The notes beneath the pieces are model-generated. The model was not told the origin of the DNA and ran no database searches. It saw only the letters and a list, made by a program, of their open reading frames with translations. This document shows, one piece after another, positions 1 through 64,000 of a stretch of DNA of 64,000 bases (positions are counted from its first letter, which is position 1; every line of letters starts with the position of its first letter). The DNA comes from an uncultured Geobacter sp. GTDB taxonomy: Bacteria > Desulfobacterota > Desulfuromonadia > Geobacterales > Pseudopelobacteraceae. The stretch is taken from contig CAZUSH010000005.1 of the NCBI GenBank assembly GCA_964622705.1, positions 11,389 to 75,388 of the forward strand, written 5' to 3'. Position numbers and translations under genes: made by a program.

Positions 1-1
1 C

Positions 2-331
2 GACGATCTCTGGCGTACTCCCTATCCCGGGGCGTTGTTCAATCAGTTTACGGTTGCCGACTACGTGGTCGGCAACATTGAGTACCGCAGGGAACTGCTG
101 TTCTTTCTCTATCTGCACCTGCGGGGCACCCTGGCCTGGATCAACCGGGACTATCAGCGCTCTGAGCGCTTCCGTTTTGAGCAGGACCGTGGAGAGGCCT
201 TTTCGCTGGGGCTTACCAGCGGCATGCCCTGGGACAGTAGCCTCTATCTGGAGTTTTCACGGGATTTCGGTATTCTGCGTAACGGCGCCTCGGGCAGCGG
301 TTTGATGCTGCTCTGGTCAAAGACGTTTTGA
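2..331 (+). CDS. C-terminal fragment of a probable outer-membrane beta-barrel protein (5' end outside window)
   Basis: Frame open from position 2 (DDLWRTPYPGALFNQF...) to TGA at 331; amphipathic beta-strand pattern with terminal Phe (...LMLLWSKTF). Confidence 0.55.
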   Translation, partial: DDLWRTPYPGALFNQFTVADYVVGNIEYRRELLFFLYLHLRGTLAWINRDYQRSERFRFEQDRGEAFSLGLTSGMPWDSSLYLEFSRDFGILRNGASGSGLMLLWSKTF

Positions 332-352
332 TGAAAGGATGTTACCCAAACC

Positions 353-1207
353 ATGCACGATCATGTTGCACGAGCTATGGCGGCCAAAGGCAAGATTCGA
401 GCCGTGGCCTGCGTTACCACTAAACTTGCAAATGATATCAGCTTTCTGCAGGGGGCCTCTCCGGCGGTCACCCTGGCCCTGGGCAGGGCGTTGTCCGGGG
501 TGGCCCTGATGGGCAGCATTCTTAAGCAGGGGCAGCGTCTGGCCATTAAGTTTGAGGGTAACGGCCCGCTGCAGAAGCTGATTGCCGAAGCTGACTGGGA
601 TGGCGCCTTGCGCGCCACGGTGGCGGCGCCGGAGGCCATGGCCGACAGCATCCCGGCCTTGCTGGGACGGGCCGGATTTTTGACGGTAACCAAGGACCTT
701 GGGCTGAAAGAACCGTACAGCGGCATGGTGCAGCTGACCAGCAGTGAGATCGGTGCGGATCTGGCCTACTATCTGACCGATTCCGAGCAGATCCCCTCGG
801 CAGTCGGCTTGGGTGGCAGTCTGGCTGAGGATGGCCAACTGGCGGTCAGCGGCGGATTTTTGATCCAATCGTTGCCCCCCTCCGATGAGGCTGCAGTGGA
901 ACAAATCATGGCAACCATCGCCACCCTGCCGCCGCTCAGCACCCTGCTGAAGGAAGGCAAAAGCCCGCAGGAATTGCTGGAACTGTTGTTGGCCGGGGTG
1001 GACCACCACCCGCTGGAAACCACCGAGCTGTTTTTCCGTTGCGGCTGTTCACGGGAAAAGGTTGAGCGTGCGCTCTTATCATTGGGGAAAAAGGAGCTGG
1101 AGCGGCTGATTGCCGAACAGGGCGAGGCCCAGGTCTGCTGTGAATTCTGCAGGCAGCAGTACCGCTTTGAAAGGAACGAGCTTGAAACGCTCAGTACATC
1201 ATATTAA
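353..1207 (+). CDS. hslO: Hsp33 redox-regulated chaperone
   Basis: 284 aa; DHVARA N-terminus, GxGxL..E motif, C-terminal Zn ligands FRCGCS and CEFC. Confidence 0.95.
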
Positions 1208-1211
1208 GTCG

Positions 1212-3671
1212 ATGAAGCCGTCCGGGGCTGGGACAGCAGGTGGCAAGAAGGGGACGACGCAGACAGATAGACCGCTGCGCCAAGCACCATCCGAGCAGGG
1301 CCGGTCGCGCAGCGCGGTTCCGGAACTTTTGGCCCCCTGTGGCTCGCTGGAGGCGTTCTTTGCGGCCATGGAGTCCGGCGCTGATGCGGTCTATGCTGGG
1401 CTGCGGGAGTTTTCCGCCCGGGCCCGGGCCAAGAACTTTACCCTGGGCCAGATGGCCAGGATGCTGGCCTATGCCCACCAGCGCAGGCGCAAGATCTATA
1501 TCACGCTCAACACCTTGGTAAAGGAGCAGGAACTGCCCCAACTGGTGGAAACCCTGGCCGAGCTGGCCCGTCTGCGGGTGGATGGGGTGATTGTGCAGGA
1601 TATGGCGGTGGCCCGATTGGTGCGTCACTTTTTCCCCACCATTCCACTGCACGCCTCCACCCAGATGACCATTCACAACCTGGCGGGCGTGCAGTTACTG
1701 GGGGAACTTGGATTTGAGCGGGCCGTGCTGGCCCGTGAGCTGCAGTTGACCGATATTGCCGCCATTGCCGCCCAAAGCAGCCTTGAACTGGAGATCTTTG
1801 TGCATGGCGCGCTCTGTTTCTGCGTCTCCGGCCAGTGTCACTTCTCTTCGCTTCTGGGGGGGCACAGCGGTAACCGGGGGCGTTGCGCCCAGCCCTGCCG
1901 CCGGCTCTACAGTCACCGCGGCAAGGAGGGCTACTTTTTCTCGCCCAACGATCTCTCGGCCATCGAGCTGGTACCGGAGCTGGTGGCAGCGGGTGTTTCG
2001 TCGCTCAAGATCGAAGGGCGCATGAAGTCGGCCGACTATGTGGCCAAGGTGGTCAAGGCCTACCGTCTGGTGCTGGACAGTGACGAGGCCGGCCGCAAGA
2101 CTGCGCTGGCCACAGCAAAGGAGCTGCTCAAGGACTCCTTTGGCCGTACCCCCACCAGGGGATTTCTGGCCTCGGCCCAGCCGGCAGATATCGCCAATCC
2201 CTGGCTGCGGGGCGGTACAGGGCGCTTTACCGGCGAGGTCAAGCAGGTGCGCGGCAACAGCGTGCTGTTTGAAACCAGAGATCCCCTGCAGATTGGTGAT
2301 CGTCTGCGCCTGCAGCCCAGAAGTGATCAGGCGGGCCAGGCCTGGACCCTGCGGGAGCTGTTCGTGCAGCGGAAAAAGGTGCATGAGTGCAAGTCCGGCG
2401 CGCTGGTTGAGGTGGCCTGTCCCTTTGAGGCCCGGCCCGGTGATGCCTTGTTTAAGGTGGGGGCTGCCGATGCCTTCGGTATGAGCGACGAGGCTGCCAA
2501 CCGCAAGCTGCTGGCAGCGGGCCAGGACAAACTCAACGTTGACCTGCTGGTGTGCTGTAGTCAAGCTGCAGATGGCTGGAACCTTGCCATTACTGCCGGT
2601 CTGGGGAGTGCCCGTTTTGAATACCAGTTCCCGCTTGGTGAATTGGAACCTGCCAGAAACAGCGATATGGAAGGCGTGTTGCGCGCCCGCTTCAGCGAGA
2701 CCGGCGATACCCCTTTTACACTAGGCACCCTGCTTGCGCCGGCCATGCCCGCGCTGTTTATTCCGCCGGCCCGCCTGAAGGAGATTCGGCGCGAGTTGTA
2801 CCGCCTGCTTGAACAGGAAGGGATTGCCCTGGAGCGCAAGCAGCTGGCCGGGGCCAAAACAGCTGCTCTGGCGTCCTTGCAACAAGCGCCTGCAGCTGAC
2901 AGGGCAAGCTCCGAAGAGCTGCTGATCCGCGTGGATGGTCCGGCAGAGGTACGCTGGGCCCTGTCACAAGGGGCTGAACAGGTGCTGGTACCATTGCAGC
3001 GTGCTGCGATTCATGAACTGCCTCGCTACCTGAACCGTTTGAAAGGCGATGCGGAGCGCATTGTTTGGCAGCTGCCGTTTATGCTGTTTGACCAGGAACT
3101 GACGTTTATTGGCGATGCTGTTGCTGCGCTGCATCAGGCCGGGTTCCGCGGCTTTGAGGTGACAAATCCCGGACAGTTCAAGCTGCTGCAGCCGTTCAAG
3201 GACCTGCGTCTCAGCGCCGGATACCGGCTCTTTACCCTGAACAGTCAGGCCCTGGCAATCTGGCAGGGCCTGGGGGTACGGCGTGCAACCCTGTACCTTG
3301 AGGATGATCGGGATAACCTGGCTGCCTTGCTGCAAACTGGTCAGCGCTTGACCGTGACGGTGTATGGTCCGGTGGAGGTCATGGCCACCAGGGTTAGGAT
3401 CAAAGAGGTTACGGGTGGAGCCCCGTTGCAATCGGACCGTGGTGAGCAGTATCGCCTCAGGGGCAGGGACGGCCTGACCGAGATCAGCGCCGTAACGCCG
3501 TTTTCATTGTTGGGACGCCTGACCGAGCTGCGAAAGATGGGATGCCGTTCCTTTTTGCTCGACCTTTCTGAAACTGCACCGACTGAGCGGGGCGAGATTC
3601 TGGCAGCATTTCAGGCAGACCGAACCCTGCCGAACACGACCCTTTTCAACTATGAACGGGGCTTGGCATGA
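1212..3671 (+). CDS. Peptidase U32-family protein (RlhA-like RNA hydroxylase) with long C-terminal region
   Basis: PELLAPCG, GADAVYAG, EIFVHGALCFCVSGQC, NRGRCAQPCR, SLKIEGRMK motifs; ATG 1212 chosen because the ORF-track start overlaps hslO. Confidence 0.9.
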   Translation: MKPSGAGTAGGKKGTTQTDRPLRQAPSEQGRSRSAVPELLAPCGSLEAFFAAMESGADAVYAGLREFSARARAKNFTLGQMARMLAYAHQRRRKIYITLNTLVKEQELPQLVETLAELARLRVDGVIVQDMAVARLVRHFFPTIPLHASTQMTIHNLAGVQLLGELGFERAVLARELQLTDIAAIAAQSSLELEIFVHGALCFCVSGQCHFSSLLGGHSGNRGRCAQPCRRLYSHRGKEGYFFSPNDLSAIELVPELVAAGVSSLKIEGRMKSADYVAKVVKAYRLVLDSDEAGRKTALATAKELLKDSFGRTPTRGFLASAQPADIANPWLRGGTGRFTGEVKQVRGNSVLFETRDPLQIGDRLRLQPRSDQAGQAWTLRELFVQRKKVHECKSGALVEVACPFEARPGDALFKVGAADAFGMSDEAANRKLLAAGQDKLNVDLLVCCSQAADGWNLAITAGLGSARFEYQFPLGELEPARNSDMEGVLRARFSETGDTPFTLGTLLAPAMPALFIPPARLKEIRRELYRLLEQEGIALERKQLAGAKTAALASLQQAPAADRASSEELLIRVDGPAEVRWALSQGAEQVLVPLQRAAIHELPRYLNRLKGDAERIVWQLPFMLFDQELTFIGDAVAALHQAGFRGFEVTNPGQFKLLQPFKDLRLSAGYRLFTLNSQALAIWQGLGVRRATLYLEDDRDNLAALLQTGQRLTVTVYGPVEVMATRVRIKEVTGGAPLQSDRGEQYRLRGRDGLTEISAVTPFSLLGRLTELRKMGCRSFLLDLSETAPTERGEILAAFQADRTLPNTTLFNYERGLA

Positions 3672-4198
3672 TGCGCGTTATGAGGGGCTGGGGACTTTTG
3701 TGCCTGCTGATCCTGCTTTTATGCGGCAGAGACGTGGCTGCTGCCGAGATCGTGCGCGGCATGGTCAAGACCGTCTATGACGGTGATACCCTGGTGTTGG
3801 TGGGCTCCGGTGTTGGCAGGCTGAAGGTCCGTCTCTACGGCATTGATGCGCCGGAAACACGCAAACCGGATGCGCCGGGCCAACCCTACAGCAGTCAATC
3901 AAAGCGGGTGCTGATGTACAAGGTCTTGGGCAGGGAGATCACAGCCGAGCTGATGGATCGTGATCAGTATGGCCGGGCCGTGGCAGTGGTACGGTTAGGG
4001 GGCCGCGACATCAATGCCGAGATGCTGGCCGAGGGGCAGGCCTGGGCTTACCGGCGCTACCTAAACGGCGAGTATGCGGTCAGCTACCCCCGGCTGGAAG
4101 AGCAGGCCCGCCGTCAGCACCGCGGTCTGTGGCGGGACGCCAATCCCCAGCCTCCTTGGGAGTTCAAGCACCCCGGCTCCGGCCGCAAACGGCGTTAA
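3668..4198 (+). CDS. Exported thermonuclease (SNase family)
   Basis: Signal peptide; VYDGDTL, VRLYGIDAPE, DQYGRAVA, GLW motifs; start overlaps upstream stop. Confidence 0.92.
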   Translation: MMRVMRGWGLLCLLILLLCGRDVAAAEIVRGMVKTVYDGDTLVLVGSGVGRLKVRLYGIDAPETRKPDAPGQPYSSQSKRVLMYKVLGREITAELMDRDQYGRAVAVVRLGGRDINAEMLAEGQAWAYRRYLNGEYAVSYPRLEEQARRQHRGLWRDANPQPPWEFKHPGSGRKRR

Positions 4199-5217
4199 TG
4201 GCGCATCTGCTGGGAGAGTGACAGGGCCCGCTTGACTCGGGACACGACCCGCAGTGGTTGGACCGGTTTGGGGATAAAGTCGAAGAAGCCCGCTTCCAGC
4301 GCCTTTTGTTCCTCATCGGTGGAGGCGCGGCCGGTCAGCATGATAACCGGTATCGGCGCGGTAATCGGGTTGGCCTTGATGGCTCGCAACAGGCTATGGC
4401 CATCCATGCGGGGAATCTGGGCGTCGGTGATCACCAGCTGTGGTCGATGGGTCAGGGTCATTTTCAAGGCTTCCAGACCGTCATGGGCCAAAAGCACATG
4501 GAATCCCTCCTTGACCAGGGCCGATTGCACCACCGTGGCCACCGTGGGGGAGTCCTCAACCACTAAAATGGTATCCCCGGCATCGGGATTCAGCGGGGCA
4601 TGCAGGTAGTGGCGGGCTATGGCCTCCAGGATCTCCTTGCGGGTGGCGATTACCGGCACGATCTGCAGGCCGGTGATGCGGGAAATCATCTCGCTGGTCT
4701 CGCTGTCGAACGGATCGGTAATGGCCACGGCCAGCATGGCGTCACGCTGTTTGAGCGGAAACACCAGACGCTTCATGACAAATTCGGTGGGCAGCAGGTT
4801 GAGTAGTTCCGGCGGGTAGCTGCGGCTGCAGAAATCCTGGATGGTTTTGAAGCCGAACTGGTGGCCAAGGGCATCCACCAGTTCATGCTCGGTGATGACG
4901 CCCATCTCCTCCAATACCTGGCCCAGGCGCTTGTTTTCTGCTTTTTGGCGTTCAAGCGCCCGCTCCAGGGTCCTTTCGCTGATCAGTTTTGCCTGGACCA
5001 GGATGTCGCCCAGATGCTTTTTCTGCCCGACATCGGCAAACGGGCTGTGCTGTCGCACCAGCGCCTCCATCAGCTCCGCTTCGGAGACAACTCCCATCTC
5101 TTCCAGGACCTGGCCCAGGCGCTTACCGGTGCCCTGTTGACGTTCCAGGGCCTTTTCCAGTGTTTTTCTGCTAATCAGTTCGGTTTCAACCAGTATGTCG
5201 CCAAGTTGTTTGGCCAT
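4195..5217 (-). CDS. Tandem MshEN (c-di-GMP-binding) / T2SSE_N domain protein with C-terminal receiver domain
   Basis: Four (R/Q/H)LGxxLxxxxxIxxxxLxxALxxQ motifs, GspE-N-like AITDPFD segment, REC (VVED, VITDAQIPRMDG, FIPKP). Confidence 0.85.
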   Translation of the reverse strand: MAKQLGDILVETELISRKTLEKALERQQGTGKRLGQVLEEMGVVSEAELMEALVRQHSPFADVGQKKHLGDILVQAKLISERTLERALERQKAENKRLGQVLEEMGVITEHELVDALGHQFGFKTIQDFCSRSYPPELLNLLPTEFVMKRLVFPLKQRDAMLAVAITDPFDSETSEMISRITGLQIVPVIATRKEILEAIARHYLHAPLNPDAGDTILVVEDSPTVATVVQSALVKEGFHVLLAHDGLEALKMTLTHRPQLVITDAQIPRMDGHSLLRAIKANPITAPIPVIMLTGRASTDEEQKALEAGFFDFIPKPVQPLRVVSRVKRALSLSQQMRH

Positions 5218-5250
5218 GGCACCTCCCGGTGTCTGAGCGAGCAGAGCCGG

Positions 5251-5895
5251 CTATTTGGGAACCTTTTCCCAGTCTTCCAGAAACTTCTTGATGCCGGCAT
5301 CGGTCAGGGGGTGCTTGGACAACTGCACCATGACACTGTACGGGATCGTGGCAACGTCGGCGCCGATCAGGGCTGAGTTCAGGACATGGATCGGGTTGCG
5401 GATGCTGGCAACGATGATCTCGGAGGTGTAGCCGTAGTTGTCGAAGATGGTGCGGATTTCTTCGATAATGCCCATGCCATCCTGGGAGATGTCATCCAGG
5501 CGGCCCACAAAGGGAGAAACGTAGGTTGCGCCGGCCTTGGCGGCCAAAAGCGCCTGCATCGGGGTGAAGATCAGGGTGACGTTGGTCTTGATCCCCTTGG
5601 CGGAGAGTTGCTTGGTGGCCTTCAGGCCTTCCGGTGTCATCGGCAGTTTGATGACGATATTCTTGTGGATCTTGGCCAGGTCCTTGGCCTCTTTGACCAT
5701 CCCTTCCGCATCAAGTGCAATGACCTCGGCGGAGATGGGGCCATCGACAATGGCGGTGATCTCCTTGATGACATCCTTGAATTTGCGGCCGGATTTGGCG
5801 ATCAGCGAGGGGTTGGTGGTGACGCCGTCAACCAGGCCAAGGGCATGTGCCTCGCGAATTTCGGTTACATCGGCTGTGTCGATAAAAAACTTCAT
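5251..5895 (-). CDS. tal: Transaldolase / fructose-6-phosphate aldolase (TalC/Fsa type)
   Basis: [33 protein letters not shown]; ATG at 5895 after GGAG-type RBS. Confidence 0.95.
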
Positions 5896-5909
5896 GGAGA
5901 ACCTCCGGT

Positions 5910-6167
5910 TCAGGATTGGGGTGTATGATCGAGCTGTTCGCGAAACTTTTCCAGGCAGCCCATCGAGCAGAAGTAGTGACGTTGCCCGTCCAGCGTACCG
6001 ACAATGGCATCCTCTTTGGCAAGATAGACCTTGCATATGGGGTCCTGCACGGTCTCCTCGCTGGGGTCGCGCTGGGGAGCATTGCCAGTGCCTTTGGGCG
6101 CGGCAAGACCTTTCAGGATGCGAAAACCGATATACAACAGTAAAAGCCAGATAACCAGGCGAATCAT
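5910..6167 (-). CDS. YHS-domain small membrane protein
   Basis: N-terminal TM; [10 protein letters not shown]...[11 protein letters not shown] signature. Confidence 0.85.
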
Positions 6168-6174
6168 GGGTACA

Positions 6175-6669
6175 TTACTCCAGAGCGGTGACCTGCTCGT
6201 TGGAAGTGAGGCTGGTCAACAGTTCGCTGACCGTGCGGCTGCTGCCCGGCGGGCACAGCTCGCCGGCAATGTCTGCCAGAGGGGCCAGTACAAAGCGGCG
6301 TTGCAGCATGCGGGGGTGCGGCAGGGTCAGGGTTGCCGACTGTAGTTCCAGCGTGCCGTAGAGTAGCAGGTCGAGGTCCATCCGCCTCGATTGTGGTTCT
6401 GGTGCAGGGGTGCGGCCAAAACAGTCCTGTTCGATCCGTTGCAGGTGGCTGAACAGTTCCGTTGCCGGCAGGGTAGTGGCAAGCCTGGTCACCCCGTTGT
6501 AAAACGCCGGGGTTCCGCTAGGCATGTTGACCGGCGATGTTTCATAAAAGCGCGATAAGCCGGTTACCCGTGATCCGGGCAGCTTGCCCAGTTCGGCAAC
6601 GGCCCGCAGCAGATTCAGTTCCCGGTCTCCGAGATTTGTGCCTAAAGCGATGTAAGCATCGGTTTCCAC
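6175..6669 (-). CDS. folK: 2-amino-4-hydroxy-6-hydroxymethyldihydropteridine diphosphokinase
   Basis: YIALGTNLGDR, SRFYETSP, RRMDLDLLLYG, LPHPRMLQRRFVL. Confidence 0.95.
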   Translation of the reverse strand: METDAYIALGTNLGDRELNLLRAVAELGKLPGSRVTGLSRFYETSPVNMPSGTPAFYNGVTRLATTLPATELFSHLQRIEQDCFGRTPAPEPQSRRMDLDLLLYGTLELQSATLTLPHPRMLQRRFVLAPLADIAGELCPPGSSRTVSELLTSLTSNEQVTALE

Positions 6670-6675
6670 GGCGCA

Positions 6676-6704
6676 ATTAAATCACACTTGCGCTGGGGCG
6701 TCAA
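6676..6704 (-). promoter_or_regulatory. Putative sigma70 promoter of folK (leaderless transcript)
   Basis: Minus strand TTGACG-17 nt-TTTAAT, ending 6 nt before the GTG start; no SD. Confidence 0.55.
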
Positions 6705-6714
6705 TAAACAGGAC

Positions 6715-6754
6715 AAAAAAAGCCCCCGTCACCAGGAGGGGCGGCAACGAGGGC
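6715..6754 (-). terminator. Rho-independent terminator
   Basis: Minus strand GCCCTCGTTGCC-gcccctcct-GGTGACGGGGGC followed by TTTTTTT. Confidence 0.8.
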
Positions 6755-6790
6755 GATGAAACCCCAGTGGGGTCTCGCAATCTTTTGCGT
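6715..6790 (-). ncRNA. Candidate ~76-nt small RNA with three hairpins and C-rich loop
   Basis: Bounded by TTGCCG-17-TATAGT promoter and an intrinsic terminator; no credible ORF. Confidence 0.55.
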
Positions 6791-6796
6791 AACTAT

Positions 6797-6825
6797 ACTA
6801 TAGCGCCTTAGTGTAAAATCGGCAA
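6797..6825 (-). promoter_or_regulatory. Putative sigma70 promoter for the sRNA candidate
   Basis: -35 TTGCCG (6825-6820), 17-nt spacer, -10 TATAGT (6802-6797). Confidence 0.65.
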
Positions 6826-6866
6826 GCTATTATGTGGTAACAGCGCGTACTTAGGTGCAATAACCT

Positions 6867-7550
6867 TTATTCGCTGGCAGATTGCTCAAGTTTAATATTG
6901 CCGAAACTACACTGTTTTTGCAGGCAACATGCCGGGCAGCGGGGGTGCGGACGACAGACCTGTTTGCCCAGCTCGACCAGCAGGGCGTGATATTCATTGA
7001 ACAGGTCGACATCCAGCGGAAGGTGCTGCATGAACAGCTGCTGCAACCCGTCGTAGCTGATCTGCTCCGGGACCAGTCCCAGTCGGCTGAAGATCCGGCG
7101 GGTGTAGGCATCGACCACAAAGCTCGGTTTGCCCCCGGCGTAGAGCAGGATCGAGTCGGCGGTTTCCGGGCCTATCCCGCGTACCGCCAGCAACTCGTAC
7201 CGTGCTTTTTGCCAGGGGATCTCAAAGAGCTGTTCCAGGCTACCCTGGTGGGACACATTCAGAAAGCGTACAAACGACTGCAGTCGGTCAGCCTTGATGT
7301 TGAAATAGCCTGCCGGCCGGATCAGGGCTGCCAGTTCATGGGGGGGGCATGCGGCTATCCCCGTGATGCTCAGGCAGTCAGCTGCCTTCAGGTTGGCAAT
7401 GGCCTTTTCCACGTTGCCCCAGTTGGTATTCTGGGTCAGGATCGCGCCGACGCAGACCTCAAAGGGGGTCTCACCGGGCCACCAATGGCGGTTGCCGTAG
7501 CAGTCCAGCAGGGTCGCGAAGAGCTGCAGCAGCAGGCTATCGGTTGCCAA
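6867..7550 (-). CDS. Endonuclease III-related HhH-GPD DNA glycosylase
   Basis: GAILTQNTNW, GIGPETADSILLY HhH, CRPHPRCPAC Fe-S motif; TTG start at 7550 is uncertain. Confidence 0.88.
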   Translation of the reverse strand: MATDSLLLQLFATLLDCYGNRHWWPGETPFEVCVGAILTQNTNWGNVEKAIANLKAADCLSITGIAACPPHELAALIRPAGYFNIKADRLQSFVRFLNVSHQGSLEQLFEIPWQKARYELLAVRGIGPETADSILLYAGGKPSFVVDAYTRRIFSRLGLVPEQISYDGLQQLFMQHLPLDVDLFNEYHALLVELGKQVCRPHPRCPACCLQKQCSFGNIKLEQSASE

Positions 7551-8127
7551 CCAATACCCGCATGTTCTGTGGCGACACCTTGTAGCCGCCCGAAACGGTC
7601 GCATACCCCTTGTAGAGGTCGCTGACATCAGTCACCCGCGCCAGGAACCAGGCCCCTTGGCGGCTGGAAGATTTGTCTTCGGGGGCGCGATAAACATCAT
7701 GCTGATTGTTGTCATTGAACATGATCATCAGCGTCCCCAGCTTGATTTCGTCGGGCCGTGCCGGCCGGGTACGCCAGAAATACTTTGTCCAGAGCGAGTT
7801 GCCATCCTTGATCCTGAAAAACTCGGCCTCCCGTTTGCTCTGCTGCGAAGGCGGGGTGGTCATCTTGGCCAGGGTGACCCAGATCCAGGCATTTTCACCC
7901 AGCGGCTGCTCACTGATAAAGAAGTCATCCGCCTGAATGTAGTGGCGATCTTCGCCTGCTGCGGGTGCCTCATGGCGTGGTGCAGGCGGTGCCTGGTCCT
8001 GGGCGGGGGCAACCTGCTCCTGAATCTGTTGCCCGCCGGTCACCAGTTTGTCAACCTCGTCCAAAAAACCTGCGTAGGCCGAACCGGATAACGCAAAGAA
8101 CAACGCTACTGCCAGCACTCTTTTCAT
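7537..8127 (-). CDS. Exported hypothetical protein
   Basis: 196 aa with signal peptide MKRVLAVALFFALSGSAYA; GGAGG RBS; in operon context. Confidence 0.75.
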   Translation of the reverse strand: MKRVLAVALFFALSGSAYAGFLDEVDKLVTGGQQIQEQVAPAQDQAPPAPRHEAPAAGEDRHYIQADDFFISEQPLGENAWIWVTLAKMTTPPSQQSKREAEFFRIKDGNSLWTKYFWRTRPARPDEIKLGTLMIMFNDNNQHDVYRAPEDKSSSRQGAWFLARVTDVSDLYKGYATVSGGYKVSPQNMRVLVGNR

Positions 8128-8214
8128 GCCAAGCCTCCTTGTGCGTGATGCGCGAACAGATACAGCTGTTCAAGCTCTATCTACCAGAAATTTTCCGGCT
8201 GTAAAGCGGCGTAG

Positions 8215-9078
8215 TCACAGTGAGGCAGCAATGCCGGACAGCATCTCGGGATAGCGCAGGGTAATGCCCAGATCACGTAGCATCCGTTGGTTGTCCACCA
8301 CCCGTGACTCCATGAAATAGGTAAACAGCAGTGGCGGCATGACCTTTTGCGCCTCAGCCAGGTCGATCTGGGGCTGCCGTGGTTTTTGCAGGGCATCGGC
8401 GCAGGCGTTGAAGTAGGCGGTCATGCTGGCGGGGTGGCCGTCACTGATGTTGTAGATGCCGTTGCCCCGTGTGAGCGCAGCCAGACAGGCCTGGGCCAGA
8501 TCTTCGACATGAATACGGTTGGACGGCTTGGCCAGATCCTCGCGCAAAAGCGGCTGTCCCTGGTTGATCTGCATCAGGGGCAGTCTGCCCTTGCCGTAGA
8601 TGGCCGACACCCGCAGGATGACCACCGCAATGGCGTGTCTTTCGCCAAAGGACTGAAAAAGCTGCTCGGCATCCAGGCGGCGCTTGCCCATGGCAGACGA
8701 GGGAACAGTCGGGCTCGTTTCCGTGACGAGCTGACCGCCGGTATCGCCATAGACGCTGGTGGCGCTCAGATATGCGATCCGGGACGGGATGGTCTGATCA
8801 CGCTCCAGCGCAGCGCAAAAGTTGCGGGCGCGCAGGTCGATACTGCCTCCTCCCTGCGGTGGAACGCTGTATAGCAGCAAGCGGTCACTGACCGGCAGAC
8901 GCGGGATCTCGTCCAGTTGGTCCATACTGCAGAGGCAGGTGCTTGCCCCTGCCTGCGTCAATGGCGCGGCCTTTGCCTCATCACGCAGGTGTACCGCGAC
9001 ATCCCAGCCGGCGCGCAGTGCCTGATCTGCCACCAGGCTGCCGGTATAGCCGCAACCGGCAATAAACAGTTTCGGCAT
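8215..9078 (-). CDS. NAD-dependent epimerase/dehydratase (atypical SDR, YeeZ-like)
   Basis: IAGCGYTG Rossmann motif, YLSATSVYGD, LRVSAIYG, NRIHVEDL. Confidence 0.9.
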   Translation of the reverse strand: MPKLFIAGCGYTGSLVADQALRAGWDVAVHLRDEAKAAPLTQAGASTCLCSMDQLDEIPRLPVSDRLLLYSVPPQGGGSIDLRARNFCAALERDQTIPSRIAYLSATSVYGDTGGQLVTETSPTVPSSAMGKRRLDAEQLFQSFGERHAIAVVILRVSAIYGKGRLPLMQINQGQPLLREDLAKPSNRIHVEDLAQACLAALTRGNGIYNISDGHPASMTAYFNACADALQKPRQPQIDLAEAQKVMPPLLFTYFMESRVVDNQRMLRDLGITLRYPEMLSGIAASL

Positions 9079-9081
9079 CGG

Positions 9082-9555
9082 CTATTCTCTTTCTGCTACC
9101 AGCAGTTCCTGGAGCGGGTCTTTTTTCTGCAATGGGGTGATCAGAACCTTGATGGCCCCCTTGCCCCACAGGCCGATCTGCTGGGCTGCCTGACGGGACA
9201 GGTCGATCAGCTGGAACGAGCGTTTGCGACAACGGTCGTTGATTTCCACGGTGACCTTCTGGCCGTTGGCCGGGTTCAGCACCGTGGCCAGGGTTCCCAA
9301 CGGCAGATCAGCGTGGGCAGCCGTCAGCTTGTCCGGGTGGTACGGTTGGCCGGAGGTGGTGCGGCGACCAGCAAAACGGGAGGCGTAATAGGTGGCAACA
9401 CCGGCCTGAGGATCGGTAGTCTGCCCCCCCTGCAACAGCACCTCCAGCAACTGGTCGTCGCTCAACTCCTCCCGCTCAAGCGGGACGTTGGCATGGCTGT
9501 GCAGCGGCAGGCAGAGCAGCAGGCATAAAACCAAGGCAAACATCGCTTTTATCAT
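9082..9555 (-). CDS. rlpA: RlpA-family (DPBB) lytic transglycosylase-like protein
   Basis: GVATYY, TAAHADLPLGT, VEINDRC, IDLSRQAAQQIG. Confidence 0.88.
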   Translation of the reverse strand: MIKAMFALVLCLLLCLPLHSHANVPLEREELSDDQLLEVLLQGGQTTDPQAGVATYYASRFAGRRTTSGQPYHPDKLTAAHADLPLGTLATVLNPANGQKVTVEINDRCRKRSFQLIDLSRQAAQQIGLWGKGAIKVLITPLQKKDPLQELLVAERE

Positions 9556-10436
9556 TTCGTTAGATACTCCTTGATACCGTCTTGAAAGCGGATGGGCGTA
9601 AAGTCAAAGGTCTTTTGCCAGCAGCCGTCGCAAATATTTTCCTCCAGCAGCATCTGCAGCTGGTCAGTGGTGATCGGAAAGGCGCTGATCCCCTGTAACG
9701 CCTTGATGACCGGCCGCATGATTGTCAGCGGCAAGGCCGGTTTGAATGGTGGCCGTCTGCCCATGGCTGCTGCGATGGTATCCAGCAGTTCGCGGTAGCT
9801 TAAACGGTCCGGGCCGCACAGTTCATAGACCTTGCCGGCGGTCTCCGGTTGCTCCAGGGCATCGGCATAACAATGTGCCACATCGTCGCCATGGATCGGC
9901 TGCAGCCGATACTGGCCGTCGCCCATGGTCGGCATGACCGGTGTCAGGCGTAGATTGTCGGCCAGCATGTTCACAAAGGCATCCTTGGGGCCGAAGATCA
10001 GGGATGGCCGGAAGATGGTCCAGGCCAGCCCACTGCCCCGCACCAGCTCCTCTGCCCGCCACTTGGTGCGGTGATAGCCGGAGACCGCATCAAGTCTGGT
10101 TCCCAAGGCCGACATCTGCAGGTAGCGCAGCACCCCGGCCTGTTGGGTCGCCTGCACCATGGCAGCGGTGGCCTCGACATGCAGATGTTCAAAGGTGATG
10201 CCCCTGGCCGGAAATTCGCGGATGATTCCCACCAGATTGATAACGGCATCACAACCCTTGATGGCGGCGCCGTACGATGCTGCTGCGGTGACGTCTCCGC
10301 TGACGAACTGCAGGCCGGGTTCGGGTGCGCGCGAGCGGCTGTGGGTGAGCAGCACCAGTTCATGGCCGCGCTGCAACAACATTTTGGTCAGGTGCCCACC
10401 CACAAAACCGGTGGCACCGGCGATGAAGATTTTCAT
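9552..10436 (-). CDS. NDUFA9-like NAD(P)-binding epimerase/SDR
   Basis: IAGATGFVG, VINLVGII, YHRTKWRAE, FRPSLIFG, LQPIH. Confidence 0.9.
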   Translation of the reverse strand: MKIFIAGATGFVGGHLTKMLLQRGHELVLLTHSRSRAPEPGLQFVSGDVTAAASYGAAIKGCDAVINLVGIIREFPARGITFEHLHVEATAAMVQATQQAGVLRYLQMSALGTRLDAVSGYHRTKWRAEELVRGSGLAWTIFRPSLIFGPKDAFVNMLADNLRLTPVMPTMGDGQYRLQPIHGDDVAHCYADALEQPETAGKVYELCGPDRLSYRELLDTIAAAMGRRPPFKPALPLTIMRPVIKALQGISAFPITTDQLQMLLEENICDGCWQKTFDFTPIRFQDGIKEYLTK

Positions 10437-10461
10437 GCTCAGGACCCTCCTTTGAGAGGCG

Positions 10462-10947
10462 CTAGCGTGTCATGCGCACGGTCAGCCAGGCCACGGCGGC
10501 ATAGCGGGCCAATTTGCCGCTGCCGGCCAGCAGGATAAACGGTGTCAGCCTGATCTTGAGCAGGCCGCCCACCAGACACAAGGGGTCTCCCACCACCGGC
10601 AGCCAGGAGAGCAGCAGAGAGAGGCTGCCGTAACGCTGATACCAGGTCTCGGCGCGCAGACGTTGCTGCTCGCTGATTCTGAACAGACGGGTCAGCAGCC
10701 AGCCGCTGCCATACCTGCCCACCAACCAGGTGGTGCAGGCTCCCAGGGTATTGCCGCTGGTTGCGGCCATGACGCTGCTTGCAGGGTCATATCCCTTGAA
10801 CAGCATCAGTACCAACAGCCATTCCGACCCCAGCGGCAAGAGGGTTGCCGCCAGAAAGCTCAGCAGGAACAGGGCCGGGTAGCCGGGCTGCTGCAGCCAG
10901 GGGGCGTGTGTGACCAGATATGTCAGAAAGCCGTTGTCAAACTGCAC
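10462..10947 (-). CDS. YqaA/DedA (VTT) family membrane protein
   Basis: LFLLSFLAATLLPLGSE, GNTLG, LLSWLPVVGDPL. Confidence 0.9.
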   Translation of the reverse strand: MQFDNGFLTYLVTHAPWLQQPGYPALFLLSFLAATLLPLGSEWLLVLMLFKGYDPASSVMAATSGNTLGACTTWLVGRYGSGWLLTRLFRISEQQRLRAETWYQRYGSLSLLLSWLPVVGDPLCLVGGLLKIRLTPFILLAGSGKLARYAAVAWLTVRMTR

Positions 10948-11030
10948 CGCATCACGTACCCTTTTGCCGAATATTCAGCAGTATACCCGAAGTTTGGCAG
11001 CAACAACAGCTTTTCAAACAGGGGGGGTAA

Positions 11031-12044
11031 ATGGCCAGCAGCAAGATAGGAAAACCGGCCGGACAGTACACCCAGGCAGCCCGTCTGCACACGGTGATCC
11101 GTCTGGTCGAGACCCGCGGGGGGATTACCCTGGACGAACTGGTGGAAGAGACCGGCGTGGACCGGCGCACGATCCACCGTGACCTGGCCGCCATCCAGCA
11201 GGCCGGATATCCCTTGACCGATCAACGGGTGGGGGGGCGCAAGGTCTATCGTTTTCTGACCTCTTCCCGTCAGGTGCCGCCGATCACCTTTACCCTGGAT
11301 GAGCTGGTGTCGTTGCACCTGCTCAAGGCTTGTGCCGGTCTGTTGCCGCCGGAGCCGTTCGGAGCCGAGATCGACGCCATCTTCGCCAAGATCCATGCCG
11401 CCCTGCCGCCACGTTCCGTTGCCCATCTGGAGCGGATCACCAGGGTCTCGCTGCCCCGCTTCCAAGGGGTTCGGACCTATACCGGTTCCTCCGAGCTGCT
11501 GTCGGAGTTGCGCCGCGCCTTGTTATACCAGTACCGCGTCAAGCTGTCCTATAACCGCAGCGGCAAGGAGACAGCCCAGTATGAGATCGATCCCTATACC
11601 CTGGTGCTGGCCAAGGGAGGGCTCTATCTGCTGGCCCATGCCCACAATCGCGGCGCCATGCGGCTCTTTGCGGTTGAGCGGATCGCCGGCCTGACGGTTA
11701 CGCGGCAACGGTTTGAGATCCCGGATGGGTTTGTGCCGGAAGAAAGCTTCGGGGATGCCTTCGGGCTGGTGACCGACCAGCCGATGCAGATCAAGGTCAG
11801 GTTTGATGCAGAACTGGCTCACATGGTGCGAGACCGGGTCTGGCGCCAGGGGCAACGAATGGTGACCGGTGCGGATGGCTCGGTGCTGCTCTCCTTTGAG
11901 GCCTCCGGTTCGTTGGAGATCCTCTCCTGGATACTTTCCTACGGCAGGCATGCCGAACTGCTCGAACCGCCCGAGCTGCGCAAGGAGTTGAAACGCCATA
12001 TCAAAGGGCTGCGAGAGCTTTATCGCAAGAAAGGTAAAGAGTAG
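11031..12044 (+). CDS. HTH-WYL-WCX transcriptional regulator (YafY/PafBC-like)
   Basis: N-terminal HTH (VDRRTIHRDL), WYL (IDPYTLV...LYLLA...RLFAVERI), C-terminal WILSYGRHAELLEP. Confidence 0.92.
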   Translation: MASSKIGKPAGQYTQAARLHTVIRLVETRGGITLDELVEETGVDRRTIHRDLAAIQQAGYPLTDQRVGGRKVYRFLTSSRQVPPITFTLDELVSLHLLKACAGLLPPEPFGAEIDAIFAKIHAALPPRSVAHLERITRVSLPRFQGVRTYTGSSELLSELRRALLYQYRVKLSYNRSGKETAQYEIDPYTLVLAKGGLYLLAHAHNRGAMRLFAVERIAGLTVTRQRFEIPDGFVPEESFGDAFGLVTDQPMQIKVRFDAELAHMVRDRVWRQGQRMVTGADGSVLLSFEASGSLEILSWILSYGRHAELLEPPELRKELKRHIKGLRELYRKKGKE

Positions 12045-12063
12045 GTCATGCGGGTACTTGTGC

Positions 12064-12092
12064 TTGACCGTCGTATTGGGACTCTGCATAAT
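12064..12092 (+). promoter_or_regulatory. Putative sigma70 promoter (near-leaderless) for methyltransferase-HAD pair
   Basis: TTGACC-17 nt-CATAAT, 8 nt upstream of ATG 12101; no SD. Confidence 0.55.
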
Positions 12093-12100
12093 CGCGAACC

Positions 12101-13237
12101 ATGAATGATACAAACCTGCATACGCTTCTTGTTGATCGGGTCCGGGCTGTCGGCCGGATCACCTTTGCCGAGTATATGGCTGCCTGCCTGTATGAGCCGG
12201 GGCTGGGGTACTACACCTCGCCCGGCCGCAAGGTGGGGACTGCCGGTGATTTTTACACCAGCATCACGGTGCATGCCTGCTTTGGGCGGGTGATCGCCCG
12301 TGAGATTGCGGCCATGTGGCGTTCGATGGACTGTCCGGCCGTGTTTACCCTGGTGGAGGCCGGAGCCGGGCATGGCCGGCTGGCCTGCGATATCATGGAC
12401 TTTCTGGCGGAGCGCCAGCCGGACTGTTATGGCGCGGTCGCGCTGGTACTGGTGGAACAGGAGCCGAGTCTGGCCGAGGCCCAGGCGACCCTGTTGGCGG
12501 CGCACCGCGACAAGCTGTCCTGGCTGACTCCGGCAGAACTTCCCGGCTTCAGCTTCAGCGGGGTGCTCTATTCCAACGAGCTGCTGGACGCCATGCCGGT
12601 ACACCGGGTGCTGATGACTCCGGAGGGGCTGAAGGAAATCTATGTGACCCTAGATGGCGATCAGTTCCAGGATCTGGCAGATGCACCCTCGACGCCGGCC
12701 CTGGAAGAATACCTGCGGCACTACGGCATTCCGCTGCATCCGGGCCAGGAAACGGAGGTCTCCCTGGCGGGACTGCAGTGGTTTGAACAGGCCAGCGCTG
12801 CCCTGCAGCAGGGTTTTATCCTGACCATCGACTATGGCTGGCCCAAGGCCGAACTGTACGCCCCCCACCGCAAACTGGGTACCCTGCTCTGCTACTACCA
12901 GCACACGGTGGAGGATAATCCGTATCAACGGGTGGGCGAGCAGGACATCACCAGCCATATCAACTTCAGCGCCCTGATGGAGCGGGGTGAGGAGCTGGGG
13001 TTGCAGACGGTCTGGTTCGGTGAACAGTCCCGCTTCCTGTTGTCCGCCGGGATCGTGGAGGAGTTGGAGGCGAGCGAGGCCTCGGACTTGCAGGAAAAGG
13101 ACAAGCTGCGCCTGCGTCTGACCATCAAGCGCCTGATCATGCCGGAAGGGGGCATGGGGGACACCTTCCGGGTGCTGGTGCAGGCCAAGGGGGTGGCTGA
13201 ACCCCGGCTGGGGTGTCAACGGGGCATCACCCTGTGA
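12101..13237 (+). CDS. SAM-dependent methyltransferase, MidA/NDUFAF7 family
   Basis: TFAEYMAACLY..GLGYY, GDFYTS, VEAGAGHG, SNELLDAMP, IDYG, QDITSHINF. Confidence 0.92.
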   Translation: MNDTNLHTLLVDRVRAVGRITFAEYMAACLYEPGLGYYTSPGRKVGTAGDFYTSITVHACFGRVIAREIAAMWRSMDCPAVFTLVEAGAGHGRLACDIMDFLAERQPDCYGAVALVLVEQEPSLAEAQATLLAAHRDKLSWLTPAELPGFSFSGVLYSNELLDAMPVHRVLMTPEGLKEIYVTLDGDQFQDLADAPSTPALEEYLRHYGIPLHPGQETEVSLAGLQWFEQASAALQQGFILTIDYGWPKAELYAPHRKLGTLLCYYQHTVEDNPYQRVGEQDITSHINFSALMERGEELGLQTVWFGEQSRFLLSAGIVEELEASEASDLQEKDKLRLRLTIKRLIMPEGGMGDTFRVLVQAKGVAEPRLGCQRGITL

Positions 13238-13866
13238 AACCTGCGGTGGTCAAGGCGATCGTCTTTGATCTGGACGGTACCCTGTATGTGTCCGAGCCGT
13301 TTGAACAGGCCATCTGGGCCTCGGTTTCCCGCTATGCCGGCGAACTGCTGGGAACAACACCCCAAGCGGCCGGGCAGCAGTTGCAGCAGCTCCGCGAGCG
13401 GTTGTCAACCGAGCGGGGCACCCAGCAGACCCTGGCCGTGGCGATCGAGGCGCTGGGGGGCACGGTGCCGGAGATGCACCGCCGCTTTGCCCTGGAGCTG
13501 GAGCCGCAGCAGTTTCTTCAGCCCGACCAGCGTGTCAGGCAGTTGCTGGACCGTTTGAAGGGGCGCTACTGCTCCTGGCTCTTGACCAACAACAACCGGA
13601 TACTGACCGACAAGATCCTGGCCCAGCTCGGGCTTGGGGACTGCTTCCAGCGGATCGTCACCATTAACGACACCTGGCGTCCCAAACCGGATCCGACGGT
13701 GCTGGAACAGATCCTGAGAGAACTGGCAGTGCCGCCTGAGGCGGTGCTATTTGTGGGAGACCGCTTTGATATCGATCTGCGGCTGCCGGCTCAGCGGGGC
13801 TGTCCGGTCCTTTTGACCAAGACCGTTGCGGAGTTGCTGCAGCTGGAATCGCTTTTAACTGGCTGA
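13234..13866 (+). CDS. HAD-superfamily hydrolase
   Basis: FDLDGTLY, LTN, KPDP, VGDRFDID; GTG overlaps upstream TGA. Confidence 0.9.
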   Translation: MKPAVVKAIVFDLDGTLYVSEPFEQAIWASVSRYAGELLGTTPQAAGQQLQQLRERLSTERGTQQTLAVAIEALGGTVPEMHRRFALELEPQQFLQPDQRVRQLLDRLKGRYCSWLLTNNNRILTDKILAQLGLGDCFQRIVTINDTWRPKPDPTVLEQILRELAVPPEAVLFVGDRFDIDLRLPAQRGCPVLLTKTVAELLQLESLLTG

Positions 13867-14029
13867 TATGGCTAAAAGTATTTTTGATAACTGCAGTTTT
13901 GAATCCCCGGATTAAACGTCTCACATTATTTTAGAACAATGTTAGTAGATCTACTTGCCTTTTTCAGCAGCTTTGCTCTAAGATGCCCTCATTTTCGTGC
14001 CGCTTCCCGGCGCTTATGGAGGTAACCCC

Positions 14030-16126
14030 ATGAAAGTCCGTCTGACCGCCAAAGTCCTGATCGCCATTGCCGTCACGCTGTCCGTTGGCTTTGCCTGTCT
14101 CGGTGGATTAAGCCTGTACCTCTCCTATAGCTCGATGCTTGACCTGCAACGTGCTGCTGCACGCCAGTCTGCCGCCAGTATTGTGCATGACCTGATTGAA
14201 CTGAAGATGAAGGGTGATTTTCAGGCCTTTAACAGCTATGTTGATCAGGCTGTTAAGAACGGTCAGGCCCTCAAGATCCAACTGTTTCACCCTGATGGCA
14301 AACAGTATGAGGGCTCCGAAACCAGCGAGCTGGTGAAGCAGGCGGTTGAGGCCGGGGTACAAAAGGAACAAAACATCAGCATCGACGGCAAGTCGGCCCT
14401 GGTGCTGGCAACACCGTTGCAGCATGAAGAACGCTGCAATGCCTGCCATAGCAGCAGTGTCGGCAAGTTTCTGGGCGGCCTGCAGCTGACCACCTCGGTG
14501 GAAGACGGGGTTGCCAAGGCCAAGAAACTGGCCCTGGTACTGACCGGCGTAGGTGTCTTTTTCTTCTTTGTAATCATCGGGGTGCTGTATCTGTTGATTT
14601 CACGCCTGGTGGTGCGGCCGATTCGTGAGCTGTCGGTACAGGTGGAGGATATTGCCAAGGGAGAGGGTGACCTGACCCGGGTCTTGCCGGTCCGTTCAGA
14701 CGATGAGATCGGCCATCTGGCTGCCGAGGTCAACCATCTGACCCAGACAGTCCGCCAAATCATTGCCTCGCTTTACCAGCAGGCCTGCGTGCTGGGGGGC
14801 AACACCTGTGAGCTTTCCAATGCAACCGAGCGGATTGCCAAAGAGGTGCAGGAGCAGATGGAAAGCGCCGACACGGTGGCCACGGCAGCCGAGGAGATGA
14901 GCAGTACCATCCAGAATGTGGCGGAAAACACCACCCAGTCCGTCTCCCTGGCAGCAACCGTTGACAACGCCGCCAGCACCGGTCTGGAGGTGGTGCAGGA
15001 GACCTGGCACTGCATGACCAGCGTGACGGAAAGCGTTGAATCGACCCTGGCGGGGATTGCCGAGCTGGAGCGTTCGTCTGCCAGCATCGGTGACATGCTG
15101 TCACTGATCGAGGATATTGCCGACCAGACCAACCTGCTGGCCCTGAATGCTGCCATTGAGGCGGCCCGGGCCGGTGAGGCCGGCCGCGGGTTTGCCGTGG
15201 TTGCCGATGAAGTGCGCTCTTTGGCTGAGAAGACCACCAAGTCCACCAAGGAGATTGAGCGGGTGGTGGGCAATATTCAGCAGGAGAGCGAGCAGGCTGC
15301 CGCCAATATCCGCAAGGAGAGCGCCCTGGTGCAGACCGCCCTGAAGCGTGCCGAAGAGGCCCGCAGGCACCTTGAGGAGATCAAGAACTGTGCCTCCAGC
15401 TCCCGCATGATGAGCGAGTTGATCGCCGCGGCCACGTCTGAACAGACCACGGTGACGGCTGAGATCTCGGGCAAGATCCATCATATCTCCGATGCCGCCC
15501 ACGGCACCAACCATATGATGAAGCTGAATCTGGAGACCTTCAGCCGCTTTGCCGAGACCGTGGAAGAGATTTACGGCACGGTGGGGCGCTTCTCGGTGGG
15601 CAACTACCATGATCAGGTCAAGGCGTACGCCCGTGAACTGCATGACGGTGTCCAAGCCGCCATTGCCGAAGCGCTGAAGAACGGAACACTCTCCGAGGCC
15701 GACCTGTTTGACCGCAACTACCAGCCCTATCCGAAAAAGACCGATCCGCCCAAATACACAACCCGCTTTGACGGCTTCTTTGACCGCGTAGTCTCACCGC
15801 TGCAGGAGTCAATCGTCAACCGTGACAGCCAACTGGCCTATGCCATCTGCTTTGATGACAACGCCTACGTGCCCTGCCATAACCTGCGTTTCAGTAAACC
15901 ATTAACCGGCGACCTGGAGCAGGATAAGGTCAATAACCGCACGAAACGCAAGTTTACCGATCATACCGGTATGCGTGGGGCAAAAAATACCGACGGCGTG
16001 CTTTTGCAGACCTATCGCCGCGATACCGGTGAGATCCTGAACGACCTTTCGGTGCCGATCTTCATAAACGGCAGGCACTGGGGTGGCATCCGCTTCGGCT
16101 ATAAGGCGCCTTGCAGCCTCAAGTAG
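14030..16126 (+). CDS. Methyl-accepting chemotaxis protein with periplasmic c-type heme motif and extra C-terminal domain
   Basis: Two TMs, periplasmic [43 protein letters not shown], ~170-aa tail; ATG 14030 after GGAGG. Confidence 0.93.
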
Positions 16127-16167
16127 CCTGTCCTTTGCCGTGAACAAAAGAATAAGGAGAACTGTCT

Positions 16168-16575
16168 ATGCCTCTGTTGCTCTGGGGACCGATGCTGGAA
16201 GTGGGAGTCAAGGAGATCGACACCCAACACAAGAAACTGGTTGAATTAGCAAATGAGCTGTCCGATGCGGTTGTGGCGGGCAAGGGCAAGGATGTGCTGG
16301 GCAAGACCCTCGCTGCCCTGGTGAGCTATACGGTCACGCATTTCGGTACTGAAGAGCGCCTGATGGATCAGCACAAGTATCCGGCAGTGGCGGATCACAA
16401 GCAGCAGCACAAGGATCTGGTCAAGACTGTTTCCGATTTCAAGGCCAAGTTCGACAAGGGCGATGCCAATCTCTCCAGCGAGATCATGAACTTTTTGCGG
16501 GACTGGCTGACCAAGCATATCATGAATACCGATAAGGCCCTGGCCCGGGATCTGAAACAAAAAGGGGTACAGTAA
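16168..16575 (+). CDS. Bacteriohemerythrin
   Basis: IDTQH, HFGTEE, HKQQH, WLTKHIMNTD di-iron ligands. Confidence 0.93.
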   Translation: MPLLLWGPMLEVGVKEIDTQHKKLVELANELSDAVVAGKGKDVLGKTLAALVSYTVTHFGTEERLMDQHKYPAVADHKQQHKDLVKTVSDFKAKFDKGDANLSSEIMNFLRDWLTKHIMNTDKALARDLKQKGVQ

Positions 16576-16589
16576 GCCCGCACACTGCT

Positions 16590-16617
16590 CGTTGCTGCCG
16601 GAAAACCGGCAGCAACG
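16590..16617. terminator. Perfect 12-bp hairpin after hemerythrin (possible terminator or stabiliser)
   Basis: CGTTGCTGCCGG-AAAA-CCGGCAGCAACG; no adjacent U-tract. Confidence 0.45.
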
Positions 16618-16754
16618 GCTACCTATCCACTGTCTGTTTTTCTTGCATTTCAATGTAGTTGGTCTAAACTTGCCCCACAGACATGTTCGCGCATGTCAGC
16701 CGCATTTTCCCAATCGTAGCAGCACAAACAAGGCAAAATCTGGAGGTGGCACCT

Positions 16755-17150
16755 ATGGGTGACAGTGTCAGCCAGGCAGGGATCGGGCATGTTGACACAT
16801 GTCCTGGGGAACCGCTTGACCGTGAATATCTTCACAAAAACTACCTGTCACTGGGCTGTGGCGATGTGCTGCTGGATGTGTTCCGGATTTACCTGGAAAG
16901 CGCACCGCTCAAACTGGAGCAGATCCGGACGCTGCTCGACGAAGCCCGGCTTGATGGGCTGGTGGGGGTTGCCCATGGTTTGAAAGGGGAGTCTGGCTCG
17001 GTGGGAGGGCGGTATGTCCTGGCAGCGGCCGCAGCACTGGAAAAAGCAGCCCGCGCCGGAGACCTGGAAGAAGCCCTGCGCCTGCTGCCCGAGCTTGAAC
17101 AGCAGTTCCAGCGGCTTATCGCAACCATTGAGCAGGAGCTTGCTGCGTGA
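16755..17150 (+). CDS. Stand-alone Hpt phosphotransfer protein
   Basis: VAHGLKGESGSVG Hpt motif; ATG 16755 after GGAGG. Confidence 0.88.
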   Translation: MGDSVSQAGIGHVDTCPGEPLDREYLHKNYLSLGCGDVLLDVFRIYLESAPLKLEQIRTLLDEARLDGLVGVAHGLKGESGSVGGRYVLAAAAALEKAARAGDLEEALRLLPELEQQFQRLIATIEQELAA

Positions 17151-18640
17151 AAAAACTGAAGATTCTGTTTGCTGCGTCTGAGGCGGCGCCCTTTGCCAAA
17201 ACCGGAGGTCTTGGTGAGGTGGTTGGTGACCTGCCGCGCTACCTGCATGCCTTGGGGCATGATGTGCGGGTAGTCATGCCGCGCTACTACAGTATTGACC
17301 CAGAGCGATACGGCCTGAAATTGATGGCAGGCAGTCTGGTGGTGCCGATGGGGATCATCGGCGAGATGTACTGCGGTGTGCAGGAAGGGCGGCTGCCCAA
17401 AAGTGAAGTGCCGGTTTACTTCCTTGAACATGAAGGGTTGTATGGCCGGGACGGCATCTATGGCGTGGATAATGTCGGCTTCATGGATAATGACAACCGC
17501 TATATCTTTCTTTCCCGTGCTGCCCTGGAACTGCCCAAGATGCTGGGCTGGCAACCTGATATCCTGCATGCCCATGACTGGCATACGGCCGCTGTGCCGA
17601 TCCTGCTCAATACCACATACCGCACTGACCCGTTGGTAGGCGATGCGGCTTCAATCCTGACCATTCACAACATGCAGTACCAGGGCACGTTTTACCCCGG
17701 TCTGATGGAGGTGCTGGATATCGGCTGGGAGCACTTTACCTTTTTAGGTCTGGAAAAAGACGATCAGGTCAACCTGCTCAAGGGGGGGATTTACCACGCC
17801 ACCCTGTTGAATACGGTGAGTGCAGGGTATGCCCGTGAAATCCAGACGCCGGCTTATGGCTGGGGGCTGGAAGGGGTGGTTAGTGAACGCCGCAATGACC
17901 TGTACGGTATCCTGAACGGGGTGGATTACGGGGAGTGGAATCCGGTAACAGATCGCTATATTCCAGCACCGTACACAGCTGCTGACCTGTCGGGAAAGGC
18001 TGCCTGCAAGTTGGCGCTGCAGCGTTATTTCAAACTGCCCGAACGGGATGATGTACCGTTGTTTGGTGTCGTCTCAAGGATGGTGCCGCAAAAAGGCACC
18101 GACCTTTTGGCTGAGGCGATCCATGCCATGCTGGGCCTGGATATTCAGATCGTGATTGTGGGTAATGGCGAGCCATGGGCCCATTTCTTCTTTGGCGGCA
18201 TGGCCCACCGCCACCCCGACCGGATTGGCTGTTATATCGGCTACAATAATGAGCTGGCCCACCTGGTTGAGGCCGGTTCTGATTTTTTCCTGATGCCGTC
18301 GGCCTTTGAACCGTGCGGCCTGAACCAGATGTATTCCCTGGCCTATGGCACGCCGCCGATCGTACGGGCAACCGGCGGCCTGGACGACAGTGTGGAAAAC
18401 TTCAATGAAGCCGAACTGAGCGGTGATGGCTTCAAGTTCTGGAGTCACACCGCAGGGGCACTGTTTGATACCGTGGGCTGGGCCACCTGGACCTTTTTTC
18501 ATAATCCGCAAGGACTGGCAGCATTACGCAGAAACGGCATGGCAAAGCGCTTTACCTGGGATGAGGCCGCCCGTAAGTACGAAGCGCTCTATCTGCAGGC
18601 GTTGCAGCGAAAACGTGGTCACGAGACAGAAACAAGCTGA
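17147..18640 (+). CDS. glgA: Glycogen synthase
   Basis: KTGGLGEV, HAHDWH, TIHN, NGVDY, PSAFEPCGLNQ. Confidence 0.95.
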   Translation: MKKLKILFAASEAAPFAKTGGLGEVVGDLPRYLHALGHDVRVVMPRYYSIDPERYGLKLMAGSLVVPMGIIGEMYCGVQEGRLPKSEVPVYFLEHEGLYGRDGIYGVDNVGFMDNDNRYIFLSRAALELPKMLGWQPDILHAHDWHTAAVPILLNTTYRTDPLVGDAASILTIHNMQYQGTFYPGLMEVLDIGWEHFTFLGLEKDDQVNLLKGGIYHATLLNTVSAGYAREIQTPAYGWGLEGVVSERRNDLYGILNGVDYGEWNPVTDRYIPAPYTAADLSGKAACKLALQRYFKLPERDDVPLFGVVSRMVPQKGTDLLAEAIHAMLGLDIQIVIVGNGEPWAHFFFGGMAHRHPDRIGCYIGYNNELAHLVEAGSDFFLMPSAFEPCGLNQMYSLAYGTPPIVRATGGLDDSVENFNEAELSGDGFKFWSHTAGALFDTVGWATWTFFHNPQGLAALRRNGMAKRFTWDEAARKYEALYLQALQRKRGHETETS

Positions 18641-18664
18641 AACCGTTCATATCGGGAGGTCTGT

Positions 18665-18991
18665 ATGGGCACGAAAGCTCACACCGTCGCGCTGTTGTCC
18701 CTCGTTGTTGTCCTGGTCTGGGTGGCTGGGGTGTCTGCCGATGCGGTCGGCTCACTGGGGATACAGCTGTTCAACAGCACAAAGCTGGGTACCAACGGCA
18801 AGAGCTGCCAGAGCTGCCATCCGGACGGCAAGGGGCTTGAAGAGGCTGCCTCAGCCGATGAAAAGGAACTGGCCGGGACGGTCAATCAGTGTATTGTCAA
18901 GACCCTGCACGGCACGCCCTTGGCCGCTGGCTCGCCGGAACTGCAGGCCCTGGTCAAACACCTGAAGGCGCACGCTGCCGTGCAGAAGTAG
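18665..18991 (+). CDS. Small exported monoheme cytochrome c
   Basis: Signal peptide; single CQSCH motif. Confidence 0.8.
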   Translation: MGTKAHTVALLSLVVVLVWVAGVSADAVGSLGIQLFNSTKLGTNGKSCQSCHPDGKGLEEAASADEKELAGTVNQCIVKTLHGTPLAAGSPELQALVKHLKAHAAVQK

Positions 18992-19002
18992 CAAGCCTGC
19001 AG

Positions 19003-20394
19003 ATGCTTTCATCGTTGCACGATTTCATAGCGCTGCTAGAGCGGCATGACGAACTGCAGCAGGTTGAGGCAGAGGTCAGCACACAGCTCGAACTCGCCGC
19101 CATCACGCGCCGCGTCAGCGCCATGCCCCATGGCGGCACCGGCCTGCTGTTCCGTCATCCCGGAACCTTCCCCTTTCCGGTTGCAACCAATCTGTTCGGT
19201 TCGCGGCGGCGAATGCGTCTGGCTCTGGGACTTGATCATCTGCATGACCTGACCGGGTTCTGCAAGCGCATGCTGGATGGGCTGCCGCTGCAGGGGCTGT
19301 CAGGGCTAGGTGCGCTGCTGGCGGACCATCCCGACCTGGCCTGCTGCAGGCCGGTAACCGTGGCTAGTGGTCCCTGCAATGAAATGCTTGAGCCGGCAGC
19401 CGATCTGCTGCGCCTGCCGTTTCTGCAGAACTGGCCGGATGACGGCAGTGCGGCCGGAACCGGCCGCTATATCACCCTGGGTCAGGTAATCACCACTGCG
19501 CCGGATGGTGCTGACAACAACTGCGGTATCTACCGCTGCCAGATCCACGATGCCCACACCCTGGCGATCCGCTGGCGAGGGGGTTCCGGTGCCGAACAGC
19601 ACTACCGCCAGTATGCCCGACAGGGGAAAGCGATGCCGTTGGCTGTTGTGCTGGGTGGACCGCCGGCACTGACCCTGGCCGCTGCCTGGCCATTACCTGA
19701 AGGGTTGTGCGAGTTGGCGGTTGCCGGCTGGCTGCGCGGCGCCTCGATCCCGATGCTGCAATGTTCCCATGGGCCGCTGCAGGTCCCGGCCGAAGCCGAA
19801 CTGGTGATTGAAGGCTTTGTCGAGCCGGACAGCACGATTATCGAAGGGCCCTTCGGTAACCATACCGGCAGGTATGACCCGGCCGGTATGGCTGCGCGGA
19901 TGCGGGTAACACGCATTACCCGGCGTCAGGCGCCGGTTATTCCGGCCACGGTGGTAGGGCCGCCGCCCCAGGAAGACTGCTGGATGATGCTGGGGTGGGA
20001 GCGGCTTTTGGCTGCCCTGTTGCCGCGGCTGGTGCCGGGGGTGGTGGAGATCAGGGTACCGCTGCCCTGGGTCTTTCGCCAGAGCGCCATCATCTCCGTG
20101 GAACACTCCTCGCCCGGCGCAGTCCGCGAGACCGTGCAGGCGCTTTGGCAGCTGCCCTGGTTCCGCAAGGCCCGCCTGCTGATTCTGGTGGATGCGGCCG
20201 TAGCCCCCGACGATCTGCTGCAGGTGGCCTGGAACCTGGTGCATGAGGCCGACTGGCTTGACGACCTGATCAGGGATGAGGCGGGCGGTCGCCTGGCGGT
20301 GGACGCCACCCGCCGTTTTGCCGGGGAGCAGTTGAGTGATCCCGCTTCGCTGGCATTGATTGAACGACGCTGGGCCGACTATGGCCTGGCATAA
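19003..20394 (+). CDS. UbiD-family (MqnL-like) decarboxylase homolog, divergent
   Basis: VATNLFGS, GRYIT, GIYRCQ, AELVIEG, EGPFGNHTG; ATG at 19003. Confidence 0.85.
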   Translation: MLSSLHDFIALLERHDELQQVEAEVSTQLELAAITRRVSAMPHGGTGLLFRHPGTFPFPVATNLFGSRRRMRLALGLDHLHDLTGFCKRMLDGLPLQGLSGLGALLADHPDLACCRPVTVASGPCNEMLEPAADLLRLPFLQNWPDDGSAAGTGRYITLGQVITTAPDGADNNCGIYRCQIHDAHTLAIRWRGGSGAEQHYRQYARQGKAMPLAVVLGGPPALTLAAAWPLPEGLCELAVAGWLRGASIPMLQCSHGPLQVPAEAELVIEGFVEPDSTIIEGPFGNHTGRYDPAGMAARMRVTRITRRQAPVIPATVVGPPPQEDCWMMLGWERLLAALLPRLVPGVVEIRVPLPWVFRQSAIISVEHSSPGAVRETVQALWQLPWFRKARLLILVDAAVAPDDLLQVAWNLVHEADWLDDLIRDEAGGRLAVDATRRFAGEQLSDPASLALIERRWADYGLA

Positions 20395-20416
20395 TAACTG
20401 TTGACTGGAAACGCCC

Positions 20417-22402
20417 GTGTCTGCCCGTATTGAAACCTGTCTCTGGCTGTTGCTGCTTTTGCTTGTCGTGTCTGGGCCTGTTTACGCCCAGGAGACTTTT
20501 GCCACCTATCCTCCCCTCCCCGCCGGCTACCGCTCGATCAAGGTCTATGACCGCCAGGGCCGCTTTGTGGGCCGTTTGTTGCCGGATCAGCGCTATTGGA
20601 CCGGCATCGACCGCATCCCGGTCTTTTTGCAGCGCGCCGTGGTCGCGGTGGAGGATGCCCGTTTTTATGAACATGGCGGCATCGATCTGCGCGGGATTGC
20701 CCGCGCGGTAGTCAAGGATGTGGTCAAGGGCAGACTTGCTGAAGGGGGGTCCACCATCACCCAGCAACTGATCAAGAACAAGTATCTCTCCGGTGAGAAG
20801 AGCCTTGATCGTAAGGTCAAAGAAGGGATGATGGCGATCGAATTTGAGAAAAAGTACACCAAACAGCAGATCCTGGAGATGTACTTGAATGAGATCTACT
20901 ACGGCAACGGGGCCTGGGGGATTGCCCAGGCTGCGCGGGTCTACTTTGACAAGGCGCCGGAAGAACTGAGTGATGTCGAGTGCTCCTTTTTGGCGGGCAT
21001 ACCCAAAAATCCGGGGCGATATAACCCGCTGGGCAAGCCGGCCGATGTGGCCAAACGTAGAACGGTTGTGCTGAAGCGGATGGCCGAGGTGGGATTTATT
21101 TCGTCCCGCCAGCTCAAGCAGCTGCTCGCTCATTCCACGGCGCCGCTGCCGACGAACCGGGCCCCTTGGTATCTGGCGTTGGTACGCGCCAAACTGCTTG
21201 AGCAGTACGGCGCCGGTGTGATTGAACAGGGGGGGCTGGAGGTGACTGCGGCGCTGGACCTGCCGCTGCAACTGCAGGCCGAGCAGCTGATGCACAAGGG
21301 CGTGACCAGGATCTCGCCGCAGTTACAGGGCGCCCTGGTAGCGCTTGAACCGGCCTCGGGCGACCTGCTGGCCGTGGTTGGCGGGATCGAGTTTGCCAAG
21401 GGAGGCTTTAACCGGGCCCTGCAGGCCAGACGCCAGCCTGGTTCCGCCATCAAGCCGTTGATCTATGCCGCTGCCCTGGAGCAGGGGGTCACGGCCGCCA
21501 GCATCTGGAGCGATGCCGCAGTGGCCTATCCCAAGGGCAACGGAACGTTCTGGCAGCCGCAGAACTATGACGGCAAGAGCCATGGCGAGATGAGTCTGCG
21601 CCAGGCACTGGCAAGTTCCAATAACGTGATTGCGGTCAAATTGCTCGCCTCCATCGGCATCCCCGCCTTCGCGGCAGTGGCCGAGCGTGACGGCCTGCAC
21701 CTGCCTGCCCCCATTGATCTTTCAGTGGCGCTCGGCACTGCCGAGGTGACCCCTCAGGAGTTGGTTGCAGCCTATACACCGTTTGCCAATGGCGGTATCC
21801 GCAGCGAACCGCGCAGCATCCTGCGGGTCTACGACGGTTACCGCCGCAGTTGGGCGGAACACCCTCCCCAGACAGCCCAGGTCTTGTCGCCTGCAGCCGC
21901 CTTCATCACCACCCAGATGCTGAAGGATGTCCTGACCAGCGGCACTGCCAAACAGCTGAAGAAGTTCAGTCAGCGCTACCCGGCAGCCGGCAAGACCGGC
22001 ACCACCAGCGATTACCACGATGCCTGGTTTGTCGGCTATACCCCCCAGCTGGTGGCGGGGATCTGGGTCGGCCATGACCAGCCCCGTTCCGGCGGTAAGG
22101 GTTTTACTGGCGGTGCGGTCGCGGCCCCACTGTGGGAGCAGTTCATGCGTCAGGCGCTCAAATCACGGCCTGCCGTTGATTTCCCGCAGCCGGAGAGCGT
22201 CGTCAGCGTTGTGATTGATCCCAAGACCGGCCTGCTGGCCGCTCCGGAGGGTCCCCGGCAGCGTCTGGAATTTTTTGTGAGCGGCAGCGAACCGCTTGAG
22301 TACCGTACCGGCCAACCGGCTGCGCCGCCCGCCGCTGAACCTCCAGCTACAACCGGTACCGTTGATGAGAAGCGCATAAACAAGGAGTCATCCGAGCCAT
22401 GA
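20417..22402 (+). CDS. Class A penicillin-binding protein (PBP1A family)
   Basis: EDARFYEHGGID, GGSTITQQL, RQPGSAIKP, SNN, AGKTGTT. Confidence 0.95.
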   Translation: MSARIETCLWLLLLLLVVSGPVYAQETFATYPPLPAGYRSIKVYDRQGRFVGRLLPDQRYWTGIDRIPVFLQRAVVAVEDARFYEHGGIDLRGIARAVVKDVVKGRLAEGGSTITQQLIKNKYLSGEKSLDRKVKEGMMAIEFEKKYTKQQILEMYLNEIYYGNGAWGIAQAARVYFDKAPEELSDVECSFLAGIPKNPGRYNPLGKPADVAKRRTVVLKRMAEVGFISSRQLKQLLAHSTAPLPTNRAPWYLALVRAKLLEQYGAGVIEQGGLEVTAALDLPLQLQAEQLMHKGVTRISPQLQGALVALEPASGDLLAVVGGIEFAKGGFNRALQARRQPGSAIKPLIYAAALEQGVTAASIWSDAAVAYPKGNGTFWQPQNYDGKSHGEMSLRQALASSNNVIAVKLLASIGIPAFAAVAERDGLHLPAPIDLSVALGTAEVTPQELVAAYTPFANGGIRSEPRSILRVYDGYRRSWAEHPPQTAQVLSPAAAFITTQMLKDVLTSGTAKQLKKFSQRYPAAGKTGTTSDYHDAWFVGYTPQLVAGIWVGHDQPRSGGKGFTGGAVAAPLWEQFMRQALKSRPAVDFPQPESVVSVVIDPKTGLLAAPEGPRQRLEFFVSGSEPLEYRTGQPAAPPAAEPPATTGTVDEKRINKESSEP

Positions 22403-23265
22403 CCGCCGTACTGCACAAGATCTCCGTCTTTATGGAGATGATCAAGTTTGCCCATACCATTTTTGCCCTGCCCTTTGCCCTTTCGGCTGCCCTGCTGGCG
22501 ATCCGCGGCCTGCCCAGTTCCTCGCAGCTGCTGTTTATCGTGTTGGCCATGGCGGGGGCCCGTACCGCTGCCATGGCCATGAACCGGCTGATCGATGCCG
22601 AGATTGATGCCAAAAATCCCCGCACTGCCGGACGCGCCATCCCGGCCGGGCTGCTTTCCAAAGGCGCGGTGTTTGGGGCGATTGTAGCCTCAGTTGCCCT
22701 GCTGCTCTGGTCAGCGGCCATGCTGAACCCGTTGTGCCTCAAGCTCTCCCCCATCGCCTTGGGCTTTCTGGTGCTGTACTCCTACTGCAAGCGCTTCACG
22801 GCCCTGGCCCATATCGTATTGGGAATTTGCCTGGCTGCCGCGCCGATCGGCGCCTGGGCAGCCCTGAAAGGGACCATCGAGCTGCCGGCCCTGGTGCTGG
22901 GACTGCTGGTACTGTTCTGGGTGGCTGGTTTTGATATCCTTTACGCCCTGCAGGATCTGGAGTATGACCGCTCCGTCGGCCTACACTCCATCCCGGTGGC
23001 ACTGGGGGTGAATGGTTCTCTCTGGCTGTCGCGCCTGTTTCATATCATCACGGTTGGTCTGCTGATCTGGCTGATTGTCCTGCTGGGGCTGGGGCTCTGG
23101 TTCTGGATCGGCACCGGAGCCATGACCGCCATGCTGCTGTATGAACACTGGCTACTGCGGGGTGGTGACCTGACCAAGCTGGATGCGGCCTTCTTCACCA
23201 TGAACGGCTACATCAGCCTGACCTTCCTGGCTGCCACGGCTGCGGATGTTTTCCTGGGGAGGTAG
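22399..23265 (+). CDS. UbiA-like (MqnP-type) polyprenyltransferase
   Basis: MIKFAHTIFALPF, NRLIDAEIDAKNPRT, YSYCKRFT, FDILYALQD. Confidence 0.92.
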   Translation: MTAVLHKISVFMEMIKFAHTIFALPFALSAALLAIRGLPSSSQLLFIVLAMAGARTAAMAMNRLIDAEIDAKNPRTAGRAIPAGLLSKGAVFGAIVASVALLLWSAAMLNPLCLKLSPIALGFLVLYSYCKRFTALAHIVLGICLAAAPIGAWAALKGTIELPALVLGLLVLFWVAGFDILYALQDLEYDRSVGLHSIPVALGVNGSLWLSRLFHIITVGLLIWLIVLLGLGLWFWIGTGAMTAMLLYEHWLLRGGDLTKLDAAFFTMNGYISLTFLAATAADVFLGR

Positions 23266-23268
23266 ACC

Positions 23269-23850
23269 ATGCGTATCCTGCTTGCCATAACCGGAGCATC
23301 GGGCAGTATCTACGGCCTGCGTCTGCTGGAAGAGCTGCTGCGTGACCAGCATCAGGTCACCTTGGTGGCGAGTGAGAGTGGTCTGGAGGTCTGCCGCTAT
23401 GAGACCGGTGTGGAGCTGAATGATGCGGAGACGCTGAAACAGCGCTGGGGCCTGCCTGATGCCAGCCTGACCATTCGTGCCGTGACCGACCTTTGGGCGC
23501 CGGAGGCCAGTGGCTCGGCTGCGCCGGAAGCGATGGTGATCGCGCCGTGCAGCATGGGGACGGTGGGGCGGATTGCCGCCGGCATCTCCGGCAACCTGGT
23601 CGAACGGGCAGCGGACGTGATGTTGAAGGAACAGCGTCCCCTGCTGCTGCTGCCGCGGGAGACGCCGTTTTCGACGATCCATCTGGAGAACCTGCTCAAA
23701 CTGTCGCAGTGCGGGGCTCGCATCATCCCTGCCATGCCCGGCTTTTATCATAAACCAGCAACCGTGGCTGAACTGGTTGATTTTGTGGTGGGCAAGCTGC
23801 TGGACCAGCTGGGCATCAGCCATGCTCTGTTTAGACGTTGGGGAGAGTAG
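23269..23850 (+). CDS. ubiX: Flavin prenyltransferase
   Basis: AITGASG, ASGS, IAPCSMGT, RAADVMLKE, RETP, PAMPGFY. Confidence 0.95.
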   Translation: MRILLAITGASGSIYGLRLLEELLRDQHQVTLVASESGLEVCRYETGVELNDAETLKQRWGLPDASLTIRAVTDLWAPEASGSAAPEAMVIAPCSMGTVGRIAAGISGNLVERAADVMLKEQRPLLLLPRETPFSTIHLENLLKLSQCGARIIPAMPGFYHKPATVAELVDFVVGKLLDQLGISHALFRRWGE

Positions 23851-23904
23851 TTACAGAAAACGGGCGGCCGATTGGCCGCCCGTTTGGTTGGGGGCTGAGG
23901 TTGA

Positions 23905-25098
23905 TTACCCTTTTTTCAACACTTCTGCCGATACGGCCTGTCCCAGTGCGCGGCACTGGTCCAGCAGCTCTGCTGTGGGGTTGAAAACGGCCCGCAGCGG
24001 TTCAGCCACCAGTTTGAAGCCCATCCCCTTCAGGCGTTCTTCCACCATCTTGCAGGCCTCGCCACTCCAGCCGTAGCTGCCGAAAACCGCTGCCAGATTG
24101 GTCTTCAGCTTGATGGTGCTCAGGTAGGCCAGCACATCCCACATCGGTTTGGGCACATCGCGGTTGATGGTGGGCACCCCAAAGACCAGGGCATCGGCGC
24201 TTTCCATCAGGTCCCGCAATTCACCATCGGTCAGGCCGACAATGTGGTGGCTGGCCACTTCGATGCTGTCCTGTTCAGCCCCCTCAACCAGTGCCCTGGC
24301 CATCTTTTCGGTGTTGCCGTGGGGCGAGATATAGAGCAGAACCACTTTTTTGCCGAAGCTGGTGGGCTTGCTCCAGTTTTCATACTGCTGGATAACCTGC
24401 CAGGGATCCTTGCGGATGATCGGGCCATGGCTGGGGCAGATCATGTCGATCACCTCGTGGCGAATCTTTTCAATGGCCATCAGCACCTTGTCCTTGAACG
24501 GACGCATCAGGCAGTCGTAATAGAATTCGCGGGCCGAGGTGAAGTCCTCGATCTCATCGTTGAAGATGCTGCGGACGTTGCAGTAGTGCGCCCCGAAGGC
24601 ATCACAGGTGAACATGATCCTGTCTTCTTCGAGTCGGGTGAACATGGTGTCGGGCCAGTGCAGGAAGGGGGCCATGATAAAGCGCAGGGTGCGCCCGCCC
24701 AGATCAAGGGTGTCGCCGTCCTTGACAATCTTGGATTGAAACGGCTTGTGGATCATGTTGGTGACAAAGTTTTTGGCTGCCTGGGTCGAGACCACCGTGG
24801 CATTGGGACAGTGGTCCAGCAGGTAGGCCAGCGAACCGGAATGATCCGGTTCAGCGTGGTTGACGATGATGTAGTCGATCTTGGCCGGATCGACCAGCGA
24901 CGTGACCTTGTCCAGATACTGGTCAACAAACTTGATCTTGACGGTGTCGATCAGGGCGATCTTGTCGTTGCCCTCAATCAGATAGCTGTTATAGGTGGTG
25001 CCGTGTTCGGTGGGAAAAAGATCGTCGAATACGCGCAGTTCCGGATGCAGCGCGCCGAGCCAGTGGATGCCGGGTTTGATGGTAACAGTGCCGCTCAT
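23905..25098 (-). CDS. fprA: Flavodiiron protein (FprA; O2/NO reductase)
   Basis: GTTYNSYLI, NHAEPDH, FLHWPDTM, CPSHG, flavodoxin FGSYGWSG; ATG 25098. Confidence 0.93.
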   Translation of the reverse strand: MSGTVTIKPGIHWLGALHPELRVFDDLFPTEHGTTYNSYLIEGNDKIALIDTVKIKFVDQYLDKVTSLVDPAKIDYIIVNHAEPDHSGSLAYLLDHCPNATVVSTQAAKNFVTNMIHKPFQSKIVKDGDTLDLGGRTLRFIMAPFLHWPDTMFTRLEEDRIMFTCDAFGAHYCNVRSIFNDEIEDFTSAREFYYDCLMRPFKDKVLMAIEKIRHEVIDMICPSHGPIIRKDPWQVIQQYENWSKPTSFGKKVVLLYISPHGNTEKMARALVEGAEQDSIEVASHHIVGLTDGELRDLMESADALVFGVPTINRDVPKPMWDVLAYLSTIKLKTNLAAVFGSYGWSGEACKMVEERLKGMGFKLVAEPLRAVFNPTAELLDQCRALGQAVSAEVLKKG

Positions 25099-25159
25099 GG
25101 GTCTGGTTCTCCTCGTATTCTGCCTAGAAATACAGCATGCAGTGGTTTGAAAGGCGCAA

Positions 25160-25188
25160 AGTATACCAAACAGGTCAAGTGTATACAA
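25160..25188 (-). promoter_or_regulatory. Putative sigma70 promoter of fprA
   Basis: Minus strand TTGTAT-17 nt-TATACT. Confidence 0.5.
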
Positions 25189-25278
25189 GGCGGATTTCAG
25201 TGGTTGTCGTAGGTTAGCTGCTCTGCTAGAGTGCCTGCAGGCTGTGAGGCATGCAGTGATCGTGCCGCGAAAGAGGAT

Positions 25279-26634
25279 ATGATGCGTCAGAAAACCGTTT
25301 TTACCTGCAGTCAGTGCGGGTGCCAGTCACCCAAGTGGCTGGGCAAGTGTCCGGACTGCGGCGCATGGAACAGTATGGCCGAGGAGCGCCAGGCCGTTGC
25401 GAAGTCAGGACGTGGCACGGCGCTGGCCACAGGGCGTGCCGAGGCGCTGCCGATCGGTGAGGTGCCGCCCCAGGCCGAGGTCCGGCTGGCCTGCGGTATC
25501 GGCGAGTTTGACCGGGTTTTGGGCGGTGGTCTGGTGCCCGGCTCCTTGGTGTTGATCGGCGGTGACCCCGGTATCGGCAAGTCGACGCTGCTGTTGCAGG
25601 CCATGCACCACCTGGCGGCAGAGGGGGCCGTCTTGTATGTCTCGGGCGAGGAGTCGGCCGCCCAGACCCGTCTGCGGGGAGAACGGTTGGGGGTAAGCGG
25701 GCGGCAGTTGCTGGTGCTGGCTGAAAACAGCCTGGACGAGATCGTGCTCCAGATTGAGCGTTTGAGACCCCGTGCCGTGGTGGTGGACTCGATCCAGACG
25801 GTCTGGAGCCAGGCCCTGGAGTCGGCCCCCGGCAGTGTCAGTCAGGTGCGGGAATCGGCCGGGCGTCTGATGCTGCTGGCCAAAGGCAGCAATATCCCGA
25901 TCTTTATTGTGGGGCATGTCACCAAGGATGGCGCCATTGCCGGTCCGCGGGTACTGGAGCATATGGTGGATACGGTACTCTACTTTGAGGGGGACCGTGG
26001 CCATCCCTACCGGATCCTGCGGGCGGTCAAGAACCGTTTCGGTTCCACCAATGAGATCGGTGTGTTTGAGATGAAGTCCGGAGGCTTGGCAGAGGTAACC
26101 AACCCTTCGGAGCTGTTTCTGTCGGAACGCCCCCTGGATGCGGCCGGTTCGGTCGTAACCGCCTCACTGGAGGGGAGCCGGACCTTGCTGGTTGAGATTC
26201 AGGCCCTGGTGACCCCCAGCGCCTACGGCACCCCGCGACGAACCACCATCGGAGCTGACAGCAACCGACTGGCGCTGCTGGTGGCGGTGCTGGAGAAGAA
26301 GGCCGGTCTGCATCTGGGAGGGCAGGATATCTTTCTGAACGTCGCGGGCGGGGCCCGCTTGACGGAACCGGCCGCCGATCTTGCCATGTTGCTGGCAATC
26401 GCCTCAAGCCACCTGGAGCGTCCGGTCTCTCCCAGCACGGTGGTCTTTGGCGAGGTGGGACTGGCCGGCGAGGTGCGGGCCATTACGCAGCCGGAACCGC
26501 GTATCAGCGAGGCAGGCAAGCTCGGTTTTTCTCAATGTCTGTTGCCGAGCGGCAATCTGCGGCGCCTGAGTGGTGGTTCTCTTGAACTACAGGGAATCGG
26601 CACGGTACAGGATGTTTTGCAATTCCTGCGGTAA
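25279..26634 (+). CDS. radA: DNA repair protein RadA/Sms
   Basis: C4 zinc finger, GDPGIGKST, KNRFG, Lon-like C-terminus. Confidence 0.97.
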   Translation: MMRQKTVFTCSQCGCQSPKWLGKCPDCGAWNSMAEERQAVAKSGRGTALATGRAEALPIGEVPPQAEVRLACGIGEFDRVLGGGLVPGSLVLIGGDPGIGKSTLLLQAMHHLAAEGAVLYVSGEESAAQTRLRGERLGVSGRQLLVLAENSLDEIVLQIERLRPRAVVVDSIQTVWSQALESAPGSVSQVRESAGRLMLLAKGSNIPIFIVGHVTKDGAIAGPRVLEHMVDTVLYFEGDRGHPYRILRAVKNRFGSTNEIGVFEMKSGGLAEVTNPSELFLSERPLDAAGSVVTASLEGSRTLLVEIQALVTPSAYGTPRRTTIGADSNRLALLVAVLEKKAGLHLGGQDIFLNVAGGARLTEPAADLAMLLAIASSHLERPVSPSTVVFGEVGLAGEVRAITQPEPRISEAGKLGFSQCLLPSGNLRRLSGGSLELQGIGTVQDVLQFLR

Positions 26635-26705
26635 CGAACTTTTTACTGGACTTGATGCTGTAAGGCTATTAATATTCATCAATTATTGCTGATGTGAGGA
26701 GATAC

Positions 26706-27062
26706 ATGGACGCCGAGAAACTAGAACAATTCCGGCAGTTGCTCCTGGACGAGATGAAGGCGCTCATGTCCGAGGCCGATAAGACCGTCCAGGAAATGGC
26801 CGATGACGCCTCCCACTTCCCTGACCCGACCGACCGCGCCACCCAGGAATCGGACCGCACCTTTGAGCTGCGTATCCGCGACCGTGAGCGCAAGCTGGGC
26901 AACAAGATCCGCGAGGCCCTGGAACGGATCGAAAACGGTACCTATGGCGTGTGCGAGGACTGCGGCGGCGACATCAGCGAGGCCCGCCTGAAGGCCCGCC
27001 CGGTGACGACCCAGTGCATCGACTGCAAGATTGAGGCTGAAGAGAAAGAAAAACGGCTGTAA
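26706..27062 (+). CDS. dksA: RNA polymerase-binding protein DksA
   Basis: PDPTDRA acidic tip, CEDC...CIDC zinc finger; ATG 26706 after GAGGAG. Confidence 0.95.
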   Translation: MDAEKLEQFRQLLLDEMKALMSEADKTVQEMADDASHFPDPTDRATQESDRTFELRIRDRERKLGNKIREALERIENGTYGVCEDCGGDISEARLKARPVTTQCIDCKIEAEEKEKRL

Positions 27063-27109
27063 TCCTCTTCAGTTCCCCTTCTGACGCGGCTTGTCCGCAG
27101 GATAACGGC

Positions 27110-28516
27110 ATGCCTGATAGCCCACCTGAACAATCAGCAGCTGTACGTCGTGATCCCCTTGACATAGCAAGGGATCTTTCCCTCTTTTATCTCTTTAGCT
27201 CGACCCTGCTCTCCACCATGCAGCTCAACAAGCTGCTCCACCTGATCCTTTCCGCGCTGGTCTGTGAAGAAAACCAGCTGTTCTGCCGTGCCATGCTGTT
27301 TTTGTACAATCAGAAAACCCACACCCTGCAGGGTATGCTGGGGATCTGCCGTACCGGCGTGCAGGGATTCCGGGTGGTTGATCGTGATCCTGACAACCCG
27401 CTCTCCGGGCATTGGGATCTTGATCAAGAAACCATACAGCAGCAGCTGCAGACCGATTTCTGTGGTACGGTCCGCGCCACCCGGATTGATCTGCAGGACG
27501 GCTGTCGCATTGTGGCCCATGTGGTGAACGACCGGCGCTCATACCGGGTTGAGGATGTGGATTGCCTCAGTTGCGAGGACTGCGGCTTTATCAACCGCTT
27601 CCAGATCCACTCCTTTGCCGCGGTCCCGTTGGTGACCCGCAACAACCTGATCGGGGTGGTGATCGTTGATAATCCGTTTAAAGGCCAGCCCATTACGGAT
27701 GAACAGCTGAAGGTGCTGCAACTGCTGGCAAACCAAGCCGGCATGGCCATTGAAAATACCCGTCTGTATAAAAATCTGGAGGAGACGCACCTGGAGCTGC
27801 GGGATGCCCGACAGCGCCTGGTGCATGGCGCCCATCTGGCTGCCATTGGCGAGATGGCCGCCTCCATCTCCCACGAGCTCAAGACCCCCCTGATCACCAT
27901 CGGCGGTTTTGCCGCCCGCCTGGGGCGGATGCTGCCGGCAGACACCCCGCAACGCCATTACCTTGATACGATCATCAACGAGTCGCACCGGCTTGAACGG
28001 CTGTTGGGCGATATCCTGGCCTTCTCCCGCAAGCCGACCATCTGCTACCAGCCCTGCAATCTGCGGACCGTGCTGCAGGAATGCCTGGATGACTACTCAT
28101 TGGTATTGCGGGAGCGGGGTATTATCCTGCAGGCCGACCTGCCGCAAGGGGGCTGGCTGGTGCTGGGGGATGCCAATCAACTTAAGCAGGTCTGTATCAA
28201 TCTGCTGATGAATGCCCAGGAGGCGATGGCAGAGGGGGGGGCATTAAAGGTCGGCCTGACGATTGCAACCGAGTCCGGCCGCCCTTCGGCCTTGACGACA
28301 ATCACCGATAGCGGCGGCGGCATCCCCGAGGATGTGTTGGAAAAGATCTTTACCCCGTTTTTTACTACCAAGCGGCATGGGACCGGTTTGGGATTGGCGA
28401 TTGTGAACCGGATTGTGCAGAATCACGGTGGCACCATGCGGGTGCGCAATACGGGTGCGGGTGCGGAGTTCCAGGTTTGTCTGCCGCTGGCGCCGGCCGA
28501 GGTGCTGGGGGCCTGA
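27110..28516 (+). CDS. Cytoplasmic GAF-sensor histidine kinase
   Basis: GAF with Cys cluster (CLSCEDC), SHELKTPL H-box, N/G1/F/G2 boxes. Confidence 0.92.
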
Positions 28517-28550
28517 CGGTTGCATCTGTTGCTGGTGGCGGCGGCTGACC

Positions 28551-28592
28551 AACAAAAAGCGGGTTGACCGATCCGGTCAACCCGCTTTGGTT
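28551..28592. terminator. Bidirectional intrinsic terminator between kinase and tRNA-Ser
   Basis: AAAGCGGGTTGACCG-atc-CGGTCAACCCGCTTT with A/T-rich flanks. Confidence 0.8.
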
Positions 28593-28597
28593 GTAAC

Positions 28598-28685
28598 TGG
28601 CGGAGAGGCAGGGATTTGAACCCTGGATACCTTGCGGTATACACGATTTCCAGTCGTGCTCCTTCGGCCACTCGGACACCTCTCC
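28598..28685 (-). tRNA. tRNA-Ser(GGA)
   Basis: GGAGAGGTGTCCGAGTGGCCGAAGGAGCACGACTGGAAATCGTGT...GGTTCAAATCC...TCTCCGCCA; long variable arm, encoded CCA. Confidence 0.97.
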
Positions 28686-28778
28686 GTAAAAGGGCCTTAA
28701 CATCTACAACACTTGAACGATTTTGTCCAGATTTTTGATGTGTACGGCAAAAATCCGGTCGTACTTGCTAGGACGCTG

Positions 28779-29543
28779 ATGAACAACAGTGCAAAAATAA
28801 TCGGTATCGTTGTTGCCCTGCCGGAAGAGCGGGTGGCGCTGGTCAAGGTGCTGCACAAGCCCAAGCGGCGACTGGTGGAGGGGATCCCGTTCTACGGCGG
28901 CACCTTGCAGGGCCGCCCGGTCTGCGTGGTGGAAGGCGGCATGGGGACTGCTGCCGCTTCCCGCGCCACCAGGGCATTGATTACCGAAACAGCGCCAAGC
29001 CTGGTGATCTCGGCCGGATTCTGCGGGGCACTGCGTCCCGAGCAAAAGGTCGCTGACCTGGTGGTGAGTCGTCAGCTCTGTGCCGCCGACGAGCAGGGGC
29101 TGCACCAGATTCCCCTGGCCGGCGGCGAGTTGAGTGCCGCCAGGCTGTCGGCCGAACTGCAGAGCAAGGGGTTGCGGACCTGGCAAGGTACCTTTGTCAC
29201 CACCAGTCGGATCGTGACCAAGGCCGCTATGGCGGCTGAGCTGCCGGAGCAGCTGCCGGTGCCGGTGCTGGAGATGGAGAGTGCTGCCGTTGCCCAGGTA
29301 ACGGCGGCGGCGGGCGTGCCCTTTCTGGGGCTGCGCTCGATCAGTGATACGGCCGATGAGGAGCTTGATTTCACCCTGGACGAGCTGACGGACAAACAGT
29401 TCCAGATCAGCATTCCCCGGGTCCTGTTGACCTGCCTGAAAAAACCCCGCATCATTCCCCAACTGGCGCGTCTGGCTGCCAACAGCGGCAAGGCCGGCAA
29501 GGCGCTTGGGGCGGCCCTGCAACAGCTTCTGCCACTGCTGTAA
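28779..29543 (+). CDS. Nucleoside phosphorylase family 1 (HpnG-like / MTA-SAH nucleosidase)
   Basis: GIVVALPEE, GGMG, ISAGFCGAL, LEMESAAV, RSISD; C-terminal KPRIIPQLARLA tail resembling HpnG. Confidence 0.8.
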   Translation: MNNSAKIIGIVVALPEERVALVKVLHKPKRRLVEGIPFYGGTLQGRPVCVVEGGMGTAAASRATRALITETAPSLVISAGFCGALRPEQKVADLVVSRQLCAADEQGLHQIPLAGGELSAARLSAELQSKGLRTWQGTFVTTSRIVTKAAMAAELPEQLPVPVLEMESAAVAQVTAAAGVPFLGLRSISDTADEELDFTLDELTDKQFQISIPRVLLTCLKKPRIIPQLARLAANSGKAGKALGAALQQLLPLL

Positions 29544-29574
29544 CCTCCTTATTGCCATGCCGTGATAACGGCGC

Positions 29575-29618
29575 TTGTATTGTCCCTGACCTGCGCTACA
29601 CTTGCAGACATATTGCAA
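29575..29618 (+). promoter_or_regulatory. Putative promoter and operator at the head of the sensor array
   Basis: TTGTAT-16 nt-TACACT immediately followed by inverted repeat TTGCA-N7-TGCAA (29602-29618). Confidence 0.45.
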
Positions 29619-29699
29619 CGGGCAACGACAGCGTTCAAATGAGTTCCGGCTGAACGGAGCCGTCCCCAAACTGCTACGCTCAGGAGCTGGAGAACGGTT

Positions 29700-30611
29700 A
29701 TGGCCCACAGCATGGTGGTGATAGCGGTACTGTTCCTGCTGGGTCTACTGTCCGGCTGTACCAGAGAGCCGGATATTCAAGGACCCCGGGTTGGAACAAA
29801 GCTCCCCGGCGCCGGGAAGCCGGTTTTCAGTTTCGCGGTCCATCCTCTGCATAATCCCGCCAAATTGATTGCGGCGTACCAGCCTCTGATTGACTACCTG
29901 AACAGCAACATGCAGGGCGCACACCTGAGCCTGGAGGCGTCACGGGATTACGCCAGCTTTGAACAGAAATACCTGGCCCGGAAACCCGCCTTCATCCTCC
30001 CCAACCCCTGGCAGACGCTGCAGGCTGAAAAGGCCGGGTACCACGTCATTGCCATGGCGGGGGAACCAGGCGATTTTACGGGCATCTTTATCGTGCGCCG
30101 TGATAGCGGCATCAAGACCCCGGCCGACCTGAAAGGGAAGGCGGTCAGTTATCCCTCCCCCTCGGCCCTGGCGGCCTGCATCATGCCGCAGTATTTTCTG
30201 CATACCCACGGTATCGACGTCACGAAAGCGATTGAAAACCGCTACGTAGGCTCCCAGGAATCCTCCATCATGAATGTCTATCTGGGCAAGACCGCTGCCG
30301 GCGCCACCTGGCCGGTGCCGTGGCGCGCCTTTCAGCGGGAGCATCCCGCAGAGGCCGCACAGCTGAAGATGCTTTGGGAAACGGAGCCGCTGATCAATAA
30401 CTCGGTCATGGCGCGCAATGACATGCCGCCTCAGCTGGTCGCACAGGTGCAACAGTTGCTGCTTAATCTGGAACAGGCGCCCGGCGGCAAGGCGATTCTG
30501 CTTGGGATGGAAACCGCGCGGTTTCTGCCCGCCGATAATGCGCGTTATGAGCTGGTACGCGCCTATGTTGCCCGTTTTGAACGGAACGTGCGACCGGTGG
30601 AGGCGCCTTGA
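29700..30611 (+). CDS. PhnD-like periplasmic substrate-binding lipoprotein (orphan)
   Basis: Lipobox LLSGC; FAVHP, DLKGKAVSYPSPSALAA, YVGSQESS. Confidence 0.88.
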   Translation: MAHSMVVIAVLFLLGLLSGCTREPDIQGPRVGTKLPGAGKPVFSFAVHPLHNPAKLIAAYQPLIDYLNSNMQGAHLSLEASRDYASFEQKYLARKPAFILPNPWQTLQAEKAGYHVIAMAGEPGDFTGIFIVRRDSGIKTPADLKGKAVSYPSPSALAACIMPQYFLHTHGIDVTKAIENRYVGSQESSIMNVYLGKTAAGATWPVPWRAFQREHPAEAAQLKMLWETEPLINNSVMARNDMPPQLVAQVQQLLLNLEQAPGGKAILLGMETARFLPADNARYELVRAYVARFERNVRPVEAP

Positions 30612-33448
30612 TGCTCACTACCCTGTATCGATTGCTGACCAAGACCCTGCGGGGTCGGCTGATCATTGGTGTTGCGCTGGTGCATGCGTTCATGATGGCG
30701 CTGTTCGTCGCCGACCTGACCAAACGTCAGCGTGCCATGCTGCTGGAGCACCAGGCCGATCATGCGATATCCCTGTCGCAGACCCTGGCCACTTCCGCGG
30801 CTGGCTGGATCGCTGCCGACGATATTGCCGGGTTGCAAGAACTGGTAGAGGTGCAACGGCGCTATCCTGATCTTGTTTTTGCCCTGCTGACCGACCGGCA
30901 AGGGCTGGTGCTGGCGGATACGGACAGCGCCAGGCGGGGACTCTACCTGCAGGATCTTTCCGGAGAGGTCCGCCAGCAGGTCTTCTCCCGCAGCGGGGCA
31001 CTGGTGGACGTGGCGACTCCGGCGTTCATCGGAGGACGGCACGTCGGCTGGGCGCGGGTCGGTATCGGCCAGAAAAAGGTTGGGCAGGAACTGGCTGCCA
31101 TCACCAGGAACGGTATAGGCTATGCCGTAGCGGCCATCCTGCTTGGCTCCGTCATCGCCTGGTTCATGGGGACACGGATCAGCAGGCGGCTCTATGCCGT
31201 GCAAAAGACCATTGACCGCATCGGATCAGGCGAGCGGACGGCCCGTACGCTGCTGGACGGAGTGGATGAAGCCGCTGTCATGGCGCGGGAGTTCAACGCC
31301 ATGCTGGACCAGCTGGACGAACGCGATGCCGAACTGCGGAGCAGTGAAGAACGCTACCGCTCGCTGATCCGAAAGGTACCGGCGGCAATCGTCCTGCATG
31401 ACGGGCAGGGCAGGATTCTGGACAGCAATCCGTTGGCCGGGGAGCTGCTGGGACTTTCCGCCGACCAACTCGTCGGCAGAGAACTGATCGATCCCCAGTG
31501 GCACTTTCTCCGTGAGGACGGTTCACTCCTGCCGGTGGATCAGCTGCCGGCAGCACAGGTTATCGCAACGCGGCAGGCGATCAGCAATCTGATCGCCGGT
31601 ATCCGGCGCCCTGACCGGGACCAGCTTGCCTGGGTGCTGATCAGTGCTGAACCTGAATTTGATGCGTCCGGTGACGTTCGGCGCGTCATCGTTTCGTTCA
31701 TCGACATCTCCGAGCGTAAACGGACGGAGCAGCAGCGGCTGGGCAACCTGCCCTTTTTTGAGAGCATGGATCGGATCAACCGTGTGCTGCAAGGAACCGC
31801 CGACCTTGAAGAGATGCTGGATGCCGTGCTTGATGCCGTACTTTCGGCCTTCGGCTGCGACCGGGCCTTCCTGCAGCACCCGTGCGACCCTGCTGCGCCG
31901 TCTTGGCTCGTAGCGGCGGAACGTTGCCGCCCCGGTTATCCGGGGATGTCGGAACCGGGGCAGGAAATGCCGATAACTCCGGAGGTAGCCGAAACAGTTC
32001 AAATCATGCTGGATGCCGACGGACCGGTCTGTTTCGGTCCGGGCAGCTCCTATCCGCTTCCTGCTGACACGGCTAAACGTCTCGGCTTCAAGAGCTTCAT
32101 GGCCATAGCCATCCGCCCCAGAAGCGGCGCAGTCTGGCTGTTCGGCATCCACCAGTGCTCCTACGCCCGCACCTGGACCGAAGGGGAACAACGGCTTTTT
32201 CAGGAAATCGGCAGACGACTGGCCGACAGCATGAGCACGCTGCTGATCTGCCGGACCCTGCAAGAGAGCCAGGAACGCTATCGCCTGGTGTTTGAAAACT
32301 CGCCGGTCTCAATCTGGGAAGAGGACTTTTCCGAGGTGCGGGTCTTCTTCGACATGCTTCGAGCCGGGGGCATTGAAGATATTGCGGCCTACTTCGATCA
32401 GCACCCCGAGGAGGTGGCACACTGTGCCGAAAAGGCGCGTATTGTCGACCTCAACCGCAGTACTGTGCTGTTACATGGCGCCGACAGCAAGGAGACGTTG
32501 CTTGCCGGATTGGTCCAGACCTTTACCCCGGACTCCTTTGACGCCTTCCGGCAGGAACTGATCTGTCTCTGGAACGGCGATACCCGGATGGTACGGGATG
32601 CCGAGGTCAAGACCCTTGCAGGGGAGCCGCGGCAGGTAACCGTGCACTTCTCAGTCTGCCCGGGCTATGAGCAGAGCCTTGCCAAGGTGCTGGTATCGTT
32701 GGTGGATGTTACTGAGCGCAAACGGGCTGAGGAGGAGGTTCGCCTGAATCTGGCGCAACAGATGGCGCTACTGGATGTCTATCAAAAGATGCCTACAGCG
32801 CAAGTGCCTGAAATAATATCGTTTGTCGTGGATAAGTGTGTCAGCCTGACCGAAAGCATGATCGGTTTTGTCGGGATTATCAGTGACGACGACAGCTTCA
32901 TGGAGGCCCATTTGTGGTCTGCCCGGGTCATGGAGAGCTGCCCCATCGATAAACCGCTCCGCTTCCCGCTCAGCGATGCCGGACTCTGGGCCGGACCGGT
33001 CAGACAACGCCGTGTCGTCACCGTCAACGACTATGCGGCAGACAATCCGCTGAAAAAGGGCTATCCGGCGGGGCACCTCTCGCTGACCCGTTTCATGGGG
33101 GTGCCGCTGATCGACAATGGCCGGGTTGCGGCGGTTGCCGCTGTAGCGAACAAGCACGAGCCCTACGACGATGCTGACCACTACAAGATCTCGTTGATGC
33201 TGAAGGGGATGTGGGACATCATGAAGCGGAAGATGGCCGAAGAAGCGCTGCACACGCTCAACGAAGAGCTTGAGCAGCGGGTTCGGTTACGCACCGCCGA
33301 GCTGGCCGAAAAACATGATGAGCTGCAGCGGATGAACAAGATGTTTGTCGGTCGGGAGCTGCGGATGGTGGAGCTGAAGGAACGGGTCAGGGAGCTGGAG
33401 GCAGGCGCAGGCATGCCTCCAGCCGCCGTTGCAGGAGGTTCCAAATGA
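30611..33448 (+). CDS. Sensor-only protein 1: TM-periplasmic-TM-HAMP-PAS-GAF-PAS-GAF + 'VGREL' cap; no kinase domain
   Basis: HAMP (DEAAVMAREFNAM), PAS/PAC (SFIDISERK, VDVTERK), two GAFs; ends MNKMFVGRELRMVELKERVRELE; no H/N/G boxes. Confidence 0.88.
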   Translation: MLTTLYRLLTKTLRGRLIIGVALVHAFMMALFVADLTKRQRAMLLEHQADHAISLSQTLATSAAGWIAADDIAGLQELVEVQRRYPDLVFALLTDRQGLVLADTDSARRGLYLQDLSGEVRQQVFSRSGALVDVATPAFIGGRHVGWARVGIGQKKVGQELAAITRNGIGYAVAAILLGSVIAWFMGTRISRRLYAVQKTIDRIGSGERTARTLLDGVDEAAVMAREFNAMLDQLDERDAELRSSEERYRSLIRKVPAAIVLHDGQGRILDSNPLAGELLGLSADQLVGRELIDPQWHFLREDGSLLPVDQLPAAQVIATRQAISNLIAGIRRPDRDQLAWVLISAEPEFDASGDVRRVIVSFIDISERKRTEQQRLGNLPFFESMDRINRVLQGTADLEEMLDAVLDAVLSAFGCDRAFLQHPCDPAAPSWLVAAERCRPGYPGMSEPGQEMPITPEVAETVQIMLDADGPVCFGPGSSYPLPADTAKRLGFKSFMAIAIRPRSGAVWLFGIHQCSYARTWTEGEQRLFQEIGRRLADSMSTLLICRTLQESQERYRLVFENSPVSIWEEDFSEVRVFFDMLRAGGIEDIAAYFDQHPEEVAHCAEKARIVDLNRSTVLLHGADSKETLLAGLVQTFTPDSFDAFRQELICLWNGDTRMVRDAEVKTLAGEPRQVTVHFSVCPGYEQSLAKVLVSLVDVTERKRAEEEVRLNLAQQMALLDVYQKMPTAQVPEIISFVVDKCVSLTESMIGFVGIISDDDSFMEAHLWSARVMESCPIDKPLRFPLSDAGLWAGPVRQRRVVTVNDYAADNPLKKGYPAGHLSLTRFMGVPLIDNGRVAAVAAVANKHEPYDDADHYKISLMLKGMWDIMKRKMAEEALHTLNEELEQRVRLRTAELAEKHDELQRMNKMFVGRELRMVELKERVRELEAGAGMPPAAVAGGSK
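33260..33401 (+). repeat. VGREL cap copy 1 (142 bp)
   Basis: Near-identical to 37597-37738; colinear with the other four copies. Confidence 0.9.
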
Positions 33449-35781
33449 GCGTTGACAGACTCATTTTCAGGCACCACACAATGGGTATGCTCGGGCTGTT
33501 GTTCATGCTTACGCCGGCACCCGGCCAGGCAGCCGAGTTGGCCGACATGGATATTGCCGAACTGGTGAACGTGCGGGTGACTCCCTTTGACGTTTCGGCC
33601 CATCTGGACTGCGGCTACCGTGCTTCCAACTCCGTATCGGGGTCTCGATTTGACACCCCGATACGGGATCTGCCTTTTGCCATCCAGGCCTTTACCGAAG
33701 AGTTCATCAAGGACCAGAAGCCGGTGAACATCTTTGATGTGGCACGGTATTCACCGGGTGTTACCTACCGCAGCAATGACTTTAACGAAGGCAATGCCAA
33801 CGTGGCCATTCGCGGCTTTGCGGTCAGTTCCACTCCCGGTAACGTCCAGATCCTGCGCGACGGCTTCCATGGCCCCTCGATCTTCGATTTCACCAACATC
33901 TCCCGGGTGGAGGTGGTCAAGGGACCTGCCTCGTTCCTCTACGGCCAAGTTGCTCCCGGTGGTGTTGTCAATGTGATTACCAAGAATCCGCAACCGGTTT
34001 TTGCCGCAACCGCCGAGTCCCGCTACGGTTCTTACGGCCAGTATCGTTTTGAAGGGGACGTGACCGGTCCGGCAACCAAAACTCTCTTCTACCGGCTCGC
34101 GAGCTCCTATGACCAGGATAGTCATTACTGGAACCCCTACGATGCACATTCCTGGGACGTTGCGCCCTCGCTGCTCTGGCAACCCAATGACCGCCTGAGC
34201 GTATCGCTCAAATATGAGACCTTTCAGAAGCTGGAAACACCGCAGTTGATGCAGAAGCCGGGTTACAACACCCAGGCCGGTGTTGTGCCGACAGCAAGCG
34301 ATCCCAATCTGTCCGGGGTTGATGTGCCGGGATTGCCGGATACCTGGAACAGCATGTCCTATGCCGATTTTCGAAGAAGCGAGACCCATGCCTTCAGCAG
34401 TTGGATTGACTTCAAGGCCGGCTCGCACTGGAACCTGCGGGCCGGTTATTCGCACCTGGAGTACGAGATCGACGCGCTCTTCTCCGGCAACCTTGGTATG
34501 GCCAACAACAGCACATTTCTGCAGGGACGCCGCTTCAGGCGTCAGACATACAACAATCAGGACGATACGGTTCAGTTGGATGGCGTTGGAGCCTACAACC
34601 TTACCTGGAGCAATTTACGCCTGCTCTTTGGTGGACAGTATGTCGATAGACGTTTTGACAGTCGTGCCGGCCAGGCTCCCAACGACCCGGCTCTTGGCAG
34701 CAATCCCACGGCCTCGCCGCTGCCGCTCTGGGATTTGCGAGATCCTTCTACCTGGAACCGAGTGGTAACCATCCCGCTTTCTGCGCTGACAGAGAACAGG
34801 TCTGACAACTCACTCGCGGCGACGGACATGTCGGTTTACGGCGGGATAAACTGGAGTTTCCTGAATGACCGCTTGCTGGTGCTTGCCGGTCTGCGCCTGA
34901 CGGCAACGGAAAGCCGCCTTACGAATCAGCTGACCGGCCAATCCCAACCCAGGATCACTGCAAACGCGCTTACTCCGCAATACGGCTTGCTCTACAAGGT
35001 TACACCGGGGCTCTCACTGTTTGCCTCCTATGCCGAATCGTTCGTACCCGGCACACAATTGCTCAATACGATTGACGGGAACACCAGGGCCGCCGAACCG
35101 ACCAGGGGATGGGGCTACGACGCCGGTCTCAAGGCGGATCTGTTCGACGGCCGTGTCTCCGGCACGCTCACCTGGTTCGATATTCGCAACCAGAACATTG
35201 TCAACGACCTTGCCGTGACAAACTCGTCCGGCTCCGTGGTTATCTACAACGTACAAAGTGGCGAACAGCGCTCCAGCGGCGTTGAGCTTGACGTCACGAT
35301 CACGGCAACGGACAACTGGCAGCTCTATCTTTCCTACAGTTACATGGATGCAAAAATAACGGAATTCAGCGGAAACGACGCTGCTATCCTTGCCCAGAAT
35401 CCTGCCACCCTGGATGCCGCAGGATTGGCCAACTACAAAAACGTGAAACGGTTCCATAACGCCCCATTACAGATGAGCGCTCCCCATCTGGTCAACTTCT
35501 GGACCCGCTACAACTTTAGTGAGAGTACCCTCACAGGGGCCTACGTGGGTGGCGGCATCAACTTTGTCTGCGATCAGACCCTGCTGCCCGATACCCCGGA
35601 GTCGGCACACCAAACCTATGTCCTGGTCAATGCGCTGGCCGGTTACGCATGGAAGTGGGGAGGCCACAGACTTAATCTGGAATTGACGGGAAAAAACCTA
35701 GCCGACGAGCAGTACCGGCCATCGCAAAGTTCACGCAGCCGTCCCCGTGAATTCCTGCTGACACTTACCGCCAGGTTCTGA
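33445..35781 (+). CDS. TonB-dependent outer-membrane receptor
   Basis: Plug (IRGF, VEVVKGPASFLYG), barrel ending LTARF; N-terminal DMDIAELVNV motif. Confidence 0.92.
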   Translation: MSVDRLIFRHHTMGMLGLLFMLTPAPGQAAELADMDIAELVNVRVTPFDVSAHLDCGYRASNSVSGSRFDTPIRDLPFAIQAFTEEFIKDQKPVNIFDVARYSPGVTYRSNDFNEGNANVAIRGFAVSSTPGNVQILRDGFHGPSIFDFTNISRVEVVKGPASFLYGQVAPGGVVNVITKNPQPVFAATAESRYGSYGQYRFEGDVTGPATKTLFYRLASSYDQDSHYWNPYDAHSWDVAPSLLWQPNDRLSVSLKYETFQKLETPQLMQKPGYNTQAGVVPTASDPNLSGVDVPGLPDTWNSMSYADFRRSETHAFSSWIDFKAGSHWNLRAGYSHLEYEIDALFSGNLGMANNSTFLQGRRFRRQTYNNQDDTVQLDGVGAYNLTWSNLRLLFGGQYVDRRFDSRAGQAPNDPALGSNPTASPLPLWDLRDPSTWNRVVTIPLSALTENRSDNSLAATDMSVYGGINWSFLNDRLLVLAGLRLTATESRLTNQLTGQSQPRITANALTPQYGLLYKVTPGLSLFASYAESFVPGTQLLNTIDGNTRAAEPTRGWGYDAGLKADLFDGRVSGTLTWFDIRNQNIVNDLAVTNSSGSVVIYNVQSGEQRSSGVELDVTITATDNWQLYLSYSYMDAKITEFSGNDAAILAQNPATLDAAGLANYKNVKRFHNAPLQMSAPHLVNFWTRYNFSESTLTGAYVGGGINFVCDQTLLPDTPESAHQTYVLVNALAGYAWKWGGHRLNLELTGKNLADEQYRPSQSSRSRPREFLLTLTARF

Positions 35782-35848
35782 GATGCTGTTAAGAGCTACC
35801 GTACATAGGCCAGTGAAGCCGGGCTGCTGCGCAGCAGAAGACGGCGAC

Positions 35849-36469
35849 ATGCGGCATGCTTCCGCGCCGCTGAGTATCCGGCAGCAGATTGGCCCGCTGC
35901 TGCGGCGCTACGCTCCAGCCATGTTGTTAGTCCTGTTTTACCTGTATTGCCTTGCAAGTCCGGCAATCGGTCAAGAGTTTGCCAAAGCTGACCCGATCAG
36001 GATTGAAGCGGCGATTTTACGCAATTTTGCCCGCTACGTCACCTGGCCGCACCATGCCTTCAAAGATACTCATCTGGCTTGGCGTATCTGCATCCTCGGG
36101 GATGATCCATTTGGCCAGGTACTGGAAAAGACCTTTGAAGGACGTACGGAACAGGGACGTTCGTTTCAGGTATTCCGGGCAGAGACGCTGGAAGAACTAC
36201 CGCCGTGCCAGATCGTCTTTATCGCCTATCAAGACGCTGCAAAACGCCGTGCGGTCCTGGAACTGCTTAAGAAGCAACCGGTCCTGACCGTGAGTGCTGC
36301 CCCTGACTTTTTGCAAGAAGGGGGGATCATCCGCTTCAAGGTCACAGATCGGGTGGAGATGAGCGTCAACCTTGATCAGGCCCGCTCCTCCTCGCTGAAG
36401 ATTCAAACCAAGATGCTTGAGGTTTCCCGTGAAGTGCTGGAGAACGGAATCGTACGGAGGTTGAGATGA
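35849..36469 (+). CDS. YfiR/DUF4154-family periplasmic protein
   Basis: IEAAILRNFARYVTWP, ICILGDDPFG, CQIVFI, PVLTVS, GGIIRF, VNL; start uncertain (35783 possible). Confidence 0.9.
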   Translation: MRHASAPLSIRQQIGPLLRRYAPAMLLVLFYLYCLASPAIGQEFAKADPIRIEAAILRNFARYVTWPHHAFKDTHLAWRICILGDDPFGQVLEKTFEGRTEQGRSFQVFRAETLEELPPCQIVFIAYQDAAKRRAVLELLKKQPVLTVSAAPDFLQEGGIIRFKVTDRVEMSVNLDQARSSSLKIQTKMLEVSREVLENGIVRRLR

Positions 36470-37770
36470 TCCGGCTTCACGGCATGAGCATACACAACAG
36501 GCTGACATTTGCACTCTGGTGCGCTGCGCTCTTTGCCTTTGCCGCAGCAGGCGTGGCGTTGGCGCTGTTTGAGAACCTCACGCAGGAGGGACGTGCACGC
36601 CAGATCATGGAACCGTACGCGCAGCTCGTTTCCGCCGGGGCTGAAACGGCAATAGCCTTTCAGGACTCCGTGCGGGCTGAAGAGATTCTCACGCCACTGC
36701 GGGCCAATGCGCAGATTTTGACAGCAGAAATCGTTTTGCGGGATGGACGGATGTTAGCCCGCTACAGCAGTGCCGGTACCCCTTTGCAAGCCCAGCCGCT
36801 TAAACCGGACGGGATCCACCTGAGTCATGACACGGCGGAGCTGATACAGAGGTTGCATGACGATGCCCATCTGCGCCTTGTCATGAGCCTGGGTGAGCTT
36901 AACCGGCAGATGAGAAACATGCTGCTGCTCTTTGCCGCAGGGATGCTTGTCTTGCTGGTGGTCGTTACGTTGGGGTTGCGTGCGGCCCTGCAACGCGTCA
37001 TTGTCCAGCCCATCTCCGCCCTGGCCGAGACGGTTGAACAGGTTCGTATCAGGGCTGATTATCATCAACGTGTCCCGGTCTTCGGCAACGATGAGGTGGC
37101 ACGGCTCGGCCGGAGCTTCAACGCCATGATGGAGGCTGTTCAGGTGCGGGAAGATAATTTGCGTCAACTTGCGATCTTTCAGAGCACTATTCTGGACAAT
37201 GCGGCCTACGGCATCATTGCCACCACTACCGAAGGGGTTGTCAGCAGCTTTAACCGGGCAGCTGAACAGTTACTCGGCTACCGGGCCGATGAACTGGTCG
37301 GCAGACAGACGCCGATCTGCTGGCATGAAGCAGGGGAGCTGGCGCAGTACGCGCTTCATCTCTCCACAGAGCTGTCCGAAACGGTTCAGCCCGGATTTGA
37401 GGTGTTTACGACCCGTCCCCGGCGCAACCAGCCGGAAGAACATGAATGGACCTTTATCCGTAAGGACGGGACGCGTGTGCCGGTGTTGCTCTCTGTAACG
37501 GCATTGCGGGATGAAAACCGTCAGATCATTGGATTTGCCGGTCTGTGCTATGATCTCACGGAACGCAAACAGGCAGAGGAAGAACTCCGCCAACTGAACG
37601 AAGAGCTTGAGCAGCGGGTATGGTTACGTACCGCCGAACTGGCCGAAAAAAACGATGAGCTGCAGCGGATGAACAAGATGTTTGTCGGTCGGGAGCTGCG
37701 GATGGTGGAGCTGAAGGAACGGATCAGGGAACTGGAGGAACAGCTCCGGACAAACGGCAACGAAGCCTGA
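36466..37770 (+). CDS. Sensor-only protein 2: CHASE8-like-HAMP-PAS + VGREL cap
   Basis: AIAFQDSVRAEEILTPLRANAQI...DGRMLARY, HAMP (DEVARLGRSFNAM), PAS; ends FVGRELRMVELKERIRELE. Confidence 0.88.
   Translation: MIRLHGMSIHNRLTFALWCAALFAFAAAGVALALFENLTQEGRARQIMEPYAQLVSAGAETAIAFQDSVRAEEILTPLRANAQILTAEIVLRDGRMLARYSSAGTPLQAQPLKPDGIHLSHDTAELIQRLHDDAHLRLVMSLGELNRQMRNMLLLFAAGMLVLLVVVTLGLRAALQRVIVQPISALAETVEQVRIRADYHQRVPVFGNDEVARLGRSFNAMMEAVQVREDNLRQLAIFQSTILDNAAYGIIATTTEGVVSSFNRAAEQLLGYRADELVGRQTPICWHEAGELAQYALHLSTELSETVQPGFEVFTTRPRRNQPEEHEWTFIRKDGTRVPVLLSVTALRDENRQIIGFAGLCYDLTERKQAEEELRQLNEELEQRVWLRTAELAEKNDELQRMNKMFVGRELRMVELKERIRELEEQLRTNGNEA
37597..37738 (+). repeat. VGREL cap copy 2
   Basis: Only about ten mismatches to copy 1 by manual comparison. 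Confidence 0.9.
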
Positions 37771-37785
37771 AAGGAGATACCTCGG

Positions 37786-38838
37786 ATGCGCATAATCAGA
37801 CTGCTGGCTATCGGCGGACTTATAACGGCAGGTATGGCCGGATCGGCATGGGGTAAGGAGTTCCGTGTCGGGGTGTTGTACTGGTCGGGCAACATCCCGG
37901 GCCAAGTGGCCATGAGCAAGGGGTTGGAGGCCGAGGCCCGCAGGATCAACACCGAGGCCGTTGCCAAAGGCAGGCCCACCGTCAAACTGCTGCTGCGCAC
38001 CGCCGGGGATGGCGGCAGCGGTATCGAAAGACAGATCAGCCAAATGAGGGAGCTGATTCACGACAAGGTGGACCTGCTGGTCGTGCAGCCCACTGACAAC
38101 GCTGCCCTGGCCGAGCCGCTGCGTATGGCCAACCGGGCCGGTATCCCGGTGGTGGCCTACGACCAGTATATCAGCGGCGGTACCCTGGCGGCCTACCGGA
38201 CCTCCGACAACTACCAGGCCGGTTATCTGGACGGCGAGTATATCGCCTCCCGTTTTCCCAAAGAAAAACAACTCCGCATTGTGCTGGTGGAATATCCCCA
38301 TGTCTCCTCTACGGTAGAGCGGGTTAACGGTTTCTTGGAGGCGTTGGAGCAGGCGGGGCAAAAGTACCGGGTGCTGAAGTCCTACTCGGCAGTTGAGCCG
38401 GTCGGCGGCGCAAAGGCCGGGACCGCCCTGTTGAAAGATTTTCCTGAGCGCGGTTCGATTGATGTGGTCTTTACCGTGAATGACGGCGGTGGGCTGGCCG
38501 TTGTGGACAAGCTGGCCAAGGCGGGCAGGCATGAGATCATGGTGGCCACCATCGACGGCGATCCGGCCTCGGTCAAAAATATTCGCGAGGGGCGACTGAC
38601 GGTGATCGACGCGGCTCAGTTCTGCGGTCCCCTTGGTGCCGAGGCGCTCAAGACGGCCTATGCGCTGCTCAACAAGGAAAAGACACCCTACCATGCGCTG
38701 GTACCGGTATTCCCGATTACCAGGGAGACGCTCAAGCGCTATCCCGGCTGGATGGGACCGATTCCAGCCGCCTTTGCGAAACCCTGGAAAAGTTCTGTGC
38801 AGCAGTGGCGTGGCGCCATGCGTATTGTCAAACCGTAA
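37786..38838 (+). CDS. RbsB-like sugar-binding periplasmic protein (orphan)
   Basis: Signal peptide; VDLLVVQP, GIPVVAYD, SDNYQAG, NDGGGL, IDG. Confidence 0.88.
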   Translation: MRIIRLLAIGGLITAGMAGSAWGKEFRVGVLYWSGNIPGQVAMSKGLEAEARRINTEAVAKGRPTVKLLLRTAGDGGSGIERQISQMRELIHDKVDLLVVQPTDNAALAEPLRMANRAGIPVVAYDQYISGGTLAAYRTSDNYQAGYLDGEYIASRFPKEKQLRIVLVEYPHVSSTVERVNGFLEALEQAGQKYRVLKSYSAVEPVGGAKAGTALLKDFPERGSIDVVFTVNDGGGLAVVDKLAKAGRHEIMVATIDGDPASVKNIREGRLTVIDAAQFCGPLGAEALKTAYALLNKEKTPYHALVPVFPITRETLKRYPGWMGPIPAAFAKPWKSSVQQWRGAMRIVKP

Positions 38839-38873
38839 TGATCCGTCTTTTAGGACGAGTGGAGAGGTAGGTC

Positions 38874-40448
38874 ATGGTGGCCTCACGAAGCCCGATCATC
38901 GATAAGGTTGACAGAAAACTGGCCTTCAGTTTTGGCGCCGTGGTGCTGGTGCTGATGCTGCTGGTCACCGGAACCTCAAGTTACCTGTTCATCAGGCTGC
39001 AGTCACTGGAGGAGGATCGCCTGTCCGGGGCACTTGCGCGGATCATCGCTGAGTCGGTCAGTAAGGTCAGTTTTTCCGGCACCTACCATGCTCGACTCTT
39101 TGTTGAAGAGATCAAGGCCAAGAGTCCGGAAATCCGTTCCGTCTCACTGATATCACGGGAAGGCCGGATCATTGCCCACAGTAATCCGGCCCGCAACGGT
39201 GCGACCCTGACCGGCGAAGACCTTGCCATGCTCAGGCAGTCCTTGGCCCAAAACACGGCTGTGTCCGGTGAACGATACGCAAACGGCAACAAGGAAAAGG
39301 TTATCCTCCTTCCCTATGGCGGGGGTATCGACGCTGAAATCAACGGCGTAATACGGTTGATCATCGATGTTGCCAAAGTCAGGCAGGAACAGCGTGCCGG
39401 CATCGTTACGATGGTGGTGATTGCAACGCTACTCTCCTGTGCAGCGGTCGTACTGATTCTGCTGCTCAGCCGCTACTTCGGCTCCGCCGTCAAGGAACTG
39501 GCCATGCAACTGCAGGCAATTTTGGACAACTCGCCGGCCCTGATCTATGTCAAGGACCGGACAGGACGCTATCAGTTCGTCAACCAGGCCTGGTGCAGAC
39601 TCTTCCAGACCAGCAACGACAACGTCAAGGGCAAGACCGATCGTGAGCTGTTTCCCGAAGAGGTTGCGCTCCAGTTTATGACAAATGACCAGCGGGTGAT
39701 GACGTCCGATAGGCAACTGACCCTGGAAGAACAACTGCCGGTGGATGAAGAGATCCGCCACTACCACAGCATCAGGGTGGCTGTGCGGGACACCAACGGC
39801 GCTACCTACGGACTTTGCGGTATATCAACGGACATCTCTGAACGCAAGAAGGCTGAAGAAACACTCCGGGAAAGTGAAGAACGGCTCCAGCTTGCCACCC
39901 AGGCCGCCGGCATCGGGATCTGGGACTGGGATGTGGTCAGAAACAGACTGCTCTGGGATGAAAGCATGTACCGGCTCTACGGGCTTCGACGCGAAGATTT
40001 CAACGGCGCGTATGAGGCCTGGTTCCGCTGCATCCATCCCGATGACGCAGCGTTGACGGATCATGCCATCCAGGCCGCCCTGAGCGGCGAAAAGGAGTAC
40101 GCCCCGGAGTTTCGCATCGTTCGACCGGACGGCGCTGTCCGGCTTATCCAGGCAGCCGCCAAGACCTTCCGGGATCAGGAGGGTAAACCGCTGCGCATGA
40201 TCGGCATCAATCTGGATATCACCGAACAAAAACAGTCGGAAGAGAGGATTCGGCTCTTGAACGAGCAGCTTGAACAGCGGGTGCAGGAGCGCACCGCCGA
40301 GCTGGAGCAGAAAAACAGCGAGCTTGAGCGGATGAACAAACTTTTTGTCGGCCGGGAGTTGCGGATGATGGAATTGAAGGAGCGGATCAGGGAGCTGGAG
40401 GGCGCCATGTGCACTGCGGACGTCACCAGGCCGGCCAAGGGCGATTAA
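38874..40448 (+). CDS. Sensor-only protein 3: TM-periplasmic-TM-PAS-PAS + VGREL cap
   Basis: Two TMs, PAS (KDRTGRY...TDISERK), PAS_3 (GIWDWD...IHPDD...LDITEQK); ends FVGRELRMMELKERIRELE. Confidence 0.88.
   Translation: MVASRSPIIDKVDRKLAFSFGAVVLVLMLLVTGTSSYLFIRLQSLEEDRLSGALARIIAESVSKVSFSGTYHARLFVEEIKAKSPEIRSVSLISREGRIIAHSNPARNGATLTGEDLAMLRQSLAQNTAVSGERYANGNKEKVILLPYGGGIDAEINGVIRLIIDVAKVRQEQRAGIVTMVVIATLLSCAAVVLILLLSRYFGSAVKELAMQLQAILDNSPALIYVKDRTGRYQFVNQAWCRLFQTSNDNVKGKTDRELFPEEVALQFMTNDQRVMTSDRQLTLEEQLPVDEEIRHYHSIRVAVRDTNGATYGLCGISTDISERKKAEETLRESEERLQLATQAAGIGIWDWDVVRNRLLWDESMYRLYGLRREDFNGAYEAWFRCIHPDDAALTDHAIQAALSGEKEYAPEFRIVRPDGAVRLIQAAAKTFRDQEGKPLRMIGINLDITEQKQSEERIRLLNEQLEQRVQERTAELEQKNSELERMNKLFVGRELRMMELKERIRELEGAMCTADVTRPAKGD
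40260..40401 (+). repeat. VGREL cap copy 3
   Basis: Colinear; Phe codon at offset +84 as in all copies. Confidence 0.85.
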
Positions 40449-40463
40449 AAGGGGATAACCACC

Positions 40464-43229
40464 ATGCCGTCTTGCAGACATATTTTCTGTCGGACACTGC
40501 TGTTCCTGCTGCTTGCCGCCGCCTTCCCGGTGCATTTTCCAACGCCGGCGCTTGCCCATGCCCAGGTTCAAAAGCGGGAGAACATCCTCGTCCTTCATTC
40601 CTACAGTCAGGATTTCATCTGGACCCGTTCGCAACAGGAGGGGATCGACGCCGTCTTCGGGTCGCTTGCCGCCGCATACGACGTGCAGATCGAGTACCTG
40701 GATGCGGTGCACTACCCGGAATTGCTGCAAGACCCCCGCCTGCTCGACATCCTGCGGGCCAAGTACCCGAACCGGCATTTCAAGGTAGTGCTGACCTCGG
40801 ACAACGCCGCGTTCAATTTTGCCCGCGCCCATCGCGCCGAACTCTTCCCCGGCGTACCGATCGTCTTCATGGGGGTAAACGGCTATACGGACAGACTGCT
40901 GCAAGGGGAGAAGGGGATTACCGGCGTGGCCGAGGACACCGACCTCGCCGGGACGCTCAAGGTGCTGCAACAACTGCTGCCCCGGACCAAACGGATTGTC
41001 TTCCCCGGCATGACGGACGACATTACCTATCACGCCATCCGCGCCACGATCACCAAGGAACTCACGGTGCTCCCGCCGGAGATCAGGACCGAATTCCCGG
41101 AGTATCCTGATGTGGATGCAGCCCTTGATGCCTTGCGGAAACTCCCGCCGGATGCGGCAATCGTCATCATGACCAACATGCGCACCCGCAACGGCCAGGG
41201 GATCAGCAGCCAGCGTGTCGTGGAGCTGGTCTCGGCGGCTGCGCCGGTCCCGGTCTTCACGAACTGGGACTTCACGGTCGGCCACGGGGCAACGGGTGGG
41301 AGCGTCATCAGCGGCGTCGAGCAGGGACGCCAGGCAGCGGAGATCGCGTTGCGGGTACTGCGGGGTGAACGTCCCGAGTCGATTCCGGTACGTCGCGGGG
41401 CCGGTAAGGCGTTGCTGTTTGACTACCGGCAACTGGTCCGGTTTGACATCCCGTCGTCACGTCTGCCGCCGGGGAGTGTCGTGCTGTTTGCGCCGGAGCG
41501 TATCCTGCGGATCTCACGCGAAACGGCCTGGGCGGTCGGTATCTCGTTTGTGTTACTGCTCGGCGTCACCGTTTCGCTGGTGCTCTCGGTACGGCGCCGC
41601 CGACGCGCCGAAGAACAGGTCCGCGTGATCAACCGGGAGCTGGAGTCGACAAACAGCGCGCTTGGTATCGAGATTGAAGGACACCGGCAGGCCGAGAGAA
41701 AACTCTCCCGCCTGAACCGGGAGCTCAGGGCCATCAGCAACTGCAACCAAGTGCTTATCAAGGCCGAGGATGAACAGACCCTTCTGAACGAGGTCTGCCG
41801 CATTGTCTGCGACGAGGCCGGCTACCGTATGGCATGGGCCGGCTATCCGGTGCATGATGAGGCGAAGACCTTGCAACCGGCTGCTTGGGCCGGAGCCGAG
41901 GACGGCTATCTTGTAAACGCCCAACTCACCTGGGCCGATACGGAACGGGGACAAGGTCCCGGTGGAACGTCGATTCGTACCGGAAAGAGCTGCTGTATCC
42001 AGGATTTTGCCACCGATCCCCATGCCGTCCCTTGGCGGGAGAGCGCCTTGCAGCGCGGCTACCGCTCGTGCATAGCGCTTCCGTTGAAAAGCGTTGAAAA
42101 CAGCGTCTTCGGCGTGCTGGTCATCTATTCCACGGAACCCGATGCCTTTACCTCTGACGAAATCCGGCTCATGGAAGAGCTGGCGGGGGATCTCGCCTTC
42201 GGCATCAGGAGCCTGCGCACCCGCAATGCCCGCAAGGAGGCGGAAGATGCACTGCATATCCAGACCGTTGAACTTGAGCAGGAGATGGCGCAGCGGCAGC
42301 GCGCCCAGGAAGAATTGCAGCAATTGAATAACGAGCTTGAGCTGCGTGTCAGGCAGCGGACCAGTGAGCTCTCCGATAAAAACAACGAACTGCAAAAGGC
42401 CTACGATGAGTTGAAAATCACCCAGACACGGCTGCTGCAGCAGGACAAGATGGCCTCCATCGGCCAATTGGCCGCCGGAGTAGCCCATGAGATAAATAAT
42501 CCGATGGGATTCATCAGCAGCAATCTTTCCAGTCTTGGCCGCTATACGGAGAAGCTTGCCGCCTATCTGGAGGACGGCGAACAGGCGATTGCCGCTGCTG
42601 CGCCGGAACTGGGCGAGACGCTGGCCCAGCAGCGTAAGGCGTTGAAGATCGACCGGATCCTCCAGGATCTGCCGGAGCTGATCAACGAATCCCGTGACGG
42701 CGCCGAGCGGGTGCGGCGGATCGTACAGGATTTGAAGAATTTTTCCAGGGTTGATGCCAAGCAGGTACATGCCGACCTGAACGAAGGGCTGGAGAGCACC
42801 CTGGCCATCGTCTGGAACGAACTGAAGTACAAGGCGACGGTAACCAAGGACTATGGCACCTTGCCGCCCGTCTGTTGCAATCCGGGACAGATCAACCAGG
42901 TATTCATGAACCTGCTGATAAACGCGGCCCAGGCGATCGAAAGCCTGGGCGAGATACGCATACGCACCTGGAGCGAAGACAACAGCGTCCATGTTTCCAT
43001 CAGTGACACCGGCTGCGGCATTCCTGAAGAGGTGCGCAGACATATCTTTGATCCCTTCTTTACCACCAAGGAAGTGGGCAAGGGAACCGGCCTTGGGCTG
43101 GCCATTGCCTATGACATTGTCGTCAACAAACATGGCGGCAAGATTGATCTGCAGAGCGAAGCCGGGAAGGGGACAACCTTTACCATCACCTTGCCGATCA
43201 CACCCCGGGAACAGGAGATGCCGACTTGA
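40464..43229 (+). CDS. Histidine kinase: periplasmic ABC_sub_bind-like domain-TM-GAF-HisKA-HATPase (NtrB class)
   Basis: [41 protein letters not shown]. Confidence 0.92.
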
Positions 43230-43879
43230 GTGCGCACGACAAACCATCCGAAACGATTTTCTCGATGCTCACCATCACGGCCCTGGTGCTCGGTATCTAC
43301 ATCAGCGGCCAGTATAGCTTTCTTTTGTTCCACGGACTCGTCGAGCTCGTCAGCATGTATGACGTTGCCAACAAGCTCGGCCACATCGCCAAGCTGGTGG
43401 CGTTCTATCTGATGTACCGGGCGATACTCGTCACCGGTCTCAAGGAACCTTTTGAAGTTGTCTTCAGAACGTAAAAGCCAACGGAACAGGAACTGCGCGA
43501 GTACCAGGAAACCCTGGAAGAACGGATCAGGGAACGGACCGTGCAACTGGAACTTGAAATCACCGGACACAAACAGACCGAGGAAGCGCTTCAGCTTCAA
43601 ACCGCCGGACTTGGACAGGAGATGGCCAAGCGGCAGAGGGCGCAAGAGGCGCTGCAGCAAAAGGCGATCCTGTTGAAAAAAGAGAGCGAAAAACGGCAAC
43701 AGGCTCAGGAAGAACTGGAAAAATTGAACGAGCAACTGGAGCAGCGGGTACAGCAGCGTACTGCCGAACTGGAGGCAAAAAACGTCGAACTATCCCGCAT
43801 GAACAAGATCTTCGTCGGTCGAGAGCTGAAGATGATCGAGCTGAAAGAGCGGATCAGAGAGCTGGAAAACGAGAGGTAA
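43226..43879 (+). pseudogene. Sensor-only protein 4 (pseudogene): internally deleted MASE3 + in-frame TAA + VGREL cap
   Basis: 43226-43474 and 43541-43879 are in the same frame, separated by TAA at 43472; MASE3 N- and C-ends joined directly. Confidence 0.8.
43727..43868 (+). repeat. VGREL cap copy 4
   Basis: MNKIFVGRELKMIELKERIRELE; colinear. Confidence 0.85.
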
Positions 43880-43885
43880 TATTTG

Positions 43886-45901
43886 ATGATCACGGATCAT
43901 GCCCCTACGGCGGCAACCGGATTTACCCCGAGCGACGGACATCTCAACCGCGCCTTGTACGCTGCAACGACAGTCGGTATCCTGTTCGGAATCTACGCGA
44001 GCAGCCTGTATAACTATCTTTTGTTTCACAGCCTGGTCGAAGTTGCGACGGTTGCCGTCGCCTTTGCCCTGTTTGCCTTCACCTGGAGCGCCCGCCGTTT
44101 TCTGAGCACCGGTTGCCTCAAGGTAATCGGCATCGGCTACGGCCTGATAGCCCTGATTGACCTTTTGCATACCCTGGCCTATAAGGGTATGGGCGTTTTC
44201 CCGGGCTATGATGCCAACCTGCCCACCCAGCTCTGGATCGCCGCTCGTACCCTGCAGGCGATCCTGCTCTGCATCGCACCGCTCTATGCCCGGCGCAATC
44301 TTGATGAACGGCATTTCTTCATGCTTGCCCTTGTTGCAACGGCAACCGCTACGGCACTGGTCTTTGCCGGGGTGTTTCCCGACTGCTTCATCGAGGGCAA
44401 GGGACTCACTCCCTTCAAGATTGCAGCAGAATACGTCATCAGCGCCGTCCTTGTCGCTGCGCTCGCACTTTTCGTTAGTGTGCGGACGTCGTTCAACAGC
44501 AGGGTGTTCGTGCTCCTGGTTGCCGGGATCCTCTGTACCATCGGTTCCGAATTGGCCTTTACCTCCTACATCAGTGTCTATGGTCCCGCCAACATGGCGG
44601 GGCACCTTCTGAAGCTGGCCGCCTTTGCCCTGGCCTACCTGGCTCTGATCGATACCGGCTTCAAGGAGCCGTTTGAACTTGTTTTCCGGGACCTGCAACA
44701 GGCCGGACAGCGGTTGCGCGAGCATCAGGAAACCCTGGAAGACCGGATCAGAGAACGGACCGCTGCGCTTGAAAGCATGAATGAGACCCTTGCAGAGGAG
44801 GTGCGGGAGCGTATCCGGGCCGAGGATGCCCTGCAGCGCCTGAACCGCGAGTTGCGTGCCGTCAGCACCTGCAATCAGGTGTTGATGAAGGCGGTGGACG
44901 AGGCCGGCCTGCTGGCTGAGATCTGCCGGATTGTCTGCGACGAGGCCGGCTACCCCATGGCCTGGGTGGGCTATCCCGAAAACGATGCGAACCGGACCGT
45001 ACGGCCGATTGCCTGGGCCGGTGTGGAGGGGGACGCGCTTGCAACGGCACATGTCAGTTGGGCCGACACCGAACGGGGATATGGCCCTGCCGGCGTGGCG
45101 GTCAGAACGGGCAGGGTGGATTGCTCGCAGGACTTCAGTGCCGACCCGCGTATGCTCCCCTGGCGGGAAAAAGTCCTGCAGCGGGGATATCACTCCTGCA
45201 TTGCCTTGCCGCTCAAGGATGATCGGGCGGCGGTCTTTGGCGTGCTGTGCATCTATTCGACGGAAGTAAATGCCTTCACGCCGGATGAAACCCGGCTTCT
45301 GGAGGAACTGGCGAACGACCTGGCATTTGGCATGTGCATGCTGCGAAGTCGCAAGGCTCGTAAAGAGGCTGAACAGCGAAGTGTTCTCCTTAGTTTTGCT
45401 CTCGATAACGTACGCGAGGCGACCTTTCTGATCGACGAACAGGCGTACTTTCACTACGTCAACGAAGAGGCGTGCCGTCTGCTCGGCTACAGTCGCGACG
45501 AATTGCTCGGTCTTGGTGTGGCCGATGTGGACCCTGATTTTCCACGGGAACTCTGGCCGGCGCATTGGGCGGAACTGAGGCAACACCGCTCCCTCACCTT
45601 TGAGGGGCGGCACAGAACCAAGGAGGGTACGCTCATTCCGGTTGAGATCAACGCCAACTACCTGGAGTACGACGGCCGGGGGTTCAATCTGGCCTTGGTG
45701 CGCAATATCACCGAACGCAAGCGTTCGGAAGAGGAAATCCGAAAACTTAATCAGGACCTGGAACAACGCGTAACAGAACGTACCGCCGCGCTTGAGGCGA
45801 AAAACCTGGAACAGGAAAAGATGCTCAGGGCGTTTGTCGGCAGAGAGCTGAAGATGGTCGAACTGAAAAAGAAGATTGAACAGCTTGAGAAATCATCCTG
45901 A
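43886..45901 (+). CDS. Sensor-only protein 5: MASE3-GAF-PAS + VGREL cap
   Basis: NYLLFHSLVE...LHTLAYKGMG...TQLWIAAR MASE3 signature, GAF, PAS; ends FVGRELKMVELKKKIEQLE. Confidence 0.88.
   Translation: MITDHAPTAATGFTPSDGHLNRALYAATTVGILFGIYASSLYNYLLFHSLVEVATVAVAFALFAFTWSARRFLSTGCLKVIGIGYGLIALIDLLHTLAYKGMGVFPGYDANLPTQLWIAARTLQAILLCIAPLYARRNLDERHFFMLALVATATATALVFAGVFPDCFIEGKGLTPFKIAAEYVISAVLVAALALFVSVRTSFNSRVFVLLVAGILCTIGSELAFTSYISVYGPANMAGHLLKLAAFALAYLALIDTGFKEPFELVFRDLQQAGQRLREHQETLEDRIRERTAALESMNETLAEEVRERIRAEDALQRLNRELRAVSTCNQVLMKAVDEAGLLAEICRIVCDEAGYPMAWVGYPENDANRTVRPIAWAGVEGDALATAHVSWADTERGYGPAGVAVRTGRVDCSQDFSADPRMLPWREKVLQRGYHSCIALPLKDDRAAVFGVLCIYSTEVNAFTPDETRLLEELANDLAFGMCMLRSRKARKEAEQRSVLLSFALDNVREATFLIDEQAYFHYVNEEACRLLGYSRDELLGLGVADVDPDFPRELWPAHWAELRQHRSLTFEGRHRTKEGTLIPVEINANYLEYDGRGFNLALVRNITERKRSEEEIRKLNQDLEQRVTERTAALEAKNLEQEKMLRAFVGRELKMVELKKKIEQLEKSS
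45749..45890 (+). repeat. VGREL cap copy 5
   Basis: Colinear, most divergent copy. Confidence 0.8.
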
Positions 45902-45943
45902 TTGCGCCGGATTATACAGCCGGCAGGCACAAGGAGAGGAACC

Positions 45944-46813
45944 GTGCGATCCATATTGCATAAAATCATTTTCGTCTGCCTGCTGCTGTGTTCTTTGTCG
46001 CTATCCCGTATGCTCTGTGCAACCGCCCTGGCTGTTGAAGAACCTGCCCCGGTCTACACCTTTGGGGTGGTGCCCCAGTTTGAACAGCGCAAACTCTACG
46101 CCATCTGGCAACCGATCATTGCCGAACTGACCAGACGTACCGGCTTCAAATTTAAGCTGGTTACAACGTTGAGCATTGAAAGCTTTGAAAAGGAGTTTAT
46201 GAGCGGTGGATTTGATTTTGTGTATATGAACCCCTACCATATTCTGAAGGCTCCCCGTTATCTACCGCTGGTTGCCGATACCGTGCCGTTGCGCGGCATT
46301 CTCGTGGTCCGCCGGGATTCACCGCTACGGAGCCTCAAGGAGCTGGAGGGAAAGGAGGTCGCCTTTCCCTCGCCCAACGCCCTGGGCGCCTCTTTGCTGA
46401 TGCGGGCGGACCTCGCACGGGTGCAGCGGATCAAGGTGAAGCCGCTGTATGTCAAGACGCATAGTTCGGTCTACCTGCATGTTGTGCAAGGGCTGACGGC
46501 AGCCGGTGGCGGGGTTGAAAAGAGTCTGAGCGAACAGGCGCCGGCCATCCGCAATGCCCTGCGGGTCATCTATACGACACGGGAGATGACGCCGCATCCC
46601 GTCGCGGCCAATCGGCGCATCCGGCCAGCTGACCGGGAGAAACTGCGGCAGGCCCTGCTGGCGATGGACGCGACCCCGGAAGGAAGGGCGCTGTTGGCGA
46701 ATATCCCCACCAAAGGGCTCATGCCGGTTTCCCGGGCCGACTATGAGCGGATGCGCGCCTGGGGGCTGGATGCCTACTGGGTCGACCTGTGGAAATCAGG
46801 GGCGAACCGATGA
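45944..46813 (+). CDS. PhnD-like periplasmic substrate-binding protein (orphan)
   Basis: Signal peptide; FGVVPQ, YMNPY, ELEGKEVAFPSPNALGAS, THSSVY; GTG after GGAGAGG. Confidence 0.88.
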   Translation: MRSILHKIIFVCLLLCSLSLSRMLCATALAVEEPAPVYTFGVVPQFEQRKLYAIWQPIIAELTRRTGFKFKLVTTLSIESFEKEFMSGGFDFVYMNPYHILKAPRYLPLVADTVPLRGILVVRRDSPLRSLKELEGKEVAFPSPNALGASLLMRADLARVQRIKVKPLYVKTHSSVYLHVVQGLTAAGGGVEKSLSEQAPAIRNALRVIYTTREMTPHPVAANRRIRPADREKLRQALLAMDATPEGRALLANIPTKGLMPVSRADYERMRAWGLDAYWVDLWKSGANR

Positions 46814-48423
46814 ACCTGCGCGGTAAGATCTTTCTGCCATTGGCGCTGCTCAGCGCCCTACTCTTCCTGTTCCTGTACGGATACTGGTTTCCGAAGTCTC
46901 TGCACAACTTGGAACAAGAGGAATTGCATGCGACCGCGCAACATCTGAGCAGCGTTGCAGAAGGGCTGGTGCCGCTATTACTGGCGCATCAACTGGACAC
47001 GCTCTATGCAAACCTTGACTCCCTGCACAGCCAAAACAGGGATTGGGTCGCCATCCGCCTGGTCGATGCCGACGGCAGATTGCTCTATCCCCTGCAGGAA
47101 ACACCGCCTGTAGCCGATGACGACAACCTGCGCACGCTTGAACATCGCATACAGTTCCTCGGCAACGACTTGGGAAAACTCTCGCTGACCATCAACCTTT
47201 CTTCGGCCGTCACACCGATGCAGACGCGGTATCGGCAGCTCGTCACCGCTTTGCTGATGGTGCTCTGCGGGTATCTTCTCAGTATCGGCTATGTGGTGGA
47301 ACGCGTGGTGAGACGACCGGTCAACCGTCTTGCCTACGCGGCCGCGAAGATTGCACAGGGTGATTTCGAGCTGCCCCTGGTAAAGACCGGCAATGACGAA
47401 GTGGGAACACTGGTAGACAGTTTTGCCGCCATGCGGAATGCCATCCGGGACTATCAGGAGACCTTGCTGGTACGTAATCGTGCGATCGGCAGGCTGTCCC
47501 AGGCTGTGGAGCAGAGCCCGGTTTCCATTGTGATCACCGATCTCGAAGGACGGATCACCTTCGTTAACCCGGCGTTCAGCCGGATAACCGGTTATACCCC
47601 TGAAGAGGTGTTGGGGCGAAATCCCCGCATCCTCAAGTCGGGCATGACGAGCGCGGACGAATACGCGGCCTTGTGGCGAAGCATCAGCGCGGGCGGGACA
47701 TGGTCCGGCGAGTTCTGCAATAAACGGAAAAGCGGAGAATTGTACTGGGAGTCGGCCTCCATCGCACCCATTTTGGATGAAAACGGAACGATTACTGCCT
47801 ATCTGGCGCTAAAAGAGGATATCTCCGAACGGAAGCTGGCTGAAGATACCCTGCGTAAAACGGCAGCGCGTCTGAGCGAAGCCCAGCGTATTGCGCAGAT
47901 GGGAAACTGGGAGCTTGATCTCACCTGCTGGCGTTTCTCTTGGTCTGATGAGGTGTATCGCATCTGCGAGGTCGATCCGGCAGCGTTTGAGGCCTCCTAT
48001 GAGGCGTTTCTCCAGCTGGTCCATCCTGATGACCGCGAAACGGTCGATGCCGCCTACCACACTGCCGTCAGGACCCGGACCTTTTATTCGATCGATCATA
48101 GATTGCTCTTGGCCGGAGGTAAGGTAAAATATGTCCACGAACAAGGTGAGACATGCTACGAGCGTGAAACGCCGGTTCGTTTTGTGGGAACCGTACAGGA
48201 CATCACCGAGCAGAAGCTGGTGGAGGAACGACTGCGAACCCTCTCGGCCGAACTGGAACAACGGGTCAGCGAGCGGACTGCCGAACTGCAGGAGAAGTAT
48301 GCGGAGCTTGAACGCCTGAACAGGCTGTTCGTTGGAAGAGAGTTGCGGATGGTGGAGTTGAAAGAGCAGATTAAGGCGCTTGAGCAACGGGCAACGGGTG
48401 TCAACTACAGTAACGATGCATAA
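46810..48423 (+). CDS. Sensor-only protein 6: TM-periplasmic-TM-HAMP-PAS-PAS + VGREL cap
   Basis: HAMP (DEVGTLVDSF), PAS (AVEQSPVSIVITD...GRNPRILKSG), PAS_3; ends FVGRELRMVELKEQIKALE. Confidence 0.88.
   Translation: MNLRGKIFLPLALLSALLFLFLYGYWFPKSLHNLEQEELHATAQHLSSVAEGLVPLLLAHQLDTLYANLDSLHSQNRDWVAIRLVDADGRLLYPLQETPPVADDDNLRTLEHRIQFLGNDLGKLSLTINLSSAVTPMQTRYRQLVTALLMVLCGYLLSIGYVVERVVRRPVNRLAYAAAKIAQGDFELPLVKTGNDEVGTLVDSFAAMRNAIRDYQETLLVRNRAIGRLSQAVEQSPVSIVITDLEGRITFVNPAFSRITGYTPEEVLGRNPRILKSGMTSADEYAALWRSISAGGTWSGEFCNKRKSGELYWESASIAPILDENGTITAYLALKEDISERKLAEDTLRKTAARLSEAQRIAQMGNWELDLTCWRFSWSDEVYRICEVDPAAFEASYEAFLQLVHPDDRETVDAAYHTAVRTRTFYSIDHRLLLAGGKVKYVHEQGETCYERETPVRFVGTVQDITEQKLVEERLRTLSAELEQRVSERTAELQEKYAELERLNRLFVGRELRMVELKEQIKALEQRATGVNYSNDA
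48244..48385 (+). repeat. VGREL cap copy 6
   Basis: Colinear; Phe codon at offset +84. Confidence 0.85.
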
Positions 48424-48453
48424 TACCGCAAACCGTAAGGAGCACCTTGGGTT

Positions 48454-50412
48454 ATGACCTTTTCATTGTCTCCCCTCATGCTGCTTTTGCTGCTTTCGAT
48501 CGCCATTCAGGCTGCTGCGGCAATCATGGCGATCCGCCTGATCGGCATTACCGGCAGGCGGGTTGCCTGGTGCCTGATCGTTACGGCACTGCTGCTGATG
48601 TCGGTACGACGGATAATACCGCTCTATCGTCTGCTGGTCGGGGAGCAGCCTTATACGCCGGACCTGTTGAACGAACTGATCGGGTTGGCTTTGTCATGTG
48701 CCATGGCCATAGGCCTTGCGCTGATAGCGCCGCTTTTTCTGGAACGTAAACGGGTAGAAGATGAGCTGCGCCTTACTGCCGACGAGATGCGGGATCTGTA
48801 TGATCATGCCCCCTGTGGCTATCACTCTCTGGATGACGACGGTCGCTTTGTCCGCATCAATGCCACCGAGCTGCAGTGGCTGGGGTATCAACGGGATGAA
48901 GTCGTTGGCAGGATGCGCTTTGCCGACCTGCTGACGCCGCGCAGCACGCAGGTTTTTGCAGATACGTTCCCGCGTCTTAAACAGGAGGGACGGGTCAAGG
49001 ATCTGGAGTTGGAGCTGGTGCGCAAGAACGGTACGATCTTGTCGGTGCTGTTGAGCGCCAGCGTGGTGCTCAATCGGGACGGCAGTTGTCTGATGAGCCG
49101 TTCGACCGTCTTTGATATCAGCGACCGTAAGAAAAACGAGGAGGCGGAACACGTGTTGAGTTCAATCGTCGAGTCATCGGACGATGCCATCATCGCCAAG
49201 GACCTGCAGCAGACCATCCTTGCCTGGAACAAAGGGGCGGAGCTGCTCTACGGCTATACAGCCGAGGAGGCGCTGGGGCGCTCGGTCATCATGTTGGTCC
49301 CGCCGGAGCGGTACGGTGAGCTGAACGACATCATGGCAACGATTCGGAGCGGGGAACGAGTCGAGCATTTAGTGACCGAGAGAATACGCAAGGGGGGGGA
49401 GCGGATCTCGGTGTCGTTGACCGTATCGCCGATCAGGGATGCAGACGGTGAGATTCTAAGGGCTTCGGTTGTTTCACGCAATATCACGGAAGAGATGCAG
49501 CTGGCCGCACAACTGAAACAGCAGCAGCTTCATCAGGAAGAGCTGGTGCAGCAGCGCACAATGGAGTTAATGGAGCGCAGCCGCGAATTGCAGGAAAACC
49601 AACAGGCCCTGATGAACATCGTGGATGACCTGAACCAGAAAACTGAAGAGTTGGAACAGGCCAACGCCAAGTTGCAGGAACTGGATCAACTGAAATCCTT
49701 GTTCATCGCCTCCATGAGCCATGAACTGCGTACCCCGCTTAACTCGATCATCGGCTTCTCCAGTATCCTGAAGGATGAATGGCTCGGCCCGATCAACCAG
49801 GAACAAAAGGAGAATCTGGCCACCATACTGCGTTCCGGGAGGCATCTGCTCAACCTGATCAACGATGTGATCGATGTCTCCAAGATTGAGGCGGGCAGAA
49901 TCGAAGTACGCCTTGAGGAATTTGATCTGTACGACCTGTTGAAGGAAGCGGTACAATACGTTGAAAACGATGTTCGCGAGAAAGGCTTGAGGCTTGAACT
50001 GCAGTTGCAGCACCATGCCCTGCGCACCGATCGGCGCAGGCTTTTGCAGAGTGTGCTGAATTTTTTGAGCAATGCCGTCAAGTTCACAGAGCGGGGCTGC
50101 ATAACCCTTGCGTCGAGCATTGAGGCCGCCCGTCCGGAAAGACCGGGGTGCGTTGCCATCTCGGTCGTCGACACCGGTATCGGCATTGCAGAAGCCGATA
50201 TCGAGCGACTTTTCAGGCCGTTTGTACGCTTGGAGTCCCCCCTGAAAACCTTGGCGCCGGGGACCGGGCTCGGTCTGTATCTGACCAAGAAATTGATTGA
50301 GGATGTACTGGACGGGACCATCACCTGTACCAGCACACACGGTGCAGGAAGCACCTTTACCCTGACGATTCCGGAGCGGCTCAATGAAAAAGGTACTGGT
50401 TGTAGAGGATAA
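48454..50412 (+). CDS. Histidine kinase: 3TM-PAS-PAS-long coiled coil-HisKA-HATPase
   Basis: SMSHELRTPLNSIIGFS, NFLSNAVKFT, VVDTGIGI, FRPF, GTGLGL; no attached REC. Confidence 0.93.
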   Translation: MTFSLSPLMLLLLLSIAIQAAAAIMAIRLIGITGRRVAWCLIVTALLLMSVRRIIPLYRLLVGEQPYTPDLLNELIGLALSCAMAIGLALIAPLFLERKRVEDELRLTADEMRDLYDHAPCGYHSLDDDGRFVRINATELQWLGYQRDEVVGRMRFADLLTPRSTQVFADTFPRLKQEGRVKDLELELVRKNGTILSVLLSASVVLNRDGSCLMSRSTVFDISDRKKNEEAEHVLSSIVESSDDAIIAKDLQQTILAWNKGAELLYGYTAEEALGRSVIMLVPPERYGELNDIMATIRSGERVEHLVTERIRKGGERISVSLTVSPIRDADGEILRASVVSRNITEEMQLAAQLKQQQLHQEELVQQRTMELMERSRELQENQQALMNIVDDLNQKTEELEQANAKLQELDQLKSLFIASMSHELRTPLNSIIGFSSILKDEWLGPINQEQKENLATILRSGRHLLNLINDVIDVSKIEAGRIEVRLEEFDLYDLLKEAVQYVENDVREKGLRLELQLQHHALRTDRRRLLQSVLNFLSNAVKFTERGCITLASSIEAARPERPGCVAISVVDTGIGIAEADIERLFRPFVRLESPLKTLAPGTGLGLYLTKKLIEDVLDGTITCTSTHGAGSTFTLTIPERLNEKGTGCRG

Positions 50413-50785
50413 CAGCGATAATCTGCGCTTGATCAGCTATGCCCTGCGTCGCTGCGGTTACGAGGTGCTAGCTGCCGATACCGGTGAAAAGGGGGTGGAA
50501 CTGGCTGTCAGCGAGCACCCCACCTTCATCATCATGGATATCAACCTGCCCGATATCGACGGCCTGGAGGCCACTCGGCGCATCCGCAAAAGCGGGGCCA
50601 ACGGCAGTATCCCGATTATTGCCATCACCTCCTACGCCATGGCCGGCGATATGGATCAGGTATTGTCTGCCGGTTGCACCGGTTATTTTGAAAAGCCGAT
50701 CGATCCGTTGACTATCATGGACAAGATCCATGCCCTGTTGGGTATCGTGTCGCCGAACGCGGACGGAACGGGGGACTCGCCATGA
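50384..50785 (+). CDS. Single-domain response regulator (DivK-like)
   Basis: VVED, IMDINLPDIDG, AITSYA, FEKP. Confidence 0.93.
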   Translation: MKKVLVVEDNSDNLRLISYALRRCGYEVLAADTGEKGVELAVSEHPTFIIMDINLPDIDGLEATRRIRKSGANGSIPIIAITSYAMAGDMDQVLSAGCTGYFEKPIDPLTIMDKIHALLGIVSPNADGTGDSP

Positions 50786-52101
50786 AGGTTCTGATTGTTG
50801 AAGACAACGCAAGCGCCAGAAAGCTGTTACGGTTGACGCTTGAGCACTACGGTTGCACGGTGATCGAGGCCCAGGATGGGGTGGAGGGGCTGGAACTGGC
50901 AGGTTGCCACACACCGGAGGTTATCATCTCAGATGCCCTGATGCCGCGCATGGATGGTTTCCAATTGCTCAGGGCCCTTAAAGCGGAGCCGGCGCTGCAA
51001 TCCATCCCGTTCATCTTTTACTCATCCACCTACACCGGCGAGAAGGAACAGACGTTGGCCCTTTCGCTCGGCGCTGAGGCATTTATTAACAAGCCGGTGG
51101 AGCCAACTGAGCTGTGGGAACGTACCTGTGCCATCATGCGAGATTGGGAATCGCGCCGGAAGACGCCGGCCCATCCGGTGGAGCAACGCAAAGATGAACA
51201 ATTTCTGCGCGAGTACAGCCAGGTGGTGGCCACCAAGCTGGAGGAAAAAGTCAGTGAGTTGGAAGATGCGCTGGCCTTGCGTAAACAGGCTGAAGAAGAA
51301 CTCCGGCGTCTGAATAATGAACTGGAGCAGCGCGTTGCCCTTGAGGTGGAAAAAAACCGGGCCAAGGATCATATTCTGGCCCACCAGGCCCGTCTGGCCG
51401 CCATGGGTGAAATGCTCAGCAATATTGCCCATCAGTGGCGCCAGCCCCTAAATAATGTCGCCTTGATTATTCAGAATCTGCAGGCTGAATTTACCGATAA
51501 ATGCCTGACTCAGGCCGCCTGCGACGAATTTACGGAGGAATGCCTGAAGATGCTGGGGTATCTGTCGCACACGATCGACACCTTCTGCGGATTTTATCAA
51601 CCTGACCACGAGCGGCAGTCGTTTGAGTTGAGGCAGGCCATCGCCGAGTCGCTTGGGCTGGTCCAGGCCGATCTTGAGGCCTGCGGCATTGTCGTCTCGC
51701 TGGCTACATCGTGCGATCTGGTCATTCACGGCTACCGCAAAGAGTTTTTGCAGGTGCTGTTGAGTCTCGTGCAGAATGCCAAGGAAGCGCTCTTGCTGCA
51801 GCAGCCGTCTCAGCCGTTGATAGAAATCAGCTGTTTACAGGAGGGAGAGCGTGCCGTGCTCAAGGTTGCCGATAACGGCGGTGGCATCCCGCCTGAGGCT
51901 ATGGATAAGATCTTCGATCCTTACTTCACGCGTAAATTTAAGGCGCAAGGGGTGGGAATGGGCCTCTATATGGCCAAAATGATTATTGAGAGGCATATGG
52001 GCGGTCATATTGCCGTCGCTAACCGGTCCGATGGCGCCGAAGTAACCATCAGCCTCCCGTTGGCAGGAGTCTCTGAGTACACAGGGGGCGTTCAGAAGTA
52101 A
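50782..52101 (+). CDS. N-terminal receiver + histidine kinase
   Basis: VED, ISDALMPRMDG, NKP; IAHQWRQPLN, DNGGGI, FDPYFT, GVGMGL. Confidence 0.92.
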   Translation: MKVLIVEDNASARKLLRLTLEHYGCTVIEAQDGVEGLELAGCHTPEVIISDALMPRMDGFQLLRALKAEPALQSIPFIFYSSTYTGEKEQTLALSLGAEAFINKPVEPTELWERTCAIMRDWESRRKTPAHPVEQRKDEQFLREYSQVVATKLEEKVSELEDALALRKQAEEELRRLNNELEQRVALEVEKNRAKDHILAHQARLAAMGEMLSNIAHQWRQPLNNVALIIQNLQAEFTDKCLTQAACDEFTEECLKMLGYLSHTIDTFCGFYQPDHERQSFELRQAIAESLGLVQADLEACGIVVSLATSCDLVIHGYRKEFLQVLLSLVQNAKEALLLQQPSQPLIEISCLQEGERAVLKVADNGGGIPPEAMDKIFDPYFTRKFKAQGVGMGLYMAKMIIERHMGGHIAVANRSDGAEVTISLPLAGVSEYTGGVQK

Positions 52102-52105
52102 ATAG

Positions 52106-52951
52106 TTACCACCTTCCCAGGGGCGACCAGGGGTAGTCCTTCAGATGTTCCCGCAACTCCTCTTCGCGGTAACGGTTGACCCGTACCAGCGCTAAAACCA
52201 CCACCAGCAGGATCGGCAGGGTAAAGATGAAGATGCCGGTCATGGCCATCAGTTTCTCGCCGATCCAGAGTGTTACGCCCCAGTTGAACAACAGTACGGA
52301 AAGGTACAGTACTGGCCCCAGCAGGGAACGGAACGGCAGCTTGACGATGCCCCGTGGGGTCTCGGTCTCTTGCCTGCGATCAACCAGCTGAAAGGCCGCC
52401 ACCAGGGCAAAGCTGGTCAAAAGCCAACCGGCGTAGTTGGAAAACGGCACGCCGAAGTGCGTTCCTACCTCGTTGTAGCCGTAGATCTGCCCCAGAAACC
52501 AGCGTCTGCCCTGCAGTGCCACCGGATCCACGATGATATCCAGAAAGGTCTGCAAAAATGCGCCCAACACCAAGGCGGCCCAGGAGTGCCGGATGGCGCG
52601 GGTCTCCAGGGTGATCAGGTCCATGGTCCGGGTGGCCAGGGGCGAGAGGATGAACAGGGCTGTGGTATAGCTGCAGTAGGTCAGGAATACGTAGGAGAGC
52701 GAGTCAAAGAACGGAACCCCCCAGACCCACAACTCCTTGTGGCTGGTGGTGTCGATATAGTAGTACCAGCCGTACGGGAAGCCGGTGGTGATGGAGAGCT
52801 TCGCCGAGACAAAGGCGATGGCATAGCCGGCCCCGGTGAAGGTCAGGGTCTTTTTCCAGCCCACATGGGGAACGCAGGCCAGCAAAAAGGCGGCGAAAAA
52901 GGCGAACACATAGGGCCGCATGGTGATGGTGCCAAAAGCGAGCTGCAACAT
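52106..52951 (-). CDS. DUF422/CruF-like (carotenoid biosynthesis family) membrane protein
   Basis: Multi-TM; TGFPYGWYYY, GVPFFDSLSY, DIIVDPVA, GVPFSNYAGW. Confidence 0.8.
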   Translation of the reverse strand: MLQLAFGTITMRPYVFAFFAAFLLACVPHVGWKKTLTFTGAGYAIAFVSAKLSITTGFPYGWYYYIDTTSHKELWVWGVPFFDSLSYVFLTYCSYTTALFILSPLATRTMDLITLETRAIRHSWAALVLGAFLQTFLDIIVDPVALQGRRWFLGQIYGYNEVGTHFGVPFSNYAGWLLTSFALVAAFQLVDRRQETETPRGIVKLPFRSLLGPVLYLSVLLFNWGVTLWIGEKLMAMTGIFIFTLPILLVVVLALVRVNRYREEELREHLKDYPWSPLGRW

Positions 52952-53003
52952 GGGATTCCTGTCGATACGGGCGGGGCACAGCCGGCTGTGCCCCGTGTTC
53001 TGA

Positions 53004-54287
53004 TTAGATTTGACTTGCTTCCAGGGCCTGGTTCACATCCGCAATCAGGTCATCGATGTGCTCGATCCCCACCGACAGCCGGATCAGGTCCGGGCTGACC
53101 CCTGACGAGCGCTGCTGCTCTTCGGTCAGCTGGCGGTGGGTGGTGCTGGCCGGGTGCAGCACGCAGGAACGGGCATCCCCCACATGCACCACCAGGGCGA
53201 TCAGCTTGCAGGCCTCCATGAACTTCTTGCCCGCCGCCGCCCCTCCCTTGATGCCGAAGGTCAATACACCACTGCAGCCCTTGGCCAGATACTGCTGGGC
53301 CCGGGCATGACTGGGGTGGCTGGCCAGCCCCGGGTAGCAGGCCCAGGAGACGGCCGGGTGCGCCTCAAGGTGCTTGGCCAGTGCCAGAGCATTTTCACTG
53401 TGACGCTGCATCCGCAGCGGCAAGGTCTGCAGGCCGTGGTAGAACAGGAAGGCGTTCATCGGGGCCACTGTGGCGCCCAGGTCGCGCATCAGTTGCACCC
53501 GTGCCTTGATGATGTAGGCAGCCGGCCCAAAGGCCTTGACGTATTGCATGCCATGGTAACTGGGGTCCGGTTCCACCAGTTCGGGGTACTTGCCGTTATC
53601 CCAGTTGAAGGTGCCGCCGTCGATGATCACGCCCCCCACGCTGGTGGCATGGCCGTCGATGTACTTGGTGGCCGAGTGCACCACGATGTTGGCCCCCAGC
53701 TCAAAGGGACGGCAGAGATAGGGAGTGGCCATGGTGTTGTCGATCACCAGTGGCACCTGTTGTGCCTTGGCAACAGCCGAAAACTTGGCAAAATCGAGCA
53801 CGTTCATGCCGGGGTTGCCGATGGTCTCGGCGTAGAGCGCCCTGGTGGTGGGCCTGAAGGCGGCGGCGATCTCCTCGGCCGAGGCATCGGGATTGACAAA
53901 GGTGACCTCGATCCCCAGCTTGGGCAGTGTGGAGGAGAATAGGTTGTAGGTGCCGCCGTACAGGGTGCTGGCAGAGACGATATGCTGGCCGGCCTGGCAG
54001 ATGTTCAGCATGGCCAGGCTGATGGCGGCTTGTCCCGAAGAGGTGGCCAGGGCTGCCACACCGCCCTCCATCTGGCTGATCTTCTGCTCAAAGGCATCGG
54101 CAGTGGGGTTGCCCAGGCGGGTATAGAAGAATCCGGGCGCCTCAAGATCGAACAGCTTGGCCACGTAGTCGGCATTATCGTACTTGAAGGTGGTGCTCTG
54201 AACGATCGGCACGATCCGCGGCTCGCCGGCCTTTGGCTCGTAACCGCCCTGAATGGCAAGTGTTTCAAGTTTCCAGTTGGTATCCAT
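53004..54287 (-). CDS. metY: O-acetylhomoserine aminocarboxypropyltransferase
   Basis: YTRLGNPT, SSGQAA, YGGT, IDNT, HSATKYIDGH, RLSVGIEH. Confidence 0.93.
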   Translation of the reverse strand: MDTNWKLETLAIQGGYEPKAGEPRIVPIVQSTTFKYDNADYVAKLFDLEAPGFFYTRLGNPTADAFEQKISQMEGGVAALATSSGQAAISLAMLNICQAGQHIVSASTLYGGTYNLFSSTLPKLGIEVTFVNPDASAEEIAAAFRPTTRALYAETIGNPGMNVLDFAKFSAVAKAQQVPLVIDNTMATPYLCRPFELGANIVVHSATKYIDGHATSVGGVIIDGGTFNWDNGKYPELVEPDPSYHGMQYVKAFGPAAYIIKARVQLMRDLGATVAPMNAFLFYHGLQTLPLRMQRHSENALALAKHLEAHPAVSWACYPGLASHPSHARAQQYLAKGCSGVLTFGIKGGAAAGKKFMEACKLIALVVHVGDARSCVLHPASTTHRQLTEEQQRSSGVSPDLIRLSVGIEHIDDLIADVNQALEASQI

Positions 54288-54311
54288 CCGATTGCCTCCT
54301 TGCAAAGGAAT

Positions 54312-54453
54312 GAGCCTCTCGCAAAACTACTGTGGAGGCCGTCTATGGCGTTACGCGGTGCTCGCTCCCTCGCCTAACGACTCGTTATGTCTCAGTCGCT
54401 GCGCGACCTACGCCTTGTATCCGGCCTTCCTCATCAGATTTTGTATGAGGCTC
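54312..54453. mobile_element. MITE-like palindromic element 1
   Basis: Imperfect TIR GAGCCTC-nnn-CAAAA; internal GGCGTT...CGCCTTG nested stems. Confidence 0.55.
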
Positions 54454-54577
54454 GAATGGTTGCCATTATGAAGTGGCCGACCGCATTGGTCAAGAACAAC
54501 GCTTTTACAGAACTATTACACCCCGCTGCACGGGGTCCGGTGTATAACCATATCATCAGCCTGGGGAGGATTTTGGT

Positions 54578-55663
54578 ATGGTCAAACACCTGAAAATCGG
54601 CAAGCATACGGCCCGTTTCCCGCTCATTCAGGGCGGCATGGGGGTGAGGATTTCCGGCGGCAACCTGGCAGGCCATGTGGCCAAGGCCGGCGGTATCGGT
54701 CTGGTGGCAGCAGCAGGGATCGCCCTGAACAGTGAGCATTACACCGGCACCAACTATTTCCAGGCCGAACTGCAGGCCTTTCAGACGGAGATCAGAAAGG
54801 CCCGCGCCATTGCACCGGACGGCATCATCGGCGTCAACGTGATGGTGGCCTTATCGGACTTCGAGCCGCTGGTCAAGGCGGCCATTGAGGCCGGAGCCCA
54901 GGTGATCGTCTGCGGCGCCGGACTGCCGCTGTCGCTGCCCGAGTTGACAGCCCATGCGCCTGACGTGGCCCTGGTGCCGATCGCGTCATCAGTACGGGCC
55001 GCCCAGCTGATCGCCCGCACCTGGGAAAAGCGCTATCATCGCCTGCCTGATGCCGTGGTGGTTGAAGACCCGGATACCGCCGGCGGGCACCTGGGCGAGA
55101 AGATGGAAAACATCGGAACCGGCGAGTACGACCAGTATGCTACCGTGCGGGGGGTTAAGCAGTTCTTCCGTGATGAATACCATGTTGAGATACCGATTAT
55201 TGCTGCAGGCGGCGTCTGGGATCGGGCCGATCTGGAGCATGCCCTGGCAGAAGGGGCCGATGGCGTGCAGATGGCCTCCCGCTTTGTCTGCACCGAGGAG
55301 TGCGACGCAGCGCCGGAGTTCAAGCAGGCCTACCTGAACTGCAAAAAAGAGGATATCGGTCTGCTGATGTCGCCGGCCGGCCTGCCGGGCCGGGCCGTGC
55401 TGACCAATACCCCGAACATCCGCCAGTATGACCTTGATCATCACACCCCCTGCCGGATGGGCTGCCTCAAGAAATGCTCCTACAAGGAGTCGGGCGAGCG
55501 TTTCTGTATCGTCACCGCCCTGGACCGTGCCCAGCGGGGCGATGTGCAGACCGGCCTGGTGTTCTGTGGCACCAATGCCTGGAAGGCCGACCGGATCACC
55601 ACCGTGCAGGCGATCTTTGATGAACTGTTCGGGATGGAGGAAGAGTTGCAAGAGGCAGCCTGA
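54578..55663 (+). CDS. Nitronate monooxygenase-family flavin oxidoreductase
   Basis: PLIQGGMG, GAGLP, AGGH, IIAAGG, GVQMASRF. Confidence 0.9.
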   Translation: MVKHLKIGKHTARFPLIQGGMGVRISGGNLAGHVAKAGGIGLVAAAGIALNSEHYTGTNYFQAELQAFQTEIRKARAIAPDGIIGVNVMVALSDFEPLVKAAIEAGAQVIVCGAGLPLSLPELTAHAPDVALVPIASSVRAAQLIARTWEKRYHRLPDAVVVEDPDTAGGHLGEKMENIGTGEYDQYATVRGVKQFFRDEYHVEIPIIAAGGVWDRADLEHALAEGADGVQMASRFVCTEECDAAPEFKQAYLNCKKEDIGLLMSPAGLPGRAVLTNTPNIRQYDLDHHTPCRMGCLKKCSYKESGERFCIVTALDRAQRGDVQTGLVFCGTNAWKADRITTVQAIFDELFGMEEELQEAA

Positions 55664-55692
55664 CCGGTCGCGCCGGTTTTGACGTGTCGATG

Positions 55693-55721
55693 AACCCGCC
55701 GGGATTTCCGGCGGGTTTTTT
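55693..55721 (+). terminator. Rho-independent terminator
   Basis: AACCCGCCGG-gattt-CCGGCGGGTT-TTTT. Confidence 0.85.
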
Positions 55722-55722
55722 G

Positions 55723-55783
55723 TTGACCGCAGCCGCGCGAATTGTTATATCAAAAAAACTTGATATAAACTTTAGGTAAAGTT
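55723..55783 (+). promoter_or_regulatory. sahR promoter with SahR-type operator
   Basis: TTGACC-17-TATATC; palindrome TATATCAA-N6-TTGATATA (55746-55767) over the -10; second IR AACTTTA-GG-TAAAGTT (55768-55783). Confidence 0.75.
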
Positions 55784-55788
55784 GATCT

Positions 55789-56724
55789 ATGCTCCTCGAA
55801 ACCCTGAAAGCCTTGGCTGATCCCTGCCGCCTGCGTCTGACCGCAATCCTGTTGCGTGGTGAGTTTACCGTGCAGGAGCTGACGGCTATTCTGGACATGG
55901 GGCAATCCCGTATTTCACGGCACCTGAAGATTCTGAGCGAGGCCGGTATCTTGTCGGTCAAGCGTCAGGGGACCTGGAGCTACTACCGCATTGGGCACCG
56001 TTCTACCTTTTTTACGGCAGTACGTCCGCTGCTGGAGGCCGAACTGACCGGACTGCCGGAACGGGAGCAGGATCTGGCAGCCGTGGCAGCGGTGTTGGAA
56101 GAGCGCCGCCGCCGCAGCCAGGAATTTTTTGACCACCATGCCCGCCAGTGGGATGAGCTGGCCCGTACCCTGCTGCCGATGCCGGAGTATCGTGAAAAGC
56201 TGCTGGCCTTGGTGCCCTGCTGTGAACAGATCGTCGAGATCGGGCTGGGTACCGGCGGCCTGCTGCCCGCCTTGGCTGCCAAGGCACAGGATGGTGTCAT
56301 AGGGGTAGATCACTCTCCTGCCATGCTGGATGAGGCCCGTCGTCGCCTGACTCAGGCCGGCATTGCCGGTATTGATCTGCGCCTGGGGGAGATGAGCCAC
56401 CTGCCGCTGCCGGATCGCTCAACCAATTGTGCGGTGCTGGACATGGTGCTGCACCATGCTGCCGATCCACCGGCGGTGCTGGCCGAGATCAGGCGGGTAC
56501 TGGCTGCAGGCGGCTCGTTACTGCTGGCTGATCTGGCCCGCCATGAGCGGGAACTGGCCCGGGAGCAGTTGGCAGACCAATGGCTGGGATTTGAAGAGGA
56601 AGAATTGAAAAACTGGTTGCAACAGGCCGGTTTTGCTCAGGTTGCCGTGACCCAGGTTGAGCCGCTGCCGGGGCAGGAAACCGTATTGCTGTTACAGGCG
56701 CACACCACAACCAAAGGAGAATAA
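55789..56724 (+). CDS. sahR: ArsR-HTH + methyltransferase-fold regulator of the SAM cycle
   Basis: [33 protein letters not shown]; directly upstream of ahcY. Confidence 0.88.
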
Positions 56725-56726
56725 GC

Positions 56727-58121
<1,395 letters not shown>

Positions 58122-58239
58122 GAAATGCGCTTTTTCCGTAATCTCGGCGTTGGGCCTCGGATTCGGTTGTGCGGCATAGTTGCTCTATGCCTCCGCCCGA
58201 ATCCTTGCCCGCCTTGACCTTACGAAAAGGTCATATTTC
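58122..58239. mobile_element. MITE-like palindromic element 2
   Basis: Imperfect TIR GAAAT...CTTTT(C)CGTAA; GGCGTT...CGCCTTG; central GGCATAG-ttgct-CTATGCC. Confidence 0.55.
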
Positions 58240-58259
58240 AGAGGTATTGGATAGATTCA

Positions 58260-58571
58260 ATGCAACCCAAAGAGTTACAGAAACAGCTCAAATCAAAGAC
58301 ACCACCTACGGTGGTGGATGTGCGCAGCGCCATGGAGTTCCGCATGGGGCATATCCCCGGTGCCCTGTTGCTGCCAATCTGGAAGGTGTTGTTCAGAATG
58401 ACCGGTTCGCTCCCCAAGGACAAGCAGACGCCCTTGGTGTTGTACTGCGAATCCGGAGCGCGGGCCGAGATGGTTGGCTCCATGCTGGCCAAACGGGGCT
58501 ACAGCAGGATAGCCTATCTGGATGGCGATATGCCCGGCTGGCGTCAGGACGGGCTGCCGTTGGAGAAATAG
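58260..58571 (+). CDS. Rhodanese-like domain protein
   Basis: VDVRS..EF..GHIPGA, LYCESGAR, LDGD...W. Confidence 0.9.
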   Translation: MQPKELQKQLKSKTPPTVVDVRSAMEFRMGHIPGALLLPIWKVLFRMTGSLPKDKQTPLVLYCESGARAEMVGSMLAKRGYSRIAYLDGDMPGWRQDGLPLEK

Positions 58572-58575
58572 CACG

Positions 58576-58848
58576 GTGGAATGCCGAGCCGGTTGCGCTG
58601 CCTGTTGCATTGCCCCCTCGATCAGCTCGGCCATTCCGGGCATGCCGCAGGGTAAGCCGGCCGGTGTGCGCTGTGTGCAGTTGACGTTGGACAACCGATG
58701 CCGTATCTTTGGCAGACCTGAACGCCCTGCTGTCTGCGGCAGCCTGCAGCCTAGCCGCGAGATGTGCGGCACAAGTGCTGATGAGGCCATGCAGCATCTG
58801 CAGGAGTGGGAGCGGGCAACTGCCCCGGAAACACGAGGAAGAGTGTAA
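58576..58848 (+). CDS. YkgJ-family cysteine-cluster protein
   Basis: CRAGCAACCIAPSIS, KPAGVRC, RPAVC, MCG. Confidence 0.9.
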   Translation: MECRAGCAACCIAPSISSAIPGMPQGKPAGVRCVQLTLDNRCRIFGRPERPAVCGSLQPSREMCGTSADEAMQHLQEWERATAPETRGRV

Positions 58849-59177
58849 TGGCAAAAGAGCTCTATGTAGGACATCTGCCGTACGAGACCACCACGGATGA
58901 CCTGCGCAAGCTGTTCAGCGTGGCCGGTACGGTCACCTCGGTGCACATCATCACCGACCCGGTCAGCGGCAAGTCCAAGGGCTGCGGCTATGTCCGCATG
59001 GCCGCCGAGGAACAGCTCAAAGAGGCCATTGACTGTCTGGACGGCGCCTTGGTGGAAGGTATGACGATCACGGTCAGCGTTGCCAATCCCCAGAAACAAC
59101 AGGGCAAGCCAGCCAACCGGAGCACCGCCAATACCAAGCCCGGCTCACGTCGGGACCGGGCGCGTCAAAAAAAATAG
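58848..59177 (+). CDS. RRM RNA-binding protein
   Basis: LYVGHL (RNP2), KGCGYVRM (RNP1), basic tail. Confidence 0.9.
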   Translation: MAKELYVGHLPYETTTDDLRKLFSVAGTVTSVHIITDPVSGKSKGCGYVRMAAEEQLKEAIDCLDGALVEGMTITVSVANPQKQQGKPANRSTANTKPGSRRDRARQKK

Positions 59178-59219
59178 GCCGTTCAACAGGCCGTGCTTGC
59201 GCATGCAAAGGAGGGGATC

Positions 59220-59984
59220 ATGGAGCAGATCGCGCCGTTTCTGGCAACGGTGAAAGAGACCGTCAACCCGGTTACCCAGCCGGTAGGGGTGAGCCTGATT
59301 CGTGATGCCGCCCTGTTGGCAGGGAAAAAGATCCGGGTTAGCGGGCAGCGTCTGAGCGTGTGCCAGCAGATCGCCTACAGCAGGATGTACGGCTGGTCCA
59401 CCTATGCGGACAAGACCACGGCCCATTGTGTGCTGGGGGCTGCCTGTGCGGGTCTGATCAGTCCACCCGAGCGGGTCTTGAACGGTTCGGTCAACCAGGG
59501 GATCTACCAGCAGGACCAGGTTGGCGCTGCCGCCATGCAGCAGGCCATGCCGCGTCTGGCCCCGGATGTCGTTGGGCTGGTGACCTACCCGCTGAGCCGT
59601 CCGGTTGAGGGGCTGGTGCCCGATCTGGTGGTGGTGTACGCCAACTCGGCCCAGGCCATGCGCTTTGTGCAGGCCTTTCTGTATCAGGACGGTGGTGAAT
59701 TTGTCATGAAGAGTTCCGGCGATGCCGGGGTCTGCTCCCGTGCCGTGGCCCAGGTGGCCCTGACCAATGAGCCGACCGTGGAGATCCCCTGCCTGGGGGA
59801 CCGCAGGTTTGCCATGACCCAGGATCACGAACTCTGCGTCGGCATCCCGTTCTCCTGGCTTGAACGGACCTCTGCCGGGCTGGCTGCTACCCACAAGGCC
59901 GGCATCCGCTACCCGGTGCCGTTCCAGTTGCCGGTTGGCTGTGACCTGCCGCCCGACTACATCACCGCTGACGGAGACTGTTGA
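59220..59984 (+). CDS. DUF169-family protein
   Basis: PVGV, VCQQIAYSR, HCVLGA, PDLVVVY, GVCS, CLGDRRF, GIP. Confidence 0.85.
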   Translation: MEQIAPFLATVKETVNPVTQPVGVSLIRDAALLAGKKIRVSGQRLSVCQQIAYSRMYGWSTYADKTTAHCVLGAACAGLISPPERVLNGSVNQGIYQQDQVGAAAMQQAMPRLAPDVVGLVTYPLSRPVEGLVPDLVVVYANSAQAMRFVQAFLYQDGGEFVMKSSGDAGVCSRAVAQVALTNEPTVEIPCLGDRRFAMTQDHELCVGIPFSWLERTSAGLAATHKAGIRYPVPFQLPVGCDLPPDYITADGDC

Positions 59985-60307
59985 TGATACTGGAAGCGCT
60001 GGTGCTGCCGCTCTTTGCACTCAATATCCTGCTGGTGCTGGTGGATGTTTCGGTGGGCTACCACCTGGCCCCCACCCTCTATCGTGCCAGCGGCGGCGAT
60101 CCGGAGGCGGCCGAGTCCGGCAGCAACGGCATCCGAAAATTATTGACCGGCGTGGTGGCGCTGTACATGTTTTTCAACTGCCTGGCCTATTTCCGCCACA
60201 ATGCACCGCTGCTGGTGCTGGTGACCGGGTTGGTCCTGTTTGACCTGGGAGGACAGCTGTATATCCGTTCGCGCAGCAAGCGACATTCTGATAACGAGGA
60301 AGAATAA
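59984..60307 (+). CDS. Hypothetical membrane protein (3 TM)
   Basis: Hydrophobic segments; start overlaps upstream stop. Confidence 0.7.
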
Positions 60308-60360
60308 AGCCGTTCAGGCTGTTTGTGTCTAACCTAATCTTATACAAGGAGTATACGTAC

Positions 60361-61527
60361 ATGGCTGAAAAGTTCATCTTTACCTCTGAGTCTGTATCCG
60401 AAGGGCATCCTGACAAAATGGCCGACCAGATCTCAGACAGTATCCTGGATGCGATCCTGGCCCAGGACCCCAAGGCCCGTGTGGCCTGCGAAACCATGGT
60501 AACCACCGGCATGGCGGTAATCGCCGGCGAAATCACCACCACCGCCGTGGTCAACTATGCCGAGATCGTCCGCAACACCATCAAGGAGATCGGTTACTGC
60601 GGTTCTGAGACCGGCTTTGACTATGAGACCTGCTCCGTGTTGGTCTCGCTGGACCGCCAGTCTCCCGACATCTCCCAGGGGGTGACCGAAGGCGAAGGGA
60701 TGTTCAAGGAACAGGGGGCCGGTGACCAGGGGCTGATGTTCGGCTATGCCTGCAACGAGACCCCGGAGCTGATGCCGATGCCGATCCAGCTCTCCCACCA
60801 GCTGGTTAAGCGCCTGGCCGACGTGCGCAAGTCCGGCTTGTTGAAGTTCCTGCGTCCTGACGCGAAATCCCAGGTGTCGGTCGAGTATGACAACGGCAAG
60901 CCGGTACGGGTCAACACCGTGGTCATCTCCACCCAGCATACCCCCGAGGTCACCCACGAAACCATCGTGGAAGGGGTGATGGATGAGGTCATCAAAAAGG
61001 TGATCCCGGCCCACCTGATGGACGACCAGACCCGCTTCTTCATCAACCCCACCGGCCGTTTCGTGGTGGGGGGACCGATGGGCGACTGCGGTCTGACCGG
61101 TCGCAAGATCATCGTGGACACCTACGGCGGTATGGGCCGTCACGGTGGGGGCGCCTTCTCCGGCAAGGACCCCTCCAAGGTGGACCGTTCCGCTGCCTAC
61201 ATGGGACGCTATGTGGCCAAGAACCTGGTGGCGGCTGGGCTGTGCGAGCGCTGCGAGGTTCAGGTGGCTTACGCCATCGGCGTGGCCGAGCCGGTCTCGA
61301 TCATGGTCAACGCCTTTGGTACCGGTGTGATCTCCGAGCACCGTTTGTCCGAACTGGTACGGGAGGTCTTTGACATGCGGCCCCGCGCCATCATCGAACA
61401 GCTGGACCTGCTGCGTCCGATCTACCGCAAGACCGCCGCCTATGGCCACTTCGGCCGTGAGCTGCCGGAGTTCTCTTGGGAGAAGACCGACAAGGCGGCC
61501 ATCCTGAAACAGAAGGCCGGTCTCTAG
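60361..61527 (+). CDS. metK: S-adenosylmethionine synthetase
   Basis: [40 protein letters not shown]. Confidence 0.98.
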
Positions 61528-61554
61528 GCGGAGTCTGCTTGTTTGGGAGAACTG

Positions 61555-61586
61555 AAGGGGCGGTCTCCGGGAGATCGCCCCTTTTT
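61555..61586 (+). terminator. Rho-independent terminator after metK
   Basis: AAGGGGCGGTCTC-cgg-GAGATCGCCCCTT-TTT. Confidence 0.75.
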
Positions 61587-61595
61587 CCTGATAGA

Positions 61596-61625
61596 TTGAC
61601 AAAGCTCTTGTGTATACAGTAAGCT
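61596..61625 (+). promoter_or_regulatory. Putative sigma70 promoter of leuB
   Basis: TTGACA-18 nt-TAAGCT. Confidence 0.5.
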
Positions 61626-61654
61626 AGCGCACTTTTTTGACAGAGGGGTGGAAC

Positions 61655-62746
61655 ATGGCGAAGACATTTAAGATTGCGGTCCTGCCGGGTGACGGCATCG
61701 GGCCCGAGGTAATGGCTGAGGCAACCAGGGTGCTGGACGTGATCGGCCAGAAATACGGCGTAACCTTTGAGGGTACCTTCGCCAATGTCGGCGGCGCCGG
61801 GATCGACAACGAAGGCAAGGCCTTGCCCCAGACCACCATTGATATCTGTAAGGCCTCCGATGCGATCCTGTTCGGTTCGGTGGGCGGTCCCAAGTGGGAG
61901 TCGCTCCCCCCGGATGAACAGCCGGAGCGTGGGGCTCTGCTGCCGCTGCGCAAGATCTTTGGACTGTACGCTAACCTGCGCCCGGCCATCATCTTCCCGT
62001 CCCTGACCGGCGCCTCGTCGCTCAAGGAAGAGGTCATCAGCGGCGGTTTCAACGTGTTGGTGATCAGGGAGCTGACCGGCGGCATCTACTTCTCGCAACC
62101 CAAGGGGATTGAGGGGGAAGGCCGCAACCGGATCGGTATCGACACCATGAAGTACAGCGTGCCCGAGATCGAGCGGATTACCCATGTGGCCTTCCAGGCC
62201 GCCCGGAAGCGGGGCAAGAAGGTCTGCTCCATTGACAAGGCCAACGTGCTCTCCTCTTCGGTGCTCTGGCGTGACGTGGTGATTGATATTGCCAAGCAGT
62301 ACCCGGATGTGGAGCTGTCCCACATGTACGTGGACAATGCCGCCATGCAGCTGGTGCGCTGGCCCAAACAGTTTGACGTGATCCTGTGCGAGAACATGTT
62401 CGGCGACATCCTGTCCGACGAGGCCGCCATGCTGACCGGCTCGCTGGGGATGCTCCCCTCGGCCTCTCTGGCTGAAGGCACCTTCGGTATGTACGAGCCC
62501 TCCGGCGGTTCTGCCCCGGATATCGCCGGCCAGGGGATTGCCAACCCGATCGCCCAGATCCTGTCCGCCGCCATGATGCTCAAGTTTTCCTTCGGCATGG
62601 TGGAAGCGGCCGATGCCATTGACACCGCCGTGGAGACCGTGCTGAACCAGGGCTACCGTACCCGCGACATCTTCCAGAACAAGCCGGGTGAGCAGCTGGT
62701 CAATACCAAGGAGATGGGCGACGCCATCATTGCCGCCCTGGCGTAA
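61655..62746 (+). CDS. leuB: 3-isopropylmalate dehydrogenase
   Basis: [39 protein letters not shown]. Confidence 0.97.
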
Positions 62747-62752
62747 TGCCCT

Positions 62753-62853
62753 ATTTGAGCGCTGCCGTTGTTGTCGGTAGCGACGGCCTCCTCAACGTAC
62801 AGCAAAATACGTTCCCGGGGCCGCCTCGCCGGTGCCGGGGCATCATCTCAAAT
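62753..62853. mobile_element. MITE-like palindromic element 3
   Basis: Imperfect TIR ATTTGAG...TGCC; central ACGTA-cagcaaaa-TACGT hairpin. Confidence 0.5.
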
Positions 62854-62922
62854 CTGTCATTACTTTTGATGTAGCGTTTAGATTGATTTGACGATCATTT
62901 TTATTTTGAAGGAGTGACAGCC

Positions 62923-64000
62923 ATGAAAGTAGGTATCGTTGGATGGCGCGGCATGGTCGGCTCGGTCCTGATGCAGCGCATGCAGGAAGAAAATGACTTT
63001 AGCCTTGGTTTTGAGCCGGTCTTTTTCACCACCTCCCAGGCCGGTCAGCCGGCCCCGATGGGGGGCGGCACCCTCAAGAAGGCCGATGACCTCGAGGAGC
63101 TGAAAAAACTAGATGTGATCATCACCTGCCAGGGGGGCGACTACACCAAGGCGGTCCACCCCGAGCTGCGCAAGCAGGGCTGGAACGGCTACTGGATCGA
63201 TGCGGCCTCCACCCTGCGGATGGAAGACAATGCCGTCATCATCCTCGACCCGATCAACCGCAACGTGATCGATGATGCCCTGGCCAAGGGAATCAAGGAC
63301 TATGTCGGCGGCAACTGTACCGTCAGTCTGATGCTGATGGGCCTGGGCGGCCTGTTCAAGGCCGGCCTGATTGAGTGGATGTCCTCCATGACCTATCAGG
63401 CAGCCTCCGGCGCCGGCGCCCCCAACATGCGGGAGCTGCTGGCCCAGATGGGTACCCTGAACAACGTCGTGGCCGAGGAGCTGAAGGATGCCGGCTCCGC
63501 CATCCTGGAGATCGATAAAAAGGTCACTGCTGCCCTGCGTGACGGCTCCATGCCCACCAAGGAGTTCGGTTTTCCCCTGGCCGGCAACGTGCTGCCCTGG
63601 ATCGATCGTGAGGTGGAGGACGGCCAGAGCCGTGAGGAGTGGAAGGGCTTTGCCGAGACCAACAAGATCCTGGGCACCAGCAGCCCGATCCCGGTGGATG
63701 GTATCTGCGTGCGGGTCGGCGCCATGCGCTGCCACAGCCAGGCCATCACCATGAAGCTGACCAAGGACGTGCCGCTGGCCGAGATCGAACAGTTGATCGC
63801 CAACGACAACCAGTGGGTCAAGCTGATTCCCAACACCAAGGCAGATTCCCTGGCCGGCCTGACCCCGGCTGCGGTCTCCGGCACCCTGACTGTACCGGTC
63901 GGCCGGGTCCGCAAGATGAAGATGGGACCTGAGTATGTACAGGCCTTTACCTGCGGCGACCAGCTTTTGTGGGGCGCGGCGGAGCCGTTGCGGCGGATGC
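62923..64000 (+). CDS. asd: Aspartate-semialdehyde dehydrogenase (3' end beyond window)
   Basis: Manual translation [20 protein letters not shown]...IDAAS...GGNCTVSLM...RCHSQ...[14 protein letters not shown]; absent from ORF track because no stop in window. Confidence 0.96.

What the first reader, a model, noticed from the sequence alone, without database searches (positions are those of the whole stretch)
48454..50412. Likely hub kinase with a distinctive 'ALMNIVDDL' coiled-coil segment
Seen: between the second PAS and the H-box lies an unusually long helix, QLKQQQLHQEELVQQRTMELMERSRELQENQQALMNIVDDLNQKTEELEQANAKLQELDQLK (motif at ~49600-49635). It is absent from the other two kinases. This is the last kinase before the single-domain regulator, whose start overlaps its 3' end. 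Inference: the hydrophobic-acidic ALMNIVDD patch is a plausible partner for the basic GRELRM cap.
Basis: inference. Interest (0 to 1): 0.6.

Follow-up and report, generated by a model that had tools for sequence, protein, structure and literature searches.

The report
Kinase socket helix for plug-in sensors
This histidine kinase carries a short conserved helix motif that in many bacteria is encoded right beside sensor proteins that have no enzyme part and end in a matching helix, so six separate sensors here probably plug into this one kinase by a docking mode not found in print.

Summary
ORF 48454-50412 is a 2TM-PAS-PAS-HisKA-HATPase kinase whose PAS-to-H-box linker models as one 98-residue helix. 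It holds a Q-R-T signalling-helix signature followed by ALMNIVDDL, a motif found once in the 3.67-Mb genome.

The same genome has six proteins ending in the FVGREL(R/K)M cap, all just upstream in this cluster. None has an output domain.

In 201 genomes of the order, 31 of 33 with a strong motif also have caps, and 25 have them upstream on the same contig. In 381 genomes of the phylum, 30 of 33 box-positive genomes are cap-positive (about 5 expected), and in 27 the box lies within 5 kb of a cap.

The box also precedes GGDEF, HD-GYP, PP2C and sensor-less hybrid kinases, so it travels with caps rather than with one kinase family. A congener protein fuses one of this window's cap sensors directly to this kinase's transmitter at the signalling helix.

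Physical binding is not shown; the one complex prediction gave no verdict. Half of the cap-positive genomes show no box. I found no description in print. Earlier unchecked notes of this scan report the same pairing in other genomes.

The parts
48454..50412 (+). Hub kinase: 2 predicted N-terminal helices (TM-like), PAS, PAS, long helix, HisKA, HATPase_c (652 aa, P0001)
49486..49779 (+). Single continuous helix, residues 345-442: linker plus first helix of the dimerisation/phosphotransfer domain
   Evidence: AlphaFold2 model
49525..49590 (+). Signalling-helix-like heptads with a Q-R-T signature (residues ~358-379)
   Evidence: signature defined in PMC1592074 (passages)
49576..49659 (+). The 'box' (socket) segment used in profile A5; core ALMNIVDDL at 49606-49632
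49720..49722 (+). Codon of the phospho-acceptor His423 in S-H-E-L-R-T-P-L
30608..33448 (+). Cap sensor 1 (946 aa, HAMP/PAS/GAF-type sensor, no output domain); cap at 33299-33403
36466..37770 (+). Cap sensor 2 (434 aa; YfiR-associated N-terminal sensor, HAMP, PAS); cap at 37636-37740
38874..40448 (+). Cap sensor 3 (524 aa; Cache-like, PAS, PAS); cap at 40299-40403. It is 72% identical to the sensor half of the fused kinase P0032
43541..43879 (+). Small coiled-coil-only ORF (112 aa) ending in a cap (43766-43870); a mosaic of linker pieces, possibly a recombination remnant
43883..45901 (+). Cap sensor 5 (672 aa; MASE3, GAF, PAS); cap at 45788-45892
46789..48423 (+). Cap sensor 6 (544 aa; HAMP, PAS, PAS); cap at 48283-48387. 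The model gives one C-terminal helix, residues 473-536
50384..50785 (+). Single-domain response regulator; overlaps the kinase's end by 29 nt
50782..52101 (+). REC-HisKA-HATPase kinase. The same receiver plus REC-kinase pair follows the box kinase in the 6 related loci whose downstream genes were scanned (L001, L004, L005, L006, L010 and this window)
40464..43229 (+). Second kinase of the cluster (921 aa; ABC_sub_bind, GAF, HisKA, HATPase_c) without box or cap
29700..30611 (+). Periplasmic binding-protein gene ahead of cap sensor 1. Similar partner genes lie at 35783-36469 (YfiR-like), 37786-38838 and 45902-46813 (Phosphonate-bd), and a TonB-dependent receptor at 33445-35781
   Evidence: Pfam only for 45902-46813; the other assignments come from likeness to L001 genes, and NCBIfam

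Best explanation
The ALMNIVDDL segment is the 'socket' (box) of a split sensor-transmitter system. Six neighbouring sensor proteins have no output domain. Each ends in a signalling helix prolonged by a four-heptad 'plug', the FVGREL(R/K)M cap. The proposal is that the caps dock side by side on the box-bearing coiled coil just above the kinase's phosphotransfer helices. Ligand-driven changes in any of the six sensors would then shift that coiled coil and set the kinase/phosphatase balance, as a fused sensor would. The signal would then pass to the overlapping single-domain receiver and the REC-kinase behind it. What is shown: the anatomy, the uniqueness of box and caps in the genome, their co-occurrence and gene order in many lineages, and the existence of fused forms. 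What is inferred: direct cap-box contact, its geometry (most likely a four-helix bundle in register with the R-T signature), and the sign of regulation.
For: 1. In this genome there are 6 caps and 1 box, all in one co-directional cluster.
2. In the order sample of 201 genomes, 33 have a full-length box at E<1e-10. Of these, 31 have a cap match and 25 have caps upstream on the same contig and strand within 20 kb.
3. In the phylum sample of 381 genomes with the broad profiles, 30 have box and cap, 3 box only, 30 cap only and 318 neither. Independence would give about 5 with both. In 27 of the 30 the box is within 5 kb of a cap, and 17 of those 27 box sequences were not used to build the profile.
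4. In 5 of 5 distant genomes tested, the only strong box hit in the whole genome lies 0.2-3 kb downstream of the cap. In G417 the profile found such a box that my regex had missed.
5. The box goes with caps whatever the output. Outputs seen are three HisKA subtypes, sensor-less hybrid kinases, TM-box-GGDEF, HD-GYP, SpoIIE/PP2C, and one small kinase with several tandem boxes.
6. P0032 is 72% identical (369/512) to cap sensor 3 up to the R-T signature. It then continues as this kinase's box and transmitter. The same sensor is therefore wired in cis or ends in a cap.
7. Register: the cap Arg lies 21 residues after the R of the R-T signature in 148 of 158 caps that have one. The box starts 17 (48) or 10 (9) residues after it in 57 of 60 boxes. 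This places the box Ile/Leu in the same layer as the cap Arg.
8. Conserved box residues (Ala, Asn/Tyr, Asp/Glu-Asp, Asn) and cap residues (Val, Gly, Glu) fall on non-core heptad positions. This is my reading.
9. The caps are under protein-level selection. In the 12 core codons of the six copies there are 92 identical, 71 synonymous and 17 non-synonymous codon pairs out of 180.
10. Caps sit on sensor-only proteins worldwide. There are 15,579 cluster representatives at E<=1e-3. Of the best 150, 142 end within 40 residues of the C-terminus. No kinase, cyclase or phosphodiesterase family is among the 25 commonest Pfam families of 148 of them.
Against: No binding has been demonstrated.

In the phylum sample, 30 of 60 cap-positive genomes have no detectable box. 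Several of these caps, the variant that ends in a short Y-P-L-D-F-type tail, are followed by HisKA_3 kinases without a box. Others are followed by unrelated genes.

3 of 33 box-positive genomes have no cap in each sample (G185 and G117; G218, G290 and G544). In G119 and G155 cap and box lie more than 200 kb apart.

The box persists in fused kinases where the sensor is in cis, so it must also work without a cap, or else accept further caps.

Related genomes are not independent. Part of profile A5 came from sequences first found next to caps, which is circular for those 10 genomes.

Subtype co-variation has exceptions: L016 pairs a canonical cap with a Tyr-type box.
Confidence: 0.55

Rival explanations
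1. The cap sensors do act on the box-bearing kinase, but the cap does not touch the box. The box is only the family mark of output proteins that accept trans sensors. Contact is made elsewhere (PAS-PAS, the signalling helices, the catalytic domain) or through a third protein.
For: Co-occurrence and synteny show linkage of the genes, not of the residues. Kinase and sensors both carry PAS domains and R-T helices that could pair.
Against: In minimal pairs the output protein has little besides the box. Examples are the TM-box-GGDEF of 310 aa, hybrid kinases with no recognised sensor domain, and HD-GYP proteins with the box in an N-terminal coil. Only the cap and the box are shared across all these architectures.
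Confidence: 0.2
2. The ALMNIVDDL segment is only an intramolecular signalling linker of one kinase subfamily, an extension of the signalling helix and the phosphotransfer helix. Its association with caps reflects common descent and co-transfer of one gene island.
For: The helix is continuous with the phosphotransfer helix. The segment belongs to a transmitter cassette conserved at 70-100% identity among 41 relatives with varied sensors. Fused kinases keep it. Presence is patchy within genera and both elements are gained or lost together.
Against: The box also occurs before GGDEF, HD-GYP and PP2C outputs and before two other HisKA subtypes, at N-termini with no sensor upstream, and in tandem copies. 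In these proteins everything else differs, yet a cap gene is adjacent. At least 18 families of the phylum show the pairing.
Confidence: 0.12
3. Cap sensors are dominant-negative partners. One cap-sensor chain exchanges into the kinase dimer through the homologous R-T helix. This forms a mixed coiled coil that leaves the kinase with a single phosphotransfer helix pair and switches it off.
For: Cap and box occupy the same register after the R-T signature, and BLAST aligns them as alternative continuations of the same helix. An Arg at a core position and a Gly should weaken a cap homodimer (my reading).
Against: There is no direct evidence. Six sensors each titrating one kinase is an odd design. 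Box-bearing GGDEF and HD-GYP enzymes also need dimers.
Confidence: 0.08
4. The cap proteins are decayed kinases or silent sensor cassettes that recombine with the expressed kinase at the repeated helix-coding DNA. The cap has no function of its own.
For: The helix-coding DNA is repeated 5-9 times in the cluster at 61-86% identity. ORF 43541-43879 is a mosaic of linker pieces. A fused form exists in a congener.
Against: All six are intact ORFs. Cap core codons differ mostly by synonymous changes, 71 against 17. The cap is kept at the C-terminus of thousands of proteins in many phyla. It also sits on REC, CheB-CheR and Ser/Thr-kinase/STAND proteins.
Confidence: 0.03

Closest known systems
Signalling helix (S-helix) of Anantharaman, Balaji and Aravind 2006 (PMC1592074; abstract and passages read)
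   Same: Kinase and caps both carry a heptad helix with the R-T (E-R-T) signature directly after PAS/GAF/HAMP/REC domains. The Arg sits at a core 'd' position, as the paper describes.
   Different: [quoted passage not shown] Here six proteins end four heptads after it. The cap and the box are extra conserved segments that I did not meet in the passages I read.
Chemoreceptor-CheW-CheA arrays (recalled, not tested)
   Same: Many sensors with variable input domains share one conserved helical end and feed a single kinase.
   Different: No MCP signalling domain, CheW or CheA appears among the 8 cluster ORFs scanned. The kinase is a class I HisKA enzyme with its own PAS sensors. The proposed contact is a short coiled-coil pair.
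Stand-alone sensors encoded beside their kinase, e.g. H-NOX with HnoK (search listing and abstracts only)
   Same: A sensor protein without an enzyme domain controls a separately encoded kinase from the same operon.
   Different: Those sensors are single globular domains that bind the kinase by family-specific surfaces. Here a portable helix pair is shared by PAS, GAF, HAMP, Cache, MASE3, REC, CheB-CheR and other inputs, and by several output types.
Stressosome RsbR paralogues (recalled; a Vibrio stressosome paper appeared only in a search listing)
   Same: Paralogous sensors with different N-terminal inputs share one conserved C-terminal module that inserts them into a common hub.
   Different: The shared module there is a STAS domain in a large icosahedral complex. 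Here it is a helix of about 35 residues, and the hub is an ordinary kinase.
Split histidine kinases (PMC3591291; title and abstract from a search listing)
   Same: The functions of one sensor kinase are distributed over separate polypeptides.
   Different: As I recall that work, the split there lies within the kinase core. Here the core (HisKA plus HATPase_c) is intact, and the split lies between sensor and transmitter.

Membership tests
Class I (HisKA-type) sensor histidine kinase | HisKA dimerisation/phosphotransfer domain with the H-box histidine | tested here: met
   Pfam HisKA at residues 414-481, E 2.5e-21. S-H-E-L-R-T-P-L at 422-429.
Class I (HisKA-type) sensor histidine kinase | HATPase_c catalytic domain | tested here: met
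   Pfam HATPase_c at residues 526-642, E 5.4e-24.
Class I (HisKA-type) sensor histidine kinase | Autophosphorylation and transfer to a receiver | not testable with these tools
   Supported only by context: a receiver gene overlaps the 3' end.
S-helix (PMC1592074) | Helical heptad segment of about 40 residues after a sensor domain | tested here: met
   Helix 345-442 in the kinase model and 473-536 in the cap-sensor model.
S-helix (PMC1592074) | E-R-T signature in the central heptad | tested here: inconclusive
   The kinase has Q-R-T. The six caps have E-R-T (3), Q-R-T (1) and L-R-T (2). R-T is invariant and the first residue varies.
S-helix (PMC1592074) | Lies between two signalling domains | tested here: not met
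   Met for the kinase (PAS to HisKA). Not met for the six cap proteins, which end 14-26 residues after the cap.
Cap/box 'plug-in sensor' pairing (unnamed; known to me only from this scan's own unchecked notes) | Sensor-only protein ending in the V-x-R-E-x-x-M-x-E-L cap near its C-terminus | tested here: met
   6 of 6 in the window. 142 of the best 150 worldwide end within 40 residues of the C-terminus.
Cap/box 'plug-in sensor' pairing (unnamed; known to me only from this scan's own unchecked notes) | Neighbouring output protein carrying the A-[LM]-x-[NY]-[IL]-x-[ED]-D box | tested here: met
   One box in the genome, 1.2 kb downstream of the last cap. The box is adjacent to a cap in 27 of 30 co-occurring genomes.
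Cap/box 'plug-in sensor' pairing (unnamed; known to me only from this scan's own unchecked notes) | Physical docking of cap on box | not testable with these tools
   The one complex prediction returned no verdict.
Chemoreceptor-CheW-CheA array | MCP signalling domain, CheW and CheA | tested here: not met
   None among the Pfam hits of 8 cluster ORFs.
Split histidine kinase (core split) | Phosphotransfer and catalytic domains on different polypeptides | tested here: not met
   Both are on ORF 48454-50412.

The most novel reading that the evidence does not exclude
Cap and box are a general, portable plug-and-socket pair of helices. It wires thousands of sensor-only proteins (PAS, GAF, HAMP, Cache, MASE3, REC, CheB-CheR, Ser/Thr-kinase/STAND) in trans to whatever output carries the box: histidine kinases, diguanylate cyclases, HD-GYP phosphodiesterases, PP2C phosphatases. 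Co-varying subtypes give specificity, and tandem boxes or competing caps give many-to-one integration. This window would be a six-input example.
Probability: 0.45. Interest if true: 0.85.

Novelty: new variant of a known kind. Interest (0 to 1): 0.72.

Why it matters
Sensor proteins with no output domain are very common, and how they signal is mostly unknown. The cap profile alone finds 15,579 cluster representatives. If the cap docks on the box, one simple rule would assign partners to thousands of such orphan sensors from sequence and gene order alone. It would also show how a single kinase, cyclase or phosphatase integrates many inputs without gene fusion. It would explain why the same sensor is found fused in one strain and capped in another. 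Finally, it would give a small natural helix pair for rewiring bacterial sensors. For this genome, it predicts that one kinase reads six sensors, four of them paired with periplasmic binding or YfiR-like proteins.

Tried and rejected
**Complex prediction.** The input was two copies of kinase residues 345-485 plus two copies of cap-sensor residues 476-544, each with its own alignment. Searches were not accepted because the queue was full. The score was 0.00 and the verdict was 'no answer'. It counts neither for nor against binding.

**Solved structures.** A sequence search of the PDB with the cap found nothing meaningful (best E 0.17).

**Cap as a mimic of the H-box helix.** R-E-L-R resembles H-E-L-R. 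However, the hydrophobic positions upstream are out of register by three residues (my reading), and no cap gives a HisKA hit. I dropped it as homology.

**NCBIfam hits of the caps.** The caps hit NahK and NosR-family linker regions. These hits cover only the R-T helix part and do not identify the cap.

**One-to-one residue co-variation.** Cap R-E-F-R-[IV] goes with a Tyr-type box in L014, L015, L038 and L059, and M-V-G-R-E with a Tyr-type box in L030, L048, L050 and L056. L016 breaks the simple rule, and the pairs are few and related.

**Gene conversion or silent cassettes.** Rejected by the codon test.

**Literature searches.** I searched for S-helix and kinase terms, Geobacter sensors lacking outputs, six motif strings searched inside words (the one hit was unrelated), stand-alone PAS, coiled-coil and heteromeric, 'no output domain' and variants, H-NOX/HnoK, and 'kinase-less', 'docking helix', 'split histidine kinase' and similar. 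None showed the cap, the box or their pairing. The library lacks most subscription journals, so 'not in print' means only 'not found in these searches'.
Full report
**What is at the coordinates**

Pfam finds two PAS stretches (the second at residues 236-347), HisKA at 414-481 and HATPase_c at 526-642. NCBIfam gives only generic kinase likeness, all below the curated cut-offs.

An AlphaFold2 monomer model (45-row alignment, mean pLDDT 81.8) shows two long N-terminal helices and two PAS folds. It then shows one unbroken helix from residue 345 to 442, which runs straight into the H-box helix.

That helix starts with a signalling-helix-like stretch carrying Q-R-T. After one more heptad comes ALMNIVDDL at residues 385-393, nt 49606-49632. 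The single-domain receiver 50384-50785 overlaps the kinase's end by 29 nt, and a REC-HisKA-HATPase protein follows at 50782-52101.

A long linker is not unique to this kinase. The other two kinases of the cluster have about 85 and about 93 residues between their last sensor or receiver domain and HisKA. What is unique is the motif. It was found once in the 3.67-Mb genome by regex and once by the 41-position profile A2 at E<=1.

**The caps**

Six ORFs of the window end in a conserved segment, consensus E-L-x-x-K-N-x-E-L-E-R-M-N-K-x-F-V-G-R-E-L-R-M-V-E-L-K-E-R-I-x-E-L-E. It lies 14-26 residues before the stop. These are the only matches in the genome at E<=1. A seventh regex match is an unrelated internal site on another contig.

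Five are sensors with no output domain:
- 30608-33448
- 36466-37770 (YfiR-associated sensor, HAMP, PAS)
- 38874-40448 (Cache-like, PAS, PAS)
- 43883-45901 (MASE3, GAF, PAS)
- 46789-48423 (HAMP, PAS, PAS)

. The sixth, 43541-43879, is a 112-aa coiled coil whose DNA is a mosaic of neighbouring linker pieces.

The model of the 544-aa sensor ends in one 64-residue helix, residues 473-536. Four of the sensors are preceded by genes for periplasmic binding or YfiR-like proteins.

**The motif belongs to a transmitter cassette, and the same sensor can be fused or capped**

A word-indexed search with residues 348-420 found 41 proteins among 223 candidates. All 41 have HisKA and HATPase_c, and sources name them as Geobacteraceae, Desulfuromonadaceae, Pelobacteraceae, Trichlorobacter or Geobacter. 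The 18 I read have different sensor parts joined to a near-identical segment running from the box to the end of the kinase.

P0032 is the telling case. It is 72% identical (369/512) to the window's cap sensor 38874-40448 from residue 1 up to the R-T signature. From there it is nearly identical to this kinase's box and transmitter. One sensor is thus wired in cis in one strain and ends in a cap in this one. BLAST even aligns cap and box as alternative continuations of the same helix.

**Caps mark sensor-only proteins**

The same kind of search with the cap of ORF 46789-48423 gave 270 proteins among 1055 candidates. Of the best 120 listed, 0 carry HisKA or HATPase_c. They carry PAS, GAF, HAMP, Cache, MASE3, REC or solute-binding domains.

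A broad cap profile (A6, 34 sequences) run against 1.84 billion cluster representatives found 15,579 at E<=1e-3 and 785 at E<=1e-10. Of the best 150, 142 end within 40 residues of the C-terminus, and the 5 internal ones all have two matched stretches. I dropped the two lowest-ranked of the 150 to meet a size limit. In the remaining 148, the commonest Pfam families are PAS (77 members), GAF (13), REC, HAMP and PocR (9 each) and dCache (8). No kinase, cyclase or phosphodiesterase family is among the 25 commonest of the 34 families found.

In related loci the cap also ends other protein types:
- REC-only proteins of 202-205 aa
- giant Ser/Thr-kinase/AAA/TPR/GAF/PAS proteins
- CheB-CheR-PAS proteins, with a variant that has a short extra tail

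The six window copies differ mostly by synonymous changes in the 12 core codons: 92 identical, 71 synonymous and 17 non-synonymous of 180 codon pairs. The protein sequence is therefore under selection, and the copies are not recent conversions.

*Order sample.* I searched 201 genomes with the narrow profiles. Caps occur in 50 and the motif in 63 at E<=1e-3. Many weak motif hits cover only the H-box-proximal third.

Taking only full-length motif hits at E<1e-10 leaves 33 genomes:
- 31 have a cap match. The exceptions are G185, which is 71% complete, and G117.
- 25 have the caps upstream on the same contig and strand within 20 kb.
- 3 have cap and box on different contigs of draft assemblies.
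- G148 has only a weak cap-like fragment 7 kb upstream.
- In G119 and G155 cap and box are more than 200 kb apart.

One search left 15 weak matches unlisted. In 16 fetched loci the usual gene order is [binding protein + cap sensor] repeated, then the box kinase. Where I scanned the downstream genes, a single receiver and then a REC-kinase follow.

*Phylum sample, narrow profiles.* In 401 genomes at E<=1e-8, 6 have the motif. All 6 have caps just upstream on the same contig. Caps occur in 25.

*Distant cap loci.* I then looked at 18 distant cap loci. The cap is always C-terminal, at most 29 residues from the stop. A box-like motif turned up directly downstream in quite different proteins:
- PAS-GAF-HD-GYP, with the box in an N-terminal coil
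- dCache-HAMP-box-PAS-PAS-GGDEF
- a solute-binding HisKA kinase
- a 310-aa TM-box-GGDEF protein
- a hybrid kinase with no recognised sensor domain

*Broad profiles.* I built A5 (box, 24 sequences, 28 positions) and A6 (cap). In 5 of 5 of these genomes the only strong box hit in the whole genome is the one 0.2-3 kb from the cap. Ten further cap-positive genomes gave the following:
- 1 has its best box hit directly downstream of the cap (G417; the regex had missed it, so the find is independent).
- 3 have the box on another contig.
- 6 have no box hit.

.

*Phylum sample, broad profiles.* In 381 genomes at E<=1e-5, 33 have the box and 60 have the cap. 30 have both, 3 have the box only, 30 have the cap only, and 318 have neither. 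Independence would give about 5 with both. In 27 of the 30 the box lies within 5 kb of a cap on the same contig. The other 3 have them on different contigs. 17 of the 27 box sequences were not used to build A5.

The newly fetched pairs add sensor-less HisKA-HATPase-REC-Hpt hybrid kinases, HD-GYP proteins and SpoIIE/PP2C phosphatases. They also add a small kinase whose N-terminus carries several tandem box-like units. Two of these units reach profile significance, and others are visible in the printed sequence. Kin are not independent, so I give no P-value. The pairing recurs in at least 18 families, and only these two short segments are held in common.

**Anatomy that bears on mechanism**

The cap Arg lies exactly 21 residues (three heptads) after the Arg of the R-T signature in 148 of 158 caps that have such a signature within 45 residues. 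The box begins 17 residues after it in 48 of 60 boxes, and 10 residues after it in 9 more. The box Ile/Leu therefore falls in the same layer as the cap Arg.

The following is my own heptad reading of the alignments, so it is inference. The invariant cap Arg sits at a core 'd' position, as the S-helix Arg does according to PMC1592074 (passages). It is preceded by a conserved Gly. Hydrophobic residues spread over more than the a/d stripe. In the box, the most conserved residues (Ala, Asn/Tyr, Asp/Glu-Asp, Asn) lie mostly outside the a/d core.

Both features suit a helix that packs against other helices rather than a plain two-stranded coil. They would place the cap Arg next to the box's acidic pair.

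Subtypes also change together:
- M-V-G-R-E-type caps go with A-M-L-Y-type boxes in 4 loci.
- F-[VI]-D-R-E-F-R-I caps go with A-M-Q-Y boxes in 3 loci.
- Caps with R-E-E-[RK]-M-I go with R-R-A-M-L-N boxes in 5 loci.

There is one clear exception, L016. The numbers are small and confounded by descent.

**Most likely working**

The best-supported reading is a split sensor-transmitter system. Cap sensors are sensors whose signalling helix ends in a plug. The box is the socket on the coiled coil that leads into the output domain. Docking lets a separately encoded sensor act on the output as a fused one would. In this window, six sensors would feed one kinase, which passes the signal to the overlapping receiver and the REC-kinase.

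That the genes work together I hold as very likely. Direct cap-box contact I hold at roughly even odds. The statement as a whole gets 0.55.

The main rivals:
- Contact is made elsewhere on the box-bearing protein (0.2).
- The box is a purely intramolecular linker and the association is co-inheritance (0.12).
- Dominant-negative strand exchange (0.08).
- Decayed cassettes (0.03).

The points against are these:
- No binding data exist.
- Half of the cap-positive genomes have no detectable box.
- A few boxes have no caps.
- The box persists in fused kinases.
- Profile A5 is partly circular.

**Comparison with what is known**

The R-T helices are S-helices in the sense of PMC1592074. That paper says the S-helix almost always lies between two signalling domains. 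The cap proteins break that rule, and I did not meet the cap or the box in the passages I read.

Functionally, the closest kinds are chemoreceptor arrays, stand-alone sensors such as H-NOX with their kinases (abstracts only), stressosome sensor paralogues (recalled) and split kinases (abstract only). The cluster meets none of their defining features: there is no MCP, CheW or CheA, and the kinase core is intact.

Seven literature searches and a PDB sequence search found no description of the cap, the box or their pairing. The library lacks most subscription journals.

I had reached this reading. After that I found that earlier notes of this same scan describe the same 'plug-in sensor' pairing in other genomes, including archaea and Patescibacteria. 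One of them names a 'NILED' motif. Those are unchecked AI notes and not independent evidence. They agree with what I measured here. One of them, marked as checked later, reports a partner helix in about half to two-thirds of cases, much like my 30 of 60.

**Verdict**

The kinase is an ordinary HisKA enzyme. The interest lies in the box-cap pairing, which appears to be an undescribed variant of trans-acting sensor wiring. This window is a clear six-to-one example of it.

Noticed in passing
window 43475-43879: The small cap-only ORF is a mosaic. Its start is 92% identical in DNA to the MASE3 sensor's linker (44715-44762). Its middle is 70% identical to a linker of the 921-aa kinase (42233-42323). 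It ends in a full cap. It looks like a recombination product between helix-coding repeats.
   Followed up: partly
window 38874-40448 versus protein P0032: A protein that its source names as Trichlorobacter thiogenes joins this cap sensor's whole sensor part (72% identity) to this kinase's box and transmitter at the R-T signature. In locus L007, a locus of a same-genus genome in which a 753-aa box kinase follows one cap sensor and a binding-protein gene, the genes that separate the two in this window are missing. That is an insertion or deletion bounded by helix-coding repeats.
   Followed up: partly
L052:1545-2609 (-): A small HisKA kinase directly downstream of a 691-aa cap sensor has several tandem box-like units of about 21 residues at its N-terminus. 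They could be multiple docking sites.
   Followed up: no
L017-L021; also L035, L036, L040: CheB-CheR-PAS(-PocR) proteins of 1050-1176 aa and other sensors end in a cap variant with a short conserved tail. The genes next to this variant are HisKA_3 kinases without a detectable box, so this subtype may have a different partner.
   Followed up: partly
L022:3343-8307 and L023:8399-13765: Giant proteins (1655 and 1789 aa) with Ser/Thr kinase, AAA/STAND, TPR, GAF and PAS domains end in the same cap. They lie in cap arrays upstream of box kinases.
   Followed up: no
L010:6733-8989, with like-sized ORFs in L011 and L012: A trio of genes (B12-binding domain, URO-D-like, DUF1638) sits between the cap-sensor array and the box kinase in three related loci. 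It looks like a corrinoid methyltransferase-like module inside a signalling operon.
   Followed up: no
window 33445-37770 and L001:7074-11701: The unit TonB-dependent receptor + YfiR-like protein + cap sensor with a YfiR-associated N-terminal domain is conserved. In NCBIfam that sensor type is defined as part of a histidine kinase, but here it is capped instead.
   Followed up: partly
L057:4822-7746 and L058:2591-5698; L047:1-2562: There are exceptions to the C-terminal rule. In two proteins the cap is followed by about 197 residues including a V4R domain. One protein has two caps, one internal between sensor blocks and one terminal.
   Followed up: no
L012:13660-15096 and L013:12089-13525: A second, box-bearing protein of about 478-494 aa follows the main box kinase. 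After the box it continues with a different coiled coil instead of the usual H-box approach. Its nature was not examined.
   Followed up: no
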